DNA of 64,000 nt from an uncultured Acidobacteriota bacterium (GTDB taxonomy: Bacteria > Acidobacteriota > Thermoanaerobaculia > UBA5066 > Gp7-AA6). How positions within the stretch are numbered: the stretch's first letter is position 1; every line of letters begins with the position of its first letter. Positions 1 through 64,000 of the stretch are shown here, piece after piece. The DNA is taken from assembly GCA_963811425.1 (NCBI GenBank), contig CAWERV010000009.1, positions 115,698 to 179,697 on the forward strand. The letters are read 5' to 3'. The translations under genes were made by a program, and so were the position numbers. The notes beneath the pieces were generated by a model, which saw nothing but the letters and a program-made list of their open reading frames with translations, searched no databases and was not told where the DNA came from.

Positions 1-252
<252 letters not shown>

Positions 253-256
253 GGGC

Positions 257-970
257 TCACTCTCCCCGCACCGACACGCCCAGCAGGTCGGCGCGCGAGG
301 GCGCCCATCCGGAGTCGAGGTTTCCGCGCAACCACGCGGACGCCAGGCGTGCGACTTCGGCGAGCGTGCCGGGCTCCTCGAAGAGATGGGAGGCGCCGGG
401 CACGACCGAGAGCTTCGATTCCTTCCCCAGGCGGGCGAGCGCAGCGCGGTTCAACGCGAGCACATCCGGGTCGCGGCTGCCGACGATCAGGAGCGTCGGC
501 GCCTTCACGCGTTCGAGGGCGTCGCCGGCGAGGTCGGGCCGCCCGCCGCGCGACACGATCGCCTTCACGGGGTCCCCGACCTCCGCGGCCGCGACCAGGG
601 CGGCGGCCGCGCCCGTCGAGGCCCCGAAGTAACCGAGCGGCAGCCCGCGCGCCTCGGGTCGCGCCTGGAGCCAGAGCGTGGCCGCTCTGAGACGCTCCGC
701 CAGAAACGCGATGTCGAAACGAAGGTGCCCGCGCTCGAGATCCGCGAGCTCCTCGTCCTGCGTGAGCAGGTCCATCAGGAGCGTTCCAAGGCCGGCCTCC
801 TGCAGGCTCGCGGCGACGAACTGATTGCGGGGGCTCTTGCGGCTGCTCCCGCTTCCGTGAGCGAACAGAACGATCCCGCAGGCCGGAGAAGGGAGGTTGA
901 ACTCTCCCTCGATCCAACCGGCGCCCGCCGGGATCCGAACGGCCTCGCGACGAACCGCTTCGCCGGCCAT
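257..970 (-). CDS. Alpha/beta hydrolase, dienelactone-hydrolase-like (PRTase-associated type)
   Basis: [26 protein letters not shown] nucleophile elbow, [21 protein letters not shown]; ends 4 nt before the PRTase start. Confidence 0.85.
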
Positions 971-1158
971 GCCCGTATCCTGAATCCCTTTCCGGCGGCG
1001 GGGGATGATCCGTTCGCATCATCCGAAAGGAGCCCCTGCGGCGCCCGGCCGTCGTCCGGCCGCGCGCCCTGCCCGCGCTCCGGCGCTGGACAGCCGCATT
1101 TGCGCGGGCGTACTCTGGCCGCGGTCTCGGGGCATCGGGCCCCGGCAAGGAGCACGGG

Positions 1159-3054
1159 ATGAAGTCTTACGTGAGATTGACCGAGCCGATGGTGCGCGAA
1201 AACGGAAAGCTCCGGACGGCCACATGGGACGAAGCGCTGGGCAGGGCCGCGGAGGGATTCCGCAAGGTGCGCGCCGAGCATGGCGGGGAGGCGATCGGCC
1301 TCTTCTCCTGCTCGAAGGCGACGAACGAGGTCAACTACCTCGCTCAGAAATTTGCCCGGACGGTCCTCGGCACGAACAACATCGACAGCTGTAACCGCAC
1401 CTGACACGCGCCCAGCGTCGTCGGTCTGACGACGGTGTTCGGAGCGGGGGGCGGCACGAGCTCGTACCGCGAGGTCGAGGAGGCCGACCTCGTTCTCCTG
1501 TGGGGATCGAACGCGCGCGAAGCGCACCCCATCTACTTCCACCATGTCCTGAAGGGCGTGCACAACGGCGCGCGGCTGGTCGTCGTGGACCCGCGGCGCA
1601 CCGTGTCCGCGCAATGGGCGGACACCTGGCTCGGCCTCGACGTCGGCTCGGACATCGCGCTCGCCAACGCGATGGGGCGCGAGATCCTGCGGACCGGGCT
1701 CGAGAACCGCGAGTTCATCGCGCGGGCGACGACGGGCTTCGATGAATACCGTAAGGGCGTCGAGACGTACACGCTCGAGTATGCCGAGAAACAGACCGGC
1801 GTCCCGGCGGCGGCGATCCGCGACGTCGCGCACGCGTATGCGCGCGCCGGCAAGGCGCAGCTCTGCTGGACGCTCGGCATCACCGAGCACCACAACGCCG
1901 TGGACAATGTGTTCGCGCTGATCAACCTGTCGCTCCTGACGGGCCACGTCGGGCGCTGGGGCTCCGGCGTCGTCCCGCTGCGGGGACAGAACAATGTGCA
2001 GGGCGGCGGCGACATGGGCGCGCTGCCGAACAAGCTGCCGGGCGGCCAGGACGTCGAGGACCCGGAGTTGCGCGCAAAGTTCGAGCGCGCGTGGGGCGCC
2101 TCGATTCCGCCGAAGAAGGGCATGCACCTTTCGCAGATGTTCGAGGCCATGGAGCACAGGTCGCTCAAGGCCCTCTTCGTCCTCGGCGAGAACCCGGTGC
2201 AATCGGAGGCCGACCAGAAGCGCGCGGTGCACCTGCTCGAGGGCCTCGAGCTCGTCGTCGCGCAGGACACGTTCCTGACGAAGACGGCGGAGATCGCCCA
2301 CGTCGTCCTCCCGGCCGGCGCCTCGTGGTGCGAGGACGACGGCACCGTGACCTCGAGCGAGCGGCGGGTGCAGCGCGTGCGCAAGGCGCTCGAGCCGCCC
2401 GGGCAGGCGCGCGCGGATCTTGCGATCCTCGCCGACCTCGCGCGCAGTCTCGGAACCGACTGGGGTCATCCGACCGCCGAAGAGGTCTGGAACGAGCTGC
2501 GGGCCCTTTCGCCGTGGCACGGCGGGATGAGCTACGAGCGCCTCGAGAAGTTGAACGGCCTGGCCTGGCCGTGCCCCGACGAGTCGCATCCGGGCAGCCC
2601 GTTTCTCCACGGGCGGCTCTGGCAGGACCCGGTCGAGGGGCCGCGCGCGCCCTTCCACGCGGTCGAGCATGATCCTCCCGTCGACAAGCTCTCCGACGAG
2701 TTTCCGATCCGCCTGACGACGGGCCGAAGGCTCGACTCGTACAACACCGGAGTCCAGACGGCGGGTTACACCTCGCCGTTGCGCCGCGGCGAGTCGCTCG
2801 ACATTGCGCCCGAGGACGGCCGGCGCCTGGGAGTCGCCGACGGCGAGCTCGTGCGTGCCGTGTCGCGCCGCGGCGCGATCGAAGTGCCCGCGCGCTACGA
2901 CACGACGCTGCGGCCGGGGCTCGCATTCATGACGCTGCACTTCCAGGACGACGTCGCGACGAACATCCTCACGATCGACGCGATCGATCCAAAGTCCGGG
3001 ACGGCGGAGTTCAAGGCGTCGGCGATCCGGATCGAGTCGCTGCGCGGCGCTTGA
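1159..3054 (+). CDS. fdhF: Formate dehydrogenase catalytic (Mo/W-bisPGD) subunit, selenocysteine-containing (UGA at 1402-1404 = Sec82)
   Basis: ORFs 1159..1404 and 1435..3054 are in the same frame, separated only by TGA in IDSCNRT*HAPSVVGL, matching the FdhF motif C-x-R-x-U-H-x-P-S. Also LRGQNNVQG (catalytic Arg), LTTGR, and a C-terminal molydopterin-binding domain. AAGGAG RBS upstream; SECIS hairpin follows the UGA. Confidence 0.9.
1405..1434 (+). promoter_or_regulatory. Bacterial SECIS element
   Basis: 11-nt spacer after the UGA, then a perfect 7-bp stem CGTCGTC/GACGACG (1416-1422/1428-1434) closing a GGTCT loop. The spacing and loop sequence resemble the E. coli fdhF SECIS. Confidence 0.85.
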
Positions 3055-3055
3055 A

Positions 3056-3103
3056 GGGATCCTTCGGCCTCGCTCGGGCCCAGGCAGGACCTCGAAGGAC
3101 CCC
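3056..3103. repeat. REP-like imperfect palindrome, family A copy 1
   Basis: GGGATCCTTCG...CGAAGGACCCC inverted repeat just after the fdh stop; aligns by eye with 21072-21116. Confidence 0.6.
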
Positions 3104-3164
3104 CTCTTGTGTCCGGGGTGCAAGGTCCGTCGTGCCCACTTGTCGCCGCTGCTAAAGTACCCGC

Positions 3165-5019
3165 GTGGATCTCCACCTCATCCCGGGCGCGGAGGCGAGC
3201 GCGGAGGAGCGCGCGGCCGTGGACACGGTGACGGGCGCCCCGACGAGCGGCTGGGACGGCGGCGCGCGGCACCCGGAGACGGACGGCCATCTGGCGATCG
3301 GCGGCCACGCGGCCCGCGAGCGGCGCCATCTTCTGTTGCCGGCGCTCTGGGCGGCGCAGTCGCGCGTGGGATGGATTTCAGCCGGCGCTCTCAACTACGT
3401 CTGCGAGCGGCTTTCGGTCGCACCGGCCGATGCGTACGGCGTCGCAACGTTCTACGCGATGCTCTCCGTCTCCCCGCAGCCGAAGACGATCGTGCACGTC
3501 TGCGACGACATCGCGTGCCGGCTCGCGGGCGCGCCGGCGCTGCTCTCGGAGCTGCGGAAAGGATCTGCCGCCGACACCGTGAGGCCGTCGCCGTGCCTCG
3601 GCCTGTGCGAGCGCGCGCCGGCGGCTCTCCTCCAGTGCGCGGGCGAAGGGCGCGAAGGACTACGTCGGTGGCGCCGGCGGACGCGATCCAGTCTCTCTCC
3701 TCGCTTCCCTAGCCTCCTCCGCCGGGAAAGGGCAGGGGGACGGGGCGGCTCCCGCTCCGCCCCTCAAACGCCGGGACGCGCGCCGCTCGAATCTCCGCCT
3801 TCTGCGCCGCGTCGGCCACGTGGACCCGACGAGCCTCGACGACTACCGGGGCGAACGGCGGCTACGCGGCCCTGCCGCGGCCCTCGCGCTCGGCCGCGAG
3901 GGGGTGATCCGCGAGGCGCTCGCCTCGAAGCTCCAGGGCCGCGGCGGTGCGGCGTTCCCGGCCGGGCGCAAGTGGGAGGCCGTGGCGAAGCAGCCCGTAC
4001 AGCCGCATTACCTCGTCTGCAATGCCGACGAGTCGGAGCCGGGAACCTTCAAGGACCGTGTGCTCATGGAAGAGGACCCGTTCGCCGTCGTCGAGGCGAT
4101 GACGATCGTGGCCTTCGCGACGGGCTGCCACAAGGGCTACGTCTACATCCGGGGCGAGTACCCGCTCGCCGCCGAACGCGTCGAGACCGCTATCGCCGCC
4201 GCCCGCGCCGCGGGCCTGCTCGGGGCAAACATCCTCGGGGGGGGCCTTTCCTTCGACATCGAGGTCCGCCGCGGCGCGGGCGCGTACATCTGCGGCGAGG
4301 AGACGGCGCTCTTCAACTCGATCGAAGGATTCCGCGGCGAGCCGCGCAACAAGCCGCCCTTCCCGGTCGAGAAGGGGCTCTTCGGCAAGCCCACCGTGAT
4401 CAACAACGTGGAGACCCTCGTCAACGTCCTGCAGATCGCCCTCGAGGGAGGCGCAGCGTTTGCCGCGACCGGGACCGGCCAGTCCACCGGCCCCAAGCTC
4501 TTCTGCATCTCGGGCCACGTCGCGCGGCCCGGCGTCTACGAAGTCCCGTTCGGGGCGACGCTGCGGCAGCTGATCGAGCTCGCGGGCGGCGTCCGCGGCG
4601 GGGGCGGCGTGCGCGCGGTGCTGCTCGGCGGCGCCGCGGGATCGTTCGTGGGCCCGGGCGAGCTCGACGTGCCGCTGACCTTCGAAGGCACGCGAGCAAT
4701 CAACGCCTCGCTCGGCTCGGGCGTCATCATGGTCTTCGATGAACGAGCAGACCTGGCCGACACGGTCAAACGCATCGCGGCATTCTTTCGTGACGAGTCG
4801 TGCGGCCAGTGCGTTCCCTGTCGCGTCGGGACCGAACGGCAGGAGGAGCTGGTCTCGCGCCTCGACGCGAAGCGCCCGTACAAGAGCGCCGCCGAGGAGG
4901 ACGCCCTGCTGGACGACATCGCCCGCGCGATGAAGGACGCCTCGATCTGCGGCCTCGGGCAGACCGCATCGGGCGCGATCCAGTCCGCCATCCGTAAGCT
5001 CGGGGTCTTCTCCGCATGA
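3165..5019 (+). CDS. NuoE/NuoF-like fused diaphorase subunit of NAD-linked FDH (frameshifted around 3650-3860)
   Basis: The N-part has the NuoE 2Fe-2S motifs (VCDDIAC, SPCLGLC). The C-part has NuoF motifs (GRGGAAFP, CNADESEPGTFKDR, GAGAYICGEETAL, ESCGQCVPCRVG, SICGLG). The linker switches frames, probably through indel errors. Confidence 0.8.
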
Positions 5020-5960
5020 CCGAACCGCGCCGCCGCATCCAGCCGGAGAACCCCGTCGAGCTGACGATCGACGGGAAGACCGTGACCGTTGCGCAGGGGA
5101 CGACGATCCTCGAGGCCTGCCGAGCGGAAAAGATCGACACGCCGACGCTCTGCTTCCTCGAGACCCTGACCCCCGTCAACGTCTGCCGCCTCTGCGTCGT
5201 CGAGGTCGAGGGATCGCGCGCACTCGTGCCCGCCTGCTCGCGGCCGGTCGAGGCGAAGATGAAGGTCCAGACCGACAGCGAGCGCGTCCGCCTCTCGCGC
5301 AAGCTCGTCCTCGAGTTGCTCGGCTCGTCGGCCGACCTCTCGGGCGCCTCGGACGACGTCGGGCGCTGGATGAAGCGCTACCGGGCGAACCCCGCGCGCT
5401 TCGGGCCTCCCGCGCCGCCGGCCGCAGCGGGCCAGCGCGACGAGGCCATGCCCGGCCACCACCATGCGGCCGAGGCCGGACGCGCCGCCACCGTCGCGCA
5501 GCCGGTGAAGTTGGACAACGAGCTCTACGTCCGGGATTACTCCCGGTGCATCCTCTGCTACAAGTGCGTCCAGGCCTGCGGGACGGAGGCGCAGAACACG
5601 TTTGCGATCGCCGTCGCGGGGCGCGGCTTCGACGCGCGCATCTCGACCGAGTTCGCCGCACCGCTGCCCGACTCCGCCTGCGTCTACTGCGGCAACTGCA
5701 TCGGCGTCTGCCCGACGGGCGCCCTGATGTTCAAGAGCGAGCACGACATGCGCAAGGCCGGGACCTGGGACGAATCGCGCCAGACCGTGACCGACACAAT
5801 CTGCCCCTACTGCGGCGTCGGCTGCACGCTCGAGCTCCGCGTGCAGGACAACGAGATCGTCCGCGTCACTTCGCCCCTCGACCACGACGTCACGAACGGG
5901 CACCTCTGCGTCAAGGGCCGATTCGGCTGGCAGTTCGTCCAGAACCGGCCGAAGGAGTGA
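5016..5960 (+). CDS. FDH Fe-S subunit (NuoG-like 2Fe-2S + 2x4Fe-4S + Molybdop-Fe4S4 domain), i.e. the detached N-terminus of FDH alpha
   Basis: PTLC...CRLCVVEV...C, CILCYKCVQAC, CVYCGNCIGVCPTGAL, TICPYCGVGC...LCVKGRFG; ATGA overlap with the upstream gene. Confidence 0.9.
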   Translation: MTEPRRRIQPENPVELTIDGKTVTVAQGTTILEACRAEKIDTPTLCFLETLTPVNVCRLCVVEVEGSRALVPACSRPVEAKMKVQTDSERVRLSRKLVLELLGSSADLSGASDDVGRWMKRYRANPARFGPPAPPAAAGQRDEAMPGHHHAAEAGRAATVAQPVKLDNELYVRDYSRCILCYKCVQACGTEAQNTFAIAVAGRGFDARISTEFAAPLPDSACVYCGNCIGVCPTGALMFKSEHDMRKAGTWDESRQTVTDTICPYCGVGCTLELRVQDNEIVRVTSPLDHDVTNGHLCVKGRFGWQFVQNRPKE

Positions 5961-5964
5961 GCGC

Positions 5965-6696
5965 ATGCTGATGCGGCTGCGGCGGCTGCTCGGCATCGCG
6001 AAAGCGCTGCCCGGGCGCGCGGCGGGGCCAGGGTCCATGGACTACAAGTTCGTGTGGAACCAGGCGGCCGCCGCGGATGCCCACGACGCCATCCTGACGG
6101 GCTCGACCGCCGAGTCCTTCGAATCGAGCGGCCGGTCGGACGCCGACATGGTCGGCCGCTACCTGCGGGGCGAGGACGTCGTCCTGAACATCGGCTGCGG
6201 GGTCGGGCGCGTGGAGCGCTACCTCGCGCCGAAAGTCCGGGAGCTCTGGGCCGTGGACATCAGCGGCGAGATGCTCCGGCTCGCGCGAAAGCGGCTCGAG
6301 GGCCTGTCCAACGTGCATCTGCGCGAAGTCGGAAACCGGGATTTCCTCTCCTCGTTCGAGGCGGAGCGCTTCGACCTCGTCTTTTCCTTCCTGGTGCTCC
6401 AGCACCTCGAGAAGGAAGATGCCTTCCTGTACCTGCGAGACGCCTGGCGCGTGCTCAAACCCGGCGGAGCGCTCGTGACGCAGTTTCCGAACTACCTCTC
6501 GTCGGCCTACACGCGCGCTTTCATCGAAGGCGCGGCCGTCGCGCACCGCAGCCCCGGCCGCGTCCGCGCCTCGACCGAGGCGGAGGTCCGCCACACCCTG
6601 GCGATCCTCGATTTCGAGATCGCCGACCTCTGGTACGGCGGGCACGGCGACGCCACGGCCGAAATCTACGTTGCGGCGCACAAGCCGCTGGCGTAG
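5965..6696 (+). CDS. Class I SAM-dependent methyltransferase
   Basis: VLNIGCGVGR motif I, AVDISGEML, FDLVFSFLVLQH, RVLKPGG; starts 4 nt after the FDH Fe-S gene. Confidence 0.85.
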   Translation: MLMRLRRLLGIAKALPGRAAGPGSMDYKFVWNQAAAADAHDAILTGSTAESFESSGRSDADMVGRYLRGEDVVLNIGCGVGRVERYLAPKVRELWAVDISGEMLRLARKRLEGLSNVHLREVGNRDFLSSFEAERFDLVFSFLVLQHLEKEDAFLYLRDAWRVLKPGGALVTQFPNYLSSAYTRAFIEGAAVAHRSPGRVRASTEAEVRHTLAILDFEIADLWYGGHGDATAEIYVAAHKPLA

Positions 6697-6763
6697 CTTC
6701 GCGAACGCGACCGCCAAGAGCGCCGCCCCCGCCCGGTAGCGGGAGCGGCGCGCCGGCCGCGGA

Positions 6764-8308
6764 TCACTCCTGGTTCGTCTGGAGCGCCTTCACGACGTCG
6801 TCGATGGAGAAGCTGCCGGGCTTCTGGCTCGGCGGGAATTCCTTGAACGTGGCCAGGAACTGGCCGATGTACTGCTGCGCCGGCACGAGCAGGAAGGCGT
6901 GCTCGATGCGCCACTTCGGGTAGCTGATGCTCTCGTGGTCGGCCGTCTCGAACGGGTCGGAGCGGATGTTGAAGAGCTTCGGGAAGCGCAGCAGGACGAA
7001 CGGGTCCTGCCAGACGTCGAGGCCGATGGCGCGCTGTTCCGCGAAGACGATCTTCCACTCGTTGTAGCGCAGGGCCACCAGCGAGCCGTCGTCGTTGAAG
7101 TAGAAGAACTCCTTGCGCGGGTCGGGCGCCTTGCCGGCGAGCGCATCGGTGATGTTGTAGCCGTCCAGGTGCACCTTGAAGGTGCCGTTGCCGACCTTCA
7201 TCCCCTTCAGGAGCTGCTCCTTGACGTCGGGCACGCCGGCGGCGGCGAGCAGCGTCGGGAGCATGTCTTCGTGCGCGAAGAGGTCGTTGTTGACGGATCC
7301 GGGCTTGATCACGCCGGGCCACTTGATGAAGCACGGCACGCGGAACCCGCCCTCCCAGTTGCTCGCCTTCTCGTTGCGGAAGGGCGAGGTGCCGCCGTCG
7401 GGCCACGAGAACTTCTCGGCGCCGTTGTCGGTGGAATACATGACGATCGTGTTGTCGTCGAGGCCGAGCTCCTTCAACTTGTCGAGGAGCTGTCCGACCT
7501 GCGCGTCGTGCTCGACCATGCCGTCGGGGTAGGTGCCGAGACCGGTCTTGCCCTGGCTCTCTTTCTTGAGGTGCGTCCAGATGTGCATACGCGTCGAGTT
7601 CCACCACAGGAAGAACGGCTTGTTCGCCTTCTTCGCGCGCTCGAGGTACTCGAGCGAGGCCTTCGTGATCTCCTCGTCGATCGTCTCCATGCGCTTCTTG
7701 CCGAGCGGGCCGGTGGACTCGATCTTCTGCGTGCCGTCGGGATTGGCCCACGTGTGGATCACGCCGCGCGTCTGGTACTTCTTGATGAGGGCCGGGTCCT
7801 TGAAGTAGTCCGGGTCCTCGAACTCTTCCTCGGCGTTCAGGTGGTAGAGCGAGCCCATGAACTCGTCGAACCCGTGCGCGGTCGGCAGGTGCTCGTCGAG
7901 GTCGCCGAGATGGTTCTTGCCGAACTGCGCCGTCATGTAGCCCTGCGCCTTGAGCAGCTGGGCGATCGTCACGTCGCGCGCCTGGAGGCCTTCCTTGGCG
8001 CCCGGCAGGCCGACCTTGAGCAGGCCCGTCCGGAACCCGACCTGTCCGGTGATGAACGCCGCGCGGCCGGCGGTGCAGCTCTGCTGGCCGTACCAGTCGG
8101 TGAACAGGGCCCCTTCCTTCGCGATGCGGTCGATGTTCGGCGTCCGGTAGCCCATCATGCCCTGGTTGTAGGCGCTGACGTTCCAGTAGCCGATGTCGTC
8201 GCCCCAGATGACGAGGATGTTCGGCTTCTTCGCCTGCGCCCGCAGGATCGCCGGCGCCCACAGCGCGACGACTGCGAAGACCGCGACCCGGGTGAGCGTT
8301 CTTCTCAT
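6764..8308 (-). CDS. Secreted arylsulfatase (formylglycine type)
   Basis: Signal peptide, KPNILVIWGDDIG, SCTAGR (Cys to FGly) motif, GKNHLG, STDNG; GAGGAG RBS before ATG 8308. Confidence 0.9.
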   Translation of the reverse strand: MRRTLTRVAVFAVVALWAPAILRAQAKKPNILVIWGDDIGYWNVSAYNQGMMGYRTPNIDRIAKEGALFTDWYGQQSCTAGRAAFITGQVGFRTGLLKVGLPGAKEGLQARDVTIAQLLKAQGYMTAQFGKNHLGDLDEHLPTAHGFDEFMGSLYHLNAEEEFEDPDYFKDPALIKKYQTRGVIHTWANPDGTQKIESTGPLGKKRMETIDEEITKASLEYLERAKKANKPFFLWWNSTRMHIWTHLKKESQGKTGLGTYPDGMVEHDAQVGQLLDKLKELGLDDNTIVMYSTDNGAEKFSWPDGGTSPFRNEKASNWEGGFRVPCFIKWPGVIKPGSVNNDLFAHEDMLPTLLAAAGVPDVKEQLLKGMKVGNGTFKVHLDGYNITDALAGKAPDPRKEFFYFNDDGSLVALRYNEWKIVFAEQRAIGLDVWQDPFVLLRFPKLFNIRSDPFETADHESISYPKWRIEHAFLLVPAQQYIGQFLATFKEFPPSQKPGSFSIDDVVKALQTNQE

Positions 8309-8569
8309 GCCTGGCTCCTCATGTTTGATGTTGCGTCGGTGCCGGGAAAACTCGGCAGTCTTCCGGATCTGGCGATCGTATCCCGGTCCCGCACTCCCTC
8401 CAAGGGTAGGCCGAGGAGGCCGGCCAGCGGAAAGGACAGGGCGCAGCGCAACGCGGCCGATATCTTTCATCATGCGGTCACCGCGGGGCCGGACATTCAG
8501 CCAGGCGAGTACGGCCGTGCTACCCTTTCGAACGAGAGCGTTCGCATCGTCAAGAACACCAACTCGAGG

Positions 8570-10066
8570 TTGAGAAACCGCCGTACCGCCGCCGTCGCGG
8601 CACTGACCCTCCTTCTCTCGAGCCTTCCCGTCCCCGCACCGGCCGAGGACCGCGCGACGATCCTCTGGAAGGGCGAGTCGTACCCCGTCGGAACGCTCGG
8701 CGGCAAGGAGTTCGTCGTCTCGGATGCCGCGCGGGCGCTTGGCTACACCGTTGCCTCAGACCCGTCGACGGGCGTCCTGACGCTGACCGGCCAGGGCCAC
8801 CAGATCCTGCTCGGCCCCGGCACGGCACAGGTGCCCGTGGACCGCCGCATCATTCCGATCTCGCTGCCGGCGCGGGTCGTCGGCGGTTCGCTCTACGCCC
8901 CCGCGGACTTCTTCGAGAAGGTCCTCTTCCCGCTCGCGGGAGCCGCGGGCAGCTACGATGCGGCAAAACGCGTCTGGACCCTGACGGCCGCCGGGCCGCC
9001 GCCACTTTCGATCGAGGTTGCCGTCGTGCACGTCGCGCCGACGACGCAGGTCGTGCTGCGGCTCTCGGCCTCCGCGAAAACCGCGACGGTGCTTTCCGAG
9101 AAGGGCTTCGCGGTCCGGTTCACCGATACGAAGATCGATCCGCCCTTCCCCGAGAAGAAGTTCGACGATCCGCTCGTGGCCGTGGTCCGCTTCTCGGGCG
9201 ATATCGCGACGGTCGAGTTTCGCGAGCCGAACCAGACGGCGCGCGCATACCCGCTCACGAACCCGGACCGCCTCGTCATCGAAGTCGGCCGCAAGTCCGC
9301 GGCGGCCGCCGCGTCGGTCGAGCCGGCGGCGCCCGCCCCGGCCGCGGTGCCGCTGCTGACGGTCGTCGTCGACCCCGGCCACGGCGGCACCGAGACCGGG
9401 GCGATCGGCCCCGGCGGCCTGCAGGAGAAGGAGGCGACGCTCGAGATCGCGAAGCGGCTCGTCGCCACCTTGCCGAAAGTCCTCTCCTGCCGCGCGGTGC
9501 TCACGCGCGATTCGGACGTCCTCATCCCGCTCGACGACCGCGCCTCGATCGCGAACCACGAGAGAGCGGACCTGTTCCTGTCGGTCCACGCCAATTCCTC
9601 GCGGGCCGCTTCCGCGAAGGGCTCGGAGACGTATTACCTCTCGCTCGAGGCGTCGGACAAGATCGCCCAGGACGTCGCGAAAGAAGAGAACCAGGCCGGC
9701 GCGCCCGCCGGCGGCGGCCCGACGGACGCGGCCGGCAACCACGATCTCGACTTCGTCCTGTGGGACCTGGCTCAGAGCGCGCACCTGAAGGACTCGAGCG
9801 AGCTCGCCGAATCGATCCAGGTCGAGTTGAATGGCGTCTCGGACACGGCCAACCGCGGGATCAAGCAGGCGCCCTTCCGCGTCCTGGTCGGCGCGACGAT
9901 GCCGGCCGTTCTCGTCGAGCTCGCGTTCATCTCGAACGCCGACGAAGAGAAGAGGCTCAAGGATCCGGAGTTCCAGCAGAGGGTCGCCGACGCCGTGGCG
10001 CGGGCCGTCGCCCGCTTCTTCTCGAAGCGGCATCCCGCCGCGGTGCGTCCCACGCCTGTCCCATGA
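8570..10066 (+). CDS. N-acetylmuramoyl-L-alanine amidase (Amidase_3, AmiA/C-like) with N-terminal accessory domains
   Basis: Signal peptide after TTG 8570 (start approximate), [32 protein letters not shown] zinc-amidase motifs. Confidence 0.88.
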
Positions 10067-10776
10067 GCCGGCGCGCGGCCGCGGTCCTGCTCGCCGTGCT
10101 GGCGGCCGCCGTCGCGGCGCTTCTCCTCGTCAATCGCAGCGGCCTGCCCCGCTTCGCGCGGCGCGGGCCGCGCGCGTTCCTGCGCGTTTCGCCGGCCGCG
10201 CCGGCGCTCGTGACGGCGGTCCCGGGCGCGACCCCGCTGCCCGTGATCGAAACGATCCGCGTGACGCTCTACTTTCCGGACCAGGACGGGCTGCTTCTGC
10301 ATCCGGAGGAGCGGGACATACCGAAACCCGCGGGCGGCCCAGCGTTCCTGAAGGCGCTCTTCGCGGAGCTGCAGAAGGGCCCTGCCCGCGAGGGCCTCAT
10401 GTCGGCGGTGCCCGAAAAGATGCAGCTGCGCAACGCATTTCTGCTTCCGGAGGGCCAGGCCGTCCTCGACCTGGCCGTCGACGCGGGACTGGCATTCGGC
10501 TCGGACGAAGAGCTGACGATCGTCGCCTCGCTCGTCGACACCACGCTGCAAAACGTGGCCGAGACGTCCCGTGTGAGAATCCTCGTCAACGGCGAGCCCG
10601 CCGAAACACTGGGAGGCCACGTGGACCTGACGCGACCGCTGCTCTTCATTCGCAGTGTCATCGAACCGCCGGGGGCGGAAGCGGCTGCCGCACCGACGCC
10701 CGCCGCCACGCCGACAGCGCCCGTGCGGCCGACCGCCACGCCGCGCCCGCAGCCGACGCGCGCGGGCCGGCCATGA
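10063..10776 (+). CDS. GerMN-domain membrane-anchored protein
   Basis: N-terminal [37 protein letters not shown]; ATGA overlap; Pro/Thr-rich tail; usual amidase-GerMN-rph context. Confidence 0.8.
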
Positions 10777-11528
10777 GCCGCTCGACGCCGCGCCCCGACG
10801 GGCGCAAGCCCGCCGAGCTGCGCGCGGTCGCGATCGAGACCGGCGTCGCCCGCCACGCCGAGGGCTCCGCCCTGATTTCGCTGGGACACACGAAGGTCCT
10901 CTGCGCGGCGTCCATCGAAGACCGCGTTCCCGCGTTTCTCAAGGGCACGGGCAGCGGCTGGGTCACGGCCGAGTACGGGATGCTCCCGCGCGCGACGCAC
11001 ACGCGATCCGCACGCGAGGCGGCGCAGGGCAAGCAGGGGGGACGCACGCTCGAAATCCAGCGCCTGATCGGGCGTTCGCTGCGCAGCGTCACGGAGCTGC
11101 GGGGGCTCGGCGAGCGCACGATCACCCTCGACTGCGACGTCCTGCAGGCCGACGGCGGCACGCGCTGCGCCGGAATCACGGGCGCGTGCGTGGCGCTCGC
11201 CATGGCGCTCGCGAAGCTCTGCCGCGACGGCAAGATCCCGCGCTGGCCCCTGCGCGAGACGGTCGCCGCGGTCTCGGTCGGGATCTGCGCGGGTCAGGCC
11301 GTGCTGGATCTCGCCTACGAGGAGGACTCGGAAGCCGACGTCGACTGCAACGTCGTCGCCACCGCCTCCGGCCATTTCGTCGAGATCCAGGGCACCGCGG
11401 AGCGGCGGCCGTTCTCCGAGGAGCAGCTGACGGAGATCCTCGCGCTCGCGCGCAAGGGGCTGAAGAAGCTGCGGGAGCTGCAGAGCGAGGCACTGGCGCC
11501 GCACGTCGAGGGGATCGACGTCACGTAG
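10773..11528 (+). CDS. rph: Ribonuclease PH
   Basis: [58 protein letters not shown]. Confidence 0.95.
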
Positions 11529-11635
11529 ATCGCCCGGGCGGCCGGCTCACCTGGTGGACGGTCTCGATCATGTTCCTGCGAGAACCGCCGCCGCGTCTAG
11601 AATCACTTCGTCTCGTATTCGACAAGGAGCCGCAC

Positions 11636-12520
11636 ATGGCGCAGACGGTGGGGTTCATCGGTCTGGGAACGATGGGAACCGGGATGGCGCGCAATCTCGC
11701 GCGGGCGGGATTCCCGCTCGCACTGACGAGCCGCACTCCGGCGAACGTGAAGGCGCTCTCGGCGGAACTCGGCGCAAAGGCCTGCGGCTCGGCGGCCGAG
11801 GTGGGCGCGGAATCCGAAATCGTCGTCTCCTGCCTGCCCGACTCTCCGGAGGTCGAGCAAGTCCACCTCGGCCCGGAGGGCACGGTCCGCGGCGCCGCGA
11901 AAGGGACCGTCGTCATCGACTGCTCGACCATCGCGGCCGAGGCCGCGCGCTCGATCGCGCAGCGGCTCGCGGAATCGGGAATCCCCTTCCTCGACGCGCC
12001 GGTCTCGGGCGGGCAGAAGGGCGCGACCGACGGGACGCTGACCTTCTTCGTCGGCGGCGAAGCGGCCGCCCTCGAAAAGGCGCAGCCGGTCCTGACCGCG
12101 ATGGGAAAACGCATCACGCACCTCGGGCCCTCCGGATCGGGCCAGTTCGGCAAGGCCGTCAACCAGATCGTCGTGGCCGGAACGCTCATGGCCGTCTCGG
12201 AGGGCATCGCCTTCGCGCAGAAGGCGGGGCTCCCCATGCCCGCGCTCCACGAAGCGCTCATGGGCGGCGCCGCGAGCTCCTGGATGCTCGACGTGCTCGG
12301 CAGGAAGATGATGGACCGCGACTTCAAGCCGGCCTTCGCGATCAAGCACCAGCAGAAGGACCTCGGCATCGTGTTGAAGACCGCGCGCGAGAAGGGCGTG
12401 GCGCTGCCGGGGGCCGCGCTCGTCCACCAGCTCCTTTCGGCCCTCGAAGCCCAGGGCCGCGGCGAGGACGGCACGCAGGCGCTCCTGACGCTCTACGAGA
12501 GGATGACCGCCTCGTCATGA
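11636..12520 (+). CDS. NAD(P)-dependent beta-hydroxyacid dehydrogenase (3-hydroxyisobutyrate dehydrogenase / tartronate semialdehyde reductase family)
   Basis: VGFIGLGTMG, FLDAPVSGG, GQFGKAVNQ, KDLGIV; AAGGAG RBS. Confidence 0.9.
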   Translation: MAQTVGFIGLGTMGTGMARNLARAGFPLALTSRTPANVKALSAELGAKACGSAAEVGAESEIVVSCLPDSPEVEQVHLGPEGTVRGAAKGTVVIDCSTIAAEAARSIAQRLAESGIPFLDAPVSGGQKGATDGTLTFFVGGEAAALEKAQPVLTAMGKRITHLGPSGSGQFGKAVNQIVVAGTLMAVSEGIAFAQKAGLPMPALHEALMGGAASSWMLDVLGRKMMDRDFKPAFAIKHQQKDLGIVLKTAREKGVALPGAALVHQLLSALEAQGRGEDGTQALLTLYERMTASS

Positions 12521-13293
12521 CCCGCCTGCTCCCGGGAATCCGCGCGCTCCTCGTGGACCTCGAGGGCACCGTGTACCAGGGCAAGCGACTGATCCCCGGG
12601 GCGGTGGAAGCTCTCGCGGACGCCGAGGCGCGGGGCATTCCGCACCGCTTCGTCACCAACACGACGAGCCGCCCGCGCTCGGCAGTCGTCCGCGAGCTCG
12701 CCGAGATGGGGTTCGCCGTCGACCCCGAGCGCGTCTTTACCGCTCCGCGGGCGGCGCACGCGCATCTCGTCCGGCGCGGCCTCGAGCGGTGTCATTTCCT
12801 CGTCAACCCTGCGCTCCTCGAGGACTTCCCCGGGATCGCGCAGGACGAGCGCTCGCCGCAGGCCGTCGTCCTCGGCGACATGGGCGAGGGCCTGACCTTC
12901 TCGCGCCTGAACGCCGCCTTCCGCCACATTCTGGCCGGCTCCGAGTTCGTCACGCTCGCCCGCAACCGCTACTGGCGCGCGGAGGACGGCTTCATGCTGG
13001 ACCTCGGCGCCTTCGCCGCCGCGCTCGAGTACGCATCGGGCCGCGAGGCGACACTCACCGGCAAGCCGGCTCCGGACTTCTTCACCGCGGCGCTCGCGTC
13101 GCTCGGCGTCGCCCCCGCCGAGGCGGCCGTCGTCGGCGACGACCTCGAGTCCGACGTGGGCGGCGGCCAGGCGGCCGGCATGAAGGGCATCCTCGTCCGG
13201 ACCGGCAAGTTCCGGGTGGAGGACGCGGCGCGCTCCCGGATCCGCCCCGATGCCGCCCTCGACTCGCTCGCCGGGCTGCCCGCGCTCCTTTGA
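12517..13293 (+). CDS. HAD-IIA hydrolase (LHPP/HDHD2-like)
   Basis: LVDLEGTVY, FVTNTT, GKPAPDFF, VGDDLESDVGG, GILVRTGKFR; ATGA overlap. Confidence 0.88.
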   Translation: MTRLLPGIRALLVDLEGTVYQGKRLIPGAVEALADAEARGIPHRFVTNTTSRPRSAVVRELAEMGFAVDPERVFTAPRAAHAHLVRRGLERCHFLVNPALLEDFPGIAQDERSPQAVVLGDMGEGLTFSRLNAAFRHILAGSEFVTLARNRYWRAEDGFMLDLGAFAAALEYASGREATLTGKPAPDFFTAALASLGVAPAEAAVVGDDLESDVGGGQAAGMKGILVRTGKFRVEDAARSRIRPDAALDSLAGLPALL

Positions 13294-13308
13294 TACTCTT
13301 GAAGCCCG

Positions 13309-13575
13309 ATGTCCGAGAAGCCTCCTCCCGACGACCATGCCTCGCGGGTCCACGCGTCCTTCGACGCGCTCCACGAGAAGGTGGGCGGCAAGCTCGACGG
13401 CGCTTCGCGCACGGCCATCGAGAAGGTGCGCGTGGCCGCCGCCGACCGGGATCGCGAGGCCCTGCGCGCGCGGGTGGCGGAGCTGCGCGAGCAGCACGGC
13501 TGGCTGTACAAGGAGCTCGCCGCGCACCCGAAGATCGCCACGCTGCTCGACGAGCTCGCGCTGCTGGGGTTCTAA
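13309..13575 (+). CDS. Small helical hypothetical protein (C-terminus HPKIATLLDELALLGF is reminiscent of DUF4404)
   Basis: 88-aa ORF with normal GC3-rich codon use, co-oriented after the HAD gene; the family resemblance is from memory only. Confidence 0.6.
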   Translation: MSEKPPPDDHASRVHASFDALHEKVGGKLDGASRTAIEKVRVAAADRDREALRARVAELREQHGWLYKELAAHPKIATLLDELALLGF

Positions 13576-13826
13576 CCGTCGCTCGCGCTTGGTCGGGGGT
13601 CTGCGCCGTACGGCGCACCGGCGAGCGGCTCGCCCGGATGCGGGCTCGACCGCTCGCCTGACCCCCTCGCGGCGCGCTCGCTCCCGCGGCGCGCGCCTCC
13701 TCCCTCCCTTCGGTCGGGAGACTTCGCACGCCGCGAGCACCTGTCACGTTGTCGCATCTTCATGTCACCCTCTTGGAGCTGGAATGTGACTCTAGCGCGG
13801 CGGCGGATCAGCAATAAACTCGCCCG

Positions 13827-14978
13827 ATGCCGTCGGGCCGCAAGGACTGGGGGGACCTGCTCAGGTCGACGTTTCGAGACGTGGGCCGGGCGGACATCGT
13901 CGGCCTCTACTCCCTCGAGTGGAAGCACGCCAGGGGGAAGCTGACCGCCGACGACCGGGAAGCGCTCGAGCGCGAGCCCAAGCGCTGGAAGCGGTGGTTC
14001 AAGACGACCAACAGCGTTCTCTTCGGCCTCGCCAAGCGCCTGGCTCCCGCCCGCCGGGTCATCTTCATCGCGGTCCTCGCCTGCTTCCTGCTCTCGATGT
14101 TCGGGCCCTCGTTCGAACGCCACAGCGAGAAGGTCCAGAACGGCGTCCGGCGCACCACGTCGTATCGCGTGGACCTCGACAGCGGTTTCCTCGCGGCGGC
14201 GGCCGCGCTGCTGACGCTGCTGCTCGGCATGGAGCTGGTCGACAAGATCAACTTCCGCGACGAGCTCGAGCTCGCGCGCGAGCTCCAGGCGAGCCTCATC
14301 CCCAAGGTCCTCCCGAAGACCGCCTCCCTCGAGCTCGGCGCCCACAACGAGATCGCCAACATGGTCGGGGGCGACATCTACGACTTCGTGCCGCTGCCGG
14401 ACGGGCGGCTGGCCGTGCTCTTCGGCGACGCGTCCGGGCACGGGATGGCGGCCGGCCTCGTCATGGCCGTGGCGCACGCCGCCTTCCGCACGCAGCTCGA
14501 GGTCGACGCCACTCCACCGGCCATGTTCGCGACGCTGAACCGCATCCTGTCCCGCACCGGAAGCCCGCGCGCCTTCTTCAGCTGCGTCTACCTGCTGTTC
14601 TCGCCCGACGGCGCATTCATCGGTTCGATCGCGGGCCACCCCCAGCCGCTCGCGATCCGGCCGGACGGCGGCGTGCGGCAGCGCTTCGGCGCGGGGGCCT
14701 ACCCGCTCGGGATCAAGGGCGGCATCACCTGGCCTCTCGAGAACGGGCGGCTCGAACCGGGAGAGATCCTGTTGCTGCATTCCGACGGCGTGTCCGAGGC
14801 TCGCGACGCCGCCGGCCGGGACTTCGGCGACGCACGCATCGAGGCCGCGGCGCGCTCGGCGATCCGACTGCCGGCGCAGGAGATCGCGGCCGCGCTCGCC
14901 CGGGAGGTCCGGGCCTTCCGGGGCCCCGGCAGCCCCGAGGACGACATCTCGATCGCCGTCCTGCGCCGCATCGGCTGA
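13827..14978 (+). CDS. Membrane-bound PP2C/SpoIIE (RsbU-like) serine phosphatase
   Basis: Two TM segments, then ELELARELQ, VGGDIYD, FGDASGHG, LHSDGV, EDDISI. Confidence 0.9.
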   Translation: MPSGRKDWGDLLRSTFRDVGRADIVGLYSLEWKHARGKLTADDREALEREPKRWKRWFKTTNSVLFGLAKRLAPARRVIFIAVLACFLLSMFGPSFERHSEKVQNGVRRTTSYRVDLDSGFLAAAAALLTLLLGMELVDKINFRDELELARELQASLIPKVLPKTASLELGAHNEIANMVGGDIYDFVPLPDGRLAVLFGDASGHGMAAGLVMAVAHAAFRTQLEVDATPPAMFATLNRILSRTGSPRAFFSCVYLLFSPDGAFIGSIAGHPQPLAIRPDGGVRQRFGAGAYPLGIKGGITWPLENGRLEPGEILLLHSDGVSEARDAAGRDFGDARIEAAARSAIRLPAQEIAAALAREVRAFRGPGSPEDDISIAVLRRIG

Positions 14979-15098
14979 CCCCGGGAATCCCTCCCGCTCC
15001 CGGACCGTTCTCCCCGGTGCCGTTCTTTGACCGCGGAATCCGTCCGACCCTTTCGGACGTATTTCTTGGCGTCCCTCGAAAGGGACAAGGAGTGCCCG

Positions 15099-17603
15099 AT
15101 GTCCGAGCTGGCCCCGTCTTCGTCTCTTCCGGTCGTTCCGATGCGGAACGCCGTTCTGTTTCCCGGCGTGACCTTTCCGATCTCGGCCGGCCGTGCCGGG
15201 ACCCTGCGCGGCATCGAAGCGGCGATGAGCACGCCCGAACGGCTCGTCTTCGCGGTGGCGCAGCGCTCCGAGTCGGAAAACGTCTCGCCGACCGACCTCT
15301 ACACGATCGGCACGATCGCCACGCTCGGCTCGATCCAGCGCGGGATCGGCGGGATCCGGCTCGTCCTCGAGGGCAAGTCGCGCGGCATCGCCCTGCGCGT
15401 GGCACCGAAGAACGGCTATCTCGAGGCGACCGTCCAGCACGCGCAGGAAATGCTCCCGCTCGATTCGAAGGACGCGGCCTTCGCCGGCCTCCACCGGGAG
15501 GCGCGCGAGCGCGCGGCCGAGCTCGGCAAGAAGCTCGGCCTTCCCGACGGAACGGTCGACCAGATCCTCGCGGAGGTCGACGAGCCCGGGCGCCTGGCCG
15601 ACCTCGTCGCCGGCTACCTCGACATTCCGGTCGTCGACAAACAGGTCCTGCTCGAGACGCTCTCGGTCGAAGACCGCCTGCGCCGCGTGCTGGTGCACGT
15701 GCAGCGCCAGGTGGACGTCCTCTCGGCGCAGGAGGACATCCAGTCCAAGGTCAAGGAAGAGCTCGGCGGCCGCCAGCGCGAGATGTACCTGCGCGAGCAG
15801 ATGAAGGCGATCCAGAAGGAGCTCGGTGAGGGCGAGGGCGGCTCGGACGACGGGTTGAAGGAGCTGCGCGCCACGCTCGACGCGCTCGATCTTCCCGAGG
15901 AAGCGCGCAAGGAGGTCGACCGCGAATGGGCGCGGCTCACGCGGATCGGCCGCGAGTCCATGGAGTCCCAGGTGCTGCGCACCTACCTCGAGACGATCGC
16001 CGAGCTGCCGTGGAACGCGCGCACCGAGGAGAAGCTCGACGTCGGCGAGGCGGCCCGCGTGCTCGACGAGGACCACTACGGGTTGAAAGACGTCAAGGAC
16101 CGCATCCTCGAGTTCCTGGCCGTGCGGCAGCTCTCACGGGAGCGGGAGAACGCCGGGCCGGCCGAGGAAGCGGCCCGGAAGGACGGTGTGGACAAGGCGG
16201 ACAAGCCCGACGAGACGGCCGGCGCGAAGCCGCCGGCCGCGCGCTCCGGCAAGGGGCGCATCCTCCTCTTCGCCGGCCCCCCGGGCGTCGGCAAGACCTC
16301 GATCGCCAAGTCCATCGCGCGCGCGATGGGGCGCAAGTACGTCCGCATCTCGCTCGGCGGCGCCCGCGACGAGGCCGACATCCGCGGCCACCGGCGCACC
16401 TACATCGGCGCGATGCCGGGGCGCATCCTGCAGGGCATGAAACAGGCGGGCTCGAAGAACCCGGTCTTTCTGCTCGACGAGGTGGACAAGCTCGGCGTCT
16501 CCTTCCAGGGCGACCCGGCCTCGGCGCTGCTCGAGGTCCTCGACCCCGCGCAGAACGACAGTTTCACCGACCACTACCTGGGCGTCCCGTTCGACCTCTC
16601 GGAGGTGCTCTTCATCGCGACGGCGAACTTCGTCCAGAACATCCAGGGGCCGCTCTATGACCGCATGGAGGTCGTGAACTTCGCCGGCTACACCGAGGAG
16701 GAGAAGCTCCAGATCGCCCGCAGCTACCTCGTGCCGCGCCAGGTCGAGGAGAACGGCCTGAAATCCGGCCAGCTCACGCTCTCCGACGACGCCATCCGCG
16801 AGGTCGTCACGAGCTACACGCGGGAGTCCGGCGTGCGGCAGCTCGAGCGCGAGCTCGGCAAGCTCGCGCGCAAGGTCGCGCGGCGCATCGCCGCCCGCGA
16901 GATCGAGGGCCAGACCGTCGGCCGCGAGGACGTGCATCCGCTGCTCGGGCGCCCCCGCGTGCACCCGGAGAAGATGGCCCGCGAGGACCAGGTCGGCATC
17001 GCGACCGGCATGTATTACACGCCCCAGGGCGGCGACATCATGTTCGTCGAGGCCTCGCTCATGCGCGGCAAGGGCGAGCTCATCCTCACCGGACAGCTCG
17101 GCGACGTCATGAAGGAGTCGGCCCGTGCGGCATGGACCTTCGCCCGCTCGCACGCCGCGTGGCTCGGCATCGACGAGAAGGATTTCGAGCGCGACATCCA
17201 CATCCACGTTCCGGCGGGCGCGATTCCGAAGGACGGGCCTTCCGCCGGCATCGCGATGGCATCGGCCGTCGTTTCGGCGCTCTCCGGCCGCCCCGTCAAG
17301 AACGACCTCGCCATGACCGGCGAGATCACGATCTCCGGCCGCGTCCTGCCGATCGGCGGATTGAAGGAGAAGATCCTCGGCGCGGTGCGGGCCGGCATCC
17401 ACCGCATCCTGATCCCGAAGGACAACGAGCCCGACCTCGAAGACCTGGCCGCCGAAGTGCGGGACTCGATCGAGGTCTACCCCGTCACGACGCTCGTCGA
17501 GGCGCTGTCCGTCACGCTGCGCGACACGGCGCTCGAGAACGGGCGGCTGTCGTTCGGGACCGGCGCGGTCGAGCCCGGCATCAATCCGGATTCGGTGTCG
17601 TAG
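15099..17603 (+). CDS. lon: ATP-dependent Lon protease
   Basis: PMRNAVLFPG N-domain, DHYGLKDVKDRILEFL, GPPGVGKTS, DEADIRGHRRTYIGAMPG, PKDGPSAG (Ser), IGGLKEK (Lys); AAGGAG RBS. Confidence 0.96.
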   Translation: MSELAPSSSLPVVPMRNAVLFPGVTFPISAGRAGTLRGIEAAMSTPERLVFAVAQRSESENVSPTDLYTIGTIATLGSIQRGIGGIRLVLEGKSRGIALRVAPKNGYLEATVQHAQEMLPLDSKDAAFAGLHREARERAAELGKKLGLPDGTVDQILAEVDEPGRLADLVAGYLDIPVVDKQVLLETLSVEDRLRRVLVHVQRQVDVLSAQEDIQSKVKEELGGRQREMYLREQMKAIQKELGEGEGGSDDGLKELRATLDALDLPEEARKEVDREWARLTRIGRESMESQVLRTYLETIAELPWNARTEEKLDVGEAARVLDEDHYGLKDVKDRILEFLAVRQLSRERENAGPAEEAARKDGVDKADKPDETAGAKPPAARSGKGRILLFAGPPGVGKTSIAKSIARAMGRKYVRISLGGARDEADIRGHRRTYIGAMPGRILQGMKQAGSKNPVFLLDEVDKLGVSFQGDPASALLEVLDPAQNDSFTDHYLGVPFDLSEVLFIATANFVQNIQGPLYDRMEVVNFAGYTEEEKLQIARSYLVPRQVEENGLKSGQLTLSDDAIREVVTSYTRESGVRQLERELGKLARKVARRIAAREIEGQTVGREDVHPLLGRPRVHPEKMAREDQVGIATGMYYTPQGGDIMFVEASLMRGKGELILTGQLGDVMKESARAAWTFARSHAAWLGIDEKDFERDIHIHVPAGAIPKDGPSAGIAMASAVVSALSGRPVKNDLAMTGEITISGRVLPIGGLKEKILGAVRAGIHRILIPKDNEPDLEDLAAEVRDSIEVYPVTTLVEALSVTLRDTALENGRLSFGTGAVEPGINPDSVS

Positions 17604-17670
17604 GGGCGGGGCTCGTCCCGCCCGCCTCTGCAACACCCTGACGGACGCGGGGGACCGCAAGGCTGCCCCT
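17594..17670. repeat. GTAG-type REP-like element, family C copy 1
   Basis: GGTGTCGTAG + GGGCGGG-GCTCGT-CCCGCCC hairpin + GCAACACC; homologous to 27090-27150. The GTAG supplies the lon stop codon. Confidence 0.55.
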
Positions 17671-17725
17671 GCGGCGCGACGGGGTCTCCGTCATAAGATC
17701 TCCCTCTCACATTGAAGGAGGCTCC

Positions 17726-19747
17726 GTGAAATCCACGCTTACATTCCTGGCCGCCATCGGCGCGGTCGCGATCTGCAGCACCGCCCTCGCGGAGCCGGAC
17801 GTCCGCGGCATCAATCCGGCCGACATGGACCCATCCGTCCAGGCCTGCCAGGACTTCAACGTCTACGGCAACGGAGGCTGGCTGAAGTCGAACCCGATCC
17901 CCGCCGACCAGTCGTACTGGGGGTCCTTCACGATCCTCGAGGAGAGCAACCGCGAGAGCCTGCACAAGGTCCTCGAAAAAGCCTCGAAGGCGGCGAACGC
18001 TCCGGGCTCCGACGATCAGAAGGTCGGCGACTTTTACGCCACGTGCATGGACGAAGCCGCGATCGAGGCGCAGGGCATCGCGCCACTCAAGGGCGAGCTC
18101 GCTGCGATCGACAAGCTCGGCACGGTCGCCCAGTTGCAGGCCGAGATCGCGCGCCTCCAACAGATCGGCGTCAACGCGGTCTTCGCTTTCGGCTCCGACC
18201 AGGATCGCCGCGACGCGAGCGAAGTGATCGTCGGCGCCTACCAGGGCGGCCTCGGGCTGCCCGATCGCGACTACTACACGAAGGCCGACGACGAGTCGAA
18301 GAAGCTCCGCGACGAATACGTCGCCCACGTTACGAAGATGTTCGCGCTCATGGGCGAGGCCCCCGCGCGGGCCGCCGAAAACGCGAAGGGGGTCCTGGCC
18401 CTCGAGACGCGCCTGGCCGAGGCCTCGATGACCCGCGTCGAGCGCCGTGACCCGGACAAGACCTACAACCGCAAGACGTTCGCCGAGCTTGCCCAGCTCA
18501 CGCCGAACTTCTCCTGGACGGCCTACATGAAGGCGGTCGGTGCGCCCGCCGTCGCCGCCGTCAACGTCGGCCAGCCGAAGTATTTCGAGGCGGTCAACAA
18601 GGAGCTCGTCGCGACGCCGCTGCCACAGTGGAAGACGTACCTGCGCTGGCACCTGATCGCCGCCGCGGCGCCGAGCCTCTCGAAGAAGTTCGTCGACGAG
18701 GACTTCGACTTCTACGGCAAGACCCTCCAGGGCACGCCGGAAAACGAGGTGCGGTGGAAACGCTGCGTCTCCTCGACCGACGAGGCCATCGGCCACGCGC
18801 TCGGCAAGGCGTACGTGCGCGACTACTTCCCGCCGGAGGCCAAGGCGCGCGCCGACGCGATGGTCAAGAACCTGATCGCCGCGCTGCGCGCCGATCTCAC
18901 GACCCTGCCCTGGATGGGCGAGGCGACGCGCAAGGCCGCTCTGGCCAAGCTCGACGCCTTCGACCCCAAGATCGGATATCCCGACAAGTGGCGGGACTAT
19001 TCGGCCCTGAAGATCGACCGCGGACCGTACGTCCTGAACCGCCAGCGGGCCAACGAGTTCGAGTTTCAGCGCGATCTCACCAAGGTCGGCAAGCCCGTCG
19101 ACCGGACCGAGTGGGAAATGTCGCCCCCGACCGTCAACGCGTACTACAACCCCCAGAAGAACGAGATCGTGTTCCCCGCCGGCATCCTGCAGCCGCCCTT
19201 CTTCGACGCCAAGGCCGACGACGCCGTCAACTACGGCGCGATGGGCGCCGTCATCGGACACGAGATGACGCACGGCTTCGACGACCAGGGCCGCAAGTTC
19301 GACGCGCAGGGGAACATGCGCGAGTGGTGGACGCCGGAGGACTTGAAGAACTACGAGGAACGATCCAGGTGCGTCGAGGAGCAGTACAACTCTTACGTGT
19401 ACGACGGCCAGCACGTCAACGGCAAGCTCGTCCTCGGCGAGGCGACCGCGGACCTGGGCGGCCTCGCAATCGCAAATCGCGCGTACCAGGCGACGCTCGC
19501 GGGCAAGCCGGCCCCGGCGCCGATCGACGGCCTGACGGGCGACCAGCGCCTGTTCCTCGCGTGGGCGCGCGTCTGGGCGGCCAACATCCGCCCGGAGCTT
19601 TCGAAGCTCCTCATGAACACGAATCCGCACCCCCTGTCGCAGTTCCGCGCGATCGGGCCGCCCTCGACGCTGCCCGAGTTCGCGAAGGCCTTCGGCTGCA
19701 AGCCGGGGGAACCGATGGTCCGCAAGGACCTGTGCCAGATCTGGTAG
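17726..19747 (+). CDS. Secreted M13 (neprilysin/PepO) metallopeptidase
   Basis: Signal peptide, CQDFNVYGNGGW, VNAYYNP, FPAGILQPPFF, GHEMTHGFDDQG (HExxH), GEATAD, PHP. Confidence 0.93.
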   Translation: MKSTLTFLAAIGAVAICSTALAEPDVRGINPADMDPSVQACQDFNVYGNGGWLKSNPIPADQSYWGSFTILEESNRESLHKVLEKASKAANAPGSDDQKVGDFYATCMDEAAIEAQGIAPLKGELAAIDKLGTVAQLQAEIARLQQIGVNAVFAFGSDQDRRDASEVIVGAYQGGLGLPDRDYYTKADDESKKLRDEYVAHVTKMFALMGEAPARAAENAKGVLALETRLAEASMTRVERRDPDKTYNRKTFAELAQLTPNFSWTAYMKAVGAPAVAAVNVGQPKYFEAVNKELVATPLPQWKTYLRWHLIAAAAPSLSKKFVDEDFDFYGKTLQGTPENEVRWKRCVSSTDEAIGHALGKAYVRDYFPPEAKARADAMVKNLIAALRADLTTLPWMGEATRKAALAKLDAFDPKIGYPDKWRDYSALKIDRGPYVLNRQRANEFEFQRDLTKVGKPVDRTEWEMSPPTVNAYYNPQKNEIVFPAGILQPPFFDAKADDAVNYGAMGAVIGHEMTHGFDDQGRKFDAQGNMREWWTPEDLKNYEERSRCVEEQYNSYVYDGQHVNGKLVLGEATADLGGLAIANRAYQATLAGKPAPAPIDGLTGDQRLFLAWARVWAANIRPELSKLLMNTNPHPLSQFRAIGPPSTLPEFAKAFGCKPGEPMVRKDLCQIW

Positions 19748-19784
19748 GCGCCAAGCCGACACGCGCCTTTCCAAATCCGGACTC

Positions 19785-19861
19785 GACACGCGACCGTCCG
19801 GGTCGAGTACGGGATCCATCGCGGAGCCTGCCCCGAGCGAAGTCGAGGGGCTCGGGATGAC
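19785..19861. repeat. Palindromic repeat family B, partial/composite copy
   Basis: Shares GACACGCGACC, ACGGGATCC (same 24-nt offset) and terminal CTCGGGATGAC with 43726-43817; has an extra inserted GAGCCTGCCCCGAGCGAAGTCGAGGGG. Confidence 0.6.
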
Positions 19862-19905
19862 CGAGAAACGCACGCCCCTCGCCCACCTGCCATATCCTTC
19901 GCGCC

Positions 19906-21033
19906 ATGGCTGAAGAAGAATCGGATTCCCGCGAAGGCGAAGGGCTCGAGCTTCCGACCCGCTTCCGGCGCGGCAAGCCCGGAGCGCGGCCGGGCGTCGC
20001 GATCTCCGATCTCGAGACCATGCCGGCGCCAGCCGTCCGCGTCCCGATCACCTGCATCGACTACGCGCCCGACCGCGTCGAGAAGCACAGGATCACCGAC
20101 TTCGACGCCTTCATCAAGAGCCGCCGCGAGGCGTGGGTCAAGGTCCGTTGGATCAACATCGACGGCCTGAACGACCCCGAGACGATCCGCGCACTCGCGA
20201 TCAAGTACGGCCTGCACCCGCTCGCGATCGAAGACATGATGACCACCGGCCTGCGGCCCAAGCTCGAGCCCTACCCGGCGCAGGACGGCCGTCCGCCGCA
20301 TCTCTTCCTCATCATCCGCATGGTCCAGCTCGTCGACGAAGCCCTCGACAGCCAACAAGTCAGCCTGTTCGTCGAGGGCGAGACCGTTCTCACGTTCCAG
20401 GAACAGCCGGGGGACATCTGGGACCCCATCCGGGAGCGCATCGACAAGTCCGGGTCCCGACTGCGGGAGCTCGACGCGAGCTTCCTCGCCTACGCCCTCA
20501 TCGACTCGATCGTCGACCACTGCTTTCCGGTGCTCGAGCACTATGGCGACCGGCTCGAGGAGCTCGAGGACCTCGTCCTCGACCGCCCGGACCGGGGGAC
20601 GATCAACGAGATCCACAAGGTCAAGCGCGAGCTGCTGCTGCTGCGGCGCGCCATCTGGCCGATGCGCGAAGTCGTCAACACGATGCACCGCGAGCCCCAC
20701 GAATGCTTGAGCGACGTCACGCGGACGTACCTGCGGGACGTCTACGACCACCTCATCCAGATCATGGACATCATCGAGACCTACCGCGAGGTCGGCACGA
20801 GCCTGACCGAGACCTACATGACCTCGATGTCGAACCGGCTGTCGGAGGTCATGAAGGTGCTGACGATCATCGGCACCATCTTCATCCCGCTGACCTTCCT
20901 CGCCGGCGTTTACGGAATGAACATGGCGATCCCCGAAATCCACTGGCCGATGGCATACCCCGCCTTCTGGGGCATCTGCGCGGTCCTTGCGGGCGCGATG
21001 ATTTACTGGTTCCGCAAGCGGGACTGGCTCTGA
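19906..21033 (+). CDS. corA: CorA Mg/Co transporter
   Basis: WINIDG, LHPLAIED, YALIDSIVD, EVMKVLTII, FIPLTFLAGVYGMN signature, two C-terminal TMs. Confidence 0.93.
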   Translation: MAEEESDSREGEGLELPTRFRRGKPGARPGVAISDLETMPAPAVRVPITCIDYAPDRVEKHRITDFDAFIKSRREAWVKVRWINIDGLNDPETIRALAIKYGLHPLAIEDMMTTGLRPKLEPYPAQDGRPPHLFLIIRMVQLVDEALDSQQVSLFVEGETVLTFQEQPGDIWDPIRERIDKSGSRLRELDASFLAYALIDSIVDHCFPVLEHYGDRLEELEDLVLDRPDRGTINEIHKVKRELLLLRRAIWPMREVVNTMHREPHECLSDVTRTYLRDVYDHLIQIMDIIETYREVGTSLTETYMTSMSNRLSEVMKVLTIIGTIFIPLTFLAGVYGMNMAIPEIHWPMAYPAFWGICAVLAGAMIYWFRKRDWL

Positions 21034-21071
21034 GCGCGGGCGTCCCTCGACGAGGCACACGGAGACCAGAA

Positions 21072-21116
21072 AGGGAGCCTTCGCTTCGCTCAGCCCAGCA
21101 GGGCTCGAAGGATCCC
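21072..21116. repeat. REP-like imperfect palindrome, family A copy 2
   Basis: AGGGAGCCTTCG...CGAAGGATCCC; aligns with 3056-3103. Confidence 0.6.
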
Positions 21117-21274
21117 TTTAGTGGCCGCACTGCCACTTGAACTCCCCGACGCCAGCCTAAGTTGCTGGCCGGTTGGAGTGTTACGCGCGCCGACTCCCTG
21201 ACCCCCGCGTGCGATAATCTCCGGTTTCGCGGGCCCGGCCCCGGATACCACTTCAAGCAAAAAGGACGTCATTC

Positions 21275-22294
21275 ATGAAACGCATCGGCATTCTCTACGG
21301 CCAGGAACGTTCCTTTCCGCAAGCGCTCGTCGAGCGCATCAACCGCTCCGGCGCCGATGTCATCGCCGAGCCCTTCCGGACCGGCGGCATCTCGCTCGAC
21401 AGCCCGAGGCGCTACGACCTGATCCTCGACCGGATCAGCCAGGACATTCCCTTCTACCGTGCCATCCTGAAGAAGGCGGTCGCCGACGGCACGATCGTCG
21501 TCAACAACCCCTTCTGGTGGACGGCCGACGACAAGTTCTTCAACAACGTCGTCGCGCGCCAGGTCGGCGTGGCCGTTCCGAAGACGGTCATCCTCCCCTC
21601 CAACGAGCATCCGCCGGACACGACCTCGGAGTCCATGTCGAACCTCGTGTTCCCGCTCGAGTGGGACGAGATGTTCCACTACATCGGATTTCCCGCGTAC
21701 TTCAAGCCGTACTCGGGCGGCGGATGGAAGAGCGTCTACCGGGTGACCAACCCGGACGAGTTCTTCGCGGCCTACAAGGACTCCGGCCAGAACGTGATGA
21801 CGCTGCAGGAAGAGATCGTCTTCGACGAGTACTACCGCTGCTACTCGATCGGCCGCAAGTACGTCCACATCATGCGCTACGACCCGCGGCAGCCCCACGC
21901 CAACCGGTACGTCCAGAACGCGCCGCCCATTCCTCCCGCGATGTACGAACGCGTCCACGCGGACTGCCTGAAGCTGATGAATGCCCTCGGCTACGACTTC
22001 TGCACGCTGGAATTCGCGGTCCGGGACGGGATCCCCTACGCCATCGACTTCCTGAACCCGGCGCCGGATGCGGCCGTCGAGTCCGTGGGCCAGGAGAACT
22101 TCAACTGGGTCGTCGAGCACTCCACGAAGTGGCTGATCGAGCGGGTCGCGCAGGACGCGGAGCCGCTGACGAATTACCACTGGGCCACTTACCTCGCCGG
22201 CGGCGAAGGGCCGGCCAAACGCCCGACCGGCCGCACGAAGAAGGCCGCCGCACCGCGGGCGCAGTCGGCGCCCCGTCCGCGCAGCGAGGCCTGA
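21275..22294 (+). CDS. ATP-grasp amidoligase (RimK/glutathione-synthase-like, uncharacterised family)
   Basis: VVNNPFWWTADDKF, YFKPYSGGGWKSVY, LQEEI, EFAVRDGIPYAIDFLNPAPD. Confidence 0.8.
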   Translation: MKRIGILYGQERSFPQALVERINRSGADVIAEPFRTGGISLDSPRRYDLILDRISQDIPFYRAILKKAVADGTIVVNNPFWWTADDKFFNNVVARQVGVAVPKTVILPSNEHPPDTTSESMSNLVFPLEWDEMFHYIGFPAYFKPYSGGGWKSVYRVTNPDEFFAAYKDSGQNVMTLQEEIVFDEYYRCYSIGRKYVHIMRYDPRQPHANRYVQNAPPIPPAMYERVHADCLKLMNALGYDFCTLEFAVRDGIPYAIDFLNPAPDAAVESVGQENFNWVVEHSTKWLIERVAQDAEPLTNYHWATYLAGGEGPAKRPTGRTKKAAAPRAQSAPRPRSEA

Positions 22295-22301
22295 GATCGG
22301 G

Positions 22302-23441
22302 ATGGAGCGGCCCGCCTTCACGCTCGGCGTCGAGGAGGAGTTCCAGATCACCGATCCGGAGACGCGGGAGCTGCGCTCCCACGTCCAGGAGATCCTCGAC
22401 GAGGGCAAACTGGTCCTGAAGGAACGGGTCAAGCCCGAGATGCACCAGTCGGTCATCGAGATCGGCACGGGCATCTGCAAGAACATCCAGGAAGTCCGAC
22501 AGGACGTCGGCGAGCTGCGCACGGAGATCATCCGGGTCGCGAAAAAGAACGGCATGCGCGTCGCCTCGGCCGGCACGCATCCGTTCTCGAACTGGGCCGA
22601 CCAGAAGATCTTCCCCGATCCGCGCTACGACTCGGTCGTCCAGGAGATGCAGCAGCTCGCGCGCGCCAACCTGATCTTCGGCCTCCACGTGCACGTCGGC
22701 ATCTCGGACCGCGCGCTGGCGTTCCAGATCATGAACGAGTCGCTCTACTTTCTGCCGCACATGCTCGCGCTCTCGACGAACTCGCCGTTCTGGCTGGGGC
22801 GCAACACGGGATTGAAGAGCTTCCGCACCAAGGTCTTCGACCGCTTCCCGCGCACGGGCATGCCGGAGCACTTCGAGACGCCGGCCGAGTTCGACGAGTT
22901 CGTCCGGATCCTCGTCCGCACCAACTGCATCGACAACGGGAAGAAGATCTGGTGGGACGTGCGTCCCCACCCCTTCTTCGAGACGATCGAGTTCCGCGTC
23001 TGCGACGTGCCCATGCGCCTCGACGAGACCGTCACCCTGGCCGCCCTCTTCCAGGCGATCTGCGTCAAGCTCTACAAGCTGCGGCTCCAGAACCTGGGGT
23101 TCCGGCGGTACCGGCGCGCCTTGATCCTCGAGAACAAGTGGCGCGCGAGCCGCTACGGCATCGACGGCAAGCTGATCGATTTCGGCAAGGAGATCGAGGT
23201 GCCGTTTCGCAGCCTCATCGCCGAGATGCTCGAGTTCGTCGACGACGTCGTCGACGAATTGGGTTCCCGCAAGGAGGTCGAGGCGGTAAACTGGATCCTC
23301 GAAAACGGGACGGGCGCCGACCGCCAGCTCAAGGTCTACGAGACCTCCGGCGGCGACCTGAAGAAGGTCGTGGACTACATCTGCGAGGAGACCCGGCACG
23401 GCTTGCCGACCGAAACGCCGCTCACCCGCACGGCCTCCTAG
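22302..23441 (+). CDS. ybdK: GCS2/YbdK-family carboxylate-amine ligase
   Basis: FTLGVEEEFQI, EMHQSVIEIGT, SAGTHPF, FGLHVHVGI, ALSTNSPFW, WWDVRPHP, TIEFRVCD. Confidence 0.92.
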   Translation: MERPAFTLGVEEEFQITDPETRELRSHVQEILDEGKLVLKERVKPEMHQSVIEIGTGICKNIQEVRQDVGELRTEIIRVAKKNGMRVASAGTHPFSNWADQKIFPDPRYDSVVQEMQQLARANLIFGLHVHVGISDRALAFQIMNESLYFLPHMLALSTNSPFWLGRNTGLKSFRTKVFDRFPRTGMPEHFETPAEFDEFVRILVRTNCIDNGKKIWWDVRPHPFFETIEFRVCDVPMRLDETVTLAALFQAICVKLYKLRLQNLGFRRYRRALILENKWRASRYGIDGKLIDFGKEIEVPFRSLIAEMLEFVDDVVDELGSRKEVEAVNWILENGTGADRQLKVYETSGGDLKKVVDYICEETRHGLPTETPLTRTAS

Positions 23442-23492
23442 GGGCGCCGGCGACACGGGCGTGAACCGAAGGAGCGCACCCTGACCCACTAC

Positions 23493-24506
23493 TTGAGAGA
23501 GTTGCAGACCACCTACGCGGAGGACCTCGTCCCCGGCGCCCGCAATGCCATCCGCACCTGCCTGCGCGTCAAGCCGTCCGAGCGCGTGGCGATCGTGACC
23601 GACAACGAGACCGAGGAGATCGGCGCCAGCCTGGCCGACCAGGTGCGCGAGGTCGGAGCCGCGATCGAGGTCCACGTCATGGAGGACTACGGGCCGCGCC
23701 CGATGCTGACGCTGCCGCCCCAGATCGAGGCCGCGCTCGAGCGCGCCGACGTCTCGATCTACGCGGGCCAGCCCAAGCAGGGAGAGCTCGCCTTCCGCCG
23801 CGCCCTGACCGGCATCATCGACCGGCGCCAGATCCGGCACGCGCACATGGTTTCCATCTCGCACCGCATCATGGTCGAGGCCATGCGGGCGAATTTCGAC
23901 GACGTGGACGCGATCTCGACCCGCCTGCTCGAGCGCGCGCTCAAGGCGAAGAAGATCCTCGCCACCTCGCCCGGCGGGTCCCGCGTCGAGGCGACCTTCG
24001 ACCCGGCCATCAAGTGGCTGAAGACCTCCGGGATCATCTCGACGTCCAAATGGGGCAACCTTCCGGGCGGCGAGGTCTTGACCGCTCCTGCCCGCGTGGA
24101 CGGCGTCTACGTGGCCGACGGCGTCGTCGGGGACTACCTCTGCGCCCGCTACGGCGACCTGAAGGACAACCCGCTCACGGTGACGATCGAGAACAGCCGC
24201 ATCATGGACGTCCAGTGCAAGCGGCAGGACCTCGTCGTGGACTTCCTCGCCTACACCGCCACCGACGAGAACTCCAACCGCGTCGGCGAGTTCGCCATGG
24301 GCACCAACATCGCCCTGCACGACGTCATCGGCAACATCCTCCAGGACGAAAAGATCCCGACGCTGCACGTCGCCTTCGGCCACCCGTACTCCGAGCACAC
24401 CGGCGCTCCGTGGCGGAGCACGACGCACATCGACATCGTCGGCCGCAGCTTCGACATCTGGTTCGACGGCGACCAGGTGATGGCGCGCGGGAAGTACCTC
24501 ATCTGA
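23493..24506 (+). CDS. M29 (thermophilic metalloprotease / AmpS-like) aminopeptidase
   Basis: GNLPGGEV, DGVYVADG, VGEFAMGTN, ILQDEK, HVAFGHP, HIDIV; TTG start. Confidence 0.8.
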   Translation: MRELQTTYAEDLVPGARNAIRTCLRVKPSERVAIVTDNETEEIGASLADQVREVGAAIEVHVMEDYGPRPMLTLPPQIEAALERADVSIYAGQPKQGELAFRRALTGIIDRRQIRHAHMVSISHRIMVEAMRANFDDVDAISTRLLERALKAKKILATSPGGSRVEATFDPAIKWLKTSGIISTSKWGNLPGGEVLTAPARVDGVYVADGVVGDYLCARYGDLKDNPLTVTIENSRIMDVQCKRQDLVVDFLAYTATDENSNRVGEFAMGTNIALHDVIGNILQDEKIPTLHVAFGHPYSEHTGAPWRSTTHIDIVGRSFDIWFDGDQVMARGKYLI

Positions 24507-24572
24507 CCTTTTGGCGGAACACGCCGCCGAAAGGTCGTTCCGAGGAGCAGGGCGAAGAGGGATGACCGCTGC

Positions 24573-25764
24573 ATGATCCCGGACCTCCGCCGCGCCTATA
24601 ACGCCGCCTTCTCCGACGAGAGATACCGCTCCTACAAGCGCCGCCTCGCACAGCGCGGTGGGGTGGAGATCCCCTTTCACCTCGCCGAGACGCCATTCTT
24701 CCTTCCGCCCGAACTGCGCGACGCGATGGTCGCGGCTTCGCTCGACATCTTCCAGCAGCTCTCGACGCCCGAGGCGCTCCACCGGTCGCTCTCCGCCGTG
24801 CCCGCGCGAGCTCGACGTGCCCGGCTGCGACGAGCTGCCGGTCTTCGCCGTCACCGACTTCGCCGTCACGAAGGATTCCAGCGGAAAGCCCGTGCCGAAG
24901 CTGATCGAGCTGCAGGCCTTCCCGACGCTGTACGCCTTCCAGCTCGCGCAGTGCGAGGAGCTCGCGCGGCTGTGCCCCGAGGGCGATCGGCTCGACTGGT
25001 ACCTCTCCGGCCTCGACGCCGCGGGCTACAAGCGCGTCGTCGGCGAGGCGATCCTCTCGGGCCTCGACCCGGAGGAGGTCGTCCTGCTCGACCTCGACCC
25101 GCTGCACCAGAAGACGGCCATCGACTTCGCGTTCACGGAGCAGCTCTGGGGCGTGAAGGCCGTCGATCCGTCGGAAATCGAGAAGCGCGGGCGAGAGCTC
25201 TGGTACCGCCGGAATGGCAAACAGCTGCGCATCCGGCGCATCTACAACCGCCTCATATTCGACGAGCTCGAGGCCACCGGCGCGAAACTCCCATTCGACC
25301 TGACTTCCCGCATCGACGTCTCGTGGGCGGGACACCCCAACTGGTACTTCCGCTGGAGCAAGCACTGTCTGCCGGAGTTGAAGCACCCGGCCGTGCCGGA
25401 GTCGTTCTTCCTCTCCGACTTGCCTGAGGTGCCGAAGGACCTCGAGAACTGGGTCCTGAAACCGCTCTTCTCGTTCGCCGGCTCCGGGGTCAAGGTCGAG
25501 GTCACGCCCGAGGACGTCGCGGCCGTCCCGCCGGACCAGCGCGCCCACACGCTGCTCATGCGCAAGATCGAGTACGCACCCGCGATCGCAACGACCGACG
25601 GCAACTTCTCGAAGGTCGAGGTGCGCGTCATGTTCGTCTGGAAAGACGGCAAGCCCCTGCCCGTCATCACGCTCGCCCGCCTGTCGCAGGGCAAGATGAT
25701 GGGCGTCAACTACAACAAGGACAAGACGTGGGTCGGATCCTCCGGGTGCCTCTGGCCGGCGTAG
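24573..25764 (+). CDS. Second putative amidoligase (glutathionylspermidine-synthase / circularly permuted ATP-grasp-like), frameshift near 24803
   Basis: MIPDLRRAYNAAFS N-terminus joins the frame with PKLIELQAFPTLY, RIYNRLIFDEL, HPNWYFRWSK, WVLKPLFSFAGSGV, EVRVMF. The fold assignment is inference. Confidence 0.65.
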
Positions 25765-25806
25765 ATACGTTCTCGGCTCCGGAGGGGCAATCCTGCGCCG
25801 CCCGCC

Positions 25807-26520
25807 TCAGGGCACGTAGCTCCGAATCTGCTGCTTCCACCACGGCCAGTCGTGGCCGTACGGCGCGTCCCAGACGCTGCCGCGGTTGCGGATCCCCTTC
25901 TCGTTCAGGATCCGCAGCATGTCGGTCGTGCCCGAGAGAATGTTGTCGGTCTGGCCCGTCACGATGCAGTGGTCCATCGTGTTGAGCTTACCGACCCACT
26001 CGTCGGTCATGTTCGGAACGTTCGCCGTCGGGCAGTGGAAGTAGCAGAGCTCGTCCCAGTAGCCGTCGAGAAAGTTGTGGATGTCGTACTTGCCGGAGAA
26101 CGCGACGACCTTGTCGATCACGTCCGGGTGCCGCAAGCCGAAGTTTGCCGCGTGGTACGCGCCGAAGGAGGCGCCCAGCGTCGCGATCCGCGCACCGGTC
26201 CCGCCCTTCGCGCGTACGAACGGGACGACCTCGTGGTAGACGTACTGGTCGTACTGGTCGTGCCGGCGGATCCGCTCGGCCGGGTGGCGGTGCTTCGCGT
26301 AGAAGCTCTCCTCGTCCACGCTGTCGACACAGGCGATCTGGATGGCGCCCGACTCGATCAGGTCGCCCACAGCCCCGATCAATCCGAAATCCTCGTTCTG
26401 GTAGTAGCGCCCGACCGAGGTCGGGAACCAGATCATCGGCCGGCCCGCGTGGCCGAACCACAGCATTTCCATCCGGCGCCCCAGGATCGGCGAGTCCCAG
26501 GCGAGGTGTTCGCGGTTCAT
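25807..26520 (-). CDS. Esterase-family alpha/beta hydrolase
   Basis: SPILGRRM, FPTSVG, GASFG nucleophile elbow, FSGKYD, GHDWPWW; converges on the ligase cluster. Confidence 0.88.
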   Translation of the reverse strand: MNREHLAWDSPILGRRMEMLWFGHAGRPMIWFPTSVGRYYQNEDFGLIGAVGDLIESGAIQIACVDSVDEESFYAKHRHPAERIRRHDQYDQYVYHEVVPFVRAKGGTGARIATLGASFGAYHAANFGLRHPDVIDKVVAFSGKYDIHNFLDGYWDELCYFHCPTANVPNMTDEWVGKLNTMDHCIVTGQTDNILSGTTDMLRILNEKGIRNRGSVWDAPYGHDWPWWKQQIRSYVP

Positions 26521-26595
26521 CGAAAGTCCTTTCGGCCAGTCTGATTTTCGGGCCGGATGATCGCACGATCCGACCTTCGGGGCTAGACTGCCGCC

Positions 26596-27099
26596 ATGAA
26601 GATACTCGCTCGCCTTGCGACCCTCGCGGGCCTCGCCACGGCGCTCAGAGCCCCCCTACCGGCCCAGACCACGCCGACCCCCGGCGCCGACCATCATGCC
26701 GCCGTGAACGAGCGCGGCGACCACGTCATGGGCTTCGACCACGACAAGACGACCCACCATTTCCGCCTCACGAAGTCCGGCGGCGTGATCGAGGTCTCCG
26801 CCAACGACCCCAAGGACACGGCCAGCCGTGACGCCATCCGCCAGCACCTGGGTCACATCGTGAAGATGTTTTCCGAAGGCGACTTCAACGCCCCCATGCT
26901 CATCCATGGCCAGGTCCCGCCGGGAGTCCCGGAGATGAAGCAGAAGATCAAACTCATCCAGTGGAAAGCCGTGGACACGAAGGCGGGCGGAAGCATCGTG
27001 ATCACGACTAAAGACGCCGGGGCCGTCGCCGCGATCCACGAGTTCCTGCGGTTTCAAATCGAAGACCACCAGACCGGCGACCCAAAGAAGGTGTCGTAG
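26596..27099 (+). CDS. Secreted His-rich hypothetical protein
   Basis: Signal peptide; DHHAAVNERGDHVMGFDHDKTTHHFRL; typical codon usage. Confidence 0.75.
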   Translation: MKILARLATLAGLATALRAPLPAQTTPTPGADHHAAVNERGDHVMGFDHDKTTHHFRLTKSGGVIEVSANDPKDTASRDAIRQHLGHIVKMFSEGDFNAPMLIHGQVPPGVPEMKQKIKLIQWKAVDTKAGGSIVITTKDAGAVAAIHEFLRFQIEDHQTGDPKKVS

Positions 27100-27150
27100 G
27101 GCCGGGCCGCTCTGCCCGCATCGGCAACACCTTCACCATCGCAGGCGGCG
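27090..27150. repeat. GTAG-type REP-like element, family C copy 2
   Basis: GGTGTCGTAGGGCCGGGCCGCTCTGCCCGC...GCAACACC, homologous to 17594-17670; supplies the stop codon of the upstream gene. Confidence 0.5.
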
Positions 27151-27182
27151 GTATGGCCGCCCGGTGCGATAATCGCCGCCAA

Positions 27183-27257
27183 CGGGGCGTAGCGCAGCGG
27201 TAGCGTACCTGCTTTGGGAGCAGGTGGTCGCCGGTTCGATCCCGGCCGCCCCGACCA
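27183..27257 (+). tRNA. tRNA-Pro(TGG)
   Basis: Acceptor CGGGGCG/CGCCCCG + A + CCA, anticodon arm CCTGC-TTTGGGA-GCAGG, T arm GCCGG-TTCGATC-CCGGC, C1:G72/A73 Pro identity; GATAAT -10-like box upstream. Confidence 0.93.
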
Positions 27258-27284
27258 TGGCTTGAGCGACTTCGCGACGGCCGG

Positions 27285-27988
27285 TCAGCTCGTGTAGCTC
27301 TGGATGCTCCGAACGAGGCGATCCGCCTCTTCGGGGCCGAGCAGCTGATCGGTGCCCGGATAGAGCACGTGCTCTTCCTTGAGGTTGTGATCGCCGAGAA
27401 CCGCGTGGAAGCTCCGGCGCAGACTTTCCACGGGCGCGGCTGCGTTGCCGATTTCGCCTGCGATCTGGTCGAGCAGCTCGCGGATCTCCCGGTGCTCGGC
27501 CCGCATCACGGCCGTCGGTCCGGCCGAAGGCGGCATGCCGCTCGCCACCTCGAACGCGGGAAAGAGGAGTTCCTCCTCGAACCCGATGTGGCGCCGCAGA
27601 CCGACGGCGAACTCGGCATAGAGGTTGAACGCCTCCTGGAGCGCGCCCGCCGCGCGGGCGCGAAACGCCGCCTCCTCGAGCGCGTCGAGCCGGTCGTGGT
27701 CCCACGACAACGCTTCCATCACTCCTCGCGGCCCTCCGGCGGGGGTCCGCGCCGCGCGATTTCCACGCGGAAGACCGACGGCCCGGCCTCGAGCGGCGAC
27801 CATTCGAAGAGCCCTCGACGCTCGGCCCGGAGTCGGCACAACAAGTCGTGGCCGGTGTCCCCGGAGACGAGAACGAAGTGCTCCCCCGGGGACAGGGAGT
27901 CGAACCGCGAAAGTACCTGGGCAGCTCGCGCCTCGGAAGCCAGCGGGCGCATGTCGAGGACACGTTCGGCGGTCACAAGATGAGCCAT
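27285..27988 (-). CDS. DUF2249 + hemerythrin (HHE) fusion protein, frameshift near 27730-27750
   Basis: N-part VLDMRPL...FDSLSPGEHFVLV...FEWSPLEAGP..FRVEI (DUF2249-like); C-part DHDRLD, HIGFEEELLFP, EHREI, HNLKEEHVLYP. It could instead be two genes with a TGATG overlap. Confidence 0.75.
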
Positions 27989-28124
27989 GAGCCCTCCATC
28001 TCGAGACGGCCATCGGGCCGCCCGAGGACCCACGATCTCAGTCCGAAAGACCCGCGCGTATGACCCCGGTCATCCGGGCACCCACATCGTCCCGTTTCCT
28101 GCCAGGTCGACTGCCCCGGACCCC

Positions 28125-28883
28125 TCAGCGCAGCGTGGCGAGGAGCTCCACGAGAATCAGCACCACGATCGCGACCTCCAGCAGAAACATCCGCCGGTCC
28201 CGGGCCACGTCGAGCACGAGCTCGAGCGCCTCCTGAACACTCCGCAGCTTCGACTCCATCGCCTCGTATCGGTCCGCCAGGTCGAACTGCGACCGGAGTT
28301 CCGCGTAGAGGCGATCCATCACCGGGTCGTCCCAGATCTCGTCGGGCTTATCGAGCAGGTGGAGCACGCCGAGGACCTCGGTCCGCGTGACGATGGCTTC
28401 GCCGATGAACCGGTGATGGGGCGCCATCCGCATCGGCACCGTTCCCCGGGCCTCGAGCTGGCCGACGAGAAGGTGCGTCCTCGCGGACAGGCGCTCCACG
28501 ATGCCCTCGTAGTATTCCATCGCGGCGCTCTGCGCGACCGTCAGCGCGACGATGCGCGCCCTCTCCGGCGTGAGTCGGTCGATGTGCAGCGCGCCCTCCG
28601 ATAGACTCTGCGGGCCGCCCGTCTCGACGACCGAGAACTCCTCCCGGACAACCTCGGTCGTCAGCCCCGGATGCGCCTGGCGCAGCCTCGCGAGCTCGCG
28701 CTCCTCGCCCTCCGAGGACACGTCCTGGAACACGGCGGCCCCAAAAGGATAGAGCGAGAGCTCCCCGCCAGCCTCGAGCCCCAGGTGAAGCTCTCTCGGG
28801 GTCACGTGAGCGTTGGGAAACGCCGGCGCGAGCGCCTTGAGATTGAAGTTCTCGACGAAAGCGACCGCGCGAAAAACGTGCAT
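28125..28883 (-). CDS. RMD1/DUF155 family protein
   Basis: LYPFGAAVF, ALTVAQSAAMEYYE, LDKPDEIWD, LRSQFDLADR, C-terminal LEVAIVVLILVEL TM. Confidence 0.85.
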   Translation of the reverse strand: MHVFRAVAFVENFNLKALAPAFPNAHVTPRELHLGLEAGGELSLYPFGAAVFQDVSSEGEERELARLRQAHPGLTTEVVREEFSVVETGGPQSLSEGALHIDRLTPERARIVALTVAQSAAMEYYEGIVERLSARTHLLVGQLEARGTVPMRMAPHHRFIGEAIVTRTEVLGVLHLLDKPDEIWDDPVMDRLYAELRSQFDLADRYEAMESKLRSVQEALELVLDVARDRRMFLLEVAIVVLILVELLATLR

Positions 28884-29126
28884 GCGGCCCGAGTGTGTAC
28901 CTCGTCGCGTCTGGAGCGTGCGATACAGACGCATCAACTCCCGGGATAGTGCGCGCCGAATGACGCGCCGCCGGCCCTCTGTGCACGCAGCAGCGCACGC
29001 GCCCGCAAGTCCTGGAGCTTTCCCGGGGCGCTCGCGGCGGCATTCGCCTTCGAGCCCTGCCTCTGATGCAGTCTCCTCTCGACACCCGGGCGGGTCACGG
29101 CTAGGTTGGCTTGAGGAGGAGTTGCA

Positions 29127-31826
29127 TTGAGCGCACGAACGCCGATCGAGGCCGGCTCAACGAAGCCCGCGGCGGCCTGGCACAGCAGGACCGTCGCGGA
29201 GGTGGCCGGCGCGCTCGGCACCGACGTCGAGACGGGGCTGCCGGCGGGTGCTCCGATCTCGCGCAGCCGGTCCGGGCCCTCCGAGGAGGCCGCCTCCCGC
29301 AGCGCCGGCCGGATCCTCTGGAACCAGTCGAAGAGCGGAGTCATCCTGGTGCTGCTCGCGGCTGCCGCCGGCTCGCTCGCACTCGGGCACACCGGGGACG
29401 CGCTTGCCATCGCGGCCTCGGTCGTCTTCTCGATCGCCTTCGGGTTCGTGACCGACTGGCGCGCCGAGCGGGCGCTCGAAGCGCTGCGGGCGCTTTCGGC
29501 GCCGACGGCGCGCGTCGTCCGCGACGGCCTCGAGCACGACGTCCCGGCCAAGGACGTGCGGCGCGGCGACCTGCTCGTTCTCTCCGCCGGCCAGATCGTC
29601 GCCGCCGACGGGCGGCTGGCCGCGGCGCACAAGCTCGACATCGACGAGTCGGCGCTGACGGGCGAAAGCGCCGCCGTTGCCAAGACGGACGAGCCCGTCG
29701 CCGCCGTCACGCCCCTTCCGGACCGCACGAGCATGGCGTACGCGGGCACGACCGTGCTCGGCGGCCGCGGCCGGCTGATCGTCACCGGGCCGCCCGGCGA
29801 AACGGAGATCTCGCGCATCGGCCGGCTCGTCGCCGGGCAGAAGAGGGAGCCAACGCCCCTCGAGCGCCAGGCCGAGCGGCTCGGACGCCGGCTCGCCGTG
29901 CTCGCGATCGGCCTCTCGGCGGCCGTGACGCTGCTCGGCGTGCTGCGCGACCGCCCGTTCTGGCTGATGCTGGAGACGGGGATCATCCTCGCGATCGCGG
30001 CGATCCCGGAAGGCCTGCCCGCCGTGACGACGATCGCGCTCGCCGCGGGCGTGCGGCGAATGGCGCGGGCCGACAGCCTGGTGCGGCGTCTGGCCTCGGT
30101 CGAAACCCTCGGATGCACGTCGGTCATCTGCACGGACAAGACCGGGACCCTGACGGAGAACGTCATGCGCGTCACCCGCGTCTGGCTTGCGGGGCGCGAG
30201 ATCGAGGTGACGGGCTCCGGCTACTCGCCGGAAGGGCAGATTCTCGAGCGCGGGCGCGCGCTCGACGCTGGCGGCGATCCGGCGTTGTCCCGCCTGCTGG
30301 AGATTGCAGCGGTCTGCAACGATGCCCGTCTCGAGTCCCATGCCGGCTGGCACATTCACGGCTCGTCGACCGAGGGGGCGCTGCTCGCGCTCGCCCACAA
30401 GGGCGGCCTCGAGCTCGCGGAGCTTCCCGCCCGGTTCGAGCGGCTGCACGAGATCGCTTTTTCGTCCGAGCGCAAGCGCATGGCGGTGAGCGTGCGGGAC
30501 GCGCAAGGCGAAGTCTGGTCTTTCGTCAAAGGTTCGCCGGAAGCGGTCCTTGCCCTGGCCTCGCGCGTGCTCCACGCGGGCGCCGAAGGGCCGCTCACCG
30601 CCGAGCAGCGGGCGCGCCTGTTGAAGGAAGGCCGCAGGCTCGGCGACGAGGGCCACCGCGTCCTCGCGTTTGCCTTCCGCCGCCTCGAGCCGGGTGCCGC
30701 CCTCGAGGCCGCCGAGCGAGACCTGACCTGGGTCGGGCTCGCCGGCCTCATCGACCCGCCGCGGGCCGGCGTGAAGGAAGCGATCGAGTCGCTCTCCCGG
30801 GCCGGGATCCGGACCGTCATGGTCACGGGCGATCAGAAGAGCACGGCGATGGCGGTCGCGCGCGCGCTTTCGATCGCCGGCAAGGACGCCCTGGCCGTCG
30901 ACTCCACGGAGCTCGCTGAGTACGTCCGGGAGCACCGCTGGGAGGACCTGCGGCGCGCCTGCGTCTTCGCGCGCGTCTCACCCGAGGACAAGCTCTCGAT
31001 CGTCCGCGCGCTCGAGGCGGCCGGCGAGGTCGTGGCGATGACGGGCGACGGCATCAACGACGCGCCGGCGCTCAAGGCCGCCGACATCGGCATCGCCATC
31101 GGCCGCGGCGCCGCCGACGTGGCGCGCGAGGCATCCGACCTCGTCGTGACGAGCGGCGACTACGGGACCCTGCCGGCCGCCGTCGCGCTCGGGCGGCAGA
31201 TCTACGAGAACATCCGCCGCTCGGTCCACTTCCTCCTTCTTTGCAGCCTCGCCACGATCGGCGTCATGCTGGCCTCGGTCGTCACCAACCTGCCGCTGCC
31301 GATGAGTCCGCTCCAGATCCTCTGGCTGAACCTCGTCGTCCACATCTTCCCCGCCATCGCCCTCGTCCTCATGCCCGGCGAGCCCGACTTGCTCCGGCAG
31401 CCGCCGCGCGACCGCAGGGAGCCGCTGCTGACCTGGCGGGCGACGGGCGTGATCGGCCTGCGCGGATTCGTCGTCGCGGCCGTCGTGCTGTGGACCTTCA
31501 CGAGCGGCGGTGGGCGGCAGGGGGGGACCGGGGCCCAGACGCTCGCGATGGCCACGCTCGCCCTGACCCTGCTCGGCCAGACCTTCGCGATGGTTTCCGA
31601 GCACCGTCCGTTCTGGAGAGCGACCGAGAGCATGACGGCTCCGTTCTGGCTCGCCCTGGCGGGCGGCGTCGCGATCCAGGTCCTCGCCGTTGCCTGGCCT
31701 CCCCTGGCTTCCGTCCTGCCGGCCGCGCCGCTTTCCGCCGCCGACTGGCTGCGCGCGCTCGGCATGTCGGCCCTGGCGCTCGGAATCGTCGAGGGGGGCA
31801 AGACGCTCCTGCCGATCCGCGCTTGA
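29127..31826 (+). CDS. Cation-transporting P-type ATPase (type II architecture)
   Basis: DESALTGES, AAIPEGL, CTDKTGTLT, DPPR, MVTGD, FARVSPEDK, AMTGDGINDAPALK; GAGGAGGAG RBS with TTG start. Confidence 0.93.
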   Translation: MSARTPIEAGSTKPAAAWHSRTVAEVAGALGTDVETGLPAGAPISRSRSGPSEEAASRSAGRILWNQSKSGVILVLLAAAAGSLALGHTGDALAIAASVVFSIAFGFVTDWRAERALEALRALSAPTARVVRDGLEHDVPAKDVRRGDLLVLSAGQIVAADGRLAAAHKLDIDESALTGESAAVAKTDEPVAAVTPLPDRTSMAYAGTTVLGGRGRLIVTGPPGETEISRIGRLVAGQKREPTPLERQAERLGRRLAVLAIGLSAAVTLLGVLRDRPFWLMLETGIILAIAAIPEGLPAVTTIALAAGVRRMARADSLVRRLASVETLGCTSVICTDKTGTLTENVMRVTRVWLAGREIEVTGSGYSPEGQILERGRALDAGGDPALSRLLEIAAVCNDARLESHAGWHIHGSSTEGALLALAHKGGLELAELPARFERLHEIAFSSERKRMAVSVRDAQGEVWSFVKGSPEAVLALASRVLHAGAEGPLTAEQRARLLKEGRRLGDEGHRVLAFAFRRLEPGAALEAAERDLTWVGLAGLIDPPRAGVKEAIESLSRAGIRTVMVTGDQKSTAMAVARALSIAGKDALAVDSTELAEYVREHRWEDLRRACVFARVSPEDKLSIVRALEAAGEVVAMTGDGINDAPALKAADIGIAIGRGAADVAREASDLVVTSGDYGTLPAAVALGRQIYENIRRSVHFLLLCSLATIGVMLASVVTNLPLPMSPLQILWLNLVVHIFPAIALVLMPGEPDLLRQPPRDRREPLLTWRATGVIGLRGFVVAAVVLWTFTSGGGRQGGTGAQTLAMATLALTLLGQTFAMVSEHRPFWRATESMTAPFWLALAGGVAIQVLAVAWPPLASVLPAAPLSAADWLRALGMSALALGIVEGGKTLLPIRA

Positions 31827-31935
31827 AAGACGGGCGCCGTGTCCTCTCTTCGGGACACACAAAACGATGCGAATGGCTCTCGCCGGCAGAAACGTTTTCA
31901 TGTTCCAGTCGTTCATGGAGAGAGGAGGAATCAAT

Positions 31936-32184
31936 ATGGTCGAGAAGAAGGTGACGCCTGACGTCAAGACACCCGTGCAGGGCCCACCGAAGTCGGAAGA
32001 GGAAGCTCCGCGCAAGCGGCGGCGCCACGGATATCGGGGCTATCCCGTGAGCGAGAAAGGCGGCGGCGTCCATTGGGGACGGGGTTTTTCGGGAGTCGGC
32101 GCCATGGGCGGCGAGCCGGGCTCCGCACTTCCGCGAGCCGGGATCTTCACGGAAGAGTCTACGAAGTCGACCTCGAAGCCCTAG
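31936..32184 (+). CDS. Small hypothetical protein (82 aa, Gly/Lys-rich, probably disordered)
   Basis: Strong AGGAGG RBS 8 nt before the ATG; no recognisable domain. Confidence 0.6.
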   Translation: MVEKKVTPDVKTPVQGPPKSEEEAPRKRRRHGYRGYPVSEKGGGVHWGRGFSGVGAMGGEPGSALPRAGIFTEESTKSTSKP

Positions 32185-32193
32185 GGCGAGGCC

Positions 32194-32862
32194 TCAGACC
32201 TTCTTGACGTAGATCTCCCCCGCGATCGCGGGATCCACCGCGAGCGTGGTTTCTCCGAGCGCGAGAACGAAGGCGGGGCTCTTCTGCTGAATGCGCACGC
32301 GGGCGCCGGGGATGATCCCGAGGTTCGTCAACCGCGCCAGGCGTTCGCGCTCCCGCGGCACGATGTAGACGATCCGGCCCTCGGTGCCGGCCGGCAGCCG
32401 GTCGAGCGGCTGGACGAGCGGCTCGATCGTCTGCGAAAGCTCATGGCAGCACGGCCCCTGCGGAATGGGCTTGCCGTGCGGGCAGGCGCGGGGGTGGCCG
32501 AGAAACGAGCAGATGGCGTCGGCAAGCCCGGCCCCGAGGACGTGCTCCATGACGCAGGCCGTGCGGTCCACGGCGCTCTCGTCGCGGACTTCGAGCACCG
32601 TCGTGAAGAGGACTTCGGCGAGGCGGTGCCTTCGCACCTGGCGCTTTGCGAGCTCGCGTCCCTCGGGCGTCAGCGAAAAACGCCCGGCGGCGACCCGCGC
32701 GAGGCCGCGCCGTTCGAGCTCCGCGAGCACCGCGTCGAGCACCATGACTTCGCTCGACGCGCGCAGGTCTTCGATCCGGTCGAGCCCCTGTTCGCCGAGG
32801 ACCCAGAGCTCTTCGGCGACTTCCTCGATGTCCTGGTCGGCCAGATCGGGGTGCAGGATCAT
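32194..32862 (-). CDS. DtxR/MntR-family metal-dependent regulator with C-terminal FeoA domain
   Basis: LTPEGRELA, RRHRLAEVLF, ACVMEHVL, LGHPRACPHGKPIP, FeoA-like RLTNLGIIPGARVRI. Confidence 0.9.
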   Translation of the reverse strand: MILHPDLADQDIEEVAEELWVLGEQGLDRIEDLRASSEVMVLDAVLAELERRGLARVAAGRFSLTPEGRELAKRQVRRHRLAEVLFTTVLEVRDESAVDRTACVMEHVLGAGLADAICSFLGHPRACPHGKPIPQGPCCHELSQTIEPLVQPLDRLPAGTEGRIVYIVPRERERLARLTNLGIIPGARVRIQQKSPAFVLALGETTLAVDPAIAGEIYVKKV

Positions 32863-33098
32863 GATTTCCTCCGCAGGCGACGGAACAGGCGCCCGAACGC
32901 GTCCGCAATCCACGAGGACCGCGGGAACTGAAAGCCGCAATTCGGGCACCGCACGAGCGCGCAGCCGGTCTGCATCGGGCACGTCCCGCACACGAGCCCG
33001 CCGTGCATGAAGCGGTAGCCGCAGAGCCCGCAGGTGAAGGCGCTCGCCTCCGACGGGTGCGCGGGCAGGGCGACGAACGGGACTTCCTCGGGCTTCAT
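32859..33098 (-). CDS. 79-aa Cys-rich protein (CxxC...CxxC...C...CxxC) between feoB and the DtxR regulator
   Basis: MKPEEVPFVALPAHPSEASAFTCGLCGYRFMHGGLVCGTCPMQTGCALVRCPNCGFQFP...; ATGA overlaps on both sides. Confidence 0.8.
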   Translation of the reverse strand: MKPEEVPFVALPAHPSEASAFTCGLCGYRFMHGGLVCGTCPMQTGCALVRCPNCGFQFPRSSWIADAFGRLFRRLRRKS

Positions 33099-35059
33099 TG
33101 CAGCGGCAGCGGCACGGCCCGCAGGAAGGCGTTCAGGGCCGCGCCCACGGCGATCGCGAACGGAAACACGAACGCGGCGATGGCCGTGGCGGTCTTCCAG
33201 CCGCGTTCCTTGACGATCATGAAGAAGTTCGCGATGCACGGGATGAACAGCGTGATCGTGACCATCGCCACGAGCGACTGGATCGCGTCGATGCGCCCGT
33301 GCCGCGCCATGTCGAAAAGGCCCGCCGCGCCGAAGTCGCGCCTCAGGAATCCGACGACGAAGGCAGGCGCCGTCTCCGAGGGAAGCCCCAGGACTCCCGT
33401 CAGGAGGGGCCTCGTCGCGCGCTCGACGAGGCCGAGGAGTTTGAGCCGGTCGGCCACGAAGAGAATCGCGGTGCCGAGCACGAAGAGCGGGACGGCCTCG
33501 CGCAGGTACCACTCGATGCGCGCGAGCGTCTTGACGAGCAGGTTGCCCGGGCGCGGCAGGCGCAGGGGCGGCAGCTCGAGGACGAAGTCGCCCGAACGGC
33601 CCGGCAGGATTTTCGCCGCGAGCTTCCCGACGAGAAACAGCACGGCGAGCACGATGAACGCCCAGATCCCGAGCGCCAGCGGCGACAGGCCGCCGAGCAT
33701 GGCGAGGATCACGGTCAGCTGCGCCGAGCACGGGACGCCGAGCGCGAGCAGCAGGATCACGATCAGCCGCTCCTTGGGGGTCTCGAGAATCCGCGTCGTC
33801 AGCGTCGCCATCGTGTCGCAGCCCAGGCCCAGCACCATCGGCAGGACCGCCTTGCCGTTCAAGCCCATGGACTTGAAGACGCGGTTGACCATGACCGCCA
33901 GGCGCGGCAGGTAGCCCGAGTCCTCGAGGATGCCGAAGGCGATGAAGAACGTGCCGACGATCGGCAGCACGAGCGCGAGCGAGTAGGCCAGGGCCATCGT
34001 CACGAACCCGTAAGGCCCGACGAAGAAGTCGCGCACGATCGGCCACGGGATGACGGCATCGGCCAGCCGCGTGGCCGCCGGGCTCACGATCTTCGCGAAG
34101 AACCCGTTCTCCAGAAGGTCCACGAGCGTCTTCGCGCCGAAGACGCCGACGAAGAGATAGGAGAGGTAGAGCGCCGCGAGCAGCACGGGCACGCCCCAGA
34201 CCGGGTGGGTCGTGGCGCGGTCGAGACGGGCGACCAGCGCGCGCGTCGGAGCGGCGGATGTCGCCTTGCGCGTCACGACCTCGCGGACGATCTGCCCGGC
34301 CATGCGCAGGCGCGCCTCCTGGATGACGTAGCCGAGGTCCTCGCGGTAGAGACGGGACAGGCGCGCGCGGATGGCCTCGAGGCCCGAGAGCGCGTCGTCG
34401 GCCATGTGCGCCCGCAGCCACGGTGTGAGGGTCTGGTCGCCCGCGAGCGCCGCGAGAGCCAGCGCTCTCGGCGAGAAGGAGCCGGCGGGCATCAGCGGGA
34501 TCGCCGCATCGAGGGCCCGCTCGATCACGTCCGGATAGGCGACGGCCAGAGCCGCCGGCCGCGCGTTCTCGATGACCGCCGACAGCCGCGCGACGCCCTC
34601 GTGCCGCACCGCCACGGTCTCGACCACGTCCACGCCCAGGCGCTCCGCGAGCCGCGCGGCGTCGATCGTGATCCCCCGGGCCCGCGCCTCGTCCGTCATG
34701 TTCACGCAGAAGACGAACGGCAGGCCCGTTTCCGCGACCTCGAGCGCGAGGGCGAGGGCGCGCTCGAGGTTCTTCGCATCGCCGACGAGGACGACGGCCG
34801 CGCCGTCGGCCGAGAGGAGAATGTCGCGCGTCACGCGCTCGTCCTCCGAGGACGGGATGAGCGAGGCGGCCCCCGGCGTGTCGCGCACCGAGACGCGCCG
34901 CCCGGCGACCACCGCCGCGCCCTCCGCGACCTCCACGGTCGTCCCCGGATAGTTGGAGACGGTGACGTACGTGCCCGTCAGCGCGCCGAAGAGGACGCTC
35001 TTGCCGACGTTCGGATTGCCGACGAGGACGACCCCCGCCGGGCCGCGCGAAGCTGCCAC
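33095..35059 (-). CDS. feoB: Ferrous iron transporter B
   Basis: GNPNVGKS, SNYPGTTVE, DTPG, NMTD G-motifs; LEDSGYLPR, LGLGCD, FVLELPPLRLP membrane motifs; GTG start approximate. Confidence 0.95.
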   Translation of the reverse strand: MAASRGPAGVVLVGNPNVGKSVLFGALTGTYVTVSNYPGTTVEVAEGAAVVAGRRVSVRDTPGAASLIPSSEDERVTRDILLSADGAAVVLVGDAKNLERALALALEVAETGLPFVFCVNMTDEARARGITIDAARLAERLGVDVVETVAVRHEGVARLSAVIENARPAALAVAYPDVIERALDAAIPLMPAGSFSPRALALAALAGDQTLTPWLRAHMADDALSGLEAIRARLSRLYREDLGYVIQEARLRMAGQIVREVVTRKATSAAPTRALVARLDRATTHPVWGVPVLLAALYLSYLFVGVFGAKTLVDLLENGFFAKIVSPAATRLADAVIPWPIVRDFFVGPYGFVTMALAYSLALVLPIVGTFFIAFGILEDSGYLPRLAVMVNRVFKSMGLNGKAVLPMVLGLGCDTMATLTTRILETPKERLIVILLLALGVPCSAQLTVILAMLGGLSPLALGIWAFIVLAVLFLVGKLAAKILPGRSGDFVLELPPLRLPRPGNLLVKTLARIEWYLREAVPLFVLGTAILFVADRLKLLGLVERATRPLLTGVLGLPSETAPAFVVGFLRRDFGAAGLFDMARHGRIDAIQSLVAMVTITLFIPCIANFFMIVKERGWKTATAIAAFVFPFAIAVGAALNAFLRAVPLPLQ

Positions 35060-35363
35060 GGCTCGATGATACGTTGGCGATCGGGCCGCACGCACAGCGC
35101 CCCCGACCGGCTCCGTCCGGACGCCGTCGCCGTTTTTCCAAGGCGGAGTGCGGGTCGGGAGCCCTCCCGGGGGCCGGGGGGCCAGGCCCAAAGGGCGCCA
35201 GGAGGGCGCTGGAAGTGTGATAGCATTCCGGCGTTCTCGGCTCGCTCGCCTCTGCCAGACCCGTTCTGACAATCCCGAACGACAAATCACGAGAATGCGG
35301 GGCATCGCGCCGGCGGTGTTTTCGCCCATTGAATTTTTCGCCCGGCGCAAAGGATGGTTTCTG

Positions 35364-35639
35364 ATGAAGCTCTATGTAGGCAATCTCCCGTACAACATCT
35401 CCGACGACCAGCTCCAGGACATGTTCGCCAAGTTCGGCACCCCGGATTCGGCCCGCGTGATCACCGATCGCGACACCGGCCAGTCCAAGGGATTCGGATT
35501 CGTCGAGTTCAGCAATGACGACCAGGCCAAGCAGGCCCTGTCGTTGAACGGCACCGAGTTCGGCGGCCGGTCGCTGACCGTCAACGAAGCTCGCCCCAAG
35601 ACCGAGGGCGGCGGTGGTGGTGGACGCGCCCGCTACTGA
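35364..35639 (+). CDS. Single-RRM RNA-binding protein
   Basis: KLYVGNL (RNP2), KGFGFVEF (RNP1), LTVNEARP, Gly-rich tail. Confidence 0.95.
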   Translation: MKLYVGNLPYNISDDQLQDMFAKFGTPDSARVITDRDTGQSKGFGFVEFSNDDQAKQALSLNGTEFGGRSLTVNEARPKTEGGGGGGRARY

Positions 35640-35663
35640 TTCGGCACTGATTTCGCGTTTCTG

Positions 35664-35693
35664 GAGGCGGGGCTAGTCCCCGCCTCTTTTCTT
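35664..35693 (+). terminator. Rho-independent terminator
   Basis: GAGGCGGGG-CTAGT-CCCCGCCTC followed by TTTTCTT. Confidence 0.8.
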
Positions 35694-35834
35694 GCCGACT
35701 CGGGCAGTGGGACGGCCCCCGTCTCTCACGTCTCTGGTCAAGAGGGTCGCGTCGCCTCGCGTTGCTGTTCTTCCTGCACCCCGACCGGCGGCGGACCGCC
35801 TCAAGCGCACCGTTTTGGCCGATAATCTCCGCGG

Positions 35835-35912
35835 CTGCCCGTAGCTCAGCCCGGAAAGAGCATCGGCCTTCTAAGCCGAGGGTCGCAGGTTCGAATCCTG
35901 CCGGGCAGGCCA
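35835..35912 (+). tRNA. tRNA-Arg(TCT)
   Basis: Acceptor CTGCCCG/CGGGCAG + G + CCA, anticodon arm TCGGC-CTTCTAA-GCCGA, GGTTCGAATCC T-loop; GATAAT upstream. Confidence 0.95.
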
Positions 35913-35954
35913 ATTCGCCACCGCCGTCACCCGCAGGCTCCAGGCGACCACCGC

Positions 35955-38900
35955 TCAGGGCCGAGCGGCTCGGACCTCCGTCCACCTCGTCAGCTGCGCG
36001 TCCAATTCCTGCAGCGTCTCGGCCAGCGTCGCCGCCTGCACGGAAGTCGGCGGGGCGTCGGCCGCCTCGACCTGCGTCAGGATCGCGCCGAGGCTCCGGT
36101 TCGTCCGGGAAAACTCGGCCTCCAATACCGCGAGGCGAGCGTCCTCGTCGCCGGGGGCGGCCCTTCGCTGCTTGCGAAAATCCTTCACGGCCTCGAGGGC
36201 GTCGAAAGAGACGCCCATGGCGCCGACGACCCGTTTCTGGAACTCGAGGTTCGCCGACAGGACGTCGGCCGAAACCGGGGTGCGCGGATCCGGCGCCACG
36301 ACGAGCGGCTGCTCGTAGCGCTGTCCGCCGGCGGTCAGCCGCACGGTGTAGCGGCCGGGCACGGCGAGCGGCCCGCGGGGCTCGATCGGCGTGCTCTCGC
36401 CGCTGATCGCGGCAATCGTGTAGTCGTATTCGTTCGACTTCGGGCGCGGGTACCGCAGGTCCCAGACGAAGCGGTGGTGGCCGGCCGACGCCGCGGGGGG
36501 CTCCGCCGGCCGCACCCACGATTCCGGGAAGTAACGGCGGGCGTTCGGCGCCTCCGCAGGGCGATCGCTCGCGAAGGACCGCACCAATTCGCCGCGCGCG
36601 TCGAGGATCTCGATCGAGACCGCACCGGCCGGCGCCGAGCGCAGGAGGTAGTCGATCACCGCGCCCGCGGGAGGGTTCATGGCGATCGGGAACTCGGGCG
36701 GCAGCGGCGTGTCCCGGTTCTCGTTGGCCCGAACGCGGACCGCCGCCGCCGGGGCGAAGAGATGCGCCGGCGCCTGTGCGGCCCCGGCCGCGATCTGGCG
36801 CAGCGGCGACACGTCGTCGAGGACCCAGAGCGCGCGGCCCTGCGTCGCCGCGACGAGGTCGCCGCCGTGAACCGCCAGGTCCCCGACCCACGCCGTCGGA
36901 AGGTTCAACTGGAGCGGCTGCCACCGCGCTCCGTCGTCGAACGAGACGAAGACCCCCGCGTCGGTCCCGGCGTAGAGCAGGCCCTTGCGCACCGGGTCTG
37001 CGCGCAGGACGGTCGTGAAGCTCCCCGGAGGCAGGCCGGTGGTGATCTTGTCCCAGCTCGCGCCGAAGTCGCGTGTGCGGTAGAGGTGCGGGGAAAAATC
37101 GTCCAGCCGGTGCGTGTCCACTGCCGCGTACGCAGTGCCGGACTCGAGGGCGGAGGCGTCGATCGCGGCGACCTTGCCCCAGGCCGGCAACCCCGTCGGC
37201 GTCACGTTCTTCCAGGTCTTTCCGCCGTCGCGCGTCAACTGCACGAGGCCGCTGTCGGTGCCGACCCAGATCTGCTGCGGATCGAGCGGCGACAGCTCGA
37301 GCGTGAAGATCACGCCGAAGCCGCAGGGCCGCGCGTTGGCGAGTGAAATCTCACCGTCGCAACCCTTCGCGTCCGGAACGGCGCCGGTCAGGTCCGGGCT
37401 CGCCTTCTCCCAGGTGATGCCGCGGTCGGGCGAGCGCAACAGGAACTGCGCGCCGGTGTACATCGTGTGCGGGGGCCGGCGCGATACGGCCAGCGGAAAG
37501 GCCCAGGCCCAGCGCAGCTTGCCCGGGACCGGGCGGCGCCCGTAGGTGCTCTCGACGGCCGGCGAGATGTGGCGCACTTCGCCCGTGCGCGAGTCGAAGC
37601 GGGTGATCGTCCCGCCAAGGCCCGTGCCGTAGACGATCAGCGGGTCTTCCGGGTCCGGCACGTCCCAGCCGCGCTCCTCGCCGCCGACCGGATGCCAGTC
37701 GCGGAAGTTCAGCGCGCCATAGTCGCTGCGCGTCGCGGTGCCGACCGTGCCGCTGTCCTGCTGCCCGCTGTAGATCCAGTAGGGAAACCGGTCGTCGGTT
37801 TCCACGTGGTAGAACTGGCCCGTGGGCTGGTTGTACCAGTCGCTCCAGGATTTTCCGCCGTTCAGGGTCACGACCGTTCCCTGATCGGCGGCGGTGACCA
37901 TGAACTCCGGGTTCCTCTCGTTGATCCAGAGGAAGTGGTAGTCGTCCCCTCCGGGAGCGCCCTTGAAGAAGTGGAGGGCCTTGCCCCCGTCCTCCGAGCG
38001 GCGCAGCGACTGCCCCGTGACGTACACGACGTCGCGGTTGCGCGGATCGACCGTCACGCGATTCATGTAGCTCGAGCCGAGTCCCGGCGTGTCGTTGACG
38101 CGGGCCCATGCGGCGCCCCCGTCGTCCGAGCGATAGAGACCGGCGGCCGACGTCGCGCCGGGCGCCGGTGCCGCTGCATCCACGAGCGCATAGACGCGGC
38201 TCCCCGTCGAGGCGGCGAGGCCGACGCGCCCGAGAGGCCCCGAGGGCCATCCTGCGCCCGAGAGCTTCTTCCACGTGCGCCCGCCGTCGAGCGACTTGTA
38301 GACCGCGCTGCCCGGGCCGACATCCGGCCGGAAGTACGAGAGCCACGGGAAGTTGCGCGCCTGCCACAGCGATGCGTAGACGACCGACGGGTTCTCCGGA
38401 TCCGCGGCGAGGTCGGCGCCGCCGGTCGCGTCGTCGACGAAGAGCACCTGGCTCCAGGTCTTGCCGCCGTCCTGCGTCCGGAAGACGCCGCGCTCGCGAT
38501 TGGGGCCGTAAATGTGTCCGAGCGCGGCCACGAGCGCGACGTTCGAGTCTTTCGGGTCGACGAGGATGCGCCCGATCGCCCGCGTGGCCGCCAGGCCGAG
38601 GTGCCTCCAGCTCGCGCCGGCGTCATCCGAACGGTAGACGCCCTCGCCCGAGGCGATGTCATAGCGCGTCTGGATCTGCCCGGTGCCGACGTAGATCACC
38701 TTCGGGTCCGACGGCGCGACTGCGATCGCGCCCACGGACGCCGAGCCTGCGCGATCGAAGATCGGCGTCCACGTCTGACCGGCGTCCTCCGTCTTCCACA
38801 CGCCTCCCGCCGCCGCGCCGAAGTAATAGACCGCGGGCTCGCCGGGCACTCCGGCCGCGCAGGTTGCCCATCCGCCACGGAAAGGGCCGATCAGTCGCCA

Positions 38901-39008
38901 GCGCATGTCGGAGTAGAGAGACGGGTCGAAGGGCTGGGCGACGATGGCCGTGGCGGCGATCGAGCAGGCGGCCAGGGCGAAAAGAAGCGTGGCACGAACT
39001 CGTGACAT
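35955..39008 (-). CDS. Secreted VPS10/BNR (Asp-box) beta-propeller protein, glycosyl-hydrolase-like, function unknown
   Basis: Signal peptide, WRLIGPFRGG, many S/T-x-D-G-G-x-T-W Asp boxes, QPTGQFYHV, YSGQQDSG, ATQGRALWVLDD. Confidence 0.85.
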   Translation of the reverse strand: MSRVRATLLFALAACSIAATAIVAQPFDPSLYSDMRWRLIGPFRGGWATCAAGVPGEPAVYYFGAAAGGVWKTEDAGQTWTPIFDRAGSASVGAIAVAPSDPKVIYVGTGQIQTRYDIASGEGVYRSDDAGASWRHLGLAATRAIGRILVDPKDSNVALVAALGHIYGPNRERGVFRTQDGGKTWSQVLFVDDATGGADLAADPENPSVVYASLWQARNFPWLSYFRPDVGPGSAVYKSLDGGRTWKKLSGAGWPSGPLGRVGLAASTGSRVYALVDAAAPAPGATSAAGLYRSDDGGAAWARVNDTPGLGSSYMNRVTVDPRNRDVVYVTGQSLRRSEDGGKALHFFKGAPGGDDYHFLWINERNPEFMVTAADQGTVVTLNGGKSWSDWYNQPTGQFYHVETDDRFPYWIYSGQQDSGTVGTATRSDYGALNFRDWHPVGGEERGWDVPDPEDPLIVYGTGLGGTITRFDSRTGEVRHISPAVESTYGRRPVPGKLRWAWAFPLAVSRRPPHTMYTGAQFLLRSPDRGITWEKASPDLTGAVPDAKGCDGEISLANARPCGFGVIFTLELSPLDPQQIWVGTDSGLVQLTRDGGKTWKNVTPTGLPAWGKVAAIDASALESGTAYAAVDTHRLDDFSPHLYRTRDFGASWDKITTGLPPGSFTTVLRADPVRKGLLYAGTDAGVFVSFDDGARWQPLQLNLPTAWVGDLAVHGGDLVAATQGRALWVLDDVSPLRQIAAGAAQAPAHLFAPAAAVRVRANENRDTPLPPEFPIAMNPPAGAVIDYLLRSAPAGAVSIEILDARGELVRSFASDRPAEAPNARRYFPESWVRPAEPPAASAGHHRFVWDLRYPRPKSNEYDYTIAAISGESTPIEPRGPLAVPGRYTVRLTAGGQRYEQPLVVAPDPRTPVSADVLSANLEFQKRVVGAMGVSFDALEAVKDFRKQRRAAPGDEDARLAVLEAEFSRTNRSLGAILTQVEAADAPPTSVQAATLAETLQELDAQLTRWTEVRAARP

Positions 39009-39047
39009 GGCCAGGTACCCTTTCCGAAGCTCGCTGATTCGAGCTTT

Positions 39048-40703
39048 CTACATCTCCTCGAGCCGCACCTTCGTGTCGGCGTCCTTCCACGCCGCCTCGA
39101 ACCGGGCGCGGGTCCACGCGGCGTCGGCCGTCTTCTTCTGCGCGTCCAGCGCCTCGGCGAGGCCGTAGAGCGAGCGGCCGTTGCGAGGGTTGATCTCGAG
39201 GTCCGCACGAAACACGATTTCGGCCTCGCGCGGCTGGCCGTCGAGGAGCAGCGCCGCCCCCAGGGACTCGCGGACCGGGTAGTACCAGGCCGGAGGCTCG
39301 TCGTAGGCGAGCGCGTCCTCGGCCGCGACGGCCTTCACCCAGCTCGCGATCGCGGCCTTGCGATCGCCCTTCGCCTCGAGGATGCGCGCGTCGAGCACGT
39401 GCGAGGCCACGATGAGAAGCGCGGCCGCGGTGTTCTGCGGGCCCGCCAGCATGTCGCCCGGCAGCGCGTTGCGCGCCATCACGAAGGCCTCCCGCAACGT
39501 CTCTGCCTTCTTGACCTCGCCCGCCGCCGCGGCGGCAATGGCGCGCGCGTAGAGCCACACCGCGCGCAAGAGCGGCAGCTTGGGCCCGGGATCCGGCATC
39601 TGCCGGATGTCGTCCCACTTGCGGAAGCGCAGCGCCACGAAGGTCGGCTGCAGGAGAAAGCCCTCGAGCATCGGCATCCCGGCGGCGCCGGGAAGAGCGT
39701 CGGCAAAAAGCACGTCGCCCGCCTTTTTCGCGGCCGCGTGACGGCCCGCCATACAGGCCGCGGCGGACTCGAAGTGCACGTTGTGGTTGTAATACATCAT
39801 CGGGTACATCCCCTGCGCGCCGGTCTCGCGGATGTACGCGCGGTCCACCTCGGCCGCCACGGCGTTCGCCTTCTCGGCGGCAACGTAGCTGCCGGTGCGC
39901 ATGTAGATGTGGGCCGGCATGTGGACGAGGTGCCCCGCGGAGGGCACGAGCGTCTCGAGGCGCGCGGCCGACGGCAGCGCCTTCTGCGGCTGCTTCGAAG
40001 CTTCGACGGCGTGGATGTAGTAGTGGTTGGCGCCGGGATGCTCGGGGTCGCGCTTCAGGACGGACTCGAGCACGGCGACGATCTCGAGAGTGTCTTCGCC
40101 GGGCGCGCCGTCGGGTTTCCAGAGCTTCCACGGATGGAGGTTCATGAGGCTCTCGGCGTACATCGTCGCAGCGTCGAGGTCGTCGGGATAGCGCGCCGAG
40201 AGCGCCCTCATCGCCGCCGCGTAGTCGCGCGCGAGCTTCGCCTTGTCAGCGGCGCCCGGGTCCGCGACGTAGCGCACCGACAATGCCTCGACGTACGCGC
40301 GCTCGTTCTCGGGCGCACCGGGGGAAAGCGCCAGCGCCTTGTCGACCTCGGCGCGCGCCTTCTTCAGCCGTTCGGCCTCGGGCGCCTCGTCGTTGTAGTT
40401 GGCGCCGAGGGCGAGCGCCATGCCCCAGTGAGGCATCGGGGATTTCGGGTCGAGCTCGGCCGCCTTCGCAAACGAGCGATACGCCTCCTCGTGGTTGAAG
40501 CCGAAGAGCAGCGTCACGCCCTGGTCGAAGTACTTCTGCGCTTCGCCGCTCGAGGTCTGGATCGGATGACGGTGCGCGCCGAGCCCCGAGAAGAGCTCCT
40601 GCGGTTTTCCCGCGGACGCCGGCGGGTGCCCGGCGTGCGGCGTCTGAGCGATGGCGGCCGCGCACGCGAAAACGGCGGCGGCGAACAGAAGGATTTGTTT
40701 CAC
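39048..40703 (-). CDS. Secreted TPR-like protein of unknown function
   Basis: Signal peptide after GTG 40703, AQKYFDQG..L.FGFNHEEA, HPGANHYYIH, HLVHMPAHIY, C-terminal FRADL..NPRNGRSL. Confidence 0.8.
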   Translation of the reverse strand: MKQILLFAAAVFACAAAIAQTPHAGHPPASAGKPQELFSGLGAHRHPIQTSSGEAQKYFDQGVTLLFGFNHEEAYRSFAKAAELDPKSPMPHWGMALALGANYNDEAPEAERLKKARAEVDKALALSPGAPENERAYVEALSVRYVADPGAADKAKLARDYAAAMRALSARYPDDLDAATMYAESLMNLHPWKLWKPDGAPGEDTLEIVAVLESVLKRDPEHPGANHYYIHAVEASKQPQKALPSAARLETLVPSAGHLVHMPAHIYMRTGSYVAAEKANAVAAEVDRAYIRETGAQGMYPMMYYNHNVHFESAAACMAGRHAAAKKAGDVLFADALPGAAGMPMLEGFLLQPTFVALRFRKWDDIRQMPDPGPKLPLLRAVWLYARAIAAAAAGEVKKAETLREAFVMARNALPGDMLAGPQNTAAALLIVASHVLDARILEAKGDRKAAIASWVKAVAAEDALAYDEPPAWYYPVRESLGAALLLDGQPREAEIVFRADLEINPRNGRSLYGLAEALDAQKKTADAAWTRARFEAAWKDADTKVRLEEM

Positions 40704-40918
40704 GGCAGTCTCCCTCATGCAGGCTCGTGATTCTATTGAGGTTCCCCGCTCGGCGATAAGGCCCACCCCTTTAATGACTTGAGTCTTCGGATCCTGGGAC
40801 CCGGGGGGCCGCCGTGTTCGACGCCCGGCTCCTGCCCGTGCCCGAAGCCGCCCTGGTGTGGTATTCGTTCGCCCCTTGCCCGGCCCGCAACGCGGCTGGC
40901 GCTTTGTTGGAGGACTTC

Positions 40919-43714
40919 ATGAATCTCCGGAAGAAGACCGGGCTCGGCCTGTTCGTGGGTTTGATCGCGGCGGGGAGCCGTCTTGCGGACGCGCAGACGG
41001 GGCTCGCACCGAAACCGGCGGCGAAGGCAAAGCCCGCGGCCGCGTCCGCCACGCTCACCGCGCCCGTCAAGGTGACGTCGGTCGAAGGCATCACCGAGTA
41101 CCGCCTCGGCAACGGCCTGCGCGTCCTGCTCTTTCCCGACCCGACCAAACCGACGATCACCGTGAACATCACGTACATGGTCGGCTCCCGGCACGAAAGC
41201 TACGGCGAGACGGGCATGGCGCACCTGCTCGAGCACCTCGTCTTCAAGGGCACGCCGAACCATCCCAACATTCCACAGGAGCTGACCGCCCACGGTGCGC
41301 GGCCAAACGGGTCGACCTGGTTCGACCGCACGAACTACTTCGAGACTTTCCAGGCGACCGACGAGAACCTGAAGTGGTCGCTCGAGCTCGAGGCGGACCG
41401 GATGATCAACTCGTACATCGCGAAAAAGCACCTCGATAGCGAGATGACCGTCGTGCGCAACGAGTTCGAGATGGGTGAGAACGATCCGGCTTCGATCCTC
41501 GAAGAGCGGGTCCTCTCGACGGCGTTCCTCTGGCACAACTACGGCAAGTCCACGATCGGCGCAAAGGCCGACCTCGAAAACGTTCCGATCGACCGGCTCC
41601 AGAACTTCTACCGGACCTTCTACCAGCCGGACAATGCGGTGCTTCTCGTCGCCGGCAAGTTCGACGAGGCGAAGACCCTTGCCCTCGTCAACTCGATCTT
41701 CGGAAAGATCCCGAAGCCGACGCGTCCCCTTCCGGTTTTCTACACGCTCGATCCGACGCAGGACGGCGAGCGCAGCGTCACGCTCCAGCGCGTGGGCGAC
41801 GTGCAGGCGATCGCGGCGGCGTACCACGTCCCCTCCGGAACGGATCCGTCGTCGGGCGCGGTCAACCTGCTCGAGCAGGTCCTCACGGACACGCCCTCGG
41901 GCCGCCTGTACAAGGCGCTCGTCGAGACGAAGAAGGCCACGTCCGTGGGCGGCTACTTCATGGAGCTCCACGATCCCGGCTTCGTGATCTTCAACGCGGA
42001 GGTCCGCCAGGAACAGGACGTCGAGGAAACGAAGACGGCCTTCGTCCGGACGCTCGACGCCGCGGGCGGCTCCGCGCCGATCACGAAGGAAGAGGTCGAG
42101 CGCGCCCGGGCGACGCTCCTGAAGAACATCGACCTGATGTTGAACAGCGCCGACCGCGTGGGCCTGAACCTCTCCGAGTACATCGGCCAGGGCGACTGGC
42201 GGCTCTTCTTTCTGAACCGGGACCGAATCCGCACCGCCACGACGGAAGACGTGCAGAAGGCCGCGGCCGCGTACTTGAAGCCCTCCAACCGGACCCTTGG
42301 CGTCTTCATCCCGACGGCCAGGCCGGACCGTTCCGAGATCCCGGCGCCCGTGGCCGCGGCGGCCGTCCTCCAGGACTACAAGGGCAACGCGGCCATGGCG
42401 GCCGGCGAAGCCTTCGACCCGTCGCCGGCCAACATCGAGGCGCGCACGAAGCGTTCGGAGCTGCCCAACGGCCTCAAAATCGCGCTCCTCTCGAAGAAGA
42501 CGCGCGGCGGCACGGTCGTCGCGACGCTGACGGTGCGCTTCGGCGACGAGAAGCGCCTCTTCGACAAGTCGACCGTCGCGGATCTCACGGCCGACATGCT
42601 CATGCGCGGCACGGCGAAGCACACGCGCCAGCAGATCAAGGACGAGCTCGACCGGCTGAAGGCCCGCATGACCGTCACGGGCCGCGCCACCCAGGCCAAC
42701 GTGACGATCGAGACCATCCGTGAGAATCTGCCCGCCGTGCTCGCCCTCGCCGCAGAAGTCCTCCGCGAGCCGGCGTTTCCGGCCAAGGAGTTCGACGAGC
42801 TCCAGCAGGAGAACCTCGCGCAGATCGAGCAGCAGCGCAGCGAGCCCGATGCGCTCGCCCCGAACACCTACCAGCGCCACATGAACCCGTACCCGAAGGG
42901 CGACGTGCGCTACGTGGACACGTTCGACGAATCGATCGCGAGCTACAAGGCCGCGACGCTCGACCAGGCGAGGAAGTTCTATGGTGACTTCTACGGCGCT
43001 TCCACGGGCGAGCTCGCCATCGTTGGCGACTTCGACGACGCCGCGGCGGCGAAGCAGGCCGCGGAGCTCTTCGGCTCCTGGAAGAGTCCGGCACGCTTCG
43101 AGCGCGTGGCCCAGCCCTACCAGGACGTCGCGGCCGAGAACAAGGAGCTCGAGACGCCGGACAAGGCCAATGCGTTCTTCATCGCGGGCCAGAATCTTCC
43201 GCTCGGCGACGAAGACCCCGACTATCCGGCCCTCGTGCTCGGCAACTACATGCTCGGCGGCGGCTTCCTGAACTCGCGCCTCGCCGTCCGCATCCGCCAG
43301 AAGGACGGCCTCTCCTACGGCGTCGGGTCGCAGTTCCAGGCCTCGCCGCTCGACAAGGCCGGCGCGTTCACGGCCTACGCGATCTACGCGCCGCAGAACG
43401 AGGCGAAGCTCGAGGCCGCGTTCCTTGAAGAGGTCGCCCGCGTCTTGAAGGACGGGTTCGAGGCGAAAGAGATCGCCGAGGCCAAGTCCGGCTGGCTCCA
43501 GTCGCGCCAGGTCACGCGCGCGCAGGATGCGCAGCTCGCGCGCACGCTCGCGACCGATCTCTACATCCAGCGCACCCTCGCCTGGGACGCCGCCCTCGAA
43601 AAGAAGGTCGAGGCGCTGACGGGCGAGCAGATCGTGGCCGCGATGCGCAAGCACCTGGATCCCACGAAGATGACGATCGTGAAGGCGGGGGATTTCGCCA
43701 GGAAAACACCGTGA
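40919..43714 (+). CDS. Secreted M16 (pitrilysin-family) zinc protease, two-module
   Basis: Signal peptide, GMAHLLEHL (HxxEH), NGSTWFDRTNY, VVRNE, SRL..RIRQKDGLSY. Confidence 0.93.
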   Translation: MNLRKKTGLGLFVGLIAAGSRLADAQTGLAPKPAAKAKPAAASATLTAPVKVTSVEGITEYRLGNGLRVLLFPDPTKPTITVNITYMVGSRHESYGETGMAHLLEHLVFKGTPNHPNIPQELTAHGARPNGSTWFDRTNYFETFQATDENLKWSLELEADRMINSYIAKKHLDSEMTVVRNEFEMGENDPASILEERVLSTAFLWHNYGKSTIGAKADLENVPIDRLQNFYRTFYQPDNAVLLVAGKFDEAKTLALVNSIFGKIPKPTRPLPVFYTLDPTQDGERSVTLQRVGDVQAIAAAYHVPSGTDPSSGAVNLLEQVLTDTPSGRLYKALVETKKATSVGGYFMELHDPGFVIFNAEVRQEQDVEETKTAFVRTLDAAGGSAPITKEEVERARATLLKNIDLMLNSADRVGLNLSEYIGQGDWRLFFLNRDRIRTATTEDVQKAAAAYLKPSNRTLGVFIPTARPDRSEIPAPVAAAAVLQDYKGNAAMAAGEAFDPSPANIEARTKRSELPNGLKIALLSKKTRGGTVVATLTVRFGDEKRLFDKSTVADLTADMLMRGTAKHTRQQIKDELDRLKARMTVTGRATQANVTIETIRENLPAVLALAAEVLREPAFPAKEFDELQQENLAQIEQQRSEPDALAPNTYQRHMNPYPKGDVRYVDTFDESIASYKAATLDQARKFYGDFYGASTGELAIVGDFDDAAAAKQAAELFGSWKSPARFERVAQPYQDVAAENKELETPDKANAFFIAGQNLPLGDEDPDYPALVLGNYMLGGGFLNSRLAVRIRQKDGLSYGVGSQFQASPLDKAGAFTAYAIYAPQNEAKLEAAFLEEVARVLKDGFEAKEIAEAKSGWLQSRQVTRAQDAQLARTLATDLYIQRTLAWDAALEKKVEALTGEQIVAAMRKHLDPTKMTIVKAGDFARKTP

Positions 43715-43725
43715 CCGAACAGGCC

Positions 43726-43817
43726 GTCATCCCGAGGAGCAGAGTGACGAGGGACCCCGAACGCGACACGCGACCCCATCGATCCGGCACGGGATCCCTC
43801 GCTTCGCTCGGGATGAC
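43726..43817. repeat. Palindromic repeat family B, full copy (92 bp, 11-bp perfect terminal inverted repeats)
   Basis: GTCATCCCGAG...CTCGGGATGAC with inner GAGGGACCCC/GGGATCCCTC arms. Confidence 0.75.
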
Positions 43818-45930
43818 GCGCAATCCGCTCGGGGTCAAAACCTTCGCCTTCATTCTTTCGACAGGGTTGGCGGGTGTCGCGCTCGCCGGCGACCCAGCAC
43901 CGCCTGTTCCGCAAAAGGTGCCCCACATGCAAACGCTGCACGACGAGACCTTGAAGGACGACTACTTCTGGATGCGCGAGAAGGACAACCCGAAAGTCCG
44001 CGCATTCCTCGAAGCCGAGAACGCGTACACGGAAGCGTTCATGAAGCCGACCGAGGCGTTCCAGAAGGCGCTCTACGACGAGATGCTCGGCCGGATCAAG
44101 GAAACGGATCTCTCGGTCCCCTACCGCGACGGCGGCTGGTTCTACTACTCGCGCACCCAGAAGGGCGAGCAGTACCCGATCCATTGCCGCAAGAAGGCCA
44201 GCCTCGAAGCGCCCGAAGACGTCTACCTCGACCTCAACGCCCTCGCGAAGGGCGAGAAGTTCATGTCGGTCGCGGTGCGCGACGTCAGCGACGACGGGAA
44301 CCTGCTCGCCTACACGACCGACAACACGGGATTTCGCGACTACACGCTGCGCATCAAGGACCTGGCGACGGGCAAGCTCTTCCCGGAACAGGTCGCGCGC
44401 GCGGGCTCGGTGGCCTGGGCGGCCGACAACAAGACACTCTTCTACACGGTCACCGACCCGGCCAAGCGCCCGTACCGGCTCTACCGCCACACGCTCGGCA
44501 GCGACCCTTCGACCGATGTCCTCCTCTATGAGGAGAAGGACGAGATGTTCCGGGTCTTCGCCGGCCGCTCGCGCAGCAAGGCCATCCTCTTCGTCGGCGT
44601 CGCCTCACACACCTCGAGCGAGTGGCGCTGGCTCGCGGCCGACCAGCCGACGGCGGCCCTGCGCCTGATCAGTGCCCGCGAGAAGGACCACGAGTACGAC
44701 GTGGACCACCGCGGCGACCTCTTCTACATCCGCTCGAACAAGGGTTGCCGAAATTTCCGGGTCGTCACCGCACCCGTCGCCGACCCGGGACAGGGCAACT
44801 GGAAAGAGATGCTCCCCTGCCGCAGCGACGTGATGGTCGAGGACATCAACGTCTTCGCCGACTACGGCGTCTTCTCCGAACGCGAGGACGGACTGCCGCG
44901 GCTGCGCGTCACGGACTTGAAGTCGGGCGGCTCGTACCGCGTCGATTTCCCGGAGGCGATCTACTCGACCTACATCTCGAACAACTTCGAGTTCGCGACG
45001 AAAGAGCTGCGCTTCAACTACGAGTCGTTCACGACGCCGCCTTCGGTCTACGACTTCGACATGGCCACTCGGGAGCGCAAGCTCCTGAAGAAGCGTGAAG
45101 TCCTCGGCGGCTACGATTCTTCGAGCTACGCCTCCGAGCGCCGCTACGCCACGGCCGCCGACGGCTCGCGCGTTCCGATCTCGCTGGTCTACCGCAAGGG
45201 CTTCGTCGCCGACGGCAAGGCCCCGATGCTCCTGACGGCCTACGGCTCCTACGGCGCGCCGTCGGAGGCGGAATTCAACTCCAACCGCGTCAGCCTGCTC
45301 GACCGGGGCGTCGTCTATGCGGTCGGGCACATCCGCGGCGGCGGGGACCTCGGCAAGGCGTGGCACGACCAGGGACGGATGATGTCGAAGAAGAACACCT
45401 TCACCGACTTCATCGCCGTGGCCGAGGCGCTGATCGCGGACCGGTACACGTCGAAGGAGCGCCTCGTGATCGAGGGCGGCTCGGCCGGAGGCCTGCTCAT
45501 GGGCGCCGTGACGAACATGCGGCCGGACATCTTCCATGCCGTCATCGCACGCGTGCCCTTCGTGGACGTCATCAACTCGATGCTCGACGAGTCGCTTCCC
45601 CTGACGGTCGGCGAGTTCGAGGAGTGGGGCAACCCGAAGATCAAGGAGCAGTACGCCTACATGAAGTCGTACAGCCCGTACGACAACCTCGAGGCGAAGG
45701 CCTATCCGGCCATGCTGGTCAAGACCTCCTTCGACGACTCGCAGGTCATGTACTGGGAGCCCGCCAAGTACGTGGCCAAGCTGCGGACCCTGAAGACCGA
45801 CAAGAACCCGCTCCTCTTCAAGATCAACATGGCCGGCGGCCACGGCGGATCCTCGGGGCGGTACGACCGCTTGAAGGAGACAGCGTTCGACTACGCGTTC
45901 CTGTTCCGGGAAGTGGGGATTGCGAAGTAG
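43813..45930 (+). CDS. ptrB: Oligopeptidase B (S9A), secreted; start either ATG 43813 or GTG 43711
   Basis: DDYFWMR, YGSYG, HIRGGG, KKNTFTDFI, GGSAGGLL (Ser), DSQVMYWEPAK (Asp), GHGG (His). Confidence 0.92.
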   Translation: MTRNPLGVKTFAFILSTGLAGVALAGDPAPPVPQKVPHMQTLHDETLKDDYFWMREKDNPKVRAFLEAENAYTEAFMKPTEAFQKALYDEMLGRIKETDLSVPYRDGGWFYYSRTQKGEQYPIHCRKKASLEAPEDVYLDLNALAKGEKFMSVAVRDVSDDGNLLAYTTDNTGFRDYTLRIKDLATGKLFPEQVARAGSVAWAADNKTLFYTVTDPAKRPYRLYRHTLGSDPSTDVLLYEEKDEMFRVFAGRSRSKAILFVGVASHTSSEWRWLAADQPTAALRLISAREKDHEYDVDHRGDLFYIRSNKGCRNFRVVTAPVADPGQGNWKEMLPCRSDVMVEDINVFADYGVFSEREDGLPRLRVTDLKSGGSYRVDFPEAIYSTYISNNFEFATKELRFNYESFTTPPSVYDFDMATRERKLLKKREVLGGYDSSSYASERRYATAADGSRVPISLVYRKGFVADGKAPMLLTAYGSYGAPSEAEFNSNRVSLLDRGVVYAVGHIRGGGDLGKAWHDQGRMMSKKNTFTDFIAVAEALIADRYTSKERLVIEGGSAGGLLMGAVTNMRPDIFHAVIARVPFVDVINSMLDESLPLTVGEFEEWGNPKIKEQYAYMKSYSPYDNLEAKAYPAMLVKTSFDDSQVMYWEPAKYVAKLRTLKTDKNPLLFKINMAGGHGGSSGRYDRLKETAFDYAFLFREVGIAK

Positions 45931-47307
45931 CCGGTCGCGGGTCTTCGCGATCGGTGTCGTCGGGGCGGCCCTTGTGGCCGCTCAGCGGTCCCTCCCCTAC
46001 GCCGCCGGGAACGAGCTGCCCGTCTCCGAGTTCCGCGCGCGCCGCGCGGACGCGATGGCGCGGATGCCGGACGGAATCCTCCTCGTCCCCTCGCGCGCGT
46101 TCGGCTTCCACACGGACCAGGATTACCTCGCCAGCTTCCAGCAGAGCCCGAACTTCTTCTACTTCACCGGCCTTCCGAGCGCGGCCGGCGCGGTGCTCGC
46201 GATCGACGGCGCGGCGAAGGAAACCTGGCTCTTCGTTCCGACGAAGCTGCCCGGCATCGCAGGGATGCTGAAGATCCTCCTCGTCGAGCCCGGAGAGGCG
46301 TCGGCAAAGCGGCTCGCGATCGACCACGTCGTCGACCGCAAGGAGCTCCCCGCATTTCTCGCGCGGCGCGAGGAGGCGAAGCCGGGACTCCTTCTCTATG
46401 CCCCCGGCGCGAAGGACGGCCACGCCTTCCCGCTCGACATCGCGCTCGACGATCCCGCGGCCGCCTGGAACCACGCCCTCGGCGAGATCTGGACGCCCGC
46501 GAAGCATCCGCGACGCCGAGCCCGATCCTCTCCTCGATGCGCCTCGTGAAGAGCCCGGCCGAGATCGAGGTCCTGCGCCGCGTCGGCAGGTCGAGCGCGG
46601 CGGCCCTCGACGCCGGCCTGAAATCCCTCGCGCCGGGAATCCCGCAGCGCCAGGCCGAGGCCGCGGTCGTGTCGGGCTGCATCGCCGCCGGCGCCGAGGG
46701 GCCGTCGTTCTGGCCGTGGGTGATGACGGGCGAGAACAGCGCCTTCCCCGCTCCCTTTCAATCGCTCGGCGACTACCGGCACCTGAACCGCGTCATGAAG
46801 GCGGGCGAGGTCGCGCGCGTGGACGTCGGCTGCGACATGGACCACTACAAGGGCGACGTCGGACGCACGGCCCCGGTCTCCGGCCGCTTCGACGCCGGAC
46901 AGCGCGAGACCTGGGAGCTGCTCGTCGCCGCGTACCGCGCCGGGCTCGCGACCTTCCGCGACGGCGTCACGCGCGACGCCGTCTTCGCCGCCTGCCTGGC
47001 CGAGGTCCGCCGCCGCCAGCCGTCGCTCACGACGCCGCTCGGCAAGAAGGCCGCCGAGGTCCTTCTCGGCAAAGACGGCCTCGTGTGGTGGGAGATCCAC
47101 GGCGTCGGCCTCGACTCGGCCGAATGGATGCCCGAGACCCTCAAGACCGGGATGACCGTCGATTTCGAGCCCATCTTCTCGGTCGAGGGCCAGGGCTTCT
47201 ACCTCGAGGACATGATTCTCATCACCCCGACGGGCTACGAGATCCTGACTCCGGGGCTTCCCTACTCGGCCGACGAGATCGAGCGCGCCTCCGGCGCCCG
47301 GAAATAG
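45920..47307 (+). CDS. Secreted M24 (Xaa-Pro aminopeptidase-like) peptidase, frameshift near 46500-46540
   Basis: N-domain F.QSPNFFYFTG; C-domain RLVKSPAEI, VDVG, GDVGRT, HGVGL, FEP, LEDMILIT. Start uncertain. Confidence 0.8.
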
Positions 47308-47317
47308 GCGTCCGAGG

Positions 47318-49014
47318 CTAGCCGCCCTTGCGGGCGCCCGGACCGCGGAGCGCGCGGCCGGCTCTGGCGCCCGTGGGCTCCCCGTCCCGGAGCACGTGGA
47401 CGCCGTTGACGAAGACGTCGCGCACGCCCACCGAGTACTGCTGCGGCCGCTCGTACGTCGCCCGGTCCCCGATCGTCGCGGGATCGAACACGACGACGTC
47501 GGCGAACATCCCGGGCTGGAGCAGGCCGCGCCGATCGAGTCCCAGGTTCGACGCCGGCAGCCCGGAGAGCTTGCGAACGGCCTCGGCGAGAGAGAGGAGC
47601 TTCTCGTCGCGCACGTACTTGCCGAGCACGCGGGCGAAGTTGCCGTACGCGCGCGGGTGCGGCGACGACTTCAGGAAGACGCCCTCGGGGGCCTGCGAGT
47701 CCGCGTCCGAGCCGAACGACACCCAGGGCAGGCGTGATCTCCTTCTTCACGTTGTCCTCGGACATCAGGAAGAAGAGGGCGCCCACCGTCGCATTCGACT
47801 CGACGACCAGATCGATCGCGACGTCCACCGGGTCCTTGCCGCGCTCTTTGGCGATGTCGGCGAGGGTCTTCCCCTGCAGGGGCTTCATGGCCTCGGGACC
47901 GACGGCGGCGACGAGGACCCGGGACGGCGAGCCCGTCAGGAGGCAGATGTTCTCCCAGCCATCGCCCGGCCGGCGCATCTCTCCCGCGATCTTTGCCCGC
48001 GCCTCCGGGTCCTTCAAGCGGCCGATCATCGCGTCGTTGCCGCCGTCGTGCGCCCAGGGCGGCACGCACGCGTCGAGGCTCGTTCCGCCCGCGGTGTACA
48101 GGTACATGTTGGCCGAGATCTTTCAACCCCTGGCGGCGCGCCTCTTCGACCCGGGCGATGACCTTGTCCATCTTCGGCCAGTTGGCCTCGCCCGCGGCCT
48201 TCAGGTGGTAGATCTCGGCCGGCAGACCGGCCTCGCGGCTGATCCGGATGAGCTCGTCCACCGCCTCCAGGAGTCCGTCCGCCTCGCTGCGCATGTGCGA
48301 GATGTACTTGCCCTGGTATTTCGCCGCGACCTTGCAGAGCTCGATCAGCTCCTCGGTCGTCGCGTAGTTGCCGGGGGCATAGATCAGCGCGGACCCGATG
48401 CCGAGGGCCCCGGCCTCCATCTCCCGGCGGACGAGCTCGCGCATCGTGTCGAGCTCCTCCGGGGTCGGCGCGCGCTTGTCGAAGCCGACGGTGTACGCCC
48501 GGAGCGTCGTGGCGCCGATGTACGAGGCCACGTTCTGGGAGATGCCCCGCTTCTCGAGGAATGCCAGGTACTCGGCGAGCGTCGTCCAGGGCATCTCGTA
48601 GTGAAAGTCGGTCTGCTGGGACTCGAGGAACTTCCGGAGGCGCTCGTTCAGCGGCCCCATCGAAAAGCCTTCCCCGAAGATCTGCGTCGTGATGCCCTGG
48701 CGCAGCTCGCTCTGGGAACGCCCGTCGACGATCAGGGACTCGGTCGACCACGAGAGCATGTTGACGAAGCCGGGAGCGACGGCCATGCCCTTCGCGTCGA
48801 CGACGCGCGCGGCAGCGGCCTTCGAGAGATCGCCGACCGCCGCGACCTTGTCGCCGCGGATCCCGACGTCGGCCACGCGGCCCGGGCTTCCCGTGCCGTC
48901 GTAGACCGTGCCGCCGCGGATCACGACGTCGAACGGCGCTTCCCCGGCGCGCAGCGCCACGGCCGCGAAGAGAACGGCGGCGAGGACGGCGGCCCGCGCG
49001 CCGAGCCGCCGCAT
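47318..49014 (-). CDS. Secreted N-acyl-D-amino-acid deacylase-like amidohydrolase (frameshifts near 48125 and 47735)
   Basis: FDVVIRGGTVYDGTG, APGF, YISHMRSE, EIYHLK, FGSD, HPRAYGNFARVLG, ADVVVFDP, VFVNG; N-terminal signal peptide. Confidence 0.85.
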
Positions 49015-51011
49015 CAGTACGTGGGCCCGATGTGGAGCAGGTTGCCTGCCAGGATCAGCCAGCTCATGCCGAGGCAGGCCAGCGCGATCAGCGTCTCGCC
49101 GAGTTTGCTCCAGATCCCGCGGACGCGGCTGCCCCACGCGCGGACGGCGTTGACGAGCGCCACCAGGGTTCCGATGAGCGTCAGCACCGCGAGGCCCTGG
49201 AACAGGTGCAGCCAGGGATCGCTCTTCGGGGTCAGCAGGTTCAGGTCCTCGAGGCCCTTGACGATGAGGATCCCGTACCCGGCGATCATCGTCACCTGAG
49301 CCAGGCACGCCAGGCGAGTCCAGAGGCGAAGCCGCCGCTCCCCGGGCGGCAGATCGAGCCGCCGGCCGTAGTGCCGGCGAACGAGCCCGCCCACGGGCCA
49401 GAGGATCAGCGCGAGCACGACGAAGCAGAGGCTGACGATCGCCACCGGGAGGATCAGCTTCGCGTCGAGGTACGCCGGCGGCCGGAAGAAGTCGAAGAAC
49501 GGATACTCGGTCACCAGCTCCTCGCGCCCGAGCGGATCCTTCTGAAAGACGACCTTCTCCTGGCCGTGCACGACGCGGAAGACGCCGTTGCCGATCGGCT
49601 CGAACGATTTCGGCTTCCCGTTGTAGCCGGTCAGCGCCGAGATCTCGACCGCGCCCTCGTCGGTCGGTGACGGATACACCTTGGTCTGCTCGAGCAGGTA
49701 GAGCAGCCGGAGGAACTTGCTGTCCGAGCGGCGGCTCACCAGGTAGTTGCCCGCGACTTTCCGTGCCTGTTCTTTCGCGTCGGCGACGCGCGGAGCGGCG
49801 GGCGGAGTCCAGGGGAAGTAGCGGTCGAGGAATTGCTCCCACAGGAGCGTGCGTCCGCTCCCTTTGCCGTTGCCGCCGCTGTTGTAGGAAACGAAGAATC
49901 CGACGTTCGCGTCGGGAATCAGGTGCAGATCGCTGTGGAACCAGTTGGTGTCGCCGCCGTGTCCGATGATCCGGTGCCCGTTGCGCGACTCCTCGTAGAA
50001 GCCGAGCGCCATCCCGTCGGTCTGGTCGGACTTGCCGCGCTGGCGCGCGTGCATGAGCTTCGCCGTCTCCGGCGACAGGATCCGCGCGCCTTCGTAGCTC
50101 CCGTCCTGCAGGTGCGCGAGCATGAAGCGCGCCATCGCGTCGGCGGACGCCGACAGCGCGCCGGCCGGCGCCGGGACGACGATCTCGAACGGCTTCGCCT
50201 TCTCCGAGGCGATCTTGTAACCCTTCGACATGTCGGGCTCGAGCGCCGCCGGCAGCGGCTGCTGGAAGCTCGCCTGCTTCATGCCGAGGGGTCCGAGGAT
50301 GAACTCCTCGACGTAGTTCGCGAAGGGCTTGCCGGAGACGCGCTCGACGATGTAGCCGGCCACGGCGGTCGCGTAGTTGGAGTAGGCGGGCGTCGAACCC
50401 GGCGGGAAGATGCGCTGCGGCTGGTGCGTCTTCAAGTGATCGCCCAGCGGCACGAGCATCTTCGGGTCGCCGACGATCAGGTCCTTGGCGTAGTCCTCGT
50501 AGCCCGGGGTATGCGTCATGATGTCGCGCAGCGTGATCGGCTTGCCGAACGCCTCGGGCACCTTGAAGTCGATGTACGTGTTGACGTCCTTGTCGAGGTC
50601 GAGCTTGCCCTGCTCGACCAGCTGCATGACCGCGGTCCAGGTGAAGAGCTTCGAGATCGAGCCGGGCCGGAAGAGCGTCGTCTTCCAGTCGACGGGGACG
50701 CGCTTCTCGACGTCGGCGAAACCGTAGCCCTTGCCGAAGAGGATCTTGCCGTCCTTGACGACGACGACGACGGCCCCCGCGATGTCGGCGGGCCCGAGCT
50801 GGGCGGGGACGAGGCCGTCGAGGAATGCCTCGACGTCCCCGGCCGTCATCGCCGGGGTGGACGAGCTCGCGGCGGCCGGCGGCGGCGCGCTGGACGCCGG
50901 CGCGGGCGAGGGCGGCGCGGCACCCGCGAACCCGGGTGCCAGCAGGGCGAGGACGGCCGCGAGCGCCGCTCTGCCGGCGCGCGCGCGAATCCCTTCAGAA
51001 CGCTTTCTCAT
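49014..51011 (-). CDS. Serine hydrolase (class C beta-lactamase / D-peptidase family) with C-terminal TM anchor
   Basis: Signal peptide, GSISK (SxxK), YSN, HGG, about four hydrophobic C-terminal helices. Confidence 0.9.
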   Translation of the reverse strand: MRKRSEGIRARAGRAALAAVLALLAPGFAGAAPPSPAPASSAPPPAAASSSTPAMTAGDVEAFLDGLVPAQLGPADIAGAVVVVVKDGKILFGKGYGFADVEKRVPVDWKTTLFRPGSISKLFTWTAVMQLVEQGKLDLDKDVNTYIDFKVPEAFGKPITLRDIMTHTPGYEDYAKDLIVGDPKMLVPLGDHLKTHQPQRIFPPGSTPAYSNYATAVAGYIVERVSGKPFANYVEEFILGPLGMKQASFQQPLPAALEPDMSKGYKIASEKAKPFEIVVPAPAGALSASADAMARFMLAHLQDGSYEGARILSPETAKLMHARQRGKSDQTDGMALGFYEESRNGHRIIGHGGDTNWFHSDLHLIPDANVGFFVSYNSGGNGKGSGRTLLWEQFLDRYFPWTPPAAPRVADAKEQARKVAGNYLVSRRSDSKFLRLLYLLEQTKVYPSPTDEGAVEISALTGYNGKPKSFEPIGNGVFRVVHGQEKVVFQKDPLGREELVTEYPFFDFFRPPAYLDAKLILPVAIVSLCFVVLALILWPVGGLVRRHYGRRLDLPPGERRLRLWTRLACLAQVTMIAGYGILIVKGLEDLNLLTPKSDPWLHLFQGLAVLTLIGTLVALVNAVRAWGSRVRGIWSKLGETLIALACLGMSWLILAGNLLHIGPTY

Positions 51012-51058
51012 CGATTCCTACCTCCCGCTCGCCCGCGGACGAGCGCGTTCCGTGAAGT

Positions 51059-53759
51059 CTACAGATCCAGCCTCAGGCCGAACTGGATCTGGCGCGGCCC
51101 GAACGCCCCGGCTGCGGTCCGCGTCGGCTGCGCGAAGTTCGGAGCCGTGAGGTTGCCGACGTAGCCCGTCGGGTTGACGTGGTTGAACAGGTTGAACGCC
51201 TCGACGATCAGCTGCAGGTTCATCCCACCGATCGGGATCTGCTCGGCCACCCGGAGGTTGACCGTCCAGAGGTCCTCGCCACGCTTCGAATTGCGCTCGA
51301 CCCCCGGCGGCCGGTCGTTGGGGCTGAAGGGGTTCACGCCCGAAATGACGTTGTAGGGCGGCGCCGACATGAAGTTCACGGTCCCGCCCAGCATGAGGCC
51401 GAAGGGGCCCTTCCAGTCGGCGCCGACGTTCAGCGTGTTGCGGATGTCGTTCGAGCTCGGGCCGTAGTCCTTGTCGGGGCTGTAGGCGTCGCTGATGAAG
51501 TACTGGTGGCCGTCGGTGTTGTCCTTCGAGGAAGCCAGCGTGTAGGCGAGCTGAACTCCGAGGTTCTGGCCGAAGCGCTTCTGAATCCCGACCTGCGCCG
51601 CGTAGTACTTGGACTTGCCCCCCGTCGTGGGGTCGTAGGCGACACCGACGTTCGGATCGGGCAACGTGGGCACGCCGTCGACGAGGATGGGCTGGTTGGC
51701 GTTGCGAAGGTAGAGGAGGTGATAGCCGCGCGCGTAGACCAGGTCGAGGCTCGCGGCGAGGTCGGGCGCCAGCTCCTGCTGGACGCCGAGGCTCCCGACG
51801 TTCTTGTACGGGGTCGTGTTGTTGCCGTTGAGCACCGAGACGTTCGGCGGCAGCGGGTAGGCCGAGCCACCCGAGCTGGGATCCGGGTAGCCGGGAACGA
51901 GGGTCGCCTGGATGTTGAACCGACCCGGCTCGAAGAGCGGAGGCGATGAGCGGCGCGTTCATCATGACCTGGTCGTAGTAGATGCCGAACCCGCCTCGAA
52001 TCGAGGTCTTTCCCTGACAGGTCGGATCCCAGGCGAAGTGGATGCGAGGACCGAAGTTCTGCCAGTCGTGCTTGGTGTAGATCTGGTCCTCGTAGTCCCA
52101 GCGCAGTCCCACGTTCAGCGTCAGGTTCCGAAGAACCTGCCACTGGTCCTGGACGAACAGGGCGACGATGTTGTTCGAGAGTTTGACGTAGGGATTGCCG
52201 GAGCCCTGGACGTAGACCAGGGGGTGCGTGAGCGGGTCGTCCGGGTTGTAGGGATCGTTGCTGATGAACTGAAAGAAGCCGTCGAAGTACTGCGGCACGT
52301 ACGCGTCGACGTCGATGTGGTTGTAGTCCACGCCGGCCTTGATCGAGTGTTCCCCGTTCGCTGCCGAGCGTGAGACTCACCGAATCCAGGAACTCGTACC
52401 GCTTTTCCTTTGCGGTCTGAGGCTGGTTGGGGAGCTTGCCCGAGAACAGCGAAGGCCGCTGAATCCCCGCGCAGCCCGGGCAATTCGGGATGAAGTCGTT
52501 GGACTGGTCGGAATACTGGAAGCGAGCCTCGTTCAACGCCATCGGCGAGATGATCCAGGAGTGCTGGAGCCCATAGTCGTAGTTCTGGGTGTCGAGCGTG
52601 GAGCCGGCCTGCGAGGTCACGATGGCCCCGCCCCCGGCGTCCAGGCCGACGTCGGAGTTCGTGGTCTTCGGGTTGTCCACGCGGAAGCGGAACGTCAGCG
52701 TCTGGCTGTCGGTGGGGTGAAAGTCGAGCTTGAGCACGGCGCGCGGCTCACGCAGATCCTGCGGGACGGCCGTCTCGACCGGCAGGCCGAGCGCCGCGAG
52801 GGTGGCCGGGCTCACGGCCACGACGGCGGTCGCGTCGCGCCAGGTCTGCTCGAAGGAGGCGAAGTAGAAGAGCTTGTCCTTCGCGATCGGCCCGCCCAGG
52901 AAGGCGCTGGCGATCCACTGGTTGAAGGTCGTCTGCTCCTTCTCGTGGGTCTCGGGATTCGTCTGGGCAAAGGCATCGCTCGCCGCCAGGGCATTGGGAC
53001 GGTAGTAGCCGGAGAGCCGCGCGTGGAGGTCGTTGGCTCCCGAGCGGGTGAGCACGTTGATGATCGCCCCCGAGGCCTGACCGTACTGGGCGTCGTACTG
53101 GCTCGAGAGGACCTCGAACTCGCCGATCGCGTCGGGCGAGTAGTCGCCGCGTGTTCCGCCGCGGATGCCCTCGTCGTTGCTCATGCCGTCGATCAGGTAC
53201 GTGTTGCTGGCCCCGTTGCTTCCCGCGGCCGAGATGGTCGACCCCTCCCCCGTGGAGTTGGTCGTGATCCCGGGCGTCAGGAGGATGAGGTTCTGGAAGT
53301 TGCGCTCCGAGAGCGGCAGCTCGTCGATCTGGCGGGTCGTGATGTTCGCCCCGATCGCGCTCTTGCTCGTGTCGATGATGGGCGCCTCGGCCTGCGACGG
53401 TCACCGTCTCGGCGACCTTCGCGACCTTCAGCCGGAAGTCGAGCGCGGCCCGCTGGCCGATCTGGAGGTTGATGCCCGACCGCACCTCCGTCGCGAAACC
53501 TCCGGCGGTCACGGTCACCTCGTAGCTTCCGACCGGCAGCTCGACCATCCGAAAGAGACCCGCCGCGTCGGTGCGTCACCGACCGCGTCTGGCTCGTCGC
53601 GACGTTCTTCGCCGCGACCGTGGCGCCCGAGAGCGGCCGGCCCGACTCGTCCGACACGCTGCCGTACACCGTGCCACCGACCGTCTGCGCCAGCGCCGCC
53701 GACGCCAGCAGTAACGCGGCTGCCGCCGCGGCCCAGGTTCTCGACGAGAATCGAATCAT
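51059..53759 (-). CDS. TonB-dependent receptor (Oar-like with carboxypeptidase-regulatory-like N-domain), several frameshifts
   Basis: Signal peptide, G.V.D.SG..L.GATV, LPVGSYEVTV, LPLSERNFQNL plug, AQYGQASGAIIN, FVQDQW, LNVGLRWDY, C-terminal PRQIQFGLRLDL. Confidence 0.85.
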
Positions 53760-53824
53760 GAGATCTCCTCCCCCGCCCGGGCGGCCTCGCTGCCGCCGCC
53801 GGGGCGCCACCCAATAATGGGCGG

Positions 53825-53853
53825 AGAATGCATCATTCGTTGCCAGCTGTCAA
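53825..53853 (-). promoter_or_regulatory. Sigma70-type promoter of the TonB receptor block
   Basis: Perfect TTGACA (53853-53848), 17-nt spacer, CATTCT (53830-53825). Confidence 0.6.
53829..53844. promoter_or_regulatory. Palindromic operator candidate (TGCAAC-N4-GTTGCA consensus), receptor-proximal
   Basis: TGCATC-ATTC-GTTGCC, overlapping the spacer and -10. Confidence 0.6.
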
Positions 53854-53921
53854 TACGCTGACGGAAGCTAATAAACGCCGCATTCATGCCAGCCCGGATG
53901 CGCACTGTCGCGAGGGGTCTG

Positions 53922-53937
53922 CGCATCATGTATTGCA
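53922..53937. promoter_or_regulatory. Palindromic operator candidate, receptor-distal
   Basis: CGCATC-ATGT-ATTGCA, 93 bp from the proximal site. Confidence 0.55.
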
Positions 53938-53965
53938 TGGCCGCCCGGTCGGGACGGCGCGGGGC

Positions 53966-54736
53966 TCAGCGCTCGAAGACGTACAGGGCGGTCTCCCGGC
54001 GCGCCACCAGGCCGACGGCCTCGTAACCGCGGTCGAAGAGCGCCTCCGCGGTGCGGCGCAACGTCGCGCGCGCGCGGCGGGCCGCGGCCGGGTCGGCCGC
54101 ATAGAGCGCGGGGCCTCCCGCCGGAATCTCCATCGCGACCCGCCGCGCGGCCGGCAGATGGCGCGGGCTGGCCCGCGGGAGCTCCTCGGCATCGCGGGGC
54201 TCGGGCGCGATTCCCCGCGCGGCCCGTTCGACCTCGGGCCGATCGAGATCCCAGTGCACCTCGAACCGATCGGTCGGCAGCCCGCCATAGAGGCCTCCCG
54301 AGCTCGCCGTACACGTTCGGCAGGAACGTGCGTGGCGCGCGCCCGCAGACGCACGAGGTTCAAGCGCGCGTTGCGCACGAGCAGCGGGTCGTAGGTCCAC
54401 GTGACGCGCCGGATCCCCCGCGCGAGGCACCAGGCTCGCTGAAAGAACTTGAGGCGGACGGAGACGCCGCGGCCCCGGAACTTCGGCCGCACCGCCAGCA
54501 GGTGGGAGTGATGGCAGGGCTTTCCGAGATTGGTCCGCGCCAGTCCGTGGACGAAGCCCACGAGCTTGCCTCCGAGGAAAGGCGCCCGCGGTCATTCCTC
54601 CCACGTGGCCGACCACCTGCAGGTCGAAGGTCGACGGCAACTGCCGGTCTTCGAAGCCCCAGACCTGCCGCGCGACGGTCTGCGCCGCGGCGAACTCCGA
54701 GAGCCCGGAGAGCTCGCGAACGACCAGGCGGCTCAC
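53966..54736 (-). CDS. GNAT N-acyl(succinyl)transferase of the NSAR-associated type (frameshifts near 54580 and 54320)
   Basis: VWGFED, LVGFVHG, HHSHLLAVRP.FRGRGV..RLKFFQR, VTWTYDPL..RNARLNL.RL, GGLPTDRFEVHW; GTGA overlap with M20. Confidence 0.8.
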   Translation of the reverse strand: MSRLVVRELSGLSEFAAAQTVARQVWGFEDRQLPSTFDLQVVGHVGGMTAGAFPRRQARGLRPRTGADQSRKALPSLPPAGGAAEVPGPRRLRPPQVLSASLVPRAGDPARHVDLRPAARAQRALEPRASAGARHARSCRTCTASSGGLYGGLPTDRFEVHWDLDRPEVERAARGIAPEPRDAEELPRASPRHLPAARRVAMEIPAGGPALYAADPAAARRARATLRRTAEALFDRGYEAVGLVARRETALYVFER

Positions 54737-55854
54737 GCGCCCGCCGCCAGCGCCGCGAGCAGCGCCGCCCGCCGGGGCAGATCCGCGAGCGACACGAACT
54801 CTCCGCGCGCGTGGGCATTGCCGCCCATCGGACCGAGCCCGTCGAGCGTCGGGATTCCGGCCGCGGCCGTGAAGTTGCCGTCCGAGGCTCCTCCCACCCG
54901 CGCGGCCCCGAGCTCGAAGCCGAGCTCCGCGGCGACCGCGCGCGCCCGCTCGTAGAGCGCCAGGGAATCCGCCGTCGACTCGAGCGGCGGGCGGTCGACG
55001 CCGCCCTCGATCTCGACGACCACCCGGGAATCCGCGGGCCGGTAGCCGCGAACCGCCCGCTCGACGCGCTGCGCCTCCTCGACCGACCACACGCGGACGT
55101 CGACGGACAGTTCCCCGTATTCCGGAATCACGTTGGTCTTGTCGCCGCTCTTCGCCACCGTCGCGGCCACCGTGGTCTCCCGGGACCGGTCGGCCAGGGA
55201 CTCCAGGAACAGCACGCAGCGCGCGAGCTCCGCCAGCGCCGACGCCCCGCGGTCGGGGTCGAGACCCGCGTGCGCGGCGCGGCCGCGAAATCGGAGCCGG
55301 AGGAGCCCATGGCCCTTGCGCGCGATCTTGGCGGCGCCGTCGAGCGACGGCTCGACGACGAGGACGCTGCGATGGCGGCCCGCCAGCTCGAGCGTGAGCG
55401 CCCGGGAAGCGCCGCTGCCGATCTCCTCGTCCGGGACGAGGAGCAGCGTCGCCTCTCCGGCCCGCTCCTTCGCGAGCTCCGCCATGGCGTCCATGGCGAC
55501 GGCGATGCCCGCCTTCATGTCGAAGACGCCCGGCCCCGAAGCCCGGTCGCCTTCGACCCGGTACGGGAACTCGTCGAGCGTATTCCGGGCCCAGACCGTG
55601 TCGAGGTGCCCGAGGATCAGGACGCCGCCCGCGCCGCTTCCCGCACCGGCGACCAGGGCGTCGCCGCGTCCCGGGCACGGGCGAGTCTCGGCCGCGACAC
55701 CCCGTTCGCGCAGGCGATCGCGGATCCAGAGGGCCAGGGAGGAAACACACGCGGCATCCTCCGACGGGCTCTCCAGGCCGACGAGGGACGCGAGGTCCGC
55801 CGCGAGCCGCTCTCTGCGCCCTTCGAAGCGCGACAGCCAGTCCCGCGGCTTCAT
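54733..55854 (-). CDS. M20 metallopeptidase / desuccinylase (carboxypeptidase G2-like), cytoplasmic
   Basis: GHLDTV, GVFDMKAG, PDEEIGS, VVEP, GGASDGN, GGNAH; no signal peptide. Confidence 0.9.
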   Translation of the reverse strand: MKPRDWLSRFEGRRERLAADLASLVGLESPSEDAACVSSLALWIRDRLRERGVAAETRPCPGRGDALVAGAGSGAGGVLILGHLDTVWARNTLDEFPYRVEGDRASGPGVFDMKAGIAVAMDAMAELAKERAGEATLLLVPDEEIGSGASRALTLELAGRHRSVLVVEPSLDGAAKIARKGHGLLRLRFRGRAAHAGLDPDRGASALAELARCVLFLESLADRSRETTVAATVAKSGDKTNVIPEYGELSVDVRVWSVEEAQRVERAVRGYRPADSRVVVEIEGGVDRPPLESTADSLALYERARAVAAELGFELGAARVGGASDGNFTAAAGIPTLDGLGPMGGNAHARGEFVSLADLPRRAALLAALAAGA

Positions 55855-55855
55855 C

Positions 55856-56767
55856 TCACCGCTTCCGCGTTCCCTTCTCCGTGGGGGCGGCCTCGTCGGC
55901 GGGCGCCTGGGCGTACCAGCGGGACCCGGAGAGGTACTCCTTCTCGGTCTGTCGCAGGAGGGCGAGGGACCGCTTCGGCTTCAGCTGCGCGCACGCCACG
56001 AGGACCGCGTTCAGGACGGCCATCGGCGCGGCGTACGAGCCCGTGAAGGTCGACGCGGAAATCGGGGCCAGCAGATATGCGTCGCAGCAGCGGGCGATCG
56101 GCGTCGTGTCGCTGTCCGTGATGCCGAAGGTCGAGACCCCGCGGGCCTTCGCCTCGTTGGCCGCGTCGATCGTCACCCGGAGACACCGCCCGAAGCTGAT
56201 CGCGACGACCAGGTCGCGCTTGTCGAGCGTTCGCACCTTGTGCTGCAGGTTGCCGGCGCTGCCGACCGGCGCCTCCGCCTGGAAGCCCAGCGCCTCGAGC
56301 CCGTAGGAAAAGAACCACGCGAGCGAGGCCGCGAGGTCCACGCCGACGACCAGGACGGAACGGGCCCGATGGATGCGGCGCGCGAGGTCCACGGCCCGCA
56401 GGGGGTCCAGGCCCGAGCGGACCGCGTCGAGATTGTGGAGGTCCCTCTCGAGGCTGTGCCGCACGTGGTCGGCCACGCTGCGCTTCTCCCGGGCCGTCGC
56501 CTCCAGGATCCGGTACGGCGTCATTCGCTGGATGAAGTGCTCCCGCAGGTCCTTCAGGAAGTCGGCGTACTGGCGATAGCCGAGCGCCTGGATCGTCCGC
56601 ACGATCGTGGCGGGATCGACGCGGTACCGGCGCGCGAGCGCGCGCGAGGAAAGGAAGAAGGTCTCGTCGGGGTTCTCGAGCGCGGCCTGGATGATGCGGC
56701 GACGGCGCGGGTTCAGGCGCGATTGCGCCTCGGCCAGTCGCTGTTCGATCGAGGTGCGTGTCGACAT
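55856..56767 (-). CDS. RpiR/MurR-family transcriptional regulator (HTH + SIS)
   Basis: SSRALA..YRVDPATIVRTIQALGY..Y, SIS domain VVAISFGR, ITDSDTTP. Confidence 0.92.
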   Translation of the reverse strand: MSTRTSIEQRLAEAQSRLNPRRRRIIQAALENPDETFFLSSRALARRYRVDPATIVRTIQALGYRQYADFLKDLREHFIQRMTPYRILEATAREKRSVADHVRHSLERDLHNLDAVRSGLDPLRAVDLARRIHRARSVLVVGVDLAASLAWFFSYGLEALGFQAEAPVGSAGNLQHKVRTLDKRDLVVAISFGRCLRVTIDAANEAKARGVSTFGITDSDTTPIARCCDAYLLAPISASTFTGSYAAPMAVLNAVLVACAQLKPKRSLALLRQTEKEYLSGSRWYAQAPADEAAPTEKGTRKR

Positions 56768-56830
56768 GCGGGTCCCTCCACCAAGACCCCGGCAGGCGCG
56801 GTCGCCCGCTCCCGGGGCCCGGGTAGAATC

Positions 56831-58004
56831 TCACGACACCGAAACCGTCTTCCTCTCGCAGCGTGAATCGCTCGACGGTCTCGGTCTTTGCGGCCACGTA
56901 GTCCCGATCGATCTCGAACCCCAGGCCGACCCCGCGCGGCACCTCCACGGTCCCGTCCGCGCTCACCTCCACCTCCGGCGCGATGATGTCGCGGGCGAAG
57001 TAGCGGCGGCTGGCCGAGATGTCGCCCGGCAGCGTGAAGCCCGGCAGGCTCGCCAGCGCGATGTTGTGCGCGCGCCCGATCCCCGACTCCAGCATGCCGC
57101 CGCACCACACCGGCACGCCGCGCGACCGGCACAGGTCGTGGATCGCGAGGGCCTGCGAGTAGCCGCCGACCCGGCCCACCTTCAGGTTGACGATGTCGCA
57201 ACATCCGCGATCCAGGGCCTGCCGCGCCGCGCGGGCCGAGCCGATGCTCTCGTCGAGGCAGATGGGAGTCGTCAATCCCCGGCGCAGCTCGGCGTGATCC
57301 AGGAGGTCGTCGTGCTCGAGCGGCTGCTCGATCATCAGGAGGTCGAAGGCGTCGAGCTGTTTCAGGTGCGCCCGATCCGCCAGGGTGTAGGCCGCGTTGG
57401 CATCCACGGACAGCAGGATGTCGGGATGGTGACGCCGCACCTCCCGGACGACCTCGACGTCCCATCCCGGCTTGATCTTCAGCTTGATCCTCCGATAGCC
57501 GAGACGAACGAACTTCTCGATGCGTTCGAGCAGCCCGGAAATCTCGGCCTGGATCCCGAGGCTCACGCCGGCCTGCACCCGGGGCTGGACGCCTCCGAGA
57601 AGGCTCGCGATGGATTCACCCCTCGCCCTCGCGATCAGGTCGACGTAGGAGAGCTCCAGGCCGGCGCGGGCCATCGGGTGGCCCCGGAAGGGCGCGAGCC
57701 GATCCGCGAGCTCGGACAGGCCCGAGAGCGGCGCCTGCAGGACCGCGGGCGCGAAGTAGTCGCGCACGACGTGCAGGGCCGTCCCGACCGTTTCGTAGCT
57801 GTAGAGGGGTTCCTCGCCGGCGACGATCTCTCCCCACCCCTCGAGACCCTCCGCCTCCATCTTCACGAGAACGATCAGGCGCGACCGCACCCGGCCGAAG
57901 CTCGTCTCGAAGGGCTCGACGAGATCCAGGCGAAGAAGCCGGAGCTCGATCGCCTCGATCCGGAGGGGCGCGCTCGTCAGCGGCGCCGCGTACGGAGGGC
58001 TCAA
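56831..58004 (-). CDS. menC: o-succinylbenzoate synthase / N-succinylamino-acid racemase (enolase superfamily, NSAR/OSBS type); 1-nt frameshift near the 3' end
   Basis: PFETSFG, KLKIKPG (KxK), DAN, EQPL, LDES, NLKVGRVGG, WCGGMLES, GDISAS. TTG start approximate; probable true end ...RKTVSVS* at 56831. Confidence 0.9.
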
Positions 58005-58064
58005 TCGGACCGTCCGATCGGAGCGCGGCGCCGTTGCCCGCGGGCTCTCCCGTCTTCGACGTCG

Positions 58065-58080
58065 AACAACATTTGTTGCC
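58065..58080. promoter_or_regulatory. Palindromic operator candidate, NSAR-proximal
   Basis: AACAAC-ATTT-GTTGCC immediately downstream of the -10 box. Confidence 0.55.
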
Positions 58081-58082
58081 GC

Positions 58083-58112
58083 AAAGTACCAGAGCGCCGC
58101 GCGAAGCGTCAA
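58083..58112 (-). promoter_or_regulatory. Sigma70-type promoter of the NSAR-RpiR-M20-GNAT block
   Basis: TTGACG (58112-58107), 18-nt spacer, extended -10 TGgTACTTT (hexamer 58088-58083). Confidence 0.6.
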
Positions 58113-58158
58113 GAAGGCACCAGCCATGGGCCAATCCCAACGGGCCCGAAAGGCTCGC

Positions 58159-58174
58159 TGCATCATGTGTTGCA
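58159..58174. promoter_or_regulatory. Palindromic operator candidate, NSAR-distal
   Basis: TGCATC-ATGT-GTTGCA (11/12 to consensus), 94 bp from the proximal site. Confidence 0.6.
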
Positions 58175-58912
58175 ATGAGGCGGTCGGCGCGCCGGTATAG
58201 GCTTTGCGCCAACGTGGCGCTCGCGGCCGGTTCCGTTGATAAAAATGTATATAGGAATAGATAGTATTTATTATTATTAAGAAGAAGAATTATGGTTGAA
58301 GAAATTATATAGTGAAAGTAAAGATGATAATGTGCGATCAGGTGACGAGGAGAGCTCCAGGCCGGCGCGGCCATCGGGTGGCCCCGGAAGGGCGCGAGCC
58401 GATCCGCGAGCTCGGACAGGCCCGAGAGCGGCGCCTGCAGGACCGCGGGCGCGAAGTAGTCGCGCACGACGTGCAGGGCCGTCCCGACTGTTTCGTAGCT
58501 ATATAAGGGTTCCTCGCCGGCGACGATCTCTCCCCACCCCTCGAGACCCTCCGCCTCCATCTTCACGAGAACGATCAGGCGCGACCGCACCCGGCCGAAG
58601 CTCGTCTCGAAGGGCTCGACGAGGTCCAGGCGGAGAAGCCGGAGCTCGATCGCCTCGATCCGGAGGGGCGCGCTCGTCAGCGGCGCCGCGTAGGGAGGGC
58701 TCAATCGGACCGTCCGATCGGAGCGCGGCGCCGTTGCCCGCGGGCTCTCCCGTCTTCGACGTCAAACAACATTTGTTGCCGCAAAGTACCAGAGCGCCGC
58801 GCGAAGCGTCAAGAAGGTACCAGCATGGGCCAATCCCAACGGGCCTGAAAGGCTCGCTGCATCATCTGTTGCAATGAGGCGGTCGGCGCGCCGGTATAGG
58901 CTTTGCGCCAAC

Positions 58913-61489
<2,577 letters not shown>

Positions 61490-61493
<4 letters not shown>

Positions 61494-64000
61494 CGGTCGC
61501 GACAGGATCGAGGCTCGGACCGTACGAGATCCTCGGCCAGATCGGGGCCGGCGGGATGGGCGAGGTCTACCGCGCGAAGGATCCACGCCTCGGGCGCGAG
61601 GTCGCGATCAAGGTGCTGCCGCCGTCCTTCTCGCAGGACGCGGATCGGCTGCGGCGATTCGAGCAGGAGGCGAAGGCCGCGGGCGTCCTCAACCACCCGA
61701 ACATCACGGCCGTGTACGACATCGGCTCGCATGACGGCGCGCCGTACGTCGTCCAGGAGCTGCTCGAGGGCGAGACGCTGCGCCTGGCGCTCGCGAGCGG
61801 GAAGCTGCCGCAGCGCAAGGTCATCGACTACGCGCTGCAGATCGCGCACGGCCTCTCCGCCGCGCACGACAAGGGCATCGTCCACCGGGACCTGAAGCCC
61901 GAGAACCTCTTCGTCACGAACGAGGGACGCGTCAAGATCCTCGACTTCGGCCTCGCCAAGCTCACGCAGGTGGGCGAGGGCTCGGGCCCGCAAACCAACC
62001 TGCCGACCGCGGCCGGGACCGAGCCCGGCATGGTCATGGGCACGATCGGCTACATGTCGCCCGAGCAGATCAAGGGCAAGCCCGCCGACGCGCGCTCGGA
62101 CATCTTCTCGTTCGGCGCGATCTTCTACGAGATGCTCTCGGGCAAGCGCGCGTTCCACGCCGACTCCGCCGGCGAAACGATGGCCGCGATCCTCAAGGAG
62201 GAGCCGGCGGATCTCTCCGTCACCAACCAGAACATCTCGCCCGGGATCGAGCGGATCGTGCGCCACTGCCTCGAGAAGAATCCCGAGCAGAGGTTCCACT
62301 CGGCGCACGATCTCGCGTTCGACATCGAGGCCCTCTCGGGGACCACAGGCCAGGCGGCGGTCATTCCGTCGCGAGGGCGCGTGCCGCTCGTGCCGGCGCT
62401 CCTGGTTGCGGCGGGCCTCCTCGCCGGCGCAGGCTTCGCCTACTTTCTCCTGCGCGGCCGGACGGGAGCCGCGGCGGCGGCCGGATCGAGCGCGACGTAT
62501 CGCCGGTTGACCAACATGCCCGGGGCCGAGAACTCCCCTTCGCTCTCGCCCGACGGCCAGACGCTCGCCTTCGTCCACCGCTCCGGCAAGAAGCCGGACA
62601 TCTGGATCCAGCGCGCGGGAGGCCGCAATCCCATCGACCTGACGCCCGACTGCGATCGCGAGAGCTACTCGCCGGCGTTCTCTCCCGACGGCACCCTCAT
62701 CGCCTACGGCGCCCAGTGCGGCCAGGGAGGCCTCTTCGTCATGGGCGCCACGGGAGAGAACTCGCGCCGGCTCGTCAACGTCGGAAGCAATCCGGCGTGG
62801 TCTCCCGATGGAAAGGAGATCCTGTACTCCACCGAGCTCGTCGCCGGCCCCTACGGCCGGACGGGAACGAGCGAGATCTGGGCGGTCGAGCTCGCGAGCG
62901 GCAAGACACGCAAGCTCTCCGGGACCTTCGACGCCATCCAGCCGAACGTTTCGCCGCACGGACTGCGCGTGGCGTTCTGGGCGCTGCCGCCCGGCGGCAG
63001 CCAGCGCGACATCTGGACGATGCCCTACAAGGGCCTCGGCGCCGGCGAAAAGCCGGTGCCGGTGACGCAGGATGCCGCCGTCGACTTCAACCCGGTCTGG
63101 GGGCCGGACGGCCGGACTCTCTACTTCCTGTCCAACCGCAGCGGCACGATGAACCTCTGGCGCGCCCCGATCGACGAGGCCACCGGGCACACGCTCGGCG
63201 AGGCCACGCCGGAGATGCTGCCCGCGCGCGAGGTGGGCGGCCTCTCGTTCTCGCGGGACGGGCGCTACGCGGCGTACGTCGTCCGCGAGAACACCTTTTC
63301 GATCGATCGCCTCGCCTTCGACGCGAACGGCGCGCTCACGGGAAAGCCCGAGCCGGTCCTCGAGAGCTCCCAGGAAATGGCGGATTTCGACGTCTCGGCG
63401 GACGGCAAGTTCCTCGCCTTCGACTCGCGCGGCGGGGCGCAGGACGACCTCTTCCTGCTCGAGAGCGACGGCAGGAACCTGCGCCAGCTCACGGATGACG
63501 TGCCCCGGGACCGCGCGCCGAACTTCTCGCCCGACGGCAAACGCATCGCCTTCCATTCGGATCGCGACGGCCGCTACCAGATCTGGACGATCGAGCGCGA
63601 CGGGAGCGGCATGAAGCCGCTGTCCAAGGCCACGGACTTGATCATCGAGGCGCACTGGTCTCCCGACGGCCATGCCATCGCCGTCAACAGCGGCCACAAC
63701 AGCTCGATCCTCCGGCTCGACGACAAGGGCGCGCTCGCCCGGGTCGAGCCCATTCCCGCCCCGACGCCGGAGACGTTCTTCTATCCGTTGGCGTGGACCG
63801 CCGACGGGAGCACTCTCGTGGGTTCCCTCGTGCGGCTCAGCGATCTCACCGGCCAGGCTGTCGCCGTCTATGCCCCCGGACCGGGCGCCGTCGTGAAGAC
63901 GGTGCCCAACACGGAATCGCCCTCCCGCGTTCGCCGCGGGGCGGTCATGGGCAACCGCTATCTCCTTTATGCAGAGATTGACGGGCTGTTCGTCATGGAT
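61490..64000 (+). CDS. Second Ser/Thr kinase with TM and PD40/TolB-like propeller (partial, runs off the window)
   Basis: GTGA overlap; manual translation [65 protein letters not shown] / PAFSPDG / PAWSPDG / PNFSPDG repeats. The frame was spot-checked as the same at 62402 and at 64000. Confidence 0.9.

Follow-up and report, generated by a model that had tools for sequence, protein, structure and literature searches.

Five genes, here called g1 to g5, lie between positions 21275 and 26520 of the window, the 64,000-nucleotide stretch of contig CAWERV010000009.1 from an uncultured Acidobacteriota bacterium, and all five ORFs were found where a first-pass annotation of this DNA had placed them. 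The first four are all on the plus strand with intergenic spacings of 7 (g1/g2), 51 (g2/g3) and 66 nt (g3/g4), and g5 is on the minus strand, convergent with g4 at a stop-to-stop distance of 42 nt. With distances this short a small precursor ORF cannot fit within the cluster, which agrees with the first-pass remark that no precursor peptide gene was obvious. The same annotation had described the locus as three amide-bond ligases with a peptidase and an esterase, and this description holds: the ATP-driven ligases are of mutually unrelated predicted types and are accompanied by a peptidase-type hydrolase. None of the five proteins matched a PADLOC defence model, inspection revealed no signal peptides or membrane parts in any of them, and a search for riboswitches found none. 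In all proteins examined the active-site residues were conserved across 23 to 53 homologues each.

Three predicted ligases of different types

Ligase g2 (22302..23441, plus strand, 379 aa) is assigned by sequence to the YbdK/GCS2 carboxylate-amine ligase family. It scored 211.7 bits against PF04107 (cut-off 21), covering profile positions 1-290 of 291, and 541.7 bits against NF010039 (cut-off 371), and it is a full-length homologue of E. coli YbdK (1r8g; residues 5-362, E 4e-49). According to PMC13674229, gamma-Glu-Cys ligation is the sole activity measured for this family (Lehmann 2004, cited therein).

Neither g1 nor g4 passed a curated family model at its cut-off. For g1 (21275..22294, plus strand, 339 aa) a Pfam search gave no match, and the RimK model TIGR00768 reached E 1.5e-4 and 21.3 bits, below its cut-off of 143.4, so that g1 is not counted as a RimK family member; a weak sequence match to Ddl 3r23 was also seen (E 2e-3). 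The AlphaFold model of g1 (pLDDT 85.7) matched ArgX, LysX, RimK and Ddl in Foldseek at E values of about 1e-14 to 4e-12 and with target-normalised TM-scores up to 0.77, and the graspetide ligases PsnB and MdnC were also among the matches. Judged from this model, g1 is a divergent ligase with the three-domain ATP-grasp fold of the RimK/LysX/Ddl type, and its homologues carry the JGI label "glutathione synthase/RimK-type ligase-like ATP-grasp enzyme". In 35 homologues, residues K144-P145 (followed by GGGW), E246, D258 and N261 do not vary, and by motif spacing, rather than superposition, they may correspond to the ATP-binding Lys loop and the acidic/Asn Mg2+ ligands of RimK and Ddl. The C-terminal tail of g1 (approximately residues 305-339) is basic, disordered and rich in Pro, Ala, Lys and Arg; the Bacteroidota homologues (313-320 aa) are devoid of it.

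The third ligase gene, g4 (24573..25764, plus strand), is present as two overlapping ORFs in different frames, 24573-25427 and 24658-25764, and we read it from 24573 to about 24803 in one frame and then in the other frame to 25764, giving a full-length protein of about 396 aa. Its close relatives without any Pfam domain number more than 6500, with lengths of about 396 aa, the family forming 1152 clusters at 50% identity, and g4 itself had no Pfam or NCBIfam match up to E 10, including PF03738 (GSP_synth), PF03917 (GSH_synth_ATP) and PF14403 (CP_ATPgrasp_2). The fold was taken from the model of a g4 homologue (P0013, pLDDT 95.2), for which the best 22 Foldseek matches are all glutathione synthetase, homoglutathione synthetase, GspS, TryS, YgiC or Cp1B (E 4e-13 to 4e-7, TM 0.45-0.62), the next match being at E 0.08. 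Human and yeast glutathione synthetase, 3n6x, Cp1B, YgiC and trypanothione synthetase are included among these, with E values of about 1e-13 to 1e-9 and TM-scores of about 0.6. On this model the first-pass reading of the fourth gene as GSP-synthase-like is supported, in the sense of a predicted glutathione-synthetase/GspS-like fold. Residues E112, Q114, K263, K296, E349, R351 and R369 are invariant, and the invariant E112-L-Q114 (in LIELQ) lies N-terminal to the invariant K296 (in VLKPLFSFAGxGV), an E-x-Q motif before the Lys loop being consistent with a permuted motif order as read from sequence rather than superposition. Clades of the g4 family in Myxococcota and Blastocatellia are solitary and adjoin housekeeping genes; thus g4 can function without the other cassette genes.

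The interrupted reading frame of g4

The shift in g4 is a one-base insertion, moving the frame by +1, located at 24798..24808 (plus strand) within ccc-gcgcgag, where the window has gcc gtg ccc gcg cga g... against AVP-xx-LDVPGC in the relatives. Aligned with the relative at locus L087 over 1201 nt, g4 shows 91.5% DNA identity and exactly one gap, and all g4 relatives listed, including this one, are intact at about 396 aa. Further apparent frameshifts are found in the same assembly in a second g4 copy, an esterase (C11) and a reductase (C23), and a heuristic count gave 172 frameshift-like junctions; in L064, a long-read MAG from a like project, g1 is split over three frames. Since the relatives are all intact and the assembly has other frameshifts, the break in g4 is probably an assembly error and not a loss of function.

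The bin's two g4 copies are broken at the same codon, by +1 in one and by -1 in the other. Breaks at the same codon in two copies are not what a simple model of random errors would predict.

It could be argued that g4 is a true pseudogene and that the cassette is decaying in this host, since the frameshift is really present in the assembled sequence and the second copy is broken as well, at the same codon. We consider this improbable: both halves of g4 are still 76-87% identical to the intact P0013 and free of further stops, the two breaks are opposite in sign, other conserved genes of the bin are also split, and each sampled relative carries one intact g4. Furthermore, the alignment is at its most variable where the break lies, between conserved blocks, a kind of site where a mixed-strain long-read consensus would be error-prone.

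Hydrolases and conservation of the gene neighbourhood

Gene g3 (23493..24506, plus strand, TTG start) encodes a short M29-type dinuclear metallohydrolase of 337 aa, which scored 46.5 bits against PF02073 (cut-off 27) through its C-terminal half (profile positions 210-353 of 406). Its family profile matched AmpS 1zjc (E 1.8e-6), and the invariant residues E194, E266 and H292 align with E256, E322 and H351 of the AmpS chain, with the invariant H312-I-D314 supplying an H-x-D pair; these AmpS residues together with its H-x-D pair we take to be the metal ligands. On this alignment g3 is predicted to have all five M29 metal ligands (Glu, Glu, His, His, Asp). The full M29 architecture is not present, g3 having 337 aa versus about 410 and an N-terminal half with only a 5.8-bit stretch of similarity to AmpS. 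Because the family profile also has a comparably weak match to the dioxygenase NicX (7cn3, E 2.8e-4), the activity of g3 may differ from that of a peptidase.

Gene g5 (25807..26520, minus strand, 237 aa) encodes an alpha/beta-hydrolase, identified through 40.1 bits against PF00756 (cut-off 22) as a member of this "esterase" family with a predicted Ser-Asp-His triad: S118 in G-x-S-x-G is at least 90% conserved, and D192 and H223 are invariant. The family profile matched esterase 5vol (E 3.9e-13) as well as FphF 6vh9 and CE1/feruloyl esterases.

Among 82 loci carrying g4 relatives, g2 was found in 61, g1 in 59, g5 in 56 and g3 in 48. Flanks were long enough at 73 loci, and 60 of these had both g1 and g2 beside g4. 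It is clear from these counts that the cassette genes co-occur far above chance. The first-pass annotation had made a common function depend on the genes being conserved together, and the neighbourhood survey shows that they are, across at least four phyla of soil bacteria (Acidobacteriota, Bacteroidota, Ignavibacteriota and Eremiobacterota). The linkage is kept despite inserted unrelated genes (L001, L004), and the distribution is patchy, with the cassette present in 15 of 121 sampled genomes of the phylum. The version in the window had been called unusually complete, a view we cannot uphold, as a full set of five is normal for Acidobacteriota (42 of 60 clusters). The genes usually follow the order g5-g1-g2-g3-g4 on a single strand, as they do in Terriglobia, Bacteroidota and Ignavibacteriota; in the first two of these groups the esterase leads the cassette, on the strand of the other genes. 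The converging esterase noted earlier is real here but is a local inversion, found in this Thermoanaerobaculia clade and in that of L064, L075 and L081.

The g3 slot varies between loci: it may hold an M29 protein or a GATase-type amidohydrolase with an intact Cys-His-Glu triad, or it may be empty. At 11 loci the occupant is a class-I GATase-like protein in which Cys123, His226 and Glu228 are invariant, and the Bacteroidota cassettes have this type. Such non-orthologous displacement suggests that hydrolysis of an amide is an integral step, and the absence of g3 at some loci (L055, L066, L076) means that the hydrolase may be accessory.

Candidate products of the cassette

The locus combines three unrelated ligase types (YbdK/GCS2, RimK/LysX/Ddl-type ATP-grasp and glutathione-synthetase/GspS-type), with acyl-phosphate intermediates common to all, and two hydrolases with intact predicted active sites, M29-type and Ser-Asp-His. 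We think it rather probable that the five genes function as a single cassette for the ATP-dependent, ribosome-independent assembly and the hydrolytic turnover of a small amide-linked metabolite, which is probably peptide-like and of the gamma-glutamyl type. In such a pathway g2 would form the first carboxylate-amine (gamma-glutamyl-type) bond, and g4 and g1 would each append a residue or an amine cap to the C-terminal carboxylate, roles that we propose from their likeness to glutathione synthetase, GspS/YgiC, RimK and LysX. The amidohydrolase of the g3 slot and the esterase might then trim the product or an intermediate, or recycle it. The sequence in which the ligases act is purely inferred.

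The closest known systems are those for glutathione, glutathionylspermidine and trypanothione, which share with the cassette successive ATP-dependent carboxylate-amine ligations by GCS-type and GS/GspS-fold ligases, a hydrolase reversing one step (there the GspS/TryS amidase) and the fold of g4 (2hgs, 1m0w, 2vpm, 3n6x). Unlike the glutathione/GspS systems, the cassette adds a RimK/LysX-type third ligase and an esterase, g4 has no GS/GspS Pfam match, and the host genome has a BshC-like gene and shows no glutathione-dependent enzymes. The E. coli peptide-spermidine ligases YgiC and YjfC (7uk8) are stand-alone enzymes of the GspS type and with about 390 aa close to g4 in length; YgiC gave the best target-normalised TM-score (0.62) and the sole profile-level sequence match to the g4 family (E 0.0018), at an identity of about 14% for YgiC/YjfC. 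These two E. coli ligases are not known to have YbdK, RimK-like or hydrolase partner genes, nor is E. coli ybdK known to lie in such a cassette. The g4-fold relatives glutathione and homoglutathione synthetase, as well as Cp1B of E-64 biosynthesis, join a carboxylate to an amine, and YgiC/YjfC do so with the carboxylate of a peptide (PMC12568646). In the Puu putrescine (PuuA/PuuD) and ergothioneine (EgtA/EgtC) pathways a GS- or GCS2-type ligase works together with an amidohydrolase with a Cys nucleophile, which takes the glutamate off again at a later stage, and the Bacteroidota form of the cassette with its intact class-I GATase-type triad resembles them; they differ in having one ligase and oxidative or C-S-forming enzymes that are absent from the cassette. 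Iyer, Abhiman, Burroughs and Aravind (Mol Biosyst, 2009) reportedly described amidoligase-peptidase neighbourhoods in which ATP-grasp and GCS2/GS-like ligases stand with alpha/beta-hydrolases and with peptidases of differing folds, and reportedly predicted that these make novel peptides or tags. The cassette is alike in theme to the neighbourhoods so reported, with ligases, peptidases and alpha/beta-hydrolases.

A low-molecular-weight thiol, either like glutathione or conjugated to an amine as in glutathionylspermidine, would be a special case of the proposed metabolite, with g2 as a gamma-Glu-Cys ligase, g4 performing the glutathione-synthetase/GspS step and g5 acting as a thioesterase. The measured activity of the YbdK family (PMC13674229) would suit such a product, as would the glutathione synthetases, GspS and TryS that g4 matches best in fold, PF00756 includes S-formylglutathione hydrolases, to one of which (7yvt) the g5 profile has a weak match (E 0.0066), and canonical GshA (PF04262) and GshB (PF02955) gave 0 matches each in the host genome, which is about 90% complete. 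This same genome is, however, without signs of glutathione use, the best score for glutathione reductase (TIGR01421) being 237 bits versus a cut-off of 556 and GST_N (PF13417) giving one marginal match of 23.4 bits, and the best matches of g5 are carbohydrate/feruloyl esterases and FphF, not S-formylglutathione hydrolase. Because a BshC-like gene is present (229 bits, E 9e-68), bacillithiol is the more likely host thiol. A new thiol is thus weakened as a product by the missing glutathione markers and the BshC-like gene, and we regard it as unlikely.

RimK acts on S6 and LysX/ArgX on LysW, and the ligases could likewise modify a protein or ribosomal peptide, as a C-terminal tag or on a carrier protein, with the hydrolases taking the tag off. 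The nearest folds of g1 (ArgX, LysX and RimK, acting on protein C-termini, and also PsnB and MdnC) and its basic disordered tail in this clade are in line with this. We nevertheless hold it to be very unlikely, since the gaps of 7 to 66 nt are too small for an ORF, no small partner gene is conserved across phyla, the small genes that some Terriglobia have between g1 and g2 fall into two unrelated kinds, both lineage-specific, the tail is missing in Bacteroidota, and the YbdK and GS/GspS relatives use small-molecule substrates. Glutamate polymerisation by RimK-type enzymes and the ligase and peptidase pairs of cyanophycin metabolism are precedents for a cassette that makes and degrades a storage or capsule polymer of amino acids, cyanophycin- or polyglutamate-like, and an S51 peptidase lies upstream of the cassette in one Ignavibacteria locus. 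That neighbour is secreted and lineage-specific, however, no Mur-ligase/CphA-type domain is part of the cassette (one apparent case being a separate murF gene), the five proteins lack signal peptides and membrane parts by inspection, and three differing ligases suit stepwise assembly more than polymerisation, leaving a polymer as a most improbable product.

Returning to the small amide-linked metabolite, we tentatively suggest an undescribed pathway to a tri- or tetrapeptide of the gamma-glutamyl type or to a conjugate of peptide and amine (e.g. a peptidyl-polyamine), which three acyl-phosphate ligases would assemble in succession and the amidohydrolase and esterase of the cassette would turn over; this more specific proposal is possible but doubtful. 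If true, the g4 family would represent an uncatalogued new branch among the glutathione-synthetase/GspS ligases, acting on a new pair of substrates, and the pathway would be common to the abundant soil phyla Acidobacteriota, Bacteroidota, Ignavibacteriota and Eremiobacterota.

Gene content of the cassette

The five open reading frames claimed by the first-pass annotation were located between window positions 21275 and 26520, four on the plus strand and one on the minus strand. The three amide ligases are encoded by g1 (21275-22294, 339 aa), g2 (22302-23441, 379 aa) and g4 (24573-25764, read in two frames), and g3 (23493-24506, 337 aa, TTG start) specifies a hydrolase, while the esterase gene g5 (25807-26520, 237 aa) is the one transcribed from the minus strand. 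Upstream, a CorA gene occupies 19906-21033, and a plus-strand tRNA gene (27183-27254, 67 bits), overlapped by a spurious 276-aa minus-strand ORF, is found directly downstream. With intergenic gaps of 7, 51 and 66 nt, and 42 nt between the stop codons of g4 and g5, a small precursor gene inside the cassette is excluded, which agrees with the earlier remark that no precursor peptide was obvious. No riboswitch or leader RNA was found upstream of the cassette in the window region or at seven loci, and a defence role was rejected after the PADLOC defence models gave zero matches.

From its sequence g2 clearly belongs to the YbdK/GCS2 carboxylate-amine ligases, since it scores 211.7 bits against PF04107 and 541.7 bits against NF010039 (cut-off 371) and resembles E. 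coli YbdK (1r8g) across its full length (E 4e-49). g1 has no match in Pfam at E values up to 10, and its sequence matches to RimK and Ddl are weak. A structure model of g1 with 35 homologues as input (pLDDT 85.7) resembled ArgX, LysX, RimK and Ddl/VanA in a fold search, with E values of about 1e-13 to 1e-14. Residues K144-P145, E246, D258 and N261 are invariant in the 35 homologues, and a basic tail of ~35 residues at the C-terminal end is disordered and has no counterpart in the Bacteroidota homologues.

g3 exceeds the threshold of the M29 model over its C-terminal half only. The g3 family profile matches the aminopeptidase AmpS (1zjc, E 1.8e-6) and, more weakly, the M29-fold dioxygenase NicX, and the invariant residues E194, E266, H292 and H312-x-D314 are the counterparts of the five AmpS metal ligands. 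On the strength of this alignment and these residues we read g3 as a metallohydrolase that is probably active and whose N-terminal domain is reduced. g5 is an alpha/beta-hydrolase (PF00756) with Ser118, Asp192 and His223 present; its closest solved structures are the esterases 5vol, FphF and feruloyl/CE1 esterases, and S-formylglutathione hydrolase is matched only at E 0.0066.

The g4 family and the break in its reading frame

When the two frames of g4 are joined, a protein of 397 aa results, which matches over 6500 relatives, each about 396 aa long, and an exhaustive search placed the family at 1152 clusters at 50% identity. None of the matches listed carries a Pfam domain; among them the source names, where given, are all "hypothetical protein", and the organism labels, where given, are mostly Thermoanaerobaculia. 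The g4 family is outside every catalogued HMM family. Its fold was modelled on the homologue P0013 from 53 sequences (pLDDT 95.2), and the model gave 22 significant PDB matches (E 4e-13 to 4e-7, TM about 0.6), consisting of eukaryotic glutathione and homoglutathione synthetases, the putative GspS 3n6x, the E-64 ligase Cp1B, YgiC and trypanothione synthetase; the first match beyond these had an E value of 0.08. Sequence-level similarity to YgiC (E 0.0018) and to 3n6x (E 0.015) emerges with the family profile alone. Given matches of a single glutathione synthetase/GspS type and a profile extending to YgiC, the initial description of the fourth gene as a GSP-synthase-like ligase is borne out for the predicted fold. 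In one family member, P0254, a sodium:solute symporter (SSF, PF00474) precedes the ligase in a fusion, and four others (P0253, P0256, P0287 and P0304) have N-terminal extensions of 150-190 aa with a signal-peptide-like start, an unexpected feature in an ATP-dependent ligase; the fusion and the extensions may be wrong gene starts.

In an alignment the window sequence gcc gtg ccc gcg cga gct stands where the relatives have AVP-xx-LDVPGC, and one surplus base is located inside cccgcgcgag, at about 24798-24808. The closest contig found, L087, has the same flanks as the window (CorA and a P-type ATPase) and 95% amino-acid identity in g1-g3, and its g4 is intact, the 1201-nt alignment to the window having exactly one gap. 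The L087 esterase g5 (7361-8070, minus strand) is itself broken into two frames, although the g4 of that contig is intact.

A second full cassette is present in the same genome bin on contig C10 (485900-497900), with g1, g2, g3 and g5 at 87-92% amino-acid identity and additional DNA in the g3-g4 and g4-g5 intervals. Its g4 is broken at the same codon as the window g4, by a missing base as opposed to the extra base in the window. Further split genes in the bin are a third esterase on contig C11 and a flavoprotein reductase on contig C23. A GC3-phase heuristic, which caught only two of four known frameshift cases, returned 172 frameshift-like junctions in the 4.4 Mb assembly; besides the g4 site, five fall in the window at about 10678, 53571, 54310, 56750 and 60165, and if these are real, more window genes are split by assembly errors. 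A CGTGC-type motif was rejected as a systematic base-calling cause, since its value of 0.34 at the 172 junctions against a background of 0.27 is no enrichment, and homopolymers are not enriched at these junctions either.

The end of C10 runs collinear to the contig carrying the window (C9) over long stretches, at about 80-85% DNA identity. Outside this bin, the sampled genomes of the phylum with g4 number 14, and each of them has one copy; the contamination of the bin is 4.6%. From the second cassette on C10 and the collinearity of the two contigs, the bin may mix two related populations, as opposed to containing a duplication. That both g4 copies form a real double pseudogene appears improbable to us, and the breaks would rather be errors of the consensus sequence, in the part of the gene that varies most. 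The frameshift would lead annotation pipelines to label g4 a pseudogene.

Co-conservation of the cassette genes

A scan of species-representative genomes gave at least 597 g4 relatives, from which the best 80 loci, together with two others, were examined. Within a few kb of g4 in these 82 loci, tblastn found g2 in 61, g1 in 59, g5 in 56 and g3 in 48, and after loci with short flanks were left out, g1 and g2 were both present in 60 of 73. Spirosoma terrae KCTC 52035 (locus L070) is one carrier available in culture. The order in Terriglobia, Bacteroidota and Ignavibacteriota is g5-g1-g2-g3-g4 on a single strand. In the Thermoanaerobaculia clade of the window, g5 has the opposite orientation and follows g4; in the clade of loci L064, L075 and L081 it is likewise inverted but precedes g1. 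The g3-slot ORF of L081 was discarded as an M29 candidate, not being M29-like, and may be spurious. A class-I GATase-like protein with invariant Cys123, His226 and Glu228 takes the g3 slot in 11 loci from Bacteroidota and Ignavibacteriota. In three loci (L055, L066 and L076) g2 directly adjoins g4, and a g2-g4 fusion in L076 was dismissed because a stop codon separates the abutting genes.

The linkage survives insertions of unrelated genes, as L001, L004 and the C10 copy show with a toxin-antitoxin pair and Ser/Thr kinases. The kinases inside or beside these three cassettes belong to the family of an ~850-nt stretch with more than 50 copies in the genome (66-87% identity), which is a Ser/Thr protein kinase domain (PF00069). 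Copies occur in the window at 58874-59938 and about 61490-62343, and on C9 at 33300-34200, 41800-42650 and 182000-182900; the 58874 copy covers only positions 1-173 of 263 and therefore looks frame-broken. In some Terriglobia a small inserted gene of either of two unrelated kinds, both absent from the window, separates g1 from g2: a membrane protein of ~115-135 aa (L025, L042, L047 and L079) or a soluble protein of ~120-136 aa with the motif KTVDEYLA...ISYGIPMFKY (L028, L031, L036, L041 and L080). Conserved Terriglobia neighbours (a PIG-L protein, an amino-acid permease and Ser/Thr kinases) look like local synteny and were not accepted as cassette parts. The same applies to LysR, RuvX, YceG and SpoIIE next to g4 clades standing alone beside housekeeping genes in Myxococcota and in Blastocatellia/Cytophagia.

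Locus L064 (7023-7906 and 7333-9432), from a long-read MAG, has murF between g1 and g4 and is devoid of g2 and g3; its appearance suggests rearrangement or decay of the cassette, or else a fault of the assembly. A fusion of g1 to a Mur ligase was rejected there, as g1 runs in three frames and is followed by an ordinary murF (TIGR01143, 389 bits), and with murF a separate gene there is no tie to cyanophycin- or Mur-type chemistry. Sampled evenly, the phylum yielded 15 g4-bearing genomes among 121, and the cassette is accessory and patchy. The window copy is the standard Acidobacteriota form, and calling it unusually complete was wrong.

Possible products of the cassette

All three ligase families convert a carboxylate to an acyl-phosphate and transfer it to an amine. 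The product of YbdK is gamma-Glu-Cys; Gly is attached to a C-terminal carboxylate by glutathione synthetase, Cp1B links a dicarboxylic acid with an amino acid, and for RimK, LysX and ArgX the site of extension is a C-terminal Glu. PMC12568646 describes GspS and YgiC/YjfC as joining spermidine to glutathione or peptides. The simplest reading is that the cassette ligases would assemble an amide-linked compound of three or four units stepwise, and that the amidohydrolase in the g3 slot and the g5 esterase would trim or recycle it. We consider this function somewhat favoured overall; the order of the ligase steps and their substrates are inferred. A Cys-His-Glu GATase-type enzyme in place of the M29 one is a hint that the bond cleaved at the g3 slot could be a gamma-glutamyl amide.

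Production of a new thiol by the cassette is rather unlikely. GshA and GshB are absent from the genome of the window, as is a glutathione reductase above the cut-off, and the GST match is only marginal; the organism shows no glutathione economy. The genome does contain a BshC-like gene (C28:141492-142754), which scores 229 bits against TIGR03998, slightly below the cut-off of 265.8, and suggests bacillithiol or a derivative as the probable thiol of this organism. Tagging of proteins by the ligases would agree with the fold relatives of g1, but a conserved small partner was not found, and we give this reading little credence; synthesis of a polymer by the cassette we regard as very improbable.

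No paper describing the cassette was found in the literature searched, with the amidoligase survey of Iyer et al. 2009 outside it. The enzymes of the cassette belong to known superfamilies; neither their combination nor the product has been characterised, and g4 comes from an uncatalogued family. Annotation with Pfam misses both g1 and g4, the latter belonging to a family with thousands of members and no Pfam model, and its fold together with the conserved set of partners makes this family directly testable. The carriers of the cassette are bacteria that dominate many soils, and the occurrence of three different amide ligases and two hydrolases together over several phyla points to a specific metabolite that apparently nobody has identified.

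What the first reader, a model, noticed from the sequence alone, without database searches (positions are those of the whole stretch)
47318..58174. Candidate regulated D-amino-acid / D-peptide utilisation locus: TonB receptor plus periplasmic D-specific hydrolases plus a cytoplasmic NSAR D-to-L pathway
Seen: seven co-oriented minus-strand genes, NSAR/OSBS > RpiR > M20 > GNAT > TonB receptor > SxxK serine hydrolase > D-aminoacylase-like, with overlaps or short gaps except for one 206-bp promoter gap. The receptor, serine hydrolase and deacylase have signal peptides; NSAR, M20 and GNAT do not. Established: the GNAT succinyltransferase + N-succinylamino-acid racemase + M20 L-desuccinylase trio converts D- to L-amino acids irreversibly (characterised in Geobacillus kaustophilus). 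SxxK hydrolases include D-peptidases, and RpiR/MurR regulators often control cell-wall-derived catabolism. Inference: a PUL-like system imports D-residue-containing peptides (peptidoglycan fragments or non-ribosomal peptides), trims and deacylates them in the periplasm, and racemises them in the cytoplasm. The compartment split would explain how a D-deacylase can coexist with a D-acylating pathway. I know of no description of this pathway coupled to an outer-membrane receptor and a dedicated regulon.
Basis: partly seen in the sequence, partly recalled or inferred. Interest (0 to 1): 0.85.

Follow-up and report, generated by a model that had tools for sequence, protein, structure and literature searches.

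The report
Regulated D-amino-acid scavenging gene cluster

Summary
The seven minus-strand genes are present in the stated order and belong to the stated families. As assembled, only RpiR, M20 and the S12 hydrolase are intact ORFs. The enolase, GNAT, TonB receptor and deacylase carry ten single-base insertions relative to close relatives. These are most likely long-read assembly errors, but reads could not be checked.

The functional link is well supported:
- The block is collinear in about 19 species of one Thermoanaerobaculia clade.
- Both promoters (upstream of the enolase and of the receptor) carry two copies, about 92 bp apart, of one palindrome, TGCAAY-N4-GWTGCA. It occurs nowhere else in the 4.4-Mb genome.
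- Orthologues of the S12 hydrolase in other acidobacterial families sit in reshuffled loci with the same families: RpiR, NSAR-type enolase, TonB receptor, deacylase, sometimes GNAT, M20 or an amino-acid permease. The palindrome is found in six of the seven loci that hold an RpiR orthologue and in none of the six that lack one.
- The genome lacks MenD and MenB and has the futalosine family, so the enolase is not needed as OSBS.

Substrates remain inferred. The deacylase lacks three canonical D-aminoacylase metal ligands.

Verdict: a real, co-regulated new variant of a known pathway, probably for salvage of D-amino acids or D-peptides.

The parts
58158..58174 (-). Operator site A of the enolase promoter (TGCAACACATGATGCAG)
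   Evidence: Conserved in 16 of 17 species. PWM score 29 bits, among the six top hits in the genome.
58106..58113 (-). Conserved -35-like element CTTGACGC of the enolase promoter
   Evidence: Invariant TTGAC in the alignment of 16 species, followed 17 nt later by a TAC/TAG-type hexamer. Not picked up by the consensus scan.
58064..58080 (-). Operator site B of the enolase promoter (GGCAACAAATGTTGTTC), just downstream of the putative -10
   Evidence: Lies 94 bp from site A.
56831..58004 (-). NSAR/OSBS-subfamily enolase. One inserted base at 56856 removes the natural stop at 56833-56831.
   Evidence: MR_MLE_N and MR_MLE_C domains. TIGR01928 scores 340 bits against a cut-off of 201. 49-50% identical to the Thermus and Deinococcus N-acylamino acid racemases, E about 1e-110. 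Insertion shown.
55856..56767 (-). MurR/RpiR-family regulator (HTH_6 + SIS), intact
   Evidence: Orthologues of 54-60% identity lie in the related modules of other families.
54733..55854 (-). M20 metallohydrolase (candidate N-succinyl-L-amino-acid desuccinylase), intact
   Evidence: Peptidase_M20 and M20_dimer domains. Nearest solved structure is carboxypeptidase G2, E 1e-40.
53966..54736 (-). GNAT acyltransferase of the COG3375-like family. Three inserted bases (54582, 54335, 54300). GTG start overlaps the M20 stop by 4 nt.
   Evidence: The intact orthologue is 255 aa and hits Acetyltransf_1. Family members lie next to NSAR-type enolases in several phyla.
53921..53937 (-). Operator site A of the receptor promoter (TGCAATACATGATGCGC)
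   Evidence: Conserved in 18 of 18 species. 24 bits.
53847..53854 (-). Conserved -35 element (ATTGACAG) of the receptor promoter
   Evidence: TTGAC is invariant in 17 species.
53828..53844 (-). Operator site B of the receptor promoter (GGCAACGAATGATGCAT), overlapping the spacer and -10 region
   Evidence: Conserved in 18 of 18 species. 28 bits. Lies 93 bp from site A.
51059..53759 (-). TonB-dependent receptor (CarboxypepD_reg + Plug + barrel). Four inserted bases (53573, 53395, 52359, 51936).
   Evidence: Pfam hits on the intact orthologue. Frame changes mapped against intact orthologues.
49014..51011 (-). S12 beta-lactamase-fold serine hydrolase with a signal peptide and four C-terminal hydrophobic helices, intact
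   Evidence: Beta-lactamase domain, E 3e-61. Motifs SISK at 118, YSN at 210 and HGG at 351. Helices. Among the PDB matches, Pab87 (second best, E 1e-31) is D-stereospecific in experiments; alkaline D-peptidase (E 1e-17) and R61 are more distant matches; the best match is IS11.
47318..49014 (-). Exported D-aminoacylase-like amidohydrolase. Two inserted bases (48123, 47733). ATG overlaps the S12 stop.
   Evidence: Amidohydro_3 domain. E 1e-86 to the Alcaligenes D-aminoacylase and 1e-72 to an N-acyl-D-Glu deacylase. Ligand comparison.

Best explanation
The locus is one regulatory unit made of two operons. P1 drives the NSAR-type enolase, the RpiR regulator, M20 and GNAT. P2 drives the TonB-dependent receptor, the membrane-anchored S12 hydrolase and the exported D-aminoacylase-like hydrolase.

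Each promoter has a pair of 14-16-bp palindromes (TGCAAY-N4-GWTGCA) about 92 bp apart. One lies upstream of the -35 and the other on or next to the -10. This fits repression by the locus-encoded RpiR tetramer, possibly with DNA looping.

Proposed flow:
1. The receptor imports D-amino-acid-containing peptides or N-acyl-D-amino acids from dead microbial biomass (peptidoglycan stem peptides, non-ribosomal peptides).
2. S12 and the deacylase cut them to free D-amino acids in the periplasm.
3. A permease carries these across the inner membrane. It is not encoded here, but an APC-family permease sits in related loci.
4. In the cytoplasm the GNAT N-succinylates the D-amino acid, the enolase racemises the N-succinyl amino acid, and M20 hydrolyses only the L-form. 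The net result is an irreversible D-to-L conversion.

Shown: gene families, gene order, conserved and reshuffled neighbourhoods, the shared genome-unique operator, and absence of the men pathway.
Inferred: compartments (signal peptides read by eye), all substrate specificities, RpiR as the operator-binding protein, and its ligand.

The ten frameshifts are most likely assembly errors, so the organism probably has intact genes.
For: - Families.
- NSAR features: KxK, the Asp/Glu/Asp metal ligands, and the Lys-x-x-Arg motif equivalent to K263/R266 (role of R266 from bioRxiv 10.1101/2022.03.03.481873 and PMC12006748).
- Menaquinone route: no MenD over cut-off in G000 or in 60 of 61 related genomes, no MenB, and an MqnA-family gene present.
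- Synteny: the seven-gene block is collinear in about 19 species-level genomes. The S12 orthologue occurs only in genomes that hold the block.
- Operators: pairs conserved in 17-18 species at both promoters while the surrounding intergenic DNA varies. The six top PWM hits in 4.41 Mb are all at this locus.
- Wider module: S12 orthologues of at least 50% identity in 9 genomes of 5 other acidobacterial families, plus 3 metagenome loci, sit with RpiR (54-60% identity), NSAR-type enolase (48-68%), receptor, deacylase (40-47%), GNAT (30-33%), M20 or an amino-acid permease, in different gene orders. Six loci around S12 homologues of only 39-46% identity mostly lack these neighbours.
- Motif and regulator: the operator recurs in 6 of 7 loci with an RpiR orthologue and in 0 of 6 without one.
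- Precedent: Pab87, an S12 D-peptidase, lies next to a D-aminoacylase and a peptide transporter (PMC2651629).
Against: - No enzyme or transporter here has been assayed.
- The deacylase has Leu and Trp in place of the HxH motif and Glu in place of Cys96 of the Alcaligenes enzyme, so its chemistry or substrate may differ.
- In the references read here, RpiR/MurR regulators sense sugar derivatives, not amino acids (PMC9537276; wider family knowledge from memory).
- This locus has no inner-membrane transporter.
- Characterised NSARs prefer hydrophobic N-succinyl amino acids (PMC12006748), which fits peptidoglycan D-Ala and D-Glu less well.
- The GNAT has no NCBIfam or PDB match, and its orthology to the Geobacillus succinyltransferase was not tested.
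- Several module variants lack GNAT or M20 in the locus.
- Four genes are frame-broken in this assembly, and the reads could not be inspected.
Confidence: 0.6

Rival explanations
1. The substrate is a sugar-derived N-acyl compound rather than peptides. The locus would work like the ong cluster for oxidised chitin, where a TonB receptor, a MurR/RpiR repressor and a D-aminoacylase homologue (OngB) handle N-acetyl-D-glucosaminic acid. The enolase, GNAT and M20 genes would then process a sugar amino acid or a related N-acyl metabolite.
For: The ong cluster combines a TonB receptor, a MurR/RpiR repressor and a D-aminoacylase-family deacetylase (PMC9537276). PpOngB is a PDB match of the deacylase at E 2e-60. 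A SIS-domain regulator fits a sugar-type ligand. The deacylase active site differs from that of true D-aminoacylases.
Against: The locus has no GH20 hexosaminidase, no OngC-type deaminase, no KDG kinase and no SSS transporter. The deacylase is closer to the Alcaligenes D-aminoacylase (1e-86) than to OngB (2e-60), and it is exported, whereas OngB acts in the cytoplasm. The constant partner across families is an S12 peptidase-type hydrolase, and related loci carry an amino-acid permease.
Confidence: 0.12
2. The same enzymes serve recycling or remodelling of the cell's own peptidoglycan, not feeding on outside material.
For: S12 is related to AmpH, R61 and Pab87-type DD-peptidases. MurR-type regulators control cell-wall sugar recycling (from memory). 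An Amidase_3 gene lies beside the Terriglobales variant.
Against: A TonB-dependent receptor at the head of the operon points to uptake from outside. The block is accessory: about 27 of 36 genomes of the same genus lack it, including nearly complete ones. No MurNAc or anhydro-muropeptide genes lie in the locus.
Confidence: 0.12
3. The locus is a decaying pseudogene cluster in this strain, and the ten frameshifts are real.
For: Four of seven genes are broken. The flanking M24 peptidase and Ser/Thr kinase genes are broken too. No insertion falls in RpiR, M20 or S12, which has about a 1% chance if the insertions were placed at random.
Against: All ten changes are +1 insertions; there are no deletions and no nonsense codons. 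Amino-acid identity to orthologues stays high in every frame piece. The assembly has at least 234 frameshift candidates clustered in patches, and its relatives are long-read MAGs. The closest relatives, L035 and L036, are intact.
Confidence: 0.15
4. Two unrelated modules (the NSAR trio and a receptor/hydrolase operon) merely lie side by side through shared ancestry, or the enolase is simply the OSBS of menaquinone synthesis.
For: Other Thermoanaerobaculia carry the trio alone. NCBIfam would name the enolase o-succinylbenzoate synthase.
Against: Both promoters share a genome-unique operator. The same families recur together in different orders in distant families. MenD and MenB are absent and the futalosine family is present.
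Confidence: 0.03

Closest known systems
[quoted passage not shown] 2006, as summarised in bioRxiv 10.1101/2022.03.03.481873 and PMC12006748)
   Same: The same three families lie in one operon. The enolase belongs to the NSAR/OSBS subfamily and has the catalytic lysines and the R266 equivalent. The organism does not need OSBS.
   Different: Here the trio is fused to an RpiR regulator, a TonB receptor and two exported hydrolases under a shared operator. The enolase is a different lineage from the one in the plain trio of sister families. Orthology of the GNAT to the Geobacillus enzyme was not tested.
Pyrococcus abyssi Pab87 neighbourhood (S12 CubicO D-peptidase + D-aminoacylase PAB0090 + dipeptide ABC transporter; PMC2651629)
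   Same: An S12 D-peptidase-type enzyme is paired with a D-aminoacylase-type enzyme and an uptake system. Pab87 is the second-best PDB match of the S12 protein. The proposed role is feeding on D-peptide debris from bacterial walls.
   Different: Pab87 is a cytoplasmic octamer with a lipocalin domain and lies beside an ABC importer. Here S12 is membrane-anchored and periplasmic, uptake is by a TonB receptor, and a racemisation pathway and a regulator are attached.
ong cluster for oxidised chitin in Pseudoalteromonas (PMC9537276)
   Same: It combines a TonB receptor, a MurR/RpiR repressor and a D-aminoacylase-family deacylase, transcribed as several units under one repressor.
   Different: The ong substrate is N-acetyl-D-glucosaminic acid. 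Its other genes (GH20, deaminase, RidA, KDG kinase, SSS transporter) are absent here. It has no S12, enolase, GNAT or M20.
Bacteroidota polysaccharide utilisation loci (SusC/SusD)
   Same: The logic is the same: an outer-membrane TonB transporter, periplasmic or surface hydrolases and a dedicated regulator in one locus.
   Different: There is no SusD-like lipoprotein, the receptor is of the CarboxypepD_reg type, and the presumed substrate is peptide or amino acid, not glycan.

Membership tests
NSAR/OSBS subfamily of the enolase superfamily | MR_MLE N- and C-terminal domains, and a score above the subfamily model's cut-off | tested here: met
   PF02746 and PF13378. TIGR01928 scores 339.9 bits against a cut-off of 200.65.
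NSAR/OSBS subfamily of the enolase superfamily | Catalytic KxK and second Lys, Asp/Glu/Asp metal ligands, and an Arg three residues after the second Lys (R266 equivalent) | tested here: met
   KLKIK at 174, DANAAY at 201, IEQPL at 225, CLDES at 249 and KVGR at 275. All align with the Thermus and Deinococcus racemases.
NSAR/OSBS subfamily of the enolase superfamily | NSAR rather than OSBS as the biological role (no need for OSBS; context with pathway genes) | tested here: met
   MenD and MenB are absent and the MqnA family is present. GNAT and M20 lie in the same operon. Enzyme activity itself cannot be tested with these tools.
Geobacillus-type D-to-L conversion pathway | GNAT that N-succinylates D-amino acids | not testable with these tools
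   Membership of the GNAT fold family is met (PF00583). There is no NCBIfam or PDB match. Members of the same GNAT family lie next to NSAR-type enolases in Chloroflexota and other phyla. Orthology to the Geobacillus enzyme was not tested because the Sakai paper is not held.
Geobacillus-type D-to-L conversion pathway | M20 hydrolase specific for N-succinyl-L-amino acids | not testable with these tools
   The M20 family with its dimerisation domain is met. The nearest structure is carboxypeptidase G2.
D-aminoacylase (Alcaligenes faecalis DA1 type) | Homology over the full amidohydrolase fold | tested here: met
   E 1e-86 to 1M7J and 1RJP, in two aligned stretches covering most of the protein.
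D-aminoacylase (Alcaligenes faecalis DA1 type) | Metal ligands His67, His69, Cys96, His220 and His250, and catalytic Asp366 (residue roles recalled from memory; the 1V4Y His220 change and the 1RJQ Asp change are visible) | tested here: not met
   The alignment shows HxH replaced by Leu-x-Trp and Cys96 replaced by Glu. The equivalents of His220, His250 and Asp366 are kept. The same variant occurs in the module deacylases of other families. I file it as D-aminoacylase-like, not as a member.
S12 D-stereospecific peptidases / penicillin-recognising proteins | SxxK, YxN and H/K-x-G motifs | tested here: met
   SISK at 118, YSN at 210 and HGG at 351. Beta-lactamase domain at 3e-61. D-stereospecificity cannot be tested with these tools.
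MurR/RpiR regulators | N-terminal HTH_6 plus a SIS domain, and palindromic operators at the controlled promoters | tested here: met
   Domains. Operator pairs at both promoters, genome-unique, and co-occurring with RpiR orthologues in other families. Binding and the ligand were not tested.
SusC/SusD-type PUL | A SusD-like lipoprotein gene next to the TonB receptor | tested here: not met
   All ORFs between 47318 and 58004 are accounted for by the seven genes. The receptor is followed after 47 nt by the S12 gene.
ong (oxidised chitin) cluster | GH20 OngA, OngC deaminase, KDG kinase and SSS transporter alongside the TonB receptor, RpiR and OngB | tested here: not met
   Only the receptor, RpiR and deacylase families are shared.

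The most novel reading that the evidence does not exclude
Acidobacteriota carry a phylum-wide modular 'D-amino-acid utilisation locus' comparable to a PUL. Its parts are a TonB receptor, a membrane-anchored S12 D-peptidase, a variant D-aminoacylase, an NSAR-type racemase, and sometimes GNAT, M20 or a permease. A dedicated RpiR-family repressor controls it, and that repressor's SIS domain senses an amino-acid-derived ligand such as an N-succinyl amino acid rather than a sugar phosphate. This would give the NSAR pathway its missing physiological role, salvage of D-amino acids from microbial necromass, and would widen the known ligand range of SIS regulators.
Probability: 0.3. Interest if true: 0.75.

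Novelty: new variant of a known kind. Interest (0 to 1): 0.62.

Why it matters
The three-enzyme D-to-L conversion pathway is biochemically established, but in the papers I could read, the source of its D-amino-acid substrates and its regulation are not described. Here the pathway is tied by gene order, by a shared operator and by recurrence across acidobacterial families to an outer-membrane importer and exported hydrolases from D-specific enzyme families.

That gives a concrete hypothesis to test: abundant soil Acidobacteriota harvest D-amino acids from dead cell walls and peptide antibiotics. It also supplies a defined operator and regulator pair for experiments.

D-amino acids are a sizeable, poorly tracked part of soil organic nitrogen (from memory). 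A dedicated uptake and inversion system in a dominant soil phylum would bear on necromass turnover.

Tried and rejected
- The consensus promoter/terminator scan found nothing at the conserved -35 elements. The promoter calls rest on cross-species conservation only.
- Weaker PWM hits elsewhere in the genome: the best (19 bits, C17:372890) lies inside an ECF-sigma-like ORF and was rejected as a regulon member.
- A general association of S12 genes with GNAT-enolase loci outside the clade: only 3 of about 60 loci have one. With roughly 20-30 S12-like candidates per genome in the first look, I estimate this is no more than chance. The link applies to the S12+TM orthologue group, not to S12 genes in general.
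- L049 as an evolutionary intermediate: it has no RpiR and a receptor only 46% identical. The enolase tree nests it inside the clade, so this is a secondary rearrangement.
- OSBS reading: rejected.
- The GNAT gave no PDB or NCBIfam match.
- The Sakai 2006 paper is not held.
- AT-rich islands as a general mark of duplications: only the island at this locus is flanked by a repeat.
- Structure prediction was not run, because family assignments were already clear from sequence.

Full report
**1. What is in the sequence.**
The window is C9:115698-179697 of a 4.41-Mb, 31-contig, roughly 69% G+C genome. Named relatives place it in Acidobacteriota, class Thermoanaerobaculia.

- Enolase (MR_MLE_N and MR_MLE_C domains)
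- RpiR (HTH_6 + SIS)
- M20 (with dimerisation domain)
- GNAT
- TonB-dependent receptor (CarboxypepD_reg, Plug, barrel)
- S12 beta-lactamase-fold hydrolase
- Amidohydro_3 deacylase

Gaps between genes are 63, 1, -4, 206, 47 and -1 nt. The layout is therefore two tightly packed gene groups separated by the 206-bp gap. Read by eye, the receptor, S12 and deacylase start with signal-peptide-like segments and the other three enzymes do not. S12 ends in four hydrophobic helices.

**2. The assembly is damaged here.**
Only RpiR, M20 and S12 are intact ORFs. A GC3 frame plot showed repeated frame switches between 45.9 and 61.5 kb.

- Against the closest short-read relative (89% nucleotide identity) and the closest full-length relative (93%), every break is a single inserted base in the window.
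- The positions are 56856 (enolase, which loses its conserved TGA and runs on as a 774-aa ORF over RpiR); 54582, 54335 and 54300 (GNAT); 53573, 53395, 52359 and 51936 (receptor); 48123 and 47733 (deacylase).
- The flanking M24 peptidase and Ser/Thr kinase genes are broken too.
- Genome-wide, a conservative test finds 234 such events, clustered in patches. Many relatives are long-read MAGs.
- There are ten insertions, no deletions and no nonsense codons, and amino-acid identity stays high in each frame piece. This points to assembly error.
The complete sparing of three genes (about a 1% chance) is unexplained.
- Immediately upstream, a 576-bp direct repeat (97.7% identical) flanks a 113-bp AT-rich filler at 58235-58347. 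It duplicates the enolase promoter and the 5' end of the enolase gene. Relatives lack it.

**3. What the proteins are.**

- *Enolase.* It is 49-50% identical to the Thermus and Deinococcus N-acylamino acid racemases and close to the Amycolatopsis NSAR (E 1e-104 to 1e-110). It passes TIGR01928. It keeps KxK, the metal ligands and the Lys-x-x-Arg motif; that Arg is the R266 position reported to favour NSAR activity (bioRxiv 10.1101/2022.03.03.481873; PMC12006748).
- *Menaquinone route.* MenD is absent from this genome and from 60 of 61 relatives, and MenB is absent. An MqnA-family gene is present, as in the Thermus and Deinococcus controls. By the genome-context argument used in the NSAR papers read here (10.1101/2022.03.03.481873; PMC12006748), OSBS activity is not needed, so NSAR is the expected role.
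- *GNAT.* It belongs to a COG3375-like family with no solved or curated relative. Members of this family lie next to NSAR-type enolases in Acidobacteriota, Chloroflexota, Thermodesulfobacteriota, Aminicenantes and Actinomycetota.
- *M20.* Its nearest structure is carboxypeptidase G2.
- *S12.* It has the SxxK, YxN and HGG motifs. Its PDB matches include Pab87, which is D-stereospecific in experiments, and more distantly the alkaline D-peptidase, R61, ClbP and some esterases.
- *Deacylase.* It matches the Alcaligenes D-aminoacylase at 1e-86 and an N-acyl-D-Glu deacylase at 1e-72. However, HxH is replaced by Leu-x-Trp and the Cys ligand by Glu, while the two His and the Asp are kept. It is D-aminoacylase-like, possibly with a single metal site. 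I do not file it as a member.

**4. Linkage within the clade.**
Among GTDB species representatives, the seven-gene order is collinear in about 19 genomes whose enolase is at least 70% identical to the window's.

- Other Thermoanaerobaculia and Holophagales carry only enolase-M20-GNAT.
- Chloroflexota and some other phyla carry GNAT-enolase.
- Within the genus the block is accessory. The S12 orthologue occurs only in genomes that hold the block or where a contig break hides it, and about 27 of 36 genomes have neither.
- The upstream flank differs between species, but the promoter region is kept.

**5. Shared operator.**
Both intergenic regions were aligned across 17-18 species. In each, two copies of the same palindrome are conserved within otherwise variable sequence.

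- The consensus is TGCAAY-N4-GWTGCA.
- The two copies lie 87-94 bp apart.
- One copy sits upstream of a conserved TTGAC -35 element. The other lies on or just after the presumed -10.

A weight matrix built from these sites finds its six best hits in the whole 4.41-Mb genome at this locus only: two at each promoter and two in the duplicated copy. The next hit is 19 bits and lies inside a gene. The two operons therefore share a regulator that controls nothing else recognisable in this genome. I had found it before reading that note.

**6. The module is older and wider than this clade.**
S12 homologues with the same length and C-terminal membrane domain are common. I examined orthologues of 50-56% identity in three metagenome loci (Terriglobales, Blastocatellia and one unnamed) and in 9 of 300 genomes sampled across the phylum, spanning five families. 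All lie in loci built from the same families in different orders:

- RpiR at 54-60% identity
- NSAR-type enolase at 48-68%
- TonB receptor
- Deacylase at 40-47%, with the same ligand variant
- GNAT of the same family at 30-33%
- M20 at 41%
- A second S12 with DUF3471
- An APC amino-acid permease
- In two cases, an MR_MLE enzyme with a signal peptide

Further points from the same comparison:

- As a control, six loci around S12 homologues of only 39-46% identity mostly lack these neighbours.
- All nine genomes encode both the GNAT and an NSAR-type enolase somewhere. In five the enolase lies inside the module, and in three the GNAT does too.
- The operator motif recurs upstream of the receptor, enolase or RpiR gene in 6 of 7 loci that hold an RpiR orthologue. 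It is absent from all 6 loci that lack one. This ties the motif to this regulator.
- The enolase tree separates the window's clade from the enolase of the plain trio in sister families, which groups with the Thermus and Deinococcus racemases at 100/99 support. The window's enolase is instead 66-68% identical to the module enolases of Blastocatellia and G135.
- The simplest history is that an RpiR-enolase-receptor-S12-deacylase module merged with an M20-GNAT pair in this clade.

**7. Most likely mechanism.**

1. Uptake of D-residue-containing peptides or N-acyl-D-amino acids through the receptor.
2. Periplasmic cleavage by the anchored S12 hydrolase and the deacylase.
3. Import of free D-amino acids. 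No permease is encoded here, but one is in related loci.
4. Cytoplasmic N-succinylation, racemisation and L-specific desuccinylation.

RpiR would repress both promoters until an unknown ligand appears. I put this general function at about 0.6, and the narrower claim of a co-regulated functional unit at about 0.9.

Rivals are a sugar-amino-acid substrate as in the ong cluster (PMC9537276), recycling of the cell's own wall, and true pseudogenisation in this strain. Chance adjacency and an OSBS role are effectively excluded.

**8. Comparison with what is known.**

- The trio is the Geobacillus pathway.
- An S12 D-peptidase beside a D-aminoacylase and a peptide importer was noted for Pab87 (PMC2651629).
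- A TonB receptor with an RpiR repressor and a D-aminoacylase homologue is the core of the ong cluster.
- Full-text searches found no paper joining the NSAR pathway to a TonB receptor, or describing such a locus in Acidobacteria.
- Two earlier reports of this scan describe similar clusters in other acidobacterial genomes. They agree with my comparison but are not independent evidence.

I class the locus as a new variant of a known kind.

**9. Limits.**
No reads, no SignalP and no biochemistry were available. Promoter elements are inferred from conservation only. Orthology of the GNAT to the characterised succinyltransferase was not tested.

Noticed in passing
window 57647-58933: A tandem duplication of about 700 bp. 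Two 576-bp copies (97.7% identical) flank a 113-bp AT-rich filler at 58235-58347. It duplicates both enolase operators, the 5' 330 nt of the enolase gene and the first 60 nt of the kinase gene. Relatives L035 and L036 lack it. It may be an assembly artefact or a real strain-specific event.
   Followed up: partly
window 45900-61500: A patch dense in single-base insertions (at least 15 in 15.6 kb, against about one in the first 44 kb). It also breaks the M24 peptidase and the first Ser/Thr kinase, yet RpiR, M20 and S12 are untouched. Similar patches occur elsewhere in the genome, for example C11:0-90 kb.
   Followed up: partly
window 43711-47307 (+): A prolyl oligopeptidase (S9, 739 aa, intact) and an aminopeptidase P-like M24 with a signal-like N-terminus converge on the locus. 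The M24 adjacency is kept in some relatives (L016, L018) but not in others, so this may be a peptide-catabolism neighbourhood.
   Followed up: partly
window 58874-64000 (+): Two tandem Ser/Thr protein kinase paralogues with long C-terminal regions, divergent from the enolase promoter. The first is frame-broken in at least four places. Copy number and arrangement differ between relatives.
   Followed up: no
L117 10121-11332 and L125 12097-13293: The Terriglobales and G337 variants of the module carry an MR_MLE enolase-superfamily protein only 23% identical to the window's enolase. The L117 copy has a signal-like N-terminus, so it may be a periplasmic epimerase. Each lies beside a second S12 hydrolase with DUF3471.
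   Followed up: partly
L092 (G035) 9062-10431: In one species of the clade, RpiR is followed directly by GNAT, with no M20 gene between them. The genome's best M20 hit is a 43% paralogue elsewhere.
   Followed up: no
G000 C9:52915-52997, C10:315931-316025, C14:21689-21789 and others: Eleven short AT-rich islands (below 30% G+C over 80 nt) occur in a 69% G+C genome. One (C10:315931) lies in a bin dense in frameshift candidates. Their nature is unknown.
   Followed up: partly
L049 61-163 of the GNAT-receptor spacer: A clade member without RpiR in its block still has both operator sites upstream of its more divergent receptor (46% identity). Its regulator must therefore be encoded elsewhere, or have been lost.
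   Followed up: partly

Follow-up and report, generated by a model that had tools for sequence, protein, structure and literature searches.

In the genome of an uncultured bacterium of the Acidobacteriota, an operon for the conversion of D- to L-amino acids and an operon for an outer-membrane receptor are very probably joined by a local repressor-operator switch. Four short palindromes in the 64,000-nucleotide stretch of DNA analysed (the window), located ahead of these two neighbouring operons, very probably serve as binding sites for an RpiR-type repressor encoded in the same locus. Taken as a whole, the interpretation that these are RpiR operators, that both sigma-70-type promoters are repressed and that the two units form one regulon is the best explanation we have, and we regard it as probable. 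The features concerned are listed in Table 1.

Table 1. Predicted operators, inferred promoter boxes, genes and neighbouring repeats of the locus, with positions in the window
Feature	Position	Strand	Sequence or evidence
Predicted distal (auxiliary) operator, racemase-rpiR-M20-GNAT operon	58159..58174	-	forward-strand letters TGCATCATGTGTTGCA; gene orientation TGCAACACATGATGCA
Predicted proximal operator, racemase promoter	58065..58080	-	forward-strand letters AACAACATTTGTTGCC; operator sequence GGCAACAAATGTTGTT
Predicted distal operator, receptor operon	53922..53937	-	forward-strand letters CGCATCATGTATTGCA; operator sequence TGCAATACATGATGCG; PWM score 24.9
Predicted proximal operator, receptor promoter	53829..53844	-	forward-strand letters TGCATCATTCGTTGCC; operator sequence GGCAACGAATGATGCA
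Inferred -35 box TTGACG, racemase promoter	58107..58112	-	TTGAC invariant in 16-locus alignment
Inferred extended -10 TGG-TACTTT, racemase promoter	58083..58091	-	TG-n-TAnnnT kept in 16-locus alignment
Inferred -35 box TTGACA, receptor promoter	53848..53853	-	TTGAC invariant in 16 loci
Inferred -10 CATTCT, receptor promoter	53825-53830	-	overlapped by proximal operator
N-succinyl/N-acylamino acid racemase (OSBS/NSAR subfamily)	56833..58004	-	Pfam MR_MLE_N + MR_MLE_C; TTG start
RpiR/MurR-family regulator (HTH_6 + SIS), proposed repressor	55856..56767	-	Pfam
M20 family metallohydrolase, candidate N-succinyl-L-amino acid desuccinylase	54733..55854	-	Pfam Peptidase_M20 + M20_dimer
GNAT acyltransferase, candidate D-amino acid N-succinyltransferase	53966..54745	-	weak Acetyltransf_1 match, one fragment
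TonB-dependent receptor (TBDR), N-terminal CarboxypepD_reg domain	51020..53759	-	Pfam matches on fragments
Beta-lactamase-fold serine hydrolase downstream of receptor	49014..51011	-	Pfam Beta-lactamase, E = 3e-61
105-bp insert, 24% GC, separating the two copies	58238..58342	.	unique in genome
Third site pair	58765-58780 + 58858-58873 (58765..58873)	-	motif pattern + PWM matches, inside duplicated copy

The first-pass annotation had claimed four 16-mers starting at 53829, 53922, 58065 and 58159, in pairs 93 and 94 bp apart. All four were present at these coordinates, and both distances were correct. The pattern CAWCATNNNTTGC, which was defined post hoc for counting, matched six times in the window against an expected 0.05, a number reached in none of 100 shuffles, and a scan of the whole 4.41-Mb genome gave no further match. 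With a position weight matrix (PWM) derived from 28 unique orthologous sites, the six top scores of the genome (21.7-29.0) all fell in the locus, the highest (29.0) belonging to the site at 58159, and the next best score was 17.5. The scan did not point to further regulon members in the genome, as the matches of 17.5 or below were single and mostly within coding frames. One of these matches, C10:526406, falls at a divergent gene junction. Refinement gave a core of 14 bp that reads, in gene orientation, as the imperfect palindrome GCAAC(A/G)-NN-TG(A/T/G)TG(C/T). The sites all point the same way and are asymmetric in a conserved manner (GCAAC vs GATGC), which a simple symmetric-dimer model leaves unexplained. 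The possibility that the racemase and receptor promoter regions are duplicates of one another was rejected, as they do not align outside the sites.

Two of the six matches, at 58765 and 58858, form a third pair that the first-pass annotation had missed. They lie in a 590-bp duplicate (58343-58933), a 98%-identical copy of 57640-58234. Because insert and duplication are both missing from the collinear loci of the closest relatives (L001 and L002), they are probably an assembly artefact.

The sites were then compared among relatives. When 16 syntenic loci from Thermoanaerobaculia were aligned, conservation in either intergenic region was limited to the two sites, the TTGAC(A/G) -35 box and the -10 region. 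The motif is indeed conserved in the orthologous promoters, and the site at 58159 was kept in 16 of the 16 loci. Overall, the motif and this RpiR subfamily occur together in more than 70 loci, which differ in gene order and represent four classes of Acidobacteriota. The order in Vicinamibacteria is rpiR, a convergent BLA gene, two sites and the TBDR gene, with orthologues of the beta-lactamase-fold hydrolase flanking the sites. In Blastocatellia and Pyrinomonadaceae, the TBDR gene and racemase-rpiR are divergent, with one near-perfect palindrome between them. Here, 34 of 35 loci had a site with a PWM score of at least 19 in the 250 bp upstream of the racemase gene, whereas the remaining 305 kb contained four. 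A palindromic operator, the type of site bound by RpiR/MurR factors, is predicted at both promoters in the form of the conserved, regulator-linked 14-bp palindrome.

The protein encoded by rpiR, of 303 residues, carries an N-terminal HTH_6 domain (PF01418, 31.4 bits, cut-off 28.3, residues 7-77) and a C-terminal SIS domain (PF01380, 58.2 bits, cut-off 25), and its best match in the PDB was 3sho (E = 1e-19), a SIS domain from a regulator of the RpiR family. It scored far below the cut-offs of the NCBIfam MurR and HexR models. The assignment of both units to this regulator in one regulon, proposed in the first-pass annotation, is supported by the 16-locus footprint and the co-occurrence in more than 70 loci, and gains further weight from the HTH segment LENPDETFFLSSRALARRYRVDPATIVRT, which is invariant among the orthologues, and from the genome encoding no other protein of the RpiR family. 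The canonical phosphosugar loop of SIS domains, S-x-S-G-x-[ST], was absent; the aligned positions read SFGRCL, compared with SSSGST in VvNanR (4ivn) and SQSGRS in RccR (8ju9), and ISFGRCLR was invariant in all RpiR orthologues. Owing to this difference in the loop, the effector is probably something other than a canonical sugar phosphate. The missing phosphate loop bears on the type of effector and not on membership of the RpiR family.

As for the genes under the putative operators, the racemase displayed a score of 339.7 bits with TIGR01928 (cut-off 200.65), which places it in the NSAR/OSBS subfamily of the enolase superfamily, and matched N-acylamino acid racemases in the PDB (E = 1e-109). 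A 1-nt indel near 56850 shifts its frame ahead of the true TGA. The M20 and GNAT genes come after rpiR in the same operon, with specificities predicted from their families. All NCBIfam matches of the M20 protein were below the curated cut-offs. The GNAT gene is broken by frameshifts in the assembly, and its intact 290-residue orthologue in locus L005 also matches Acetyltransf_1. The TBDR gene is likewise frameshifted, and its intact 911-residue L005 orthologue matches OMP_b-brl_4, CarboxypepD_reg and Plug.

We infer a mechanism of binding, repression, oligomeric state, looping and effector response as follows. The HTH pair of an RpiR dimer would recognize GCAAC(A/G)-NN-TGNTG(C/T). Both putative sigma-70-type promoters have their core region overlapped by a proximal operator, so that repressor bound there would keep RNA polymerase from binding or from forming an open complex. 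The first promoter would drive the genes for the NSAR racemase, RpiR, M20 and GNAT proteins, of which racemase, M20 and GNAT would make up the D-to-L trio, and the regulator, encoded inside this operon, would be autoregulated. The second would drive the genes for the TonB-dependent receptor, the beta-lactamase-fold hydrolase and further hydrolases. An RpiR tetramer (dimer of dimers) may bind each proximal operator together with the auxiliary operator 87-94 bp upstream in a cooperative manner, looping the intervening DNA as in lac O1-O3, and an inducer would release the repressor. The tetrameric state is assumed by analogy with MurR, RccR and SpNanR.

The promoters themselves were then considered. 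A scan with the strict sigma-70 consensus gave no promoter at the thresholds used, the TTGACG box not passing, and the promoters are therefore assigned on conservation only. Each of them, with TTGAC and TAnnnT boxes inferred in this way, carries two putative operators of one consensus, one overlapping the core promoter. The earlier claim that one site of each pair overlaps the -10/TSS region agreed with their positions. At the racemase promoter, which has an 18-nt spacer between the inferred boxes, the proximal operator starts 2 nt past the inferred -10, spans the expected TSS and lies 32-33 nt after the -35 start in all loci. At the receptor promoter, it fills the 17-nt spacer between -35 and -10 and lies 10-11 nt after the -35 start in all loci.

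With regard to the distal sites, the distance between operators in the Thermoanaerobaculia loci was 87-94 bp at the racemase promoter and 88-93 bp at the receptor promoter, with a mean of about 91 bp in both of these non-homologous promoters. Leader length, from proximal site to ATG, varied from 57 to 87 nt. DNA looping, which the first-pass annotation had suggested as a possibility, is only partly supported: a spacing of 87-94 bp is kept in both promoters, but its 7-bp range amounts to some two thirds of a turn of the helix, and the spacing is therefore not phase-locked. Nor is it conserved outside Thermoanaerobaculia, where we found one site, or pairs 28-31, 41, 78, 100, 103 or 131-134 bp apart. 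A loop of about 91 bp is thus not a family-wide requirement, and universal helical phasing was rejected, as the spacings over all classes (28-31 to 131-134 bp) fit no single period. Since these relatives are fairly close to one another, common descent may account for part of the constancy in spacing. Taking the family analogies into account, we tentatively favour cooperative binding of an RpiR tetramer with formation of a DNA loop as the likeliest role of the distal operators.

It is also possible, if somewhat doubtful, that RpiR binds all four sites with each acting alone, the proximal sites repressing and the distal sites raising the local repressor concentration or forming a roadblock to upstream read-through. 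The absence of phase-lock within 87-94 bp and the existence of classes that manage with one site or differing spacings are consistent with this, and a roadblock would suit the gene layout. The distal receptor operator lies about 30 nt past the GNAT stop codon, no terminator-like site was found between GNAT and the receptor promoter (the scan gave a single chance-level match, inside rpiR), and the distal racemase site in L005 and L008 directly follows a co-directional OsmC gene. The distal sites have no conserved promoter of their own. On the other hand, independent action would have to be reconciled with the mean of about 91 bp found in both promoters despite a difference of about 22 bp in the distance from distal site to -35 box (54-61 bp at the racemase and 77-83 bp at the receptor promoter), and with the tetrameric structures of the solved RpiR family members.

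That RpiR activates, or acts as a dual regulator, when bound at the distal sites (at about -80 to -100) is improbable. The inferred -10 boxes are weak, which suggests that the promoters might need help, and within the RpiR family SpNanR is an activator and RccR switches targets, but the 22-bp difference in the distance to the -35 box argues against such a role, as does the overlap of the proximal sites with the core promoter, the classic position of a repressor. We consider it very unlikely that the motif is bound by another regulator. Other regulators are encoded close by in some loci, for example a sigma-54 activator in L005 and Ser/Thr kinases in the window, but these neighbours are not conserved, and RpiR alone accompanies the motif in every gene arrangement. 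The lack of another copy of the motif in the genome argues for a local regulator, and the operators known for the RpiR family agree with a palindrome of 6-nt half-sites. That the sites recur by chance or form an RNA element in the leaders has next to no likelihood, since the counts and scores given above speak against chance and the conservation in more than 70 loci effectively refutes both, and, although the racemase proximal site is partly transcribed, both promoters have their distal sites upstream of them, an Rfam search gave no match at E <= 1 and the leaders folded no better than shuffles (z = -0.7 and +1.0).

Acidobacteriota are a dominant phylum in soil, and to our knowledge almost nothing is known of transcriptional regulation among them. 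The mechanism proposed here, a local repressor with palindromic operators, is an ordinary one. What the analysis provides is an exact motif for the operators, one candidate for the regulator and a regulon of defined content, and this set is kept across at least four classes. The regulon contains a TonB-dependent receptor, hydrolases that look D-specific and the NSAR D-to-L pathway. A scavenging system for D-amino acids and peptidoglycan peptides becomes directly testable, with a regulator subfamily whose SIS domain probably binds a ligand other than a sugar phosphate. Our literature search found no paper tying RpiR to NSAR or D-amino-acid pathways. As a speculation that is rather unlikely to hold in full, this subfamily might be the first RpiR/SIS regulator dedicated to D-amino-acid/D-peptide salvage. 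Its altered SIS pocket, in which SFGRCLR replaces SxSGxT and two Arg residues are invariant, would then sense a carboxylate without a phosphate group, for instance a D-amino acid or an N-succinyl amino acid, and its tetramer would repress by forming loops of about 91 bp at two promoters in Thermoanaerobaculia.

In terms of arrangement, the sites resemble those of the lac repressor, a dimer of dimers of the LacI/GalR family that binds an operator at the promoter and, about 92 bp upstream of it, an auxiliary one with the same consensus (O1-O3). Here too, a primary operator at the promoter and an upstream auxiliary one share a consensus, and bridging would be possible, but LacI/GalR proteins are unrelated to RpiR, and looping in our case is proposed for a spacing that is not phase-locked. 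Within the RpiR family, Escherichia coli MurR represses murQP and controls its own gene. It is a tetramer in solution and has been proposed to bridge two inverted repeats over the -35 and -10 boxes (PMC9177960; bioRxiv 10.64898/2025.12.10.693482). The locus RpiR has the HTH_6 + SIS architecture in common with MurR, and repression and autoregulation are proposed for it as well. However, the MurR sites are 17 bp apart and span about 47 bp, whereas the centres of the sites here are about 91 bp apart, and its effector, MurNAc-6-phosphate, occupies a canonical SIS phosphate loop where our protein reads SFGRCL. Operator sequence and regulated pathway also differ. Pseudomonas HexR and RccR are tetramers that bind pseudo-palindromes with 6-nt half-sites, TGTAGT-N-ACTACA (PMC11014249). 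Family and half-site length are the same here, but the half-site sequence is not, their effector is KDPG, and they target central carbon genes genome-wide, in contrast to the strictly local regulon described here. Streptococcus pneumoniae NanR (SpNanR) displays a dimer-tetramer equilibrium, binds a palindromic site and responds to ManNAc-6-P, and its tetramer was proposed by the authors to bridge or loop distant sites (bioRxiv 10.64898/2025.12.10.693482). It shares family and a palindromic site with the locus RpiR, but is an activator with a sugar-phosphate effector, and no second full site has been found next to the first in its promoters. Concerning the pathway, the D-to-L operon of Geobacillus kaustophilus encodes a GNAT succinyltransferase, an NSAR/OSBS enzyme and an M20 L-desuccinylase (bioRxiv 10.1101/2022.03.03.481873). 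The same three enzyme families, with predicted specificities, occur in one operon here, but this operon additionally includes the RpiR regulator and, through the shared putative operators, would be coupled to the operon of the TonB-dependent receptor and serine hydrolase.

A sequence check bore out the four 16-bp palindromes that a first-pass annotation had placed in the racemase and receptor promoters, in pairs 93 and 94 bp apart (see table). Their common pattern, CAWCATNNNTTGC, matches six times in the window against 0.05 expected. The motif also withstood a genome-wide background check: no copy of CAWCATNNNTTGC was found in the remainder of the 4.41-Mb, 31-contig genome, and in a scan with a weight matrix (PWM) built from 28 unique orthologous sites, the six highest scores (21.7-29.0) all fell at the locus, the next being 17.5. 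Lower-ranked matches were isolated sites, most within coding sequence. The regulator is therefore local. At C10:526406 of the same genome, outside the window, a weak match (TGCAGGAAATGATGCA, PWM score 16.3) lies between two divergent ORFs; it may be an additional, degenerate site or a coincidental match.

Operator sites and genes of the locus (window positions; site sequences in gene orientation)
Feature	Position	Strand	Remark
Racemase distal site	58174-58159	-	TGCAACACATGATGCA
Racemase proximal site	58080-58065	-	GGCAACAAATGTTGTT
Receptor distal site	53937-53922	-	TGCAATACATGATGCG
Receptor proximal site	53844-53829	-	GGCAACGAATGATGCA
OSBS/NSAR-subfamily racemase	56833-58004	-	TIGR01928, 339.7 bits (cut-off 200.65)
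RpiR regulator	55856-56767	-	HTH_6 and SIS domains
M20 hydrolase	54733-55854	-	
GNAT acyltransferase	53966 to ~54745	-	
TonB-dependent receptor	ATG at 53759	-	CarboxypepD_reg domain
Beta-lactamase-fold hydrolase	49014-51011	-	
Amidohydro_3 fragment	47318-49000	-	3' of beta-lactamase-fold gene

Every gene of the locus lies on the minus strand, with racemase, RpiR, M20 and GNAT forming the first operon and a 204-bp gap before the second unit. The racemase matched N-acylamino acid racemases in the PDB with E = 1e-109. The Amidohydro_3 fragment comes from the family in which N-acyl-D-amino acid deacylases are placed, in keeping with a D-amino-acid theme for the receptor operon. Two tandem paralogous genes (58912-61490 and 61490-64000; repeat period 2577 bp, stretches 87-89% identical) are read as Ser/Thr protein kinases from their GxGGMGEVY and HRDLKPEN motifs, with repeated SPDG-type beta-propeller units following. 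They are divergent from the racemase promoter, and the probable kinase start is ~40 nt away from the distal operator.

The two additional CAWCATNNNTTGC matches (58765 and 58858) fall in the second copy of a 590-bp segment comprising the racemase 5' end and promoter (57640-58234 and 58343-58933, 98% identical), with a 105-bp insert (58238-58342; 24% GC) between the copies. In the two closest relatives (orthologous loci L001 and L002), which are collinear, the segment is present once and the insert is missing; nor does the insert recur elsewhere in the genome under study. The duplication, and hence the third operator pair, is therefore probably a long-read assembly artefact. Base-level errors are also present. 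The racemase frame shifts ~15 codons ahead of its true TGA (indel at ~56850), and the GNAT (indels in 54280-54600) and receptor genes (53560-53580 and 51900-53200) are split across several frames, with intact orthologues. ORF calls in the window should therefore be taken with caution.

With the RpiR protein as query, a scan of GTDB species representatives gave 22 loci, 16 of which keep the racemase-rpiR-M20-GNAT-receptor order (Thermoanaerobaculia; RpiR 77-97% identical). With a matrix derived from the window's four sites alone, each of the four positions was recovered wherever the contig extends that far, with no matches elsewhere in the ~15 kb per locus. Intergenic alignments of both promoters displayed only four conserved islands, namely the distal site, TTGAC(A/G), a -10 region (TG-n-TAnnnT for the racemase, CAT(T/C)CT for the receptor) and the proximal site, the sequence beyond being mostly unalignable. 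Conservation in orthologous promoters was thus confirmed across the 16 syntenic loci. As a strict consensus scan found no promoter at the locus, both promoters are inferred from conservation. Rfam searches gave no family at E <= 1, and leader folding revealed nothing unusual. The proximal GCAAC of the racemase promoter starts 32-33 nt after the -35 start, which puts it 2 nt past the -10 and across the expected TSS; its counterpart in the receptor promoter starts 10-11 nt after the -35, filling the spacer and overlapping the -10. The alignments agree with the proposal that each proximal site overlaps the -10/TSS region, and both are classic positions for a repressor.

Comparative genomics, in five lines of evidence, strongly supports the earlier reading that the motif is the operator of the locus RpiR and that both units form one regulon, binding being predicted. 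The genome encoded a single RpiR-family protein. A profile-based scan gave 296 loci, the best 80 of which were all from Acidobacteriota. The rpiR genes of Vicinamibacteria (RpiR 66-72% identical) do not adjoin the racemase operon. The gene after rpiR is a convergent one of the beta-lactamase fold, itself divergent from a TonB-dependent receptor gene, and two sites (TGCAACAnnTGATGCT) lie between these two. The usual arrangement in Blastocatellia, Pyrinomonadaceae and Chloracidobacterium (RpiR 58-64% identical, GC 50-60%) has the receptor divergent from racemase-rpiR, with a single near-perfect palindrome, TGCAACAAATGTTGTA, between them. In 34 of 35 such loci, a site scoring >= 19 was present no more than 250 bp upstream of the racemase gene; the other 305 kb contained four such sites. 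The HTH segment, like the motif, is invariant across all classes compared. Other nearby regulators (kinases in the window, a sigma-54 activator in orthologous locus L005) are not conserved. The reported pairs are borne out, and the motif extends to loci of other classes. Six Blastocatellia/Pyrinomonadaceae loci (L058, L060, L075, L085, L091, L099) carry two sites 28-31 bp apart, start to start; their relatives mostly have one.

Where the canonical SIS phosphate loop has SSSGST (VvNanR, 4ivn) or SQSGRS (RccR, 8ju9), the aligned RpiR residues are SFGRCL. ISFGRCLRVT (residues ~190-199) replaces this loop invariantly in more than 16 orthologues, ISFGRCLR being invariant within the subfamily, and the closest solved structure (3sho, unpublished) has a similar loop, SVWRYLR. 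As SFGRCL stands invariant at the phosphate loop and resembles that of 3sho, the sequence suggests a non-phosphosugar effector, and the ISFGRCLRVT-type loop may define an RpiR subfamily with such effectors.

Looping between distal and proximal operators, also proposed in the first-pass annotation, is plausible, at somewhat less than even odds. Solved RpiR-family members are tetramers (MurR, PMC9177960; RccR, PMC11014249), and for MurR and SpNanR a tetramer has been suggested to bridge two sites. The inter-operator distance (87-94 bp for the racemase, 88-93 bp for the receptor, mean ~91 bp each) is maintained although the spacers have diverged in sequence and differ by many indels, and although the distal site lies 54-61 bp from the -35 in the racemase promoter versus 77-83 bp in the receptor promoter; leader lengths, in contrast, range over 57-87 nt. 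The distal sites have no conserved promoter elements of their own. Against looping, the 7-bp range is about two-thirds of a helical turn, the spacings of the two promoters in one genome do not co-vary, and loci of other classes carry a single site or pairs spaced 28-31, 41, 78, 100, 103 or 131-134 bp apart. The main alternative is independent binding at each site, with distal sites that act either as local sinks or as read-through roadblocks; consistent with the latter, a terminator-like site was not found between GNAT and the receptor promoter.

In our literature search, no publication connected RpiR with NSAR or with D-amino-acid pathways. The mean spacing of ~91 bp is close to the 92 bp between lac O1 and O3, and the 28-31-bp pairs resemble the paired, adjacent operators bound by E. 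coli MurR. In kind, the system is an ordinary local repressor-operator switch; its SIS pocket is atypical and its regulon is related to amino acids.
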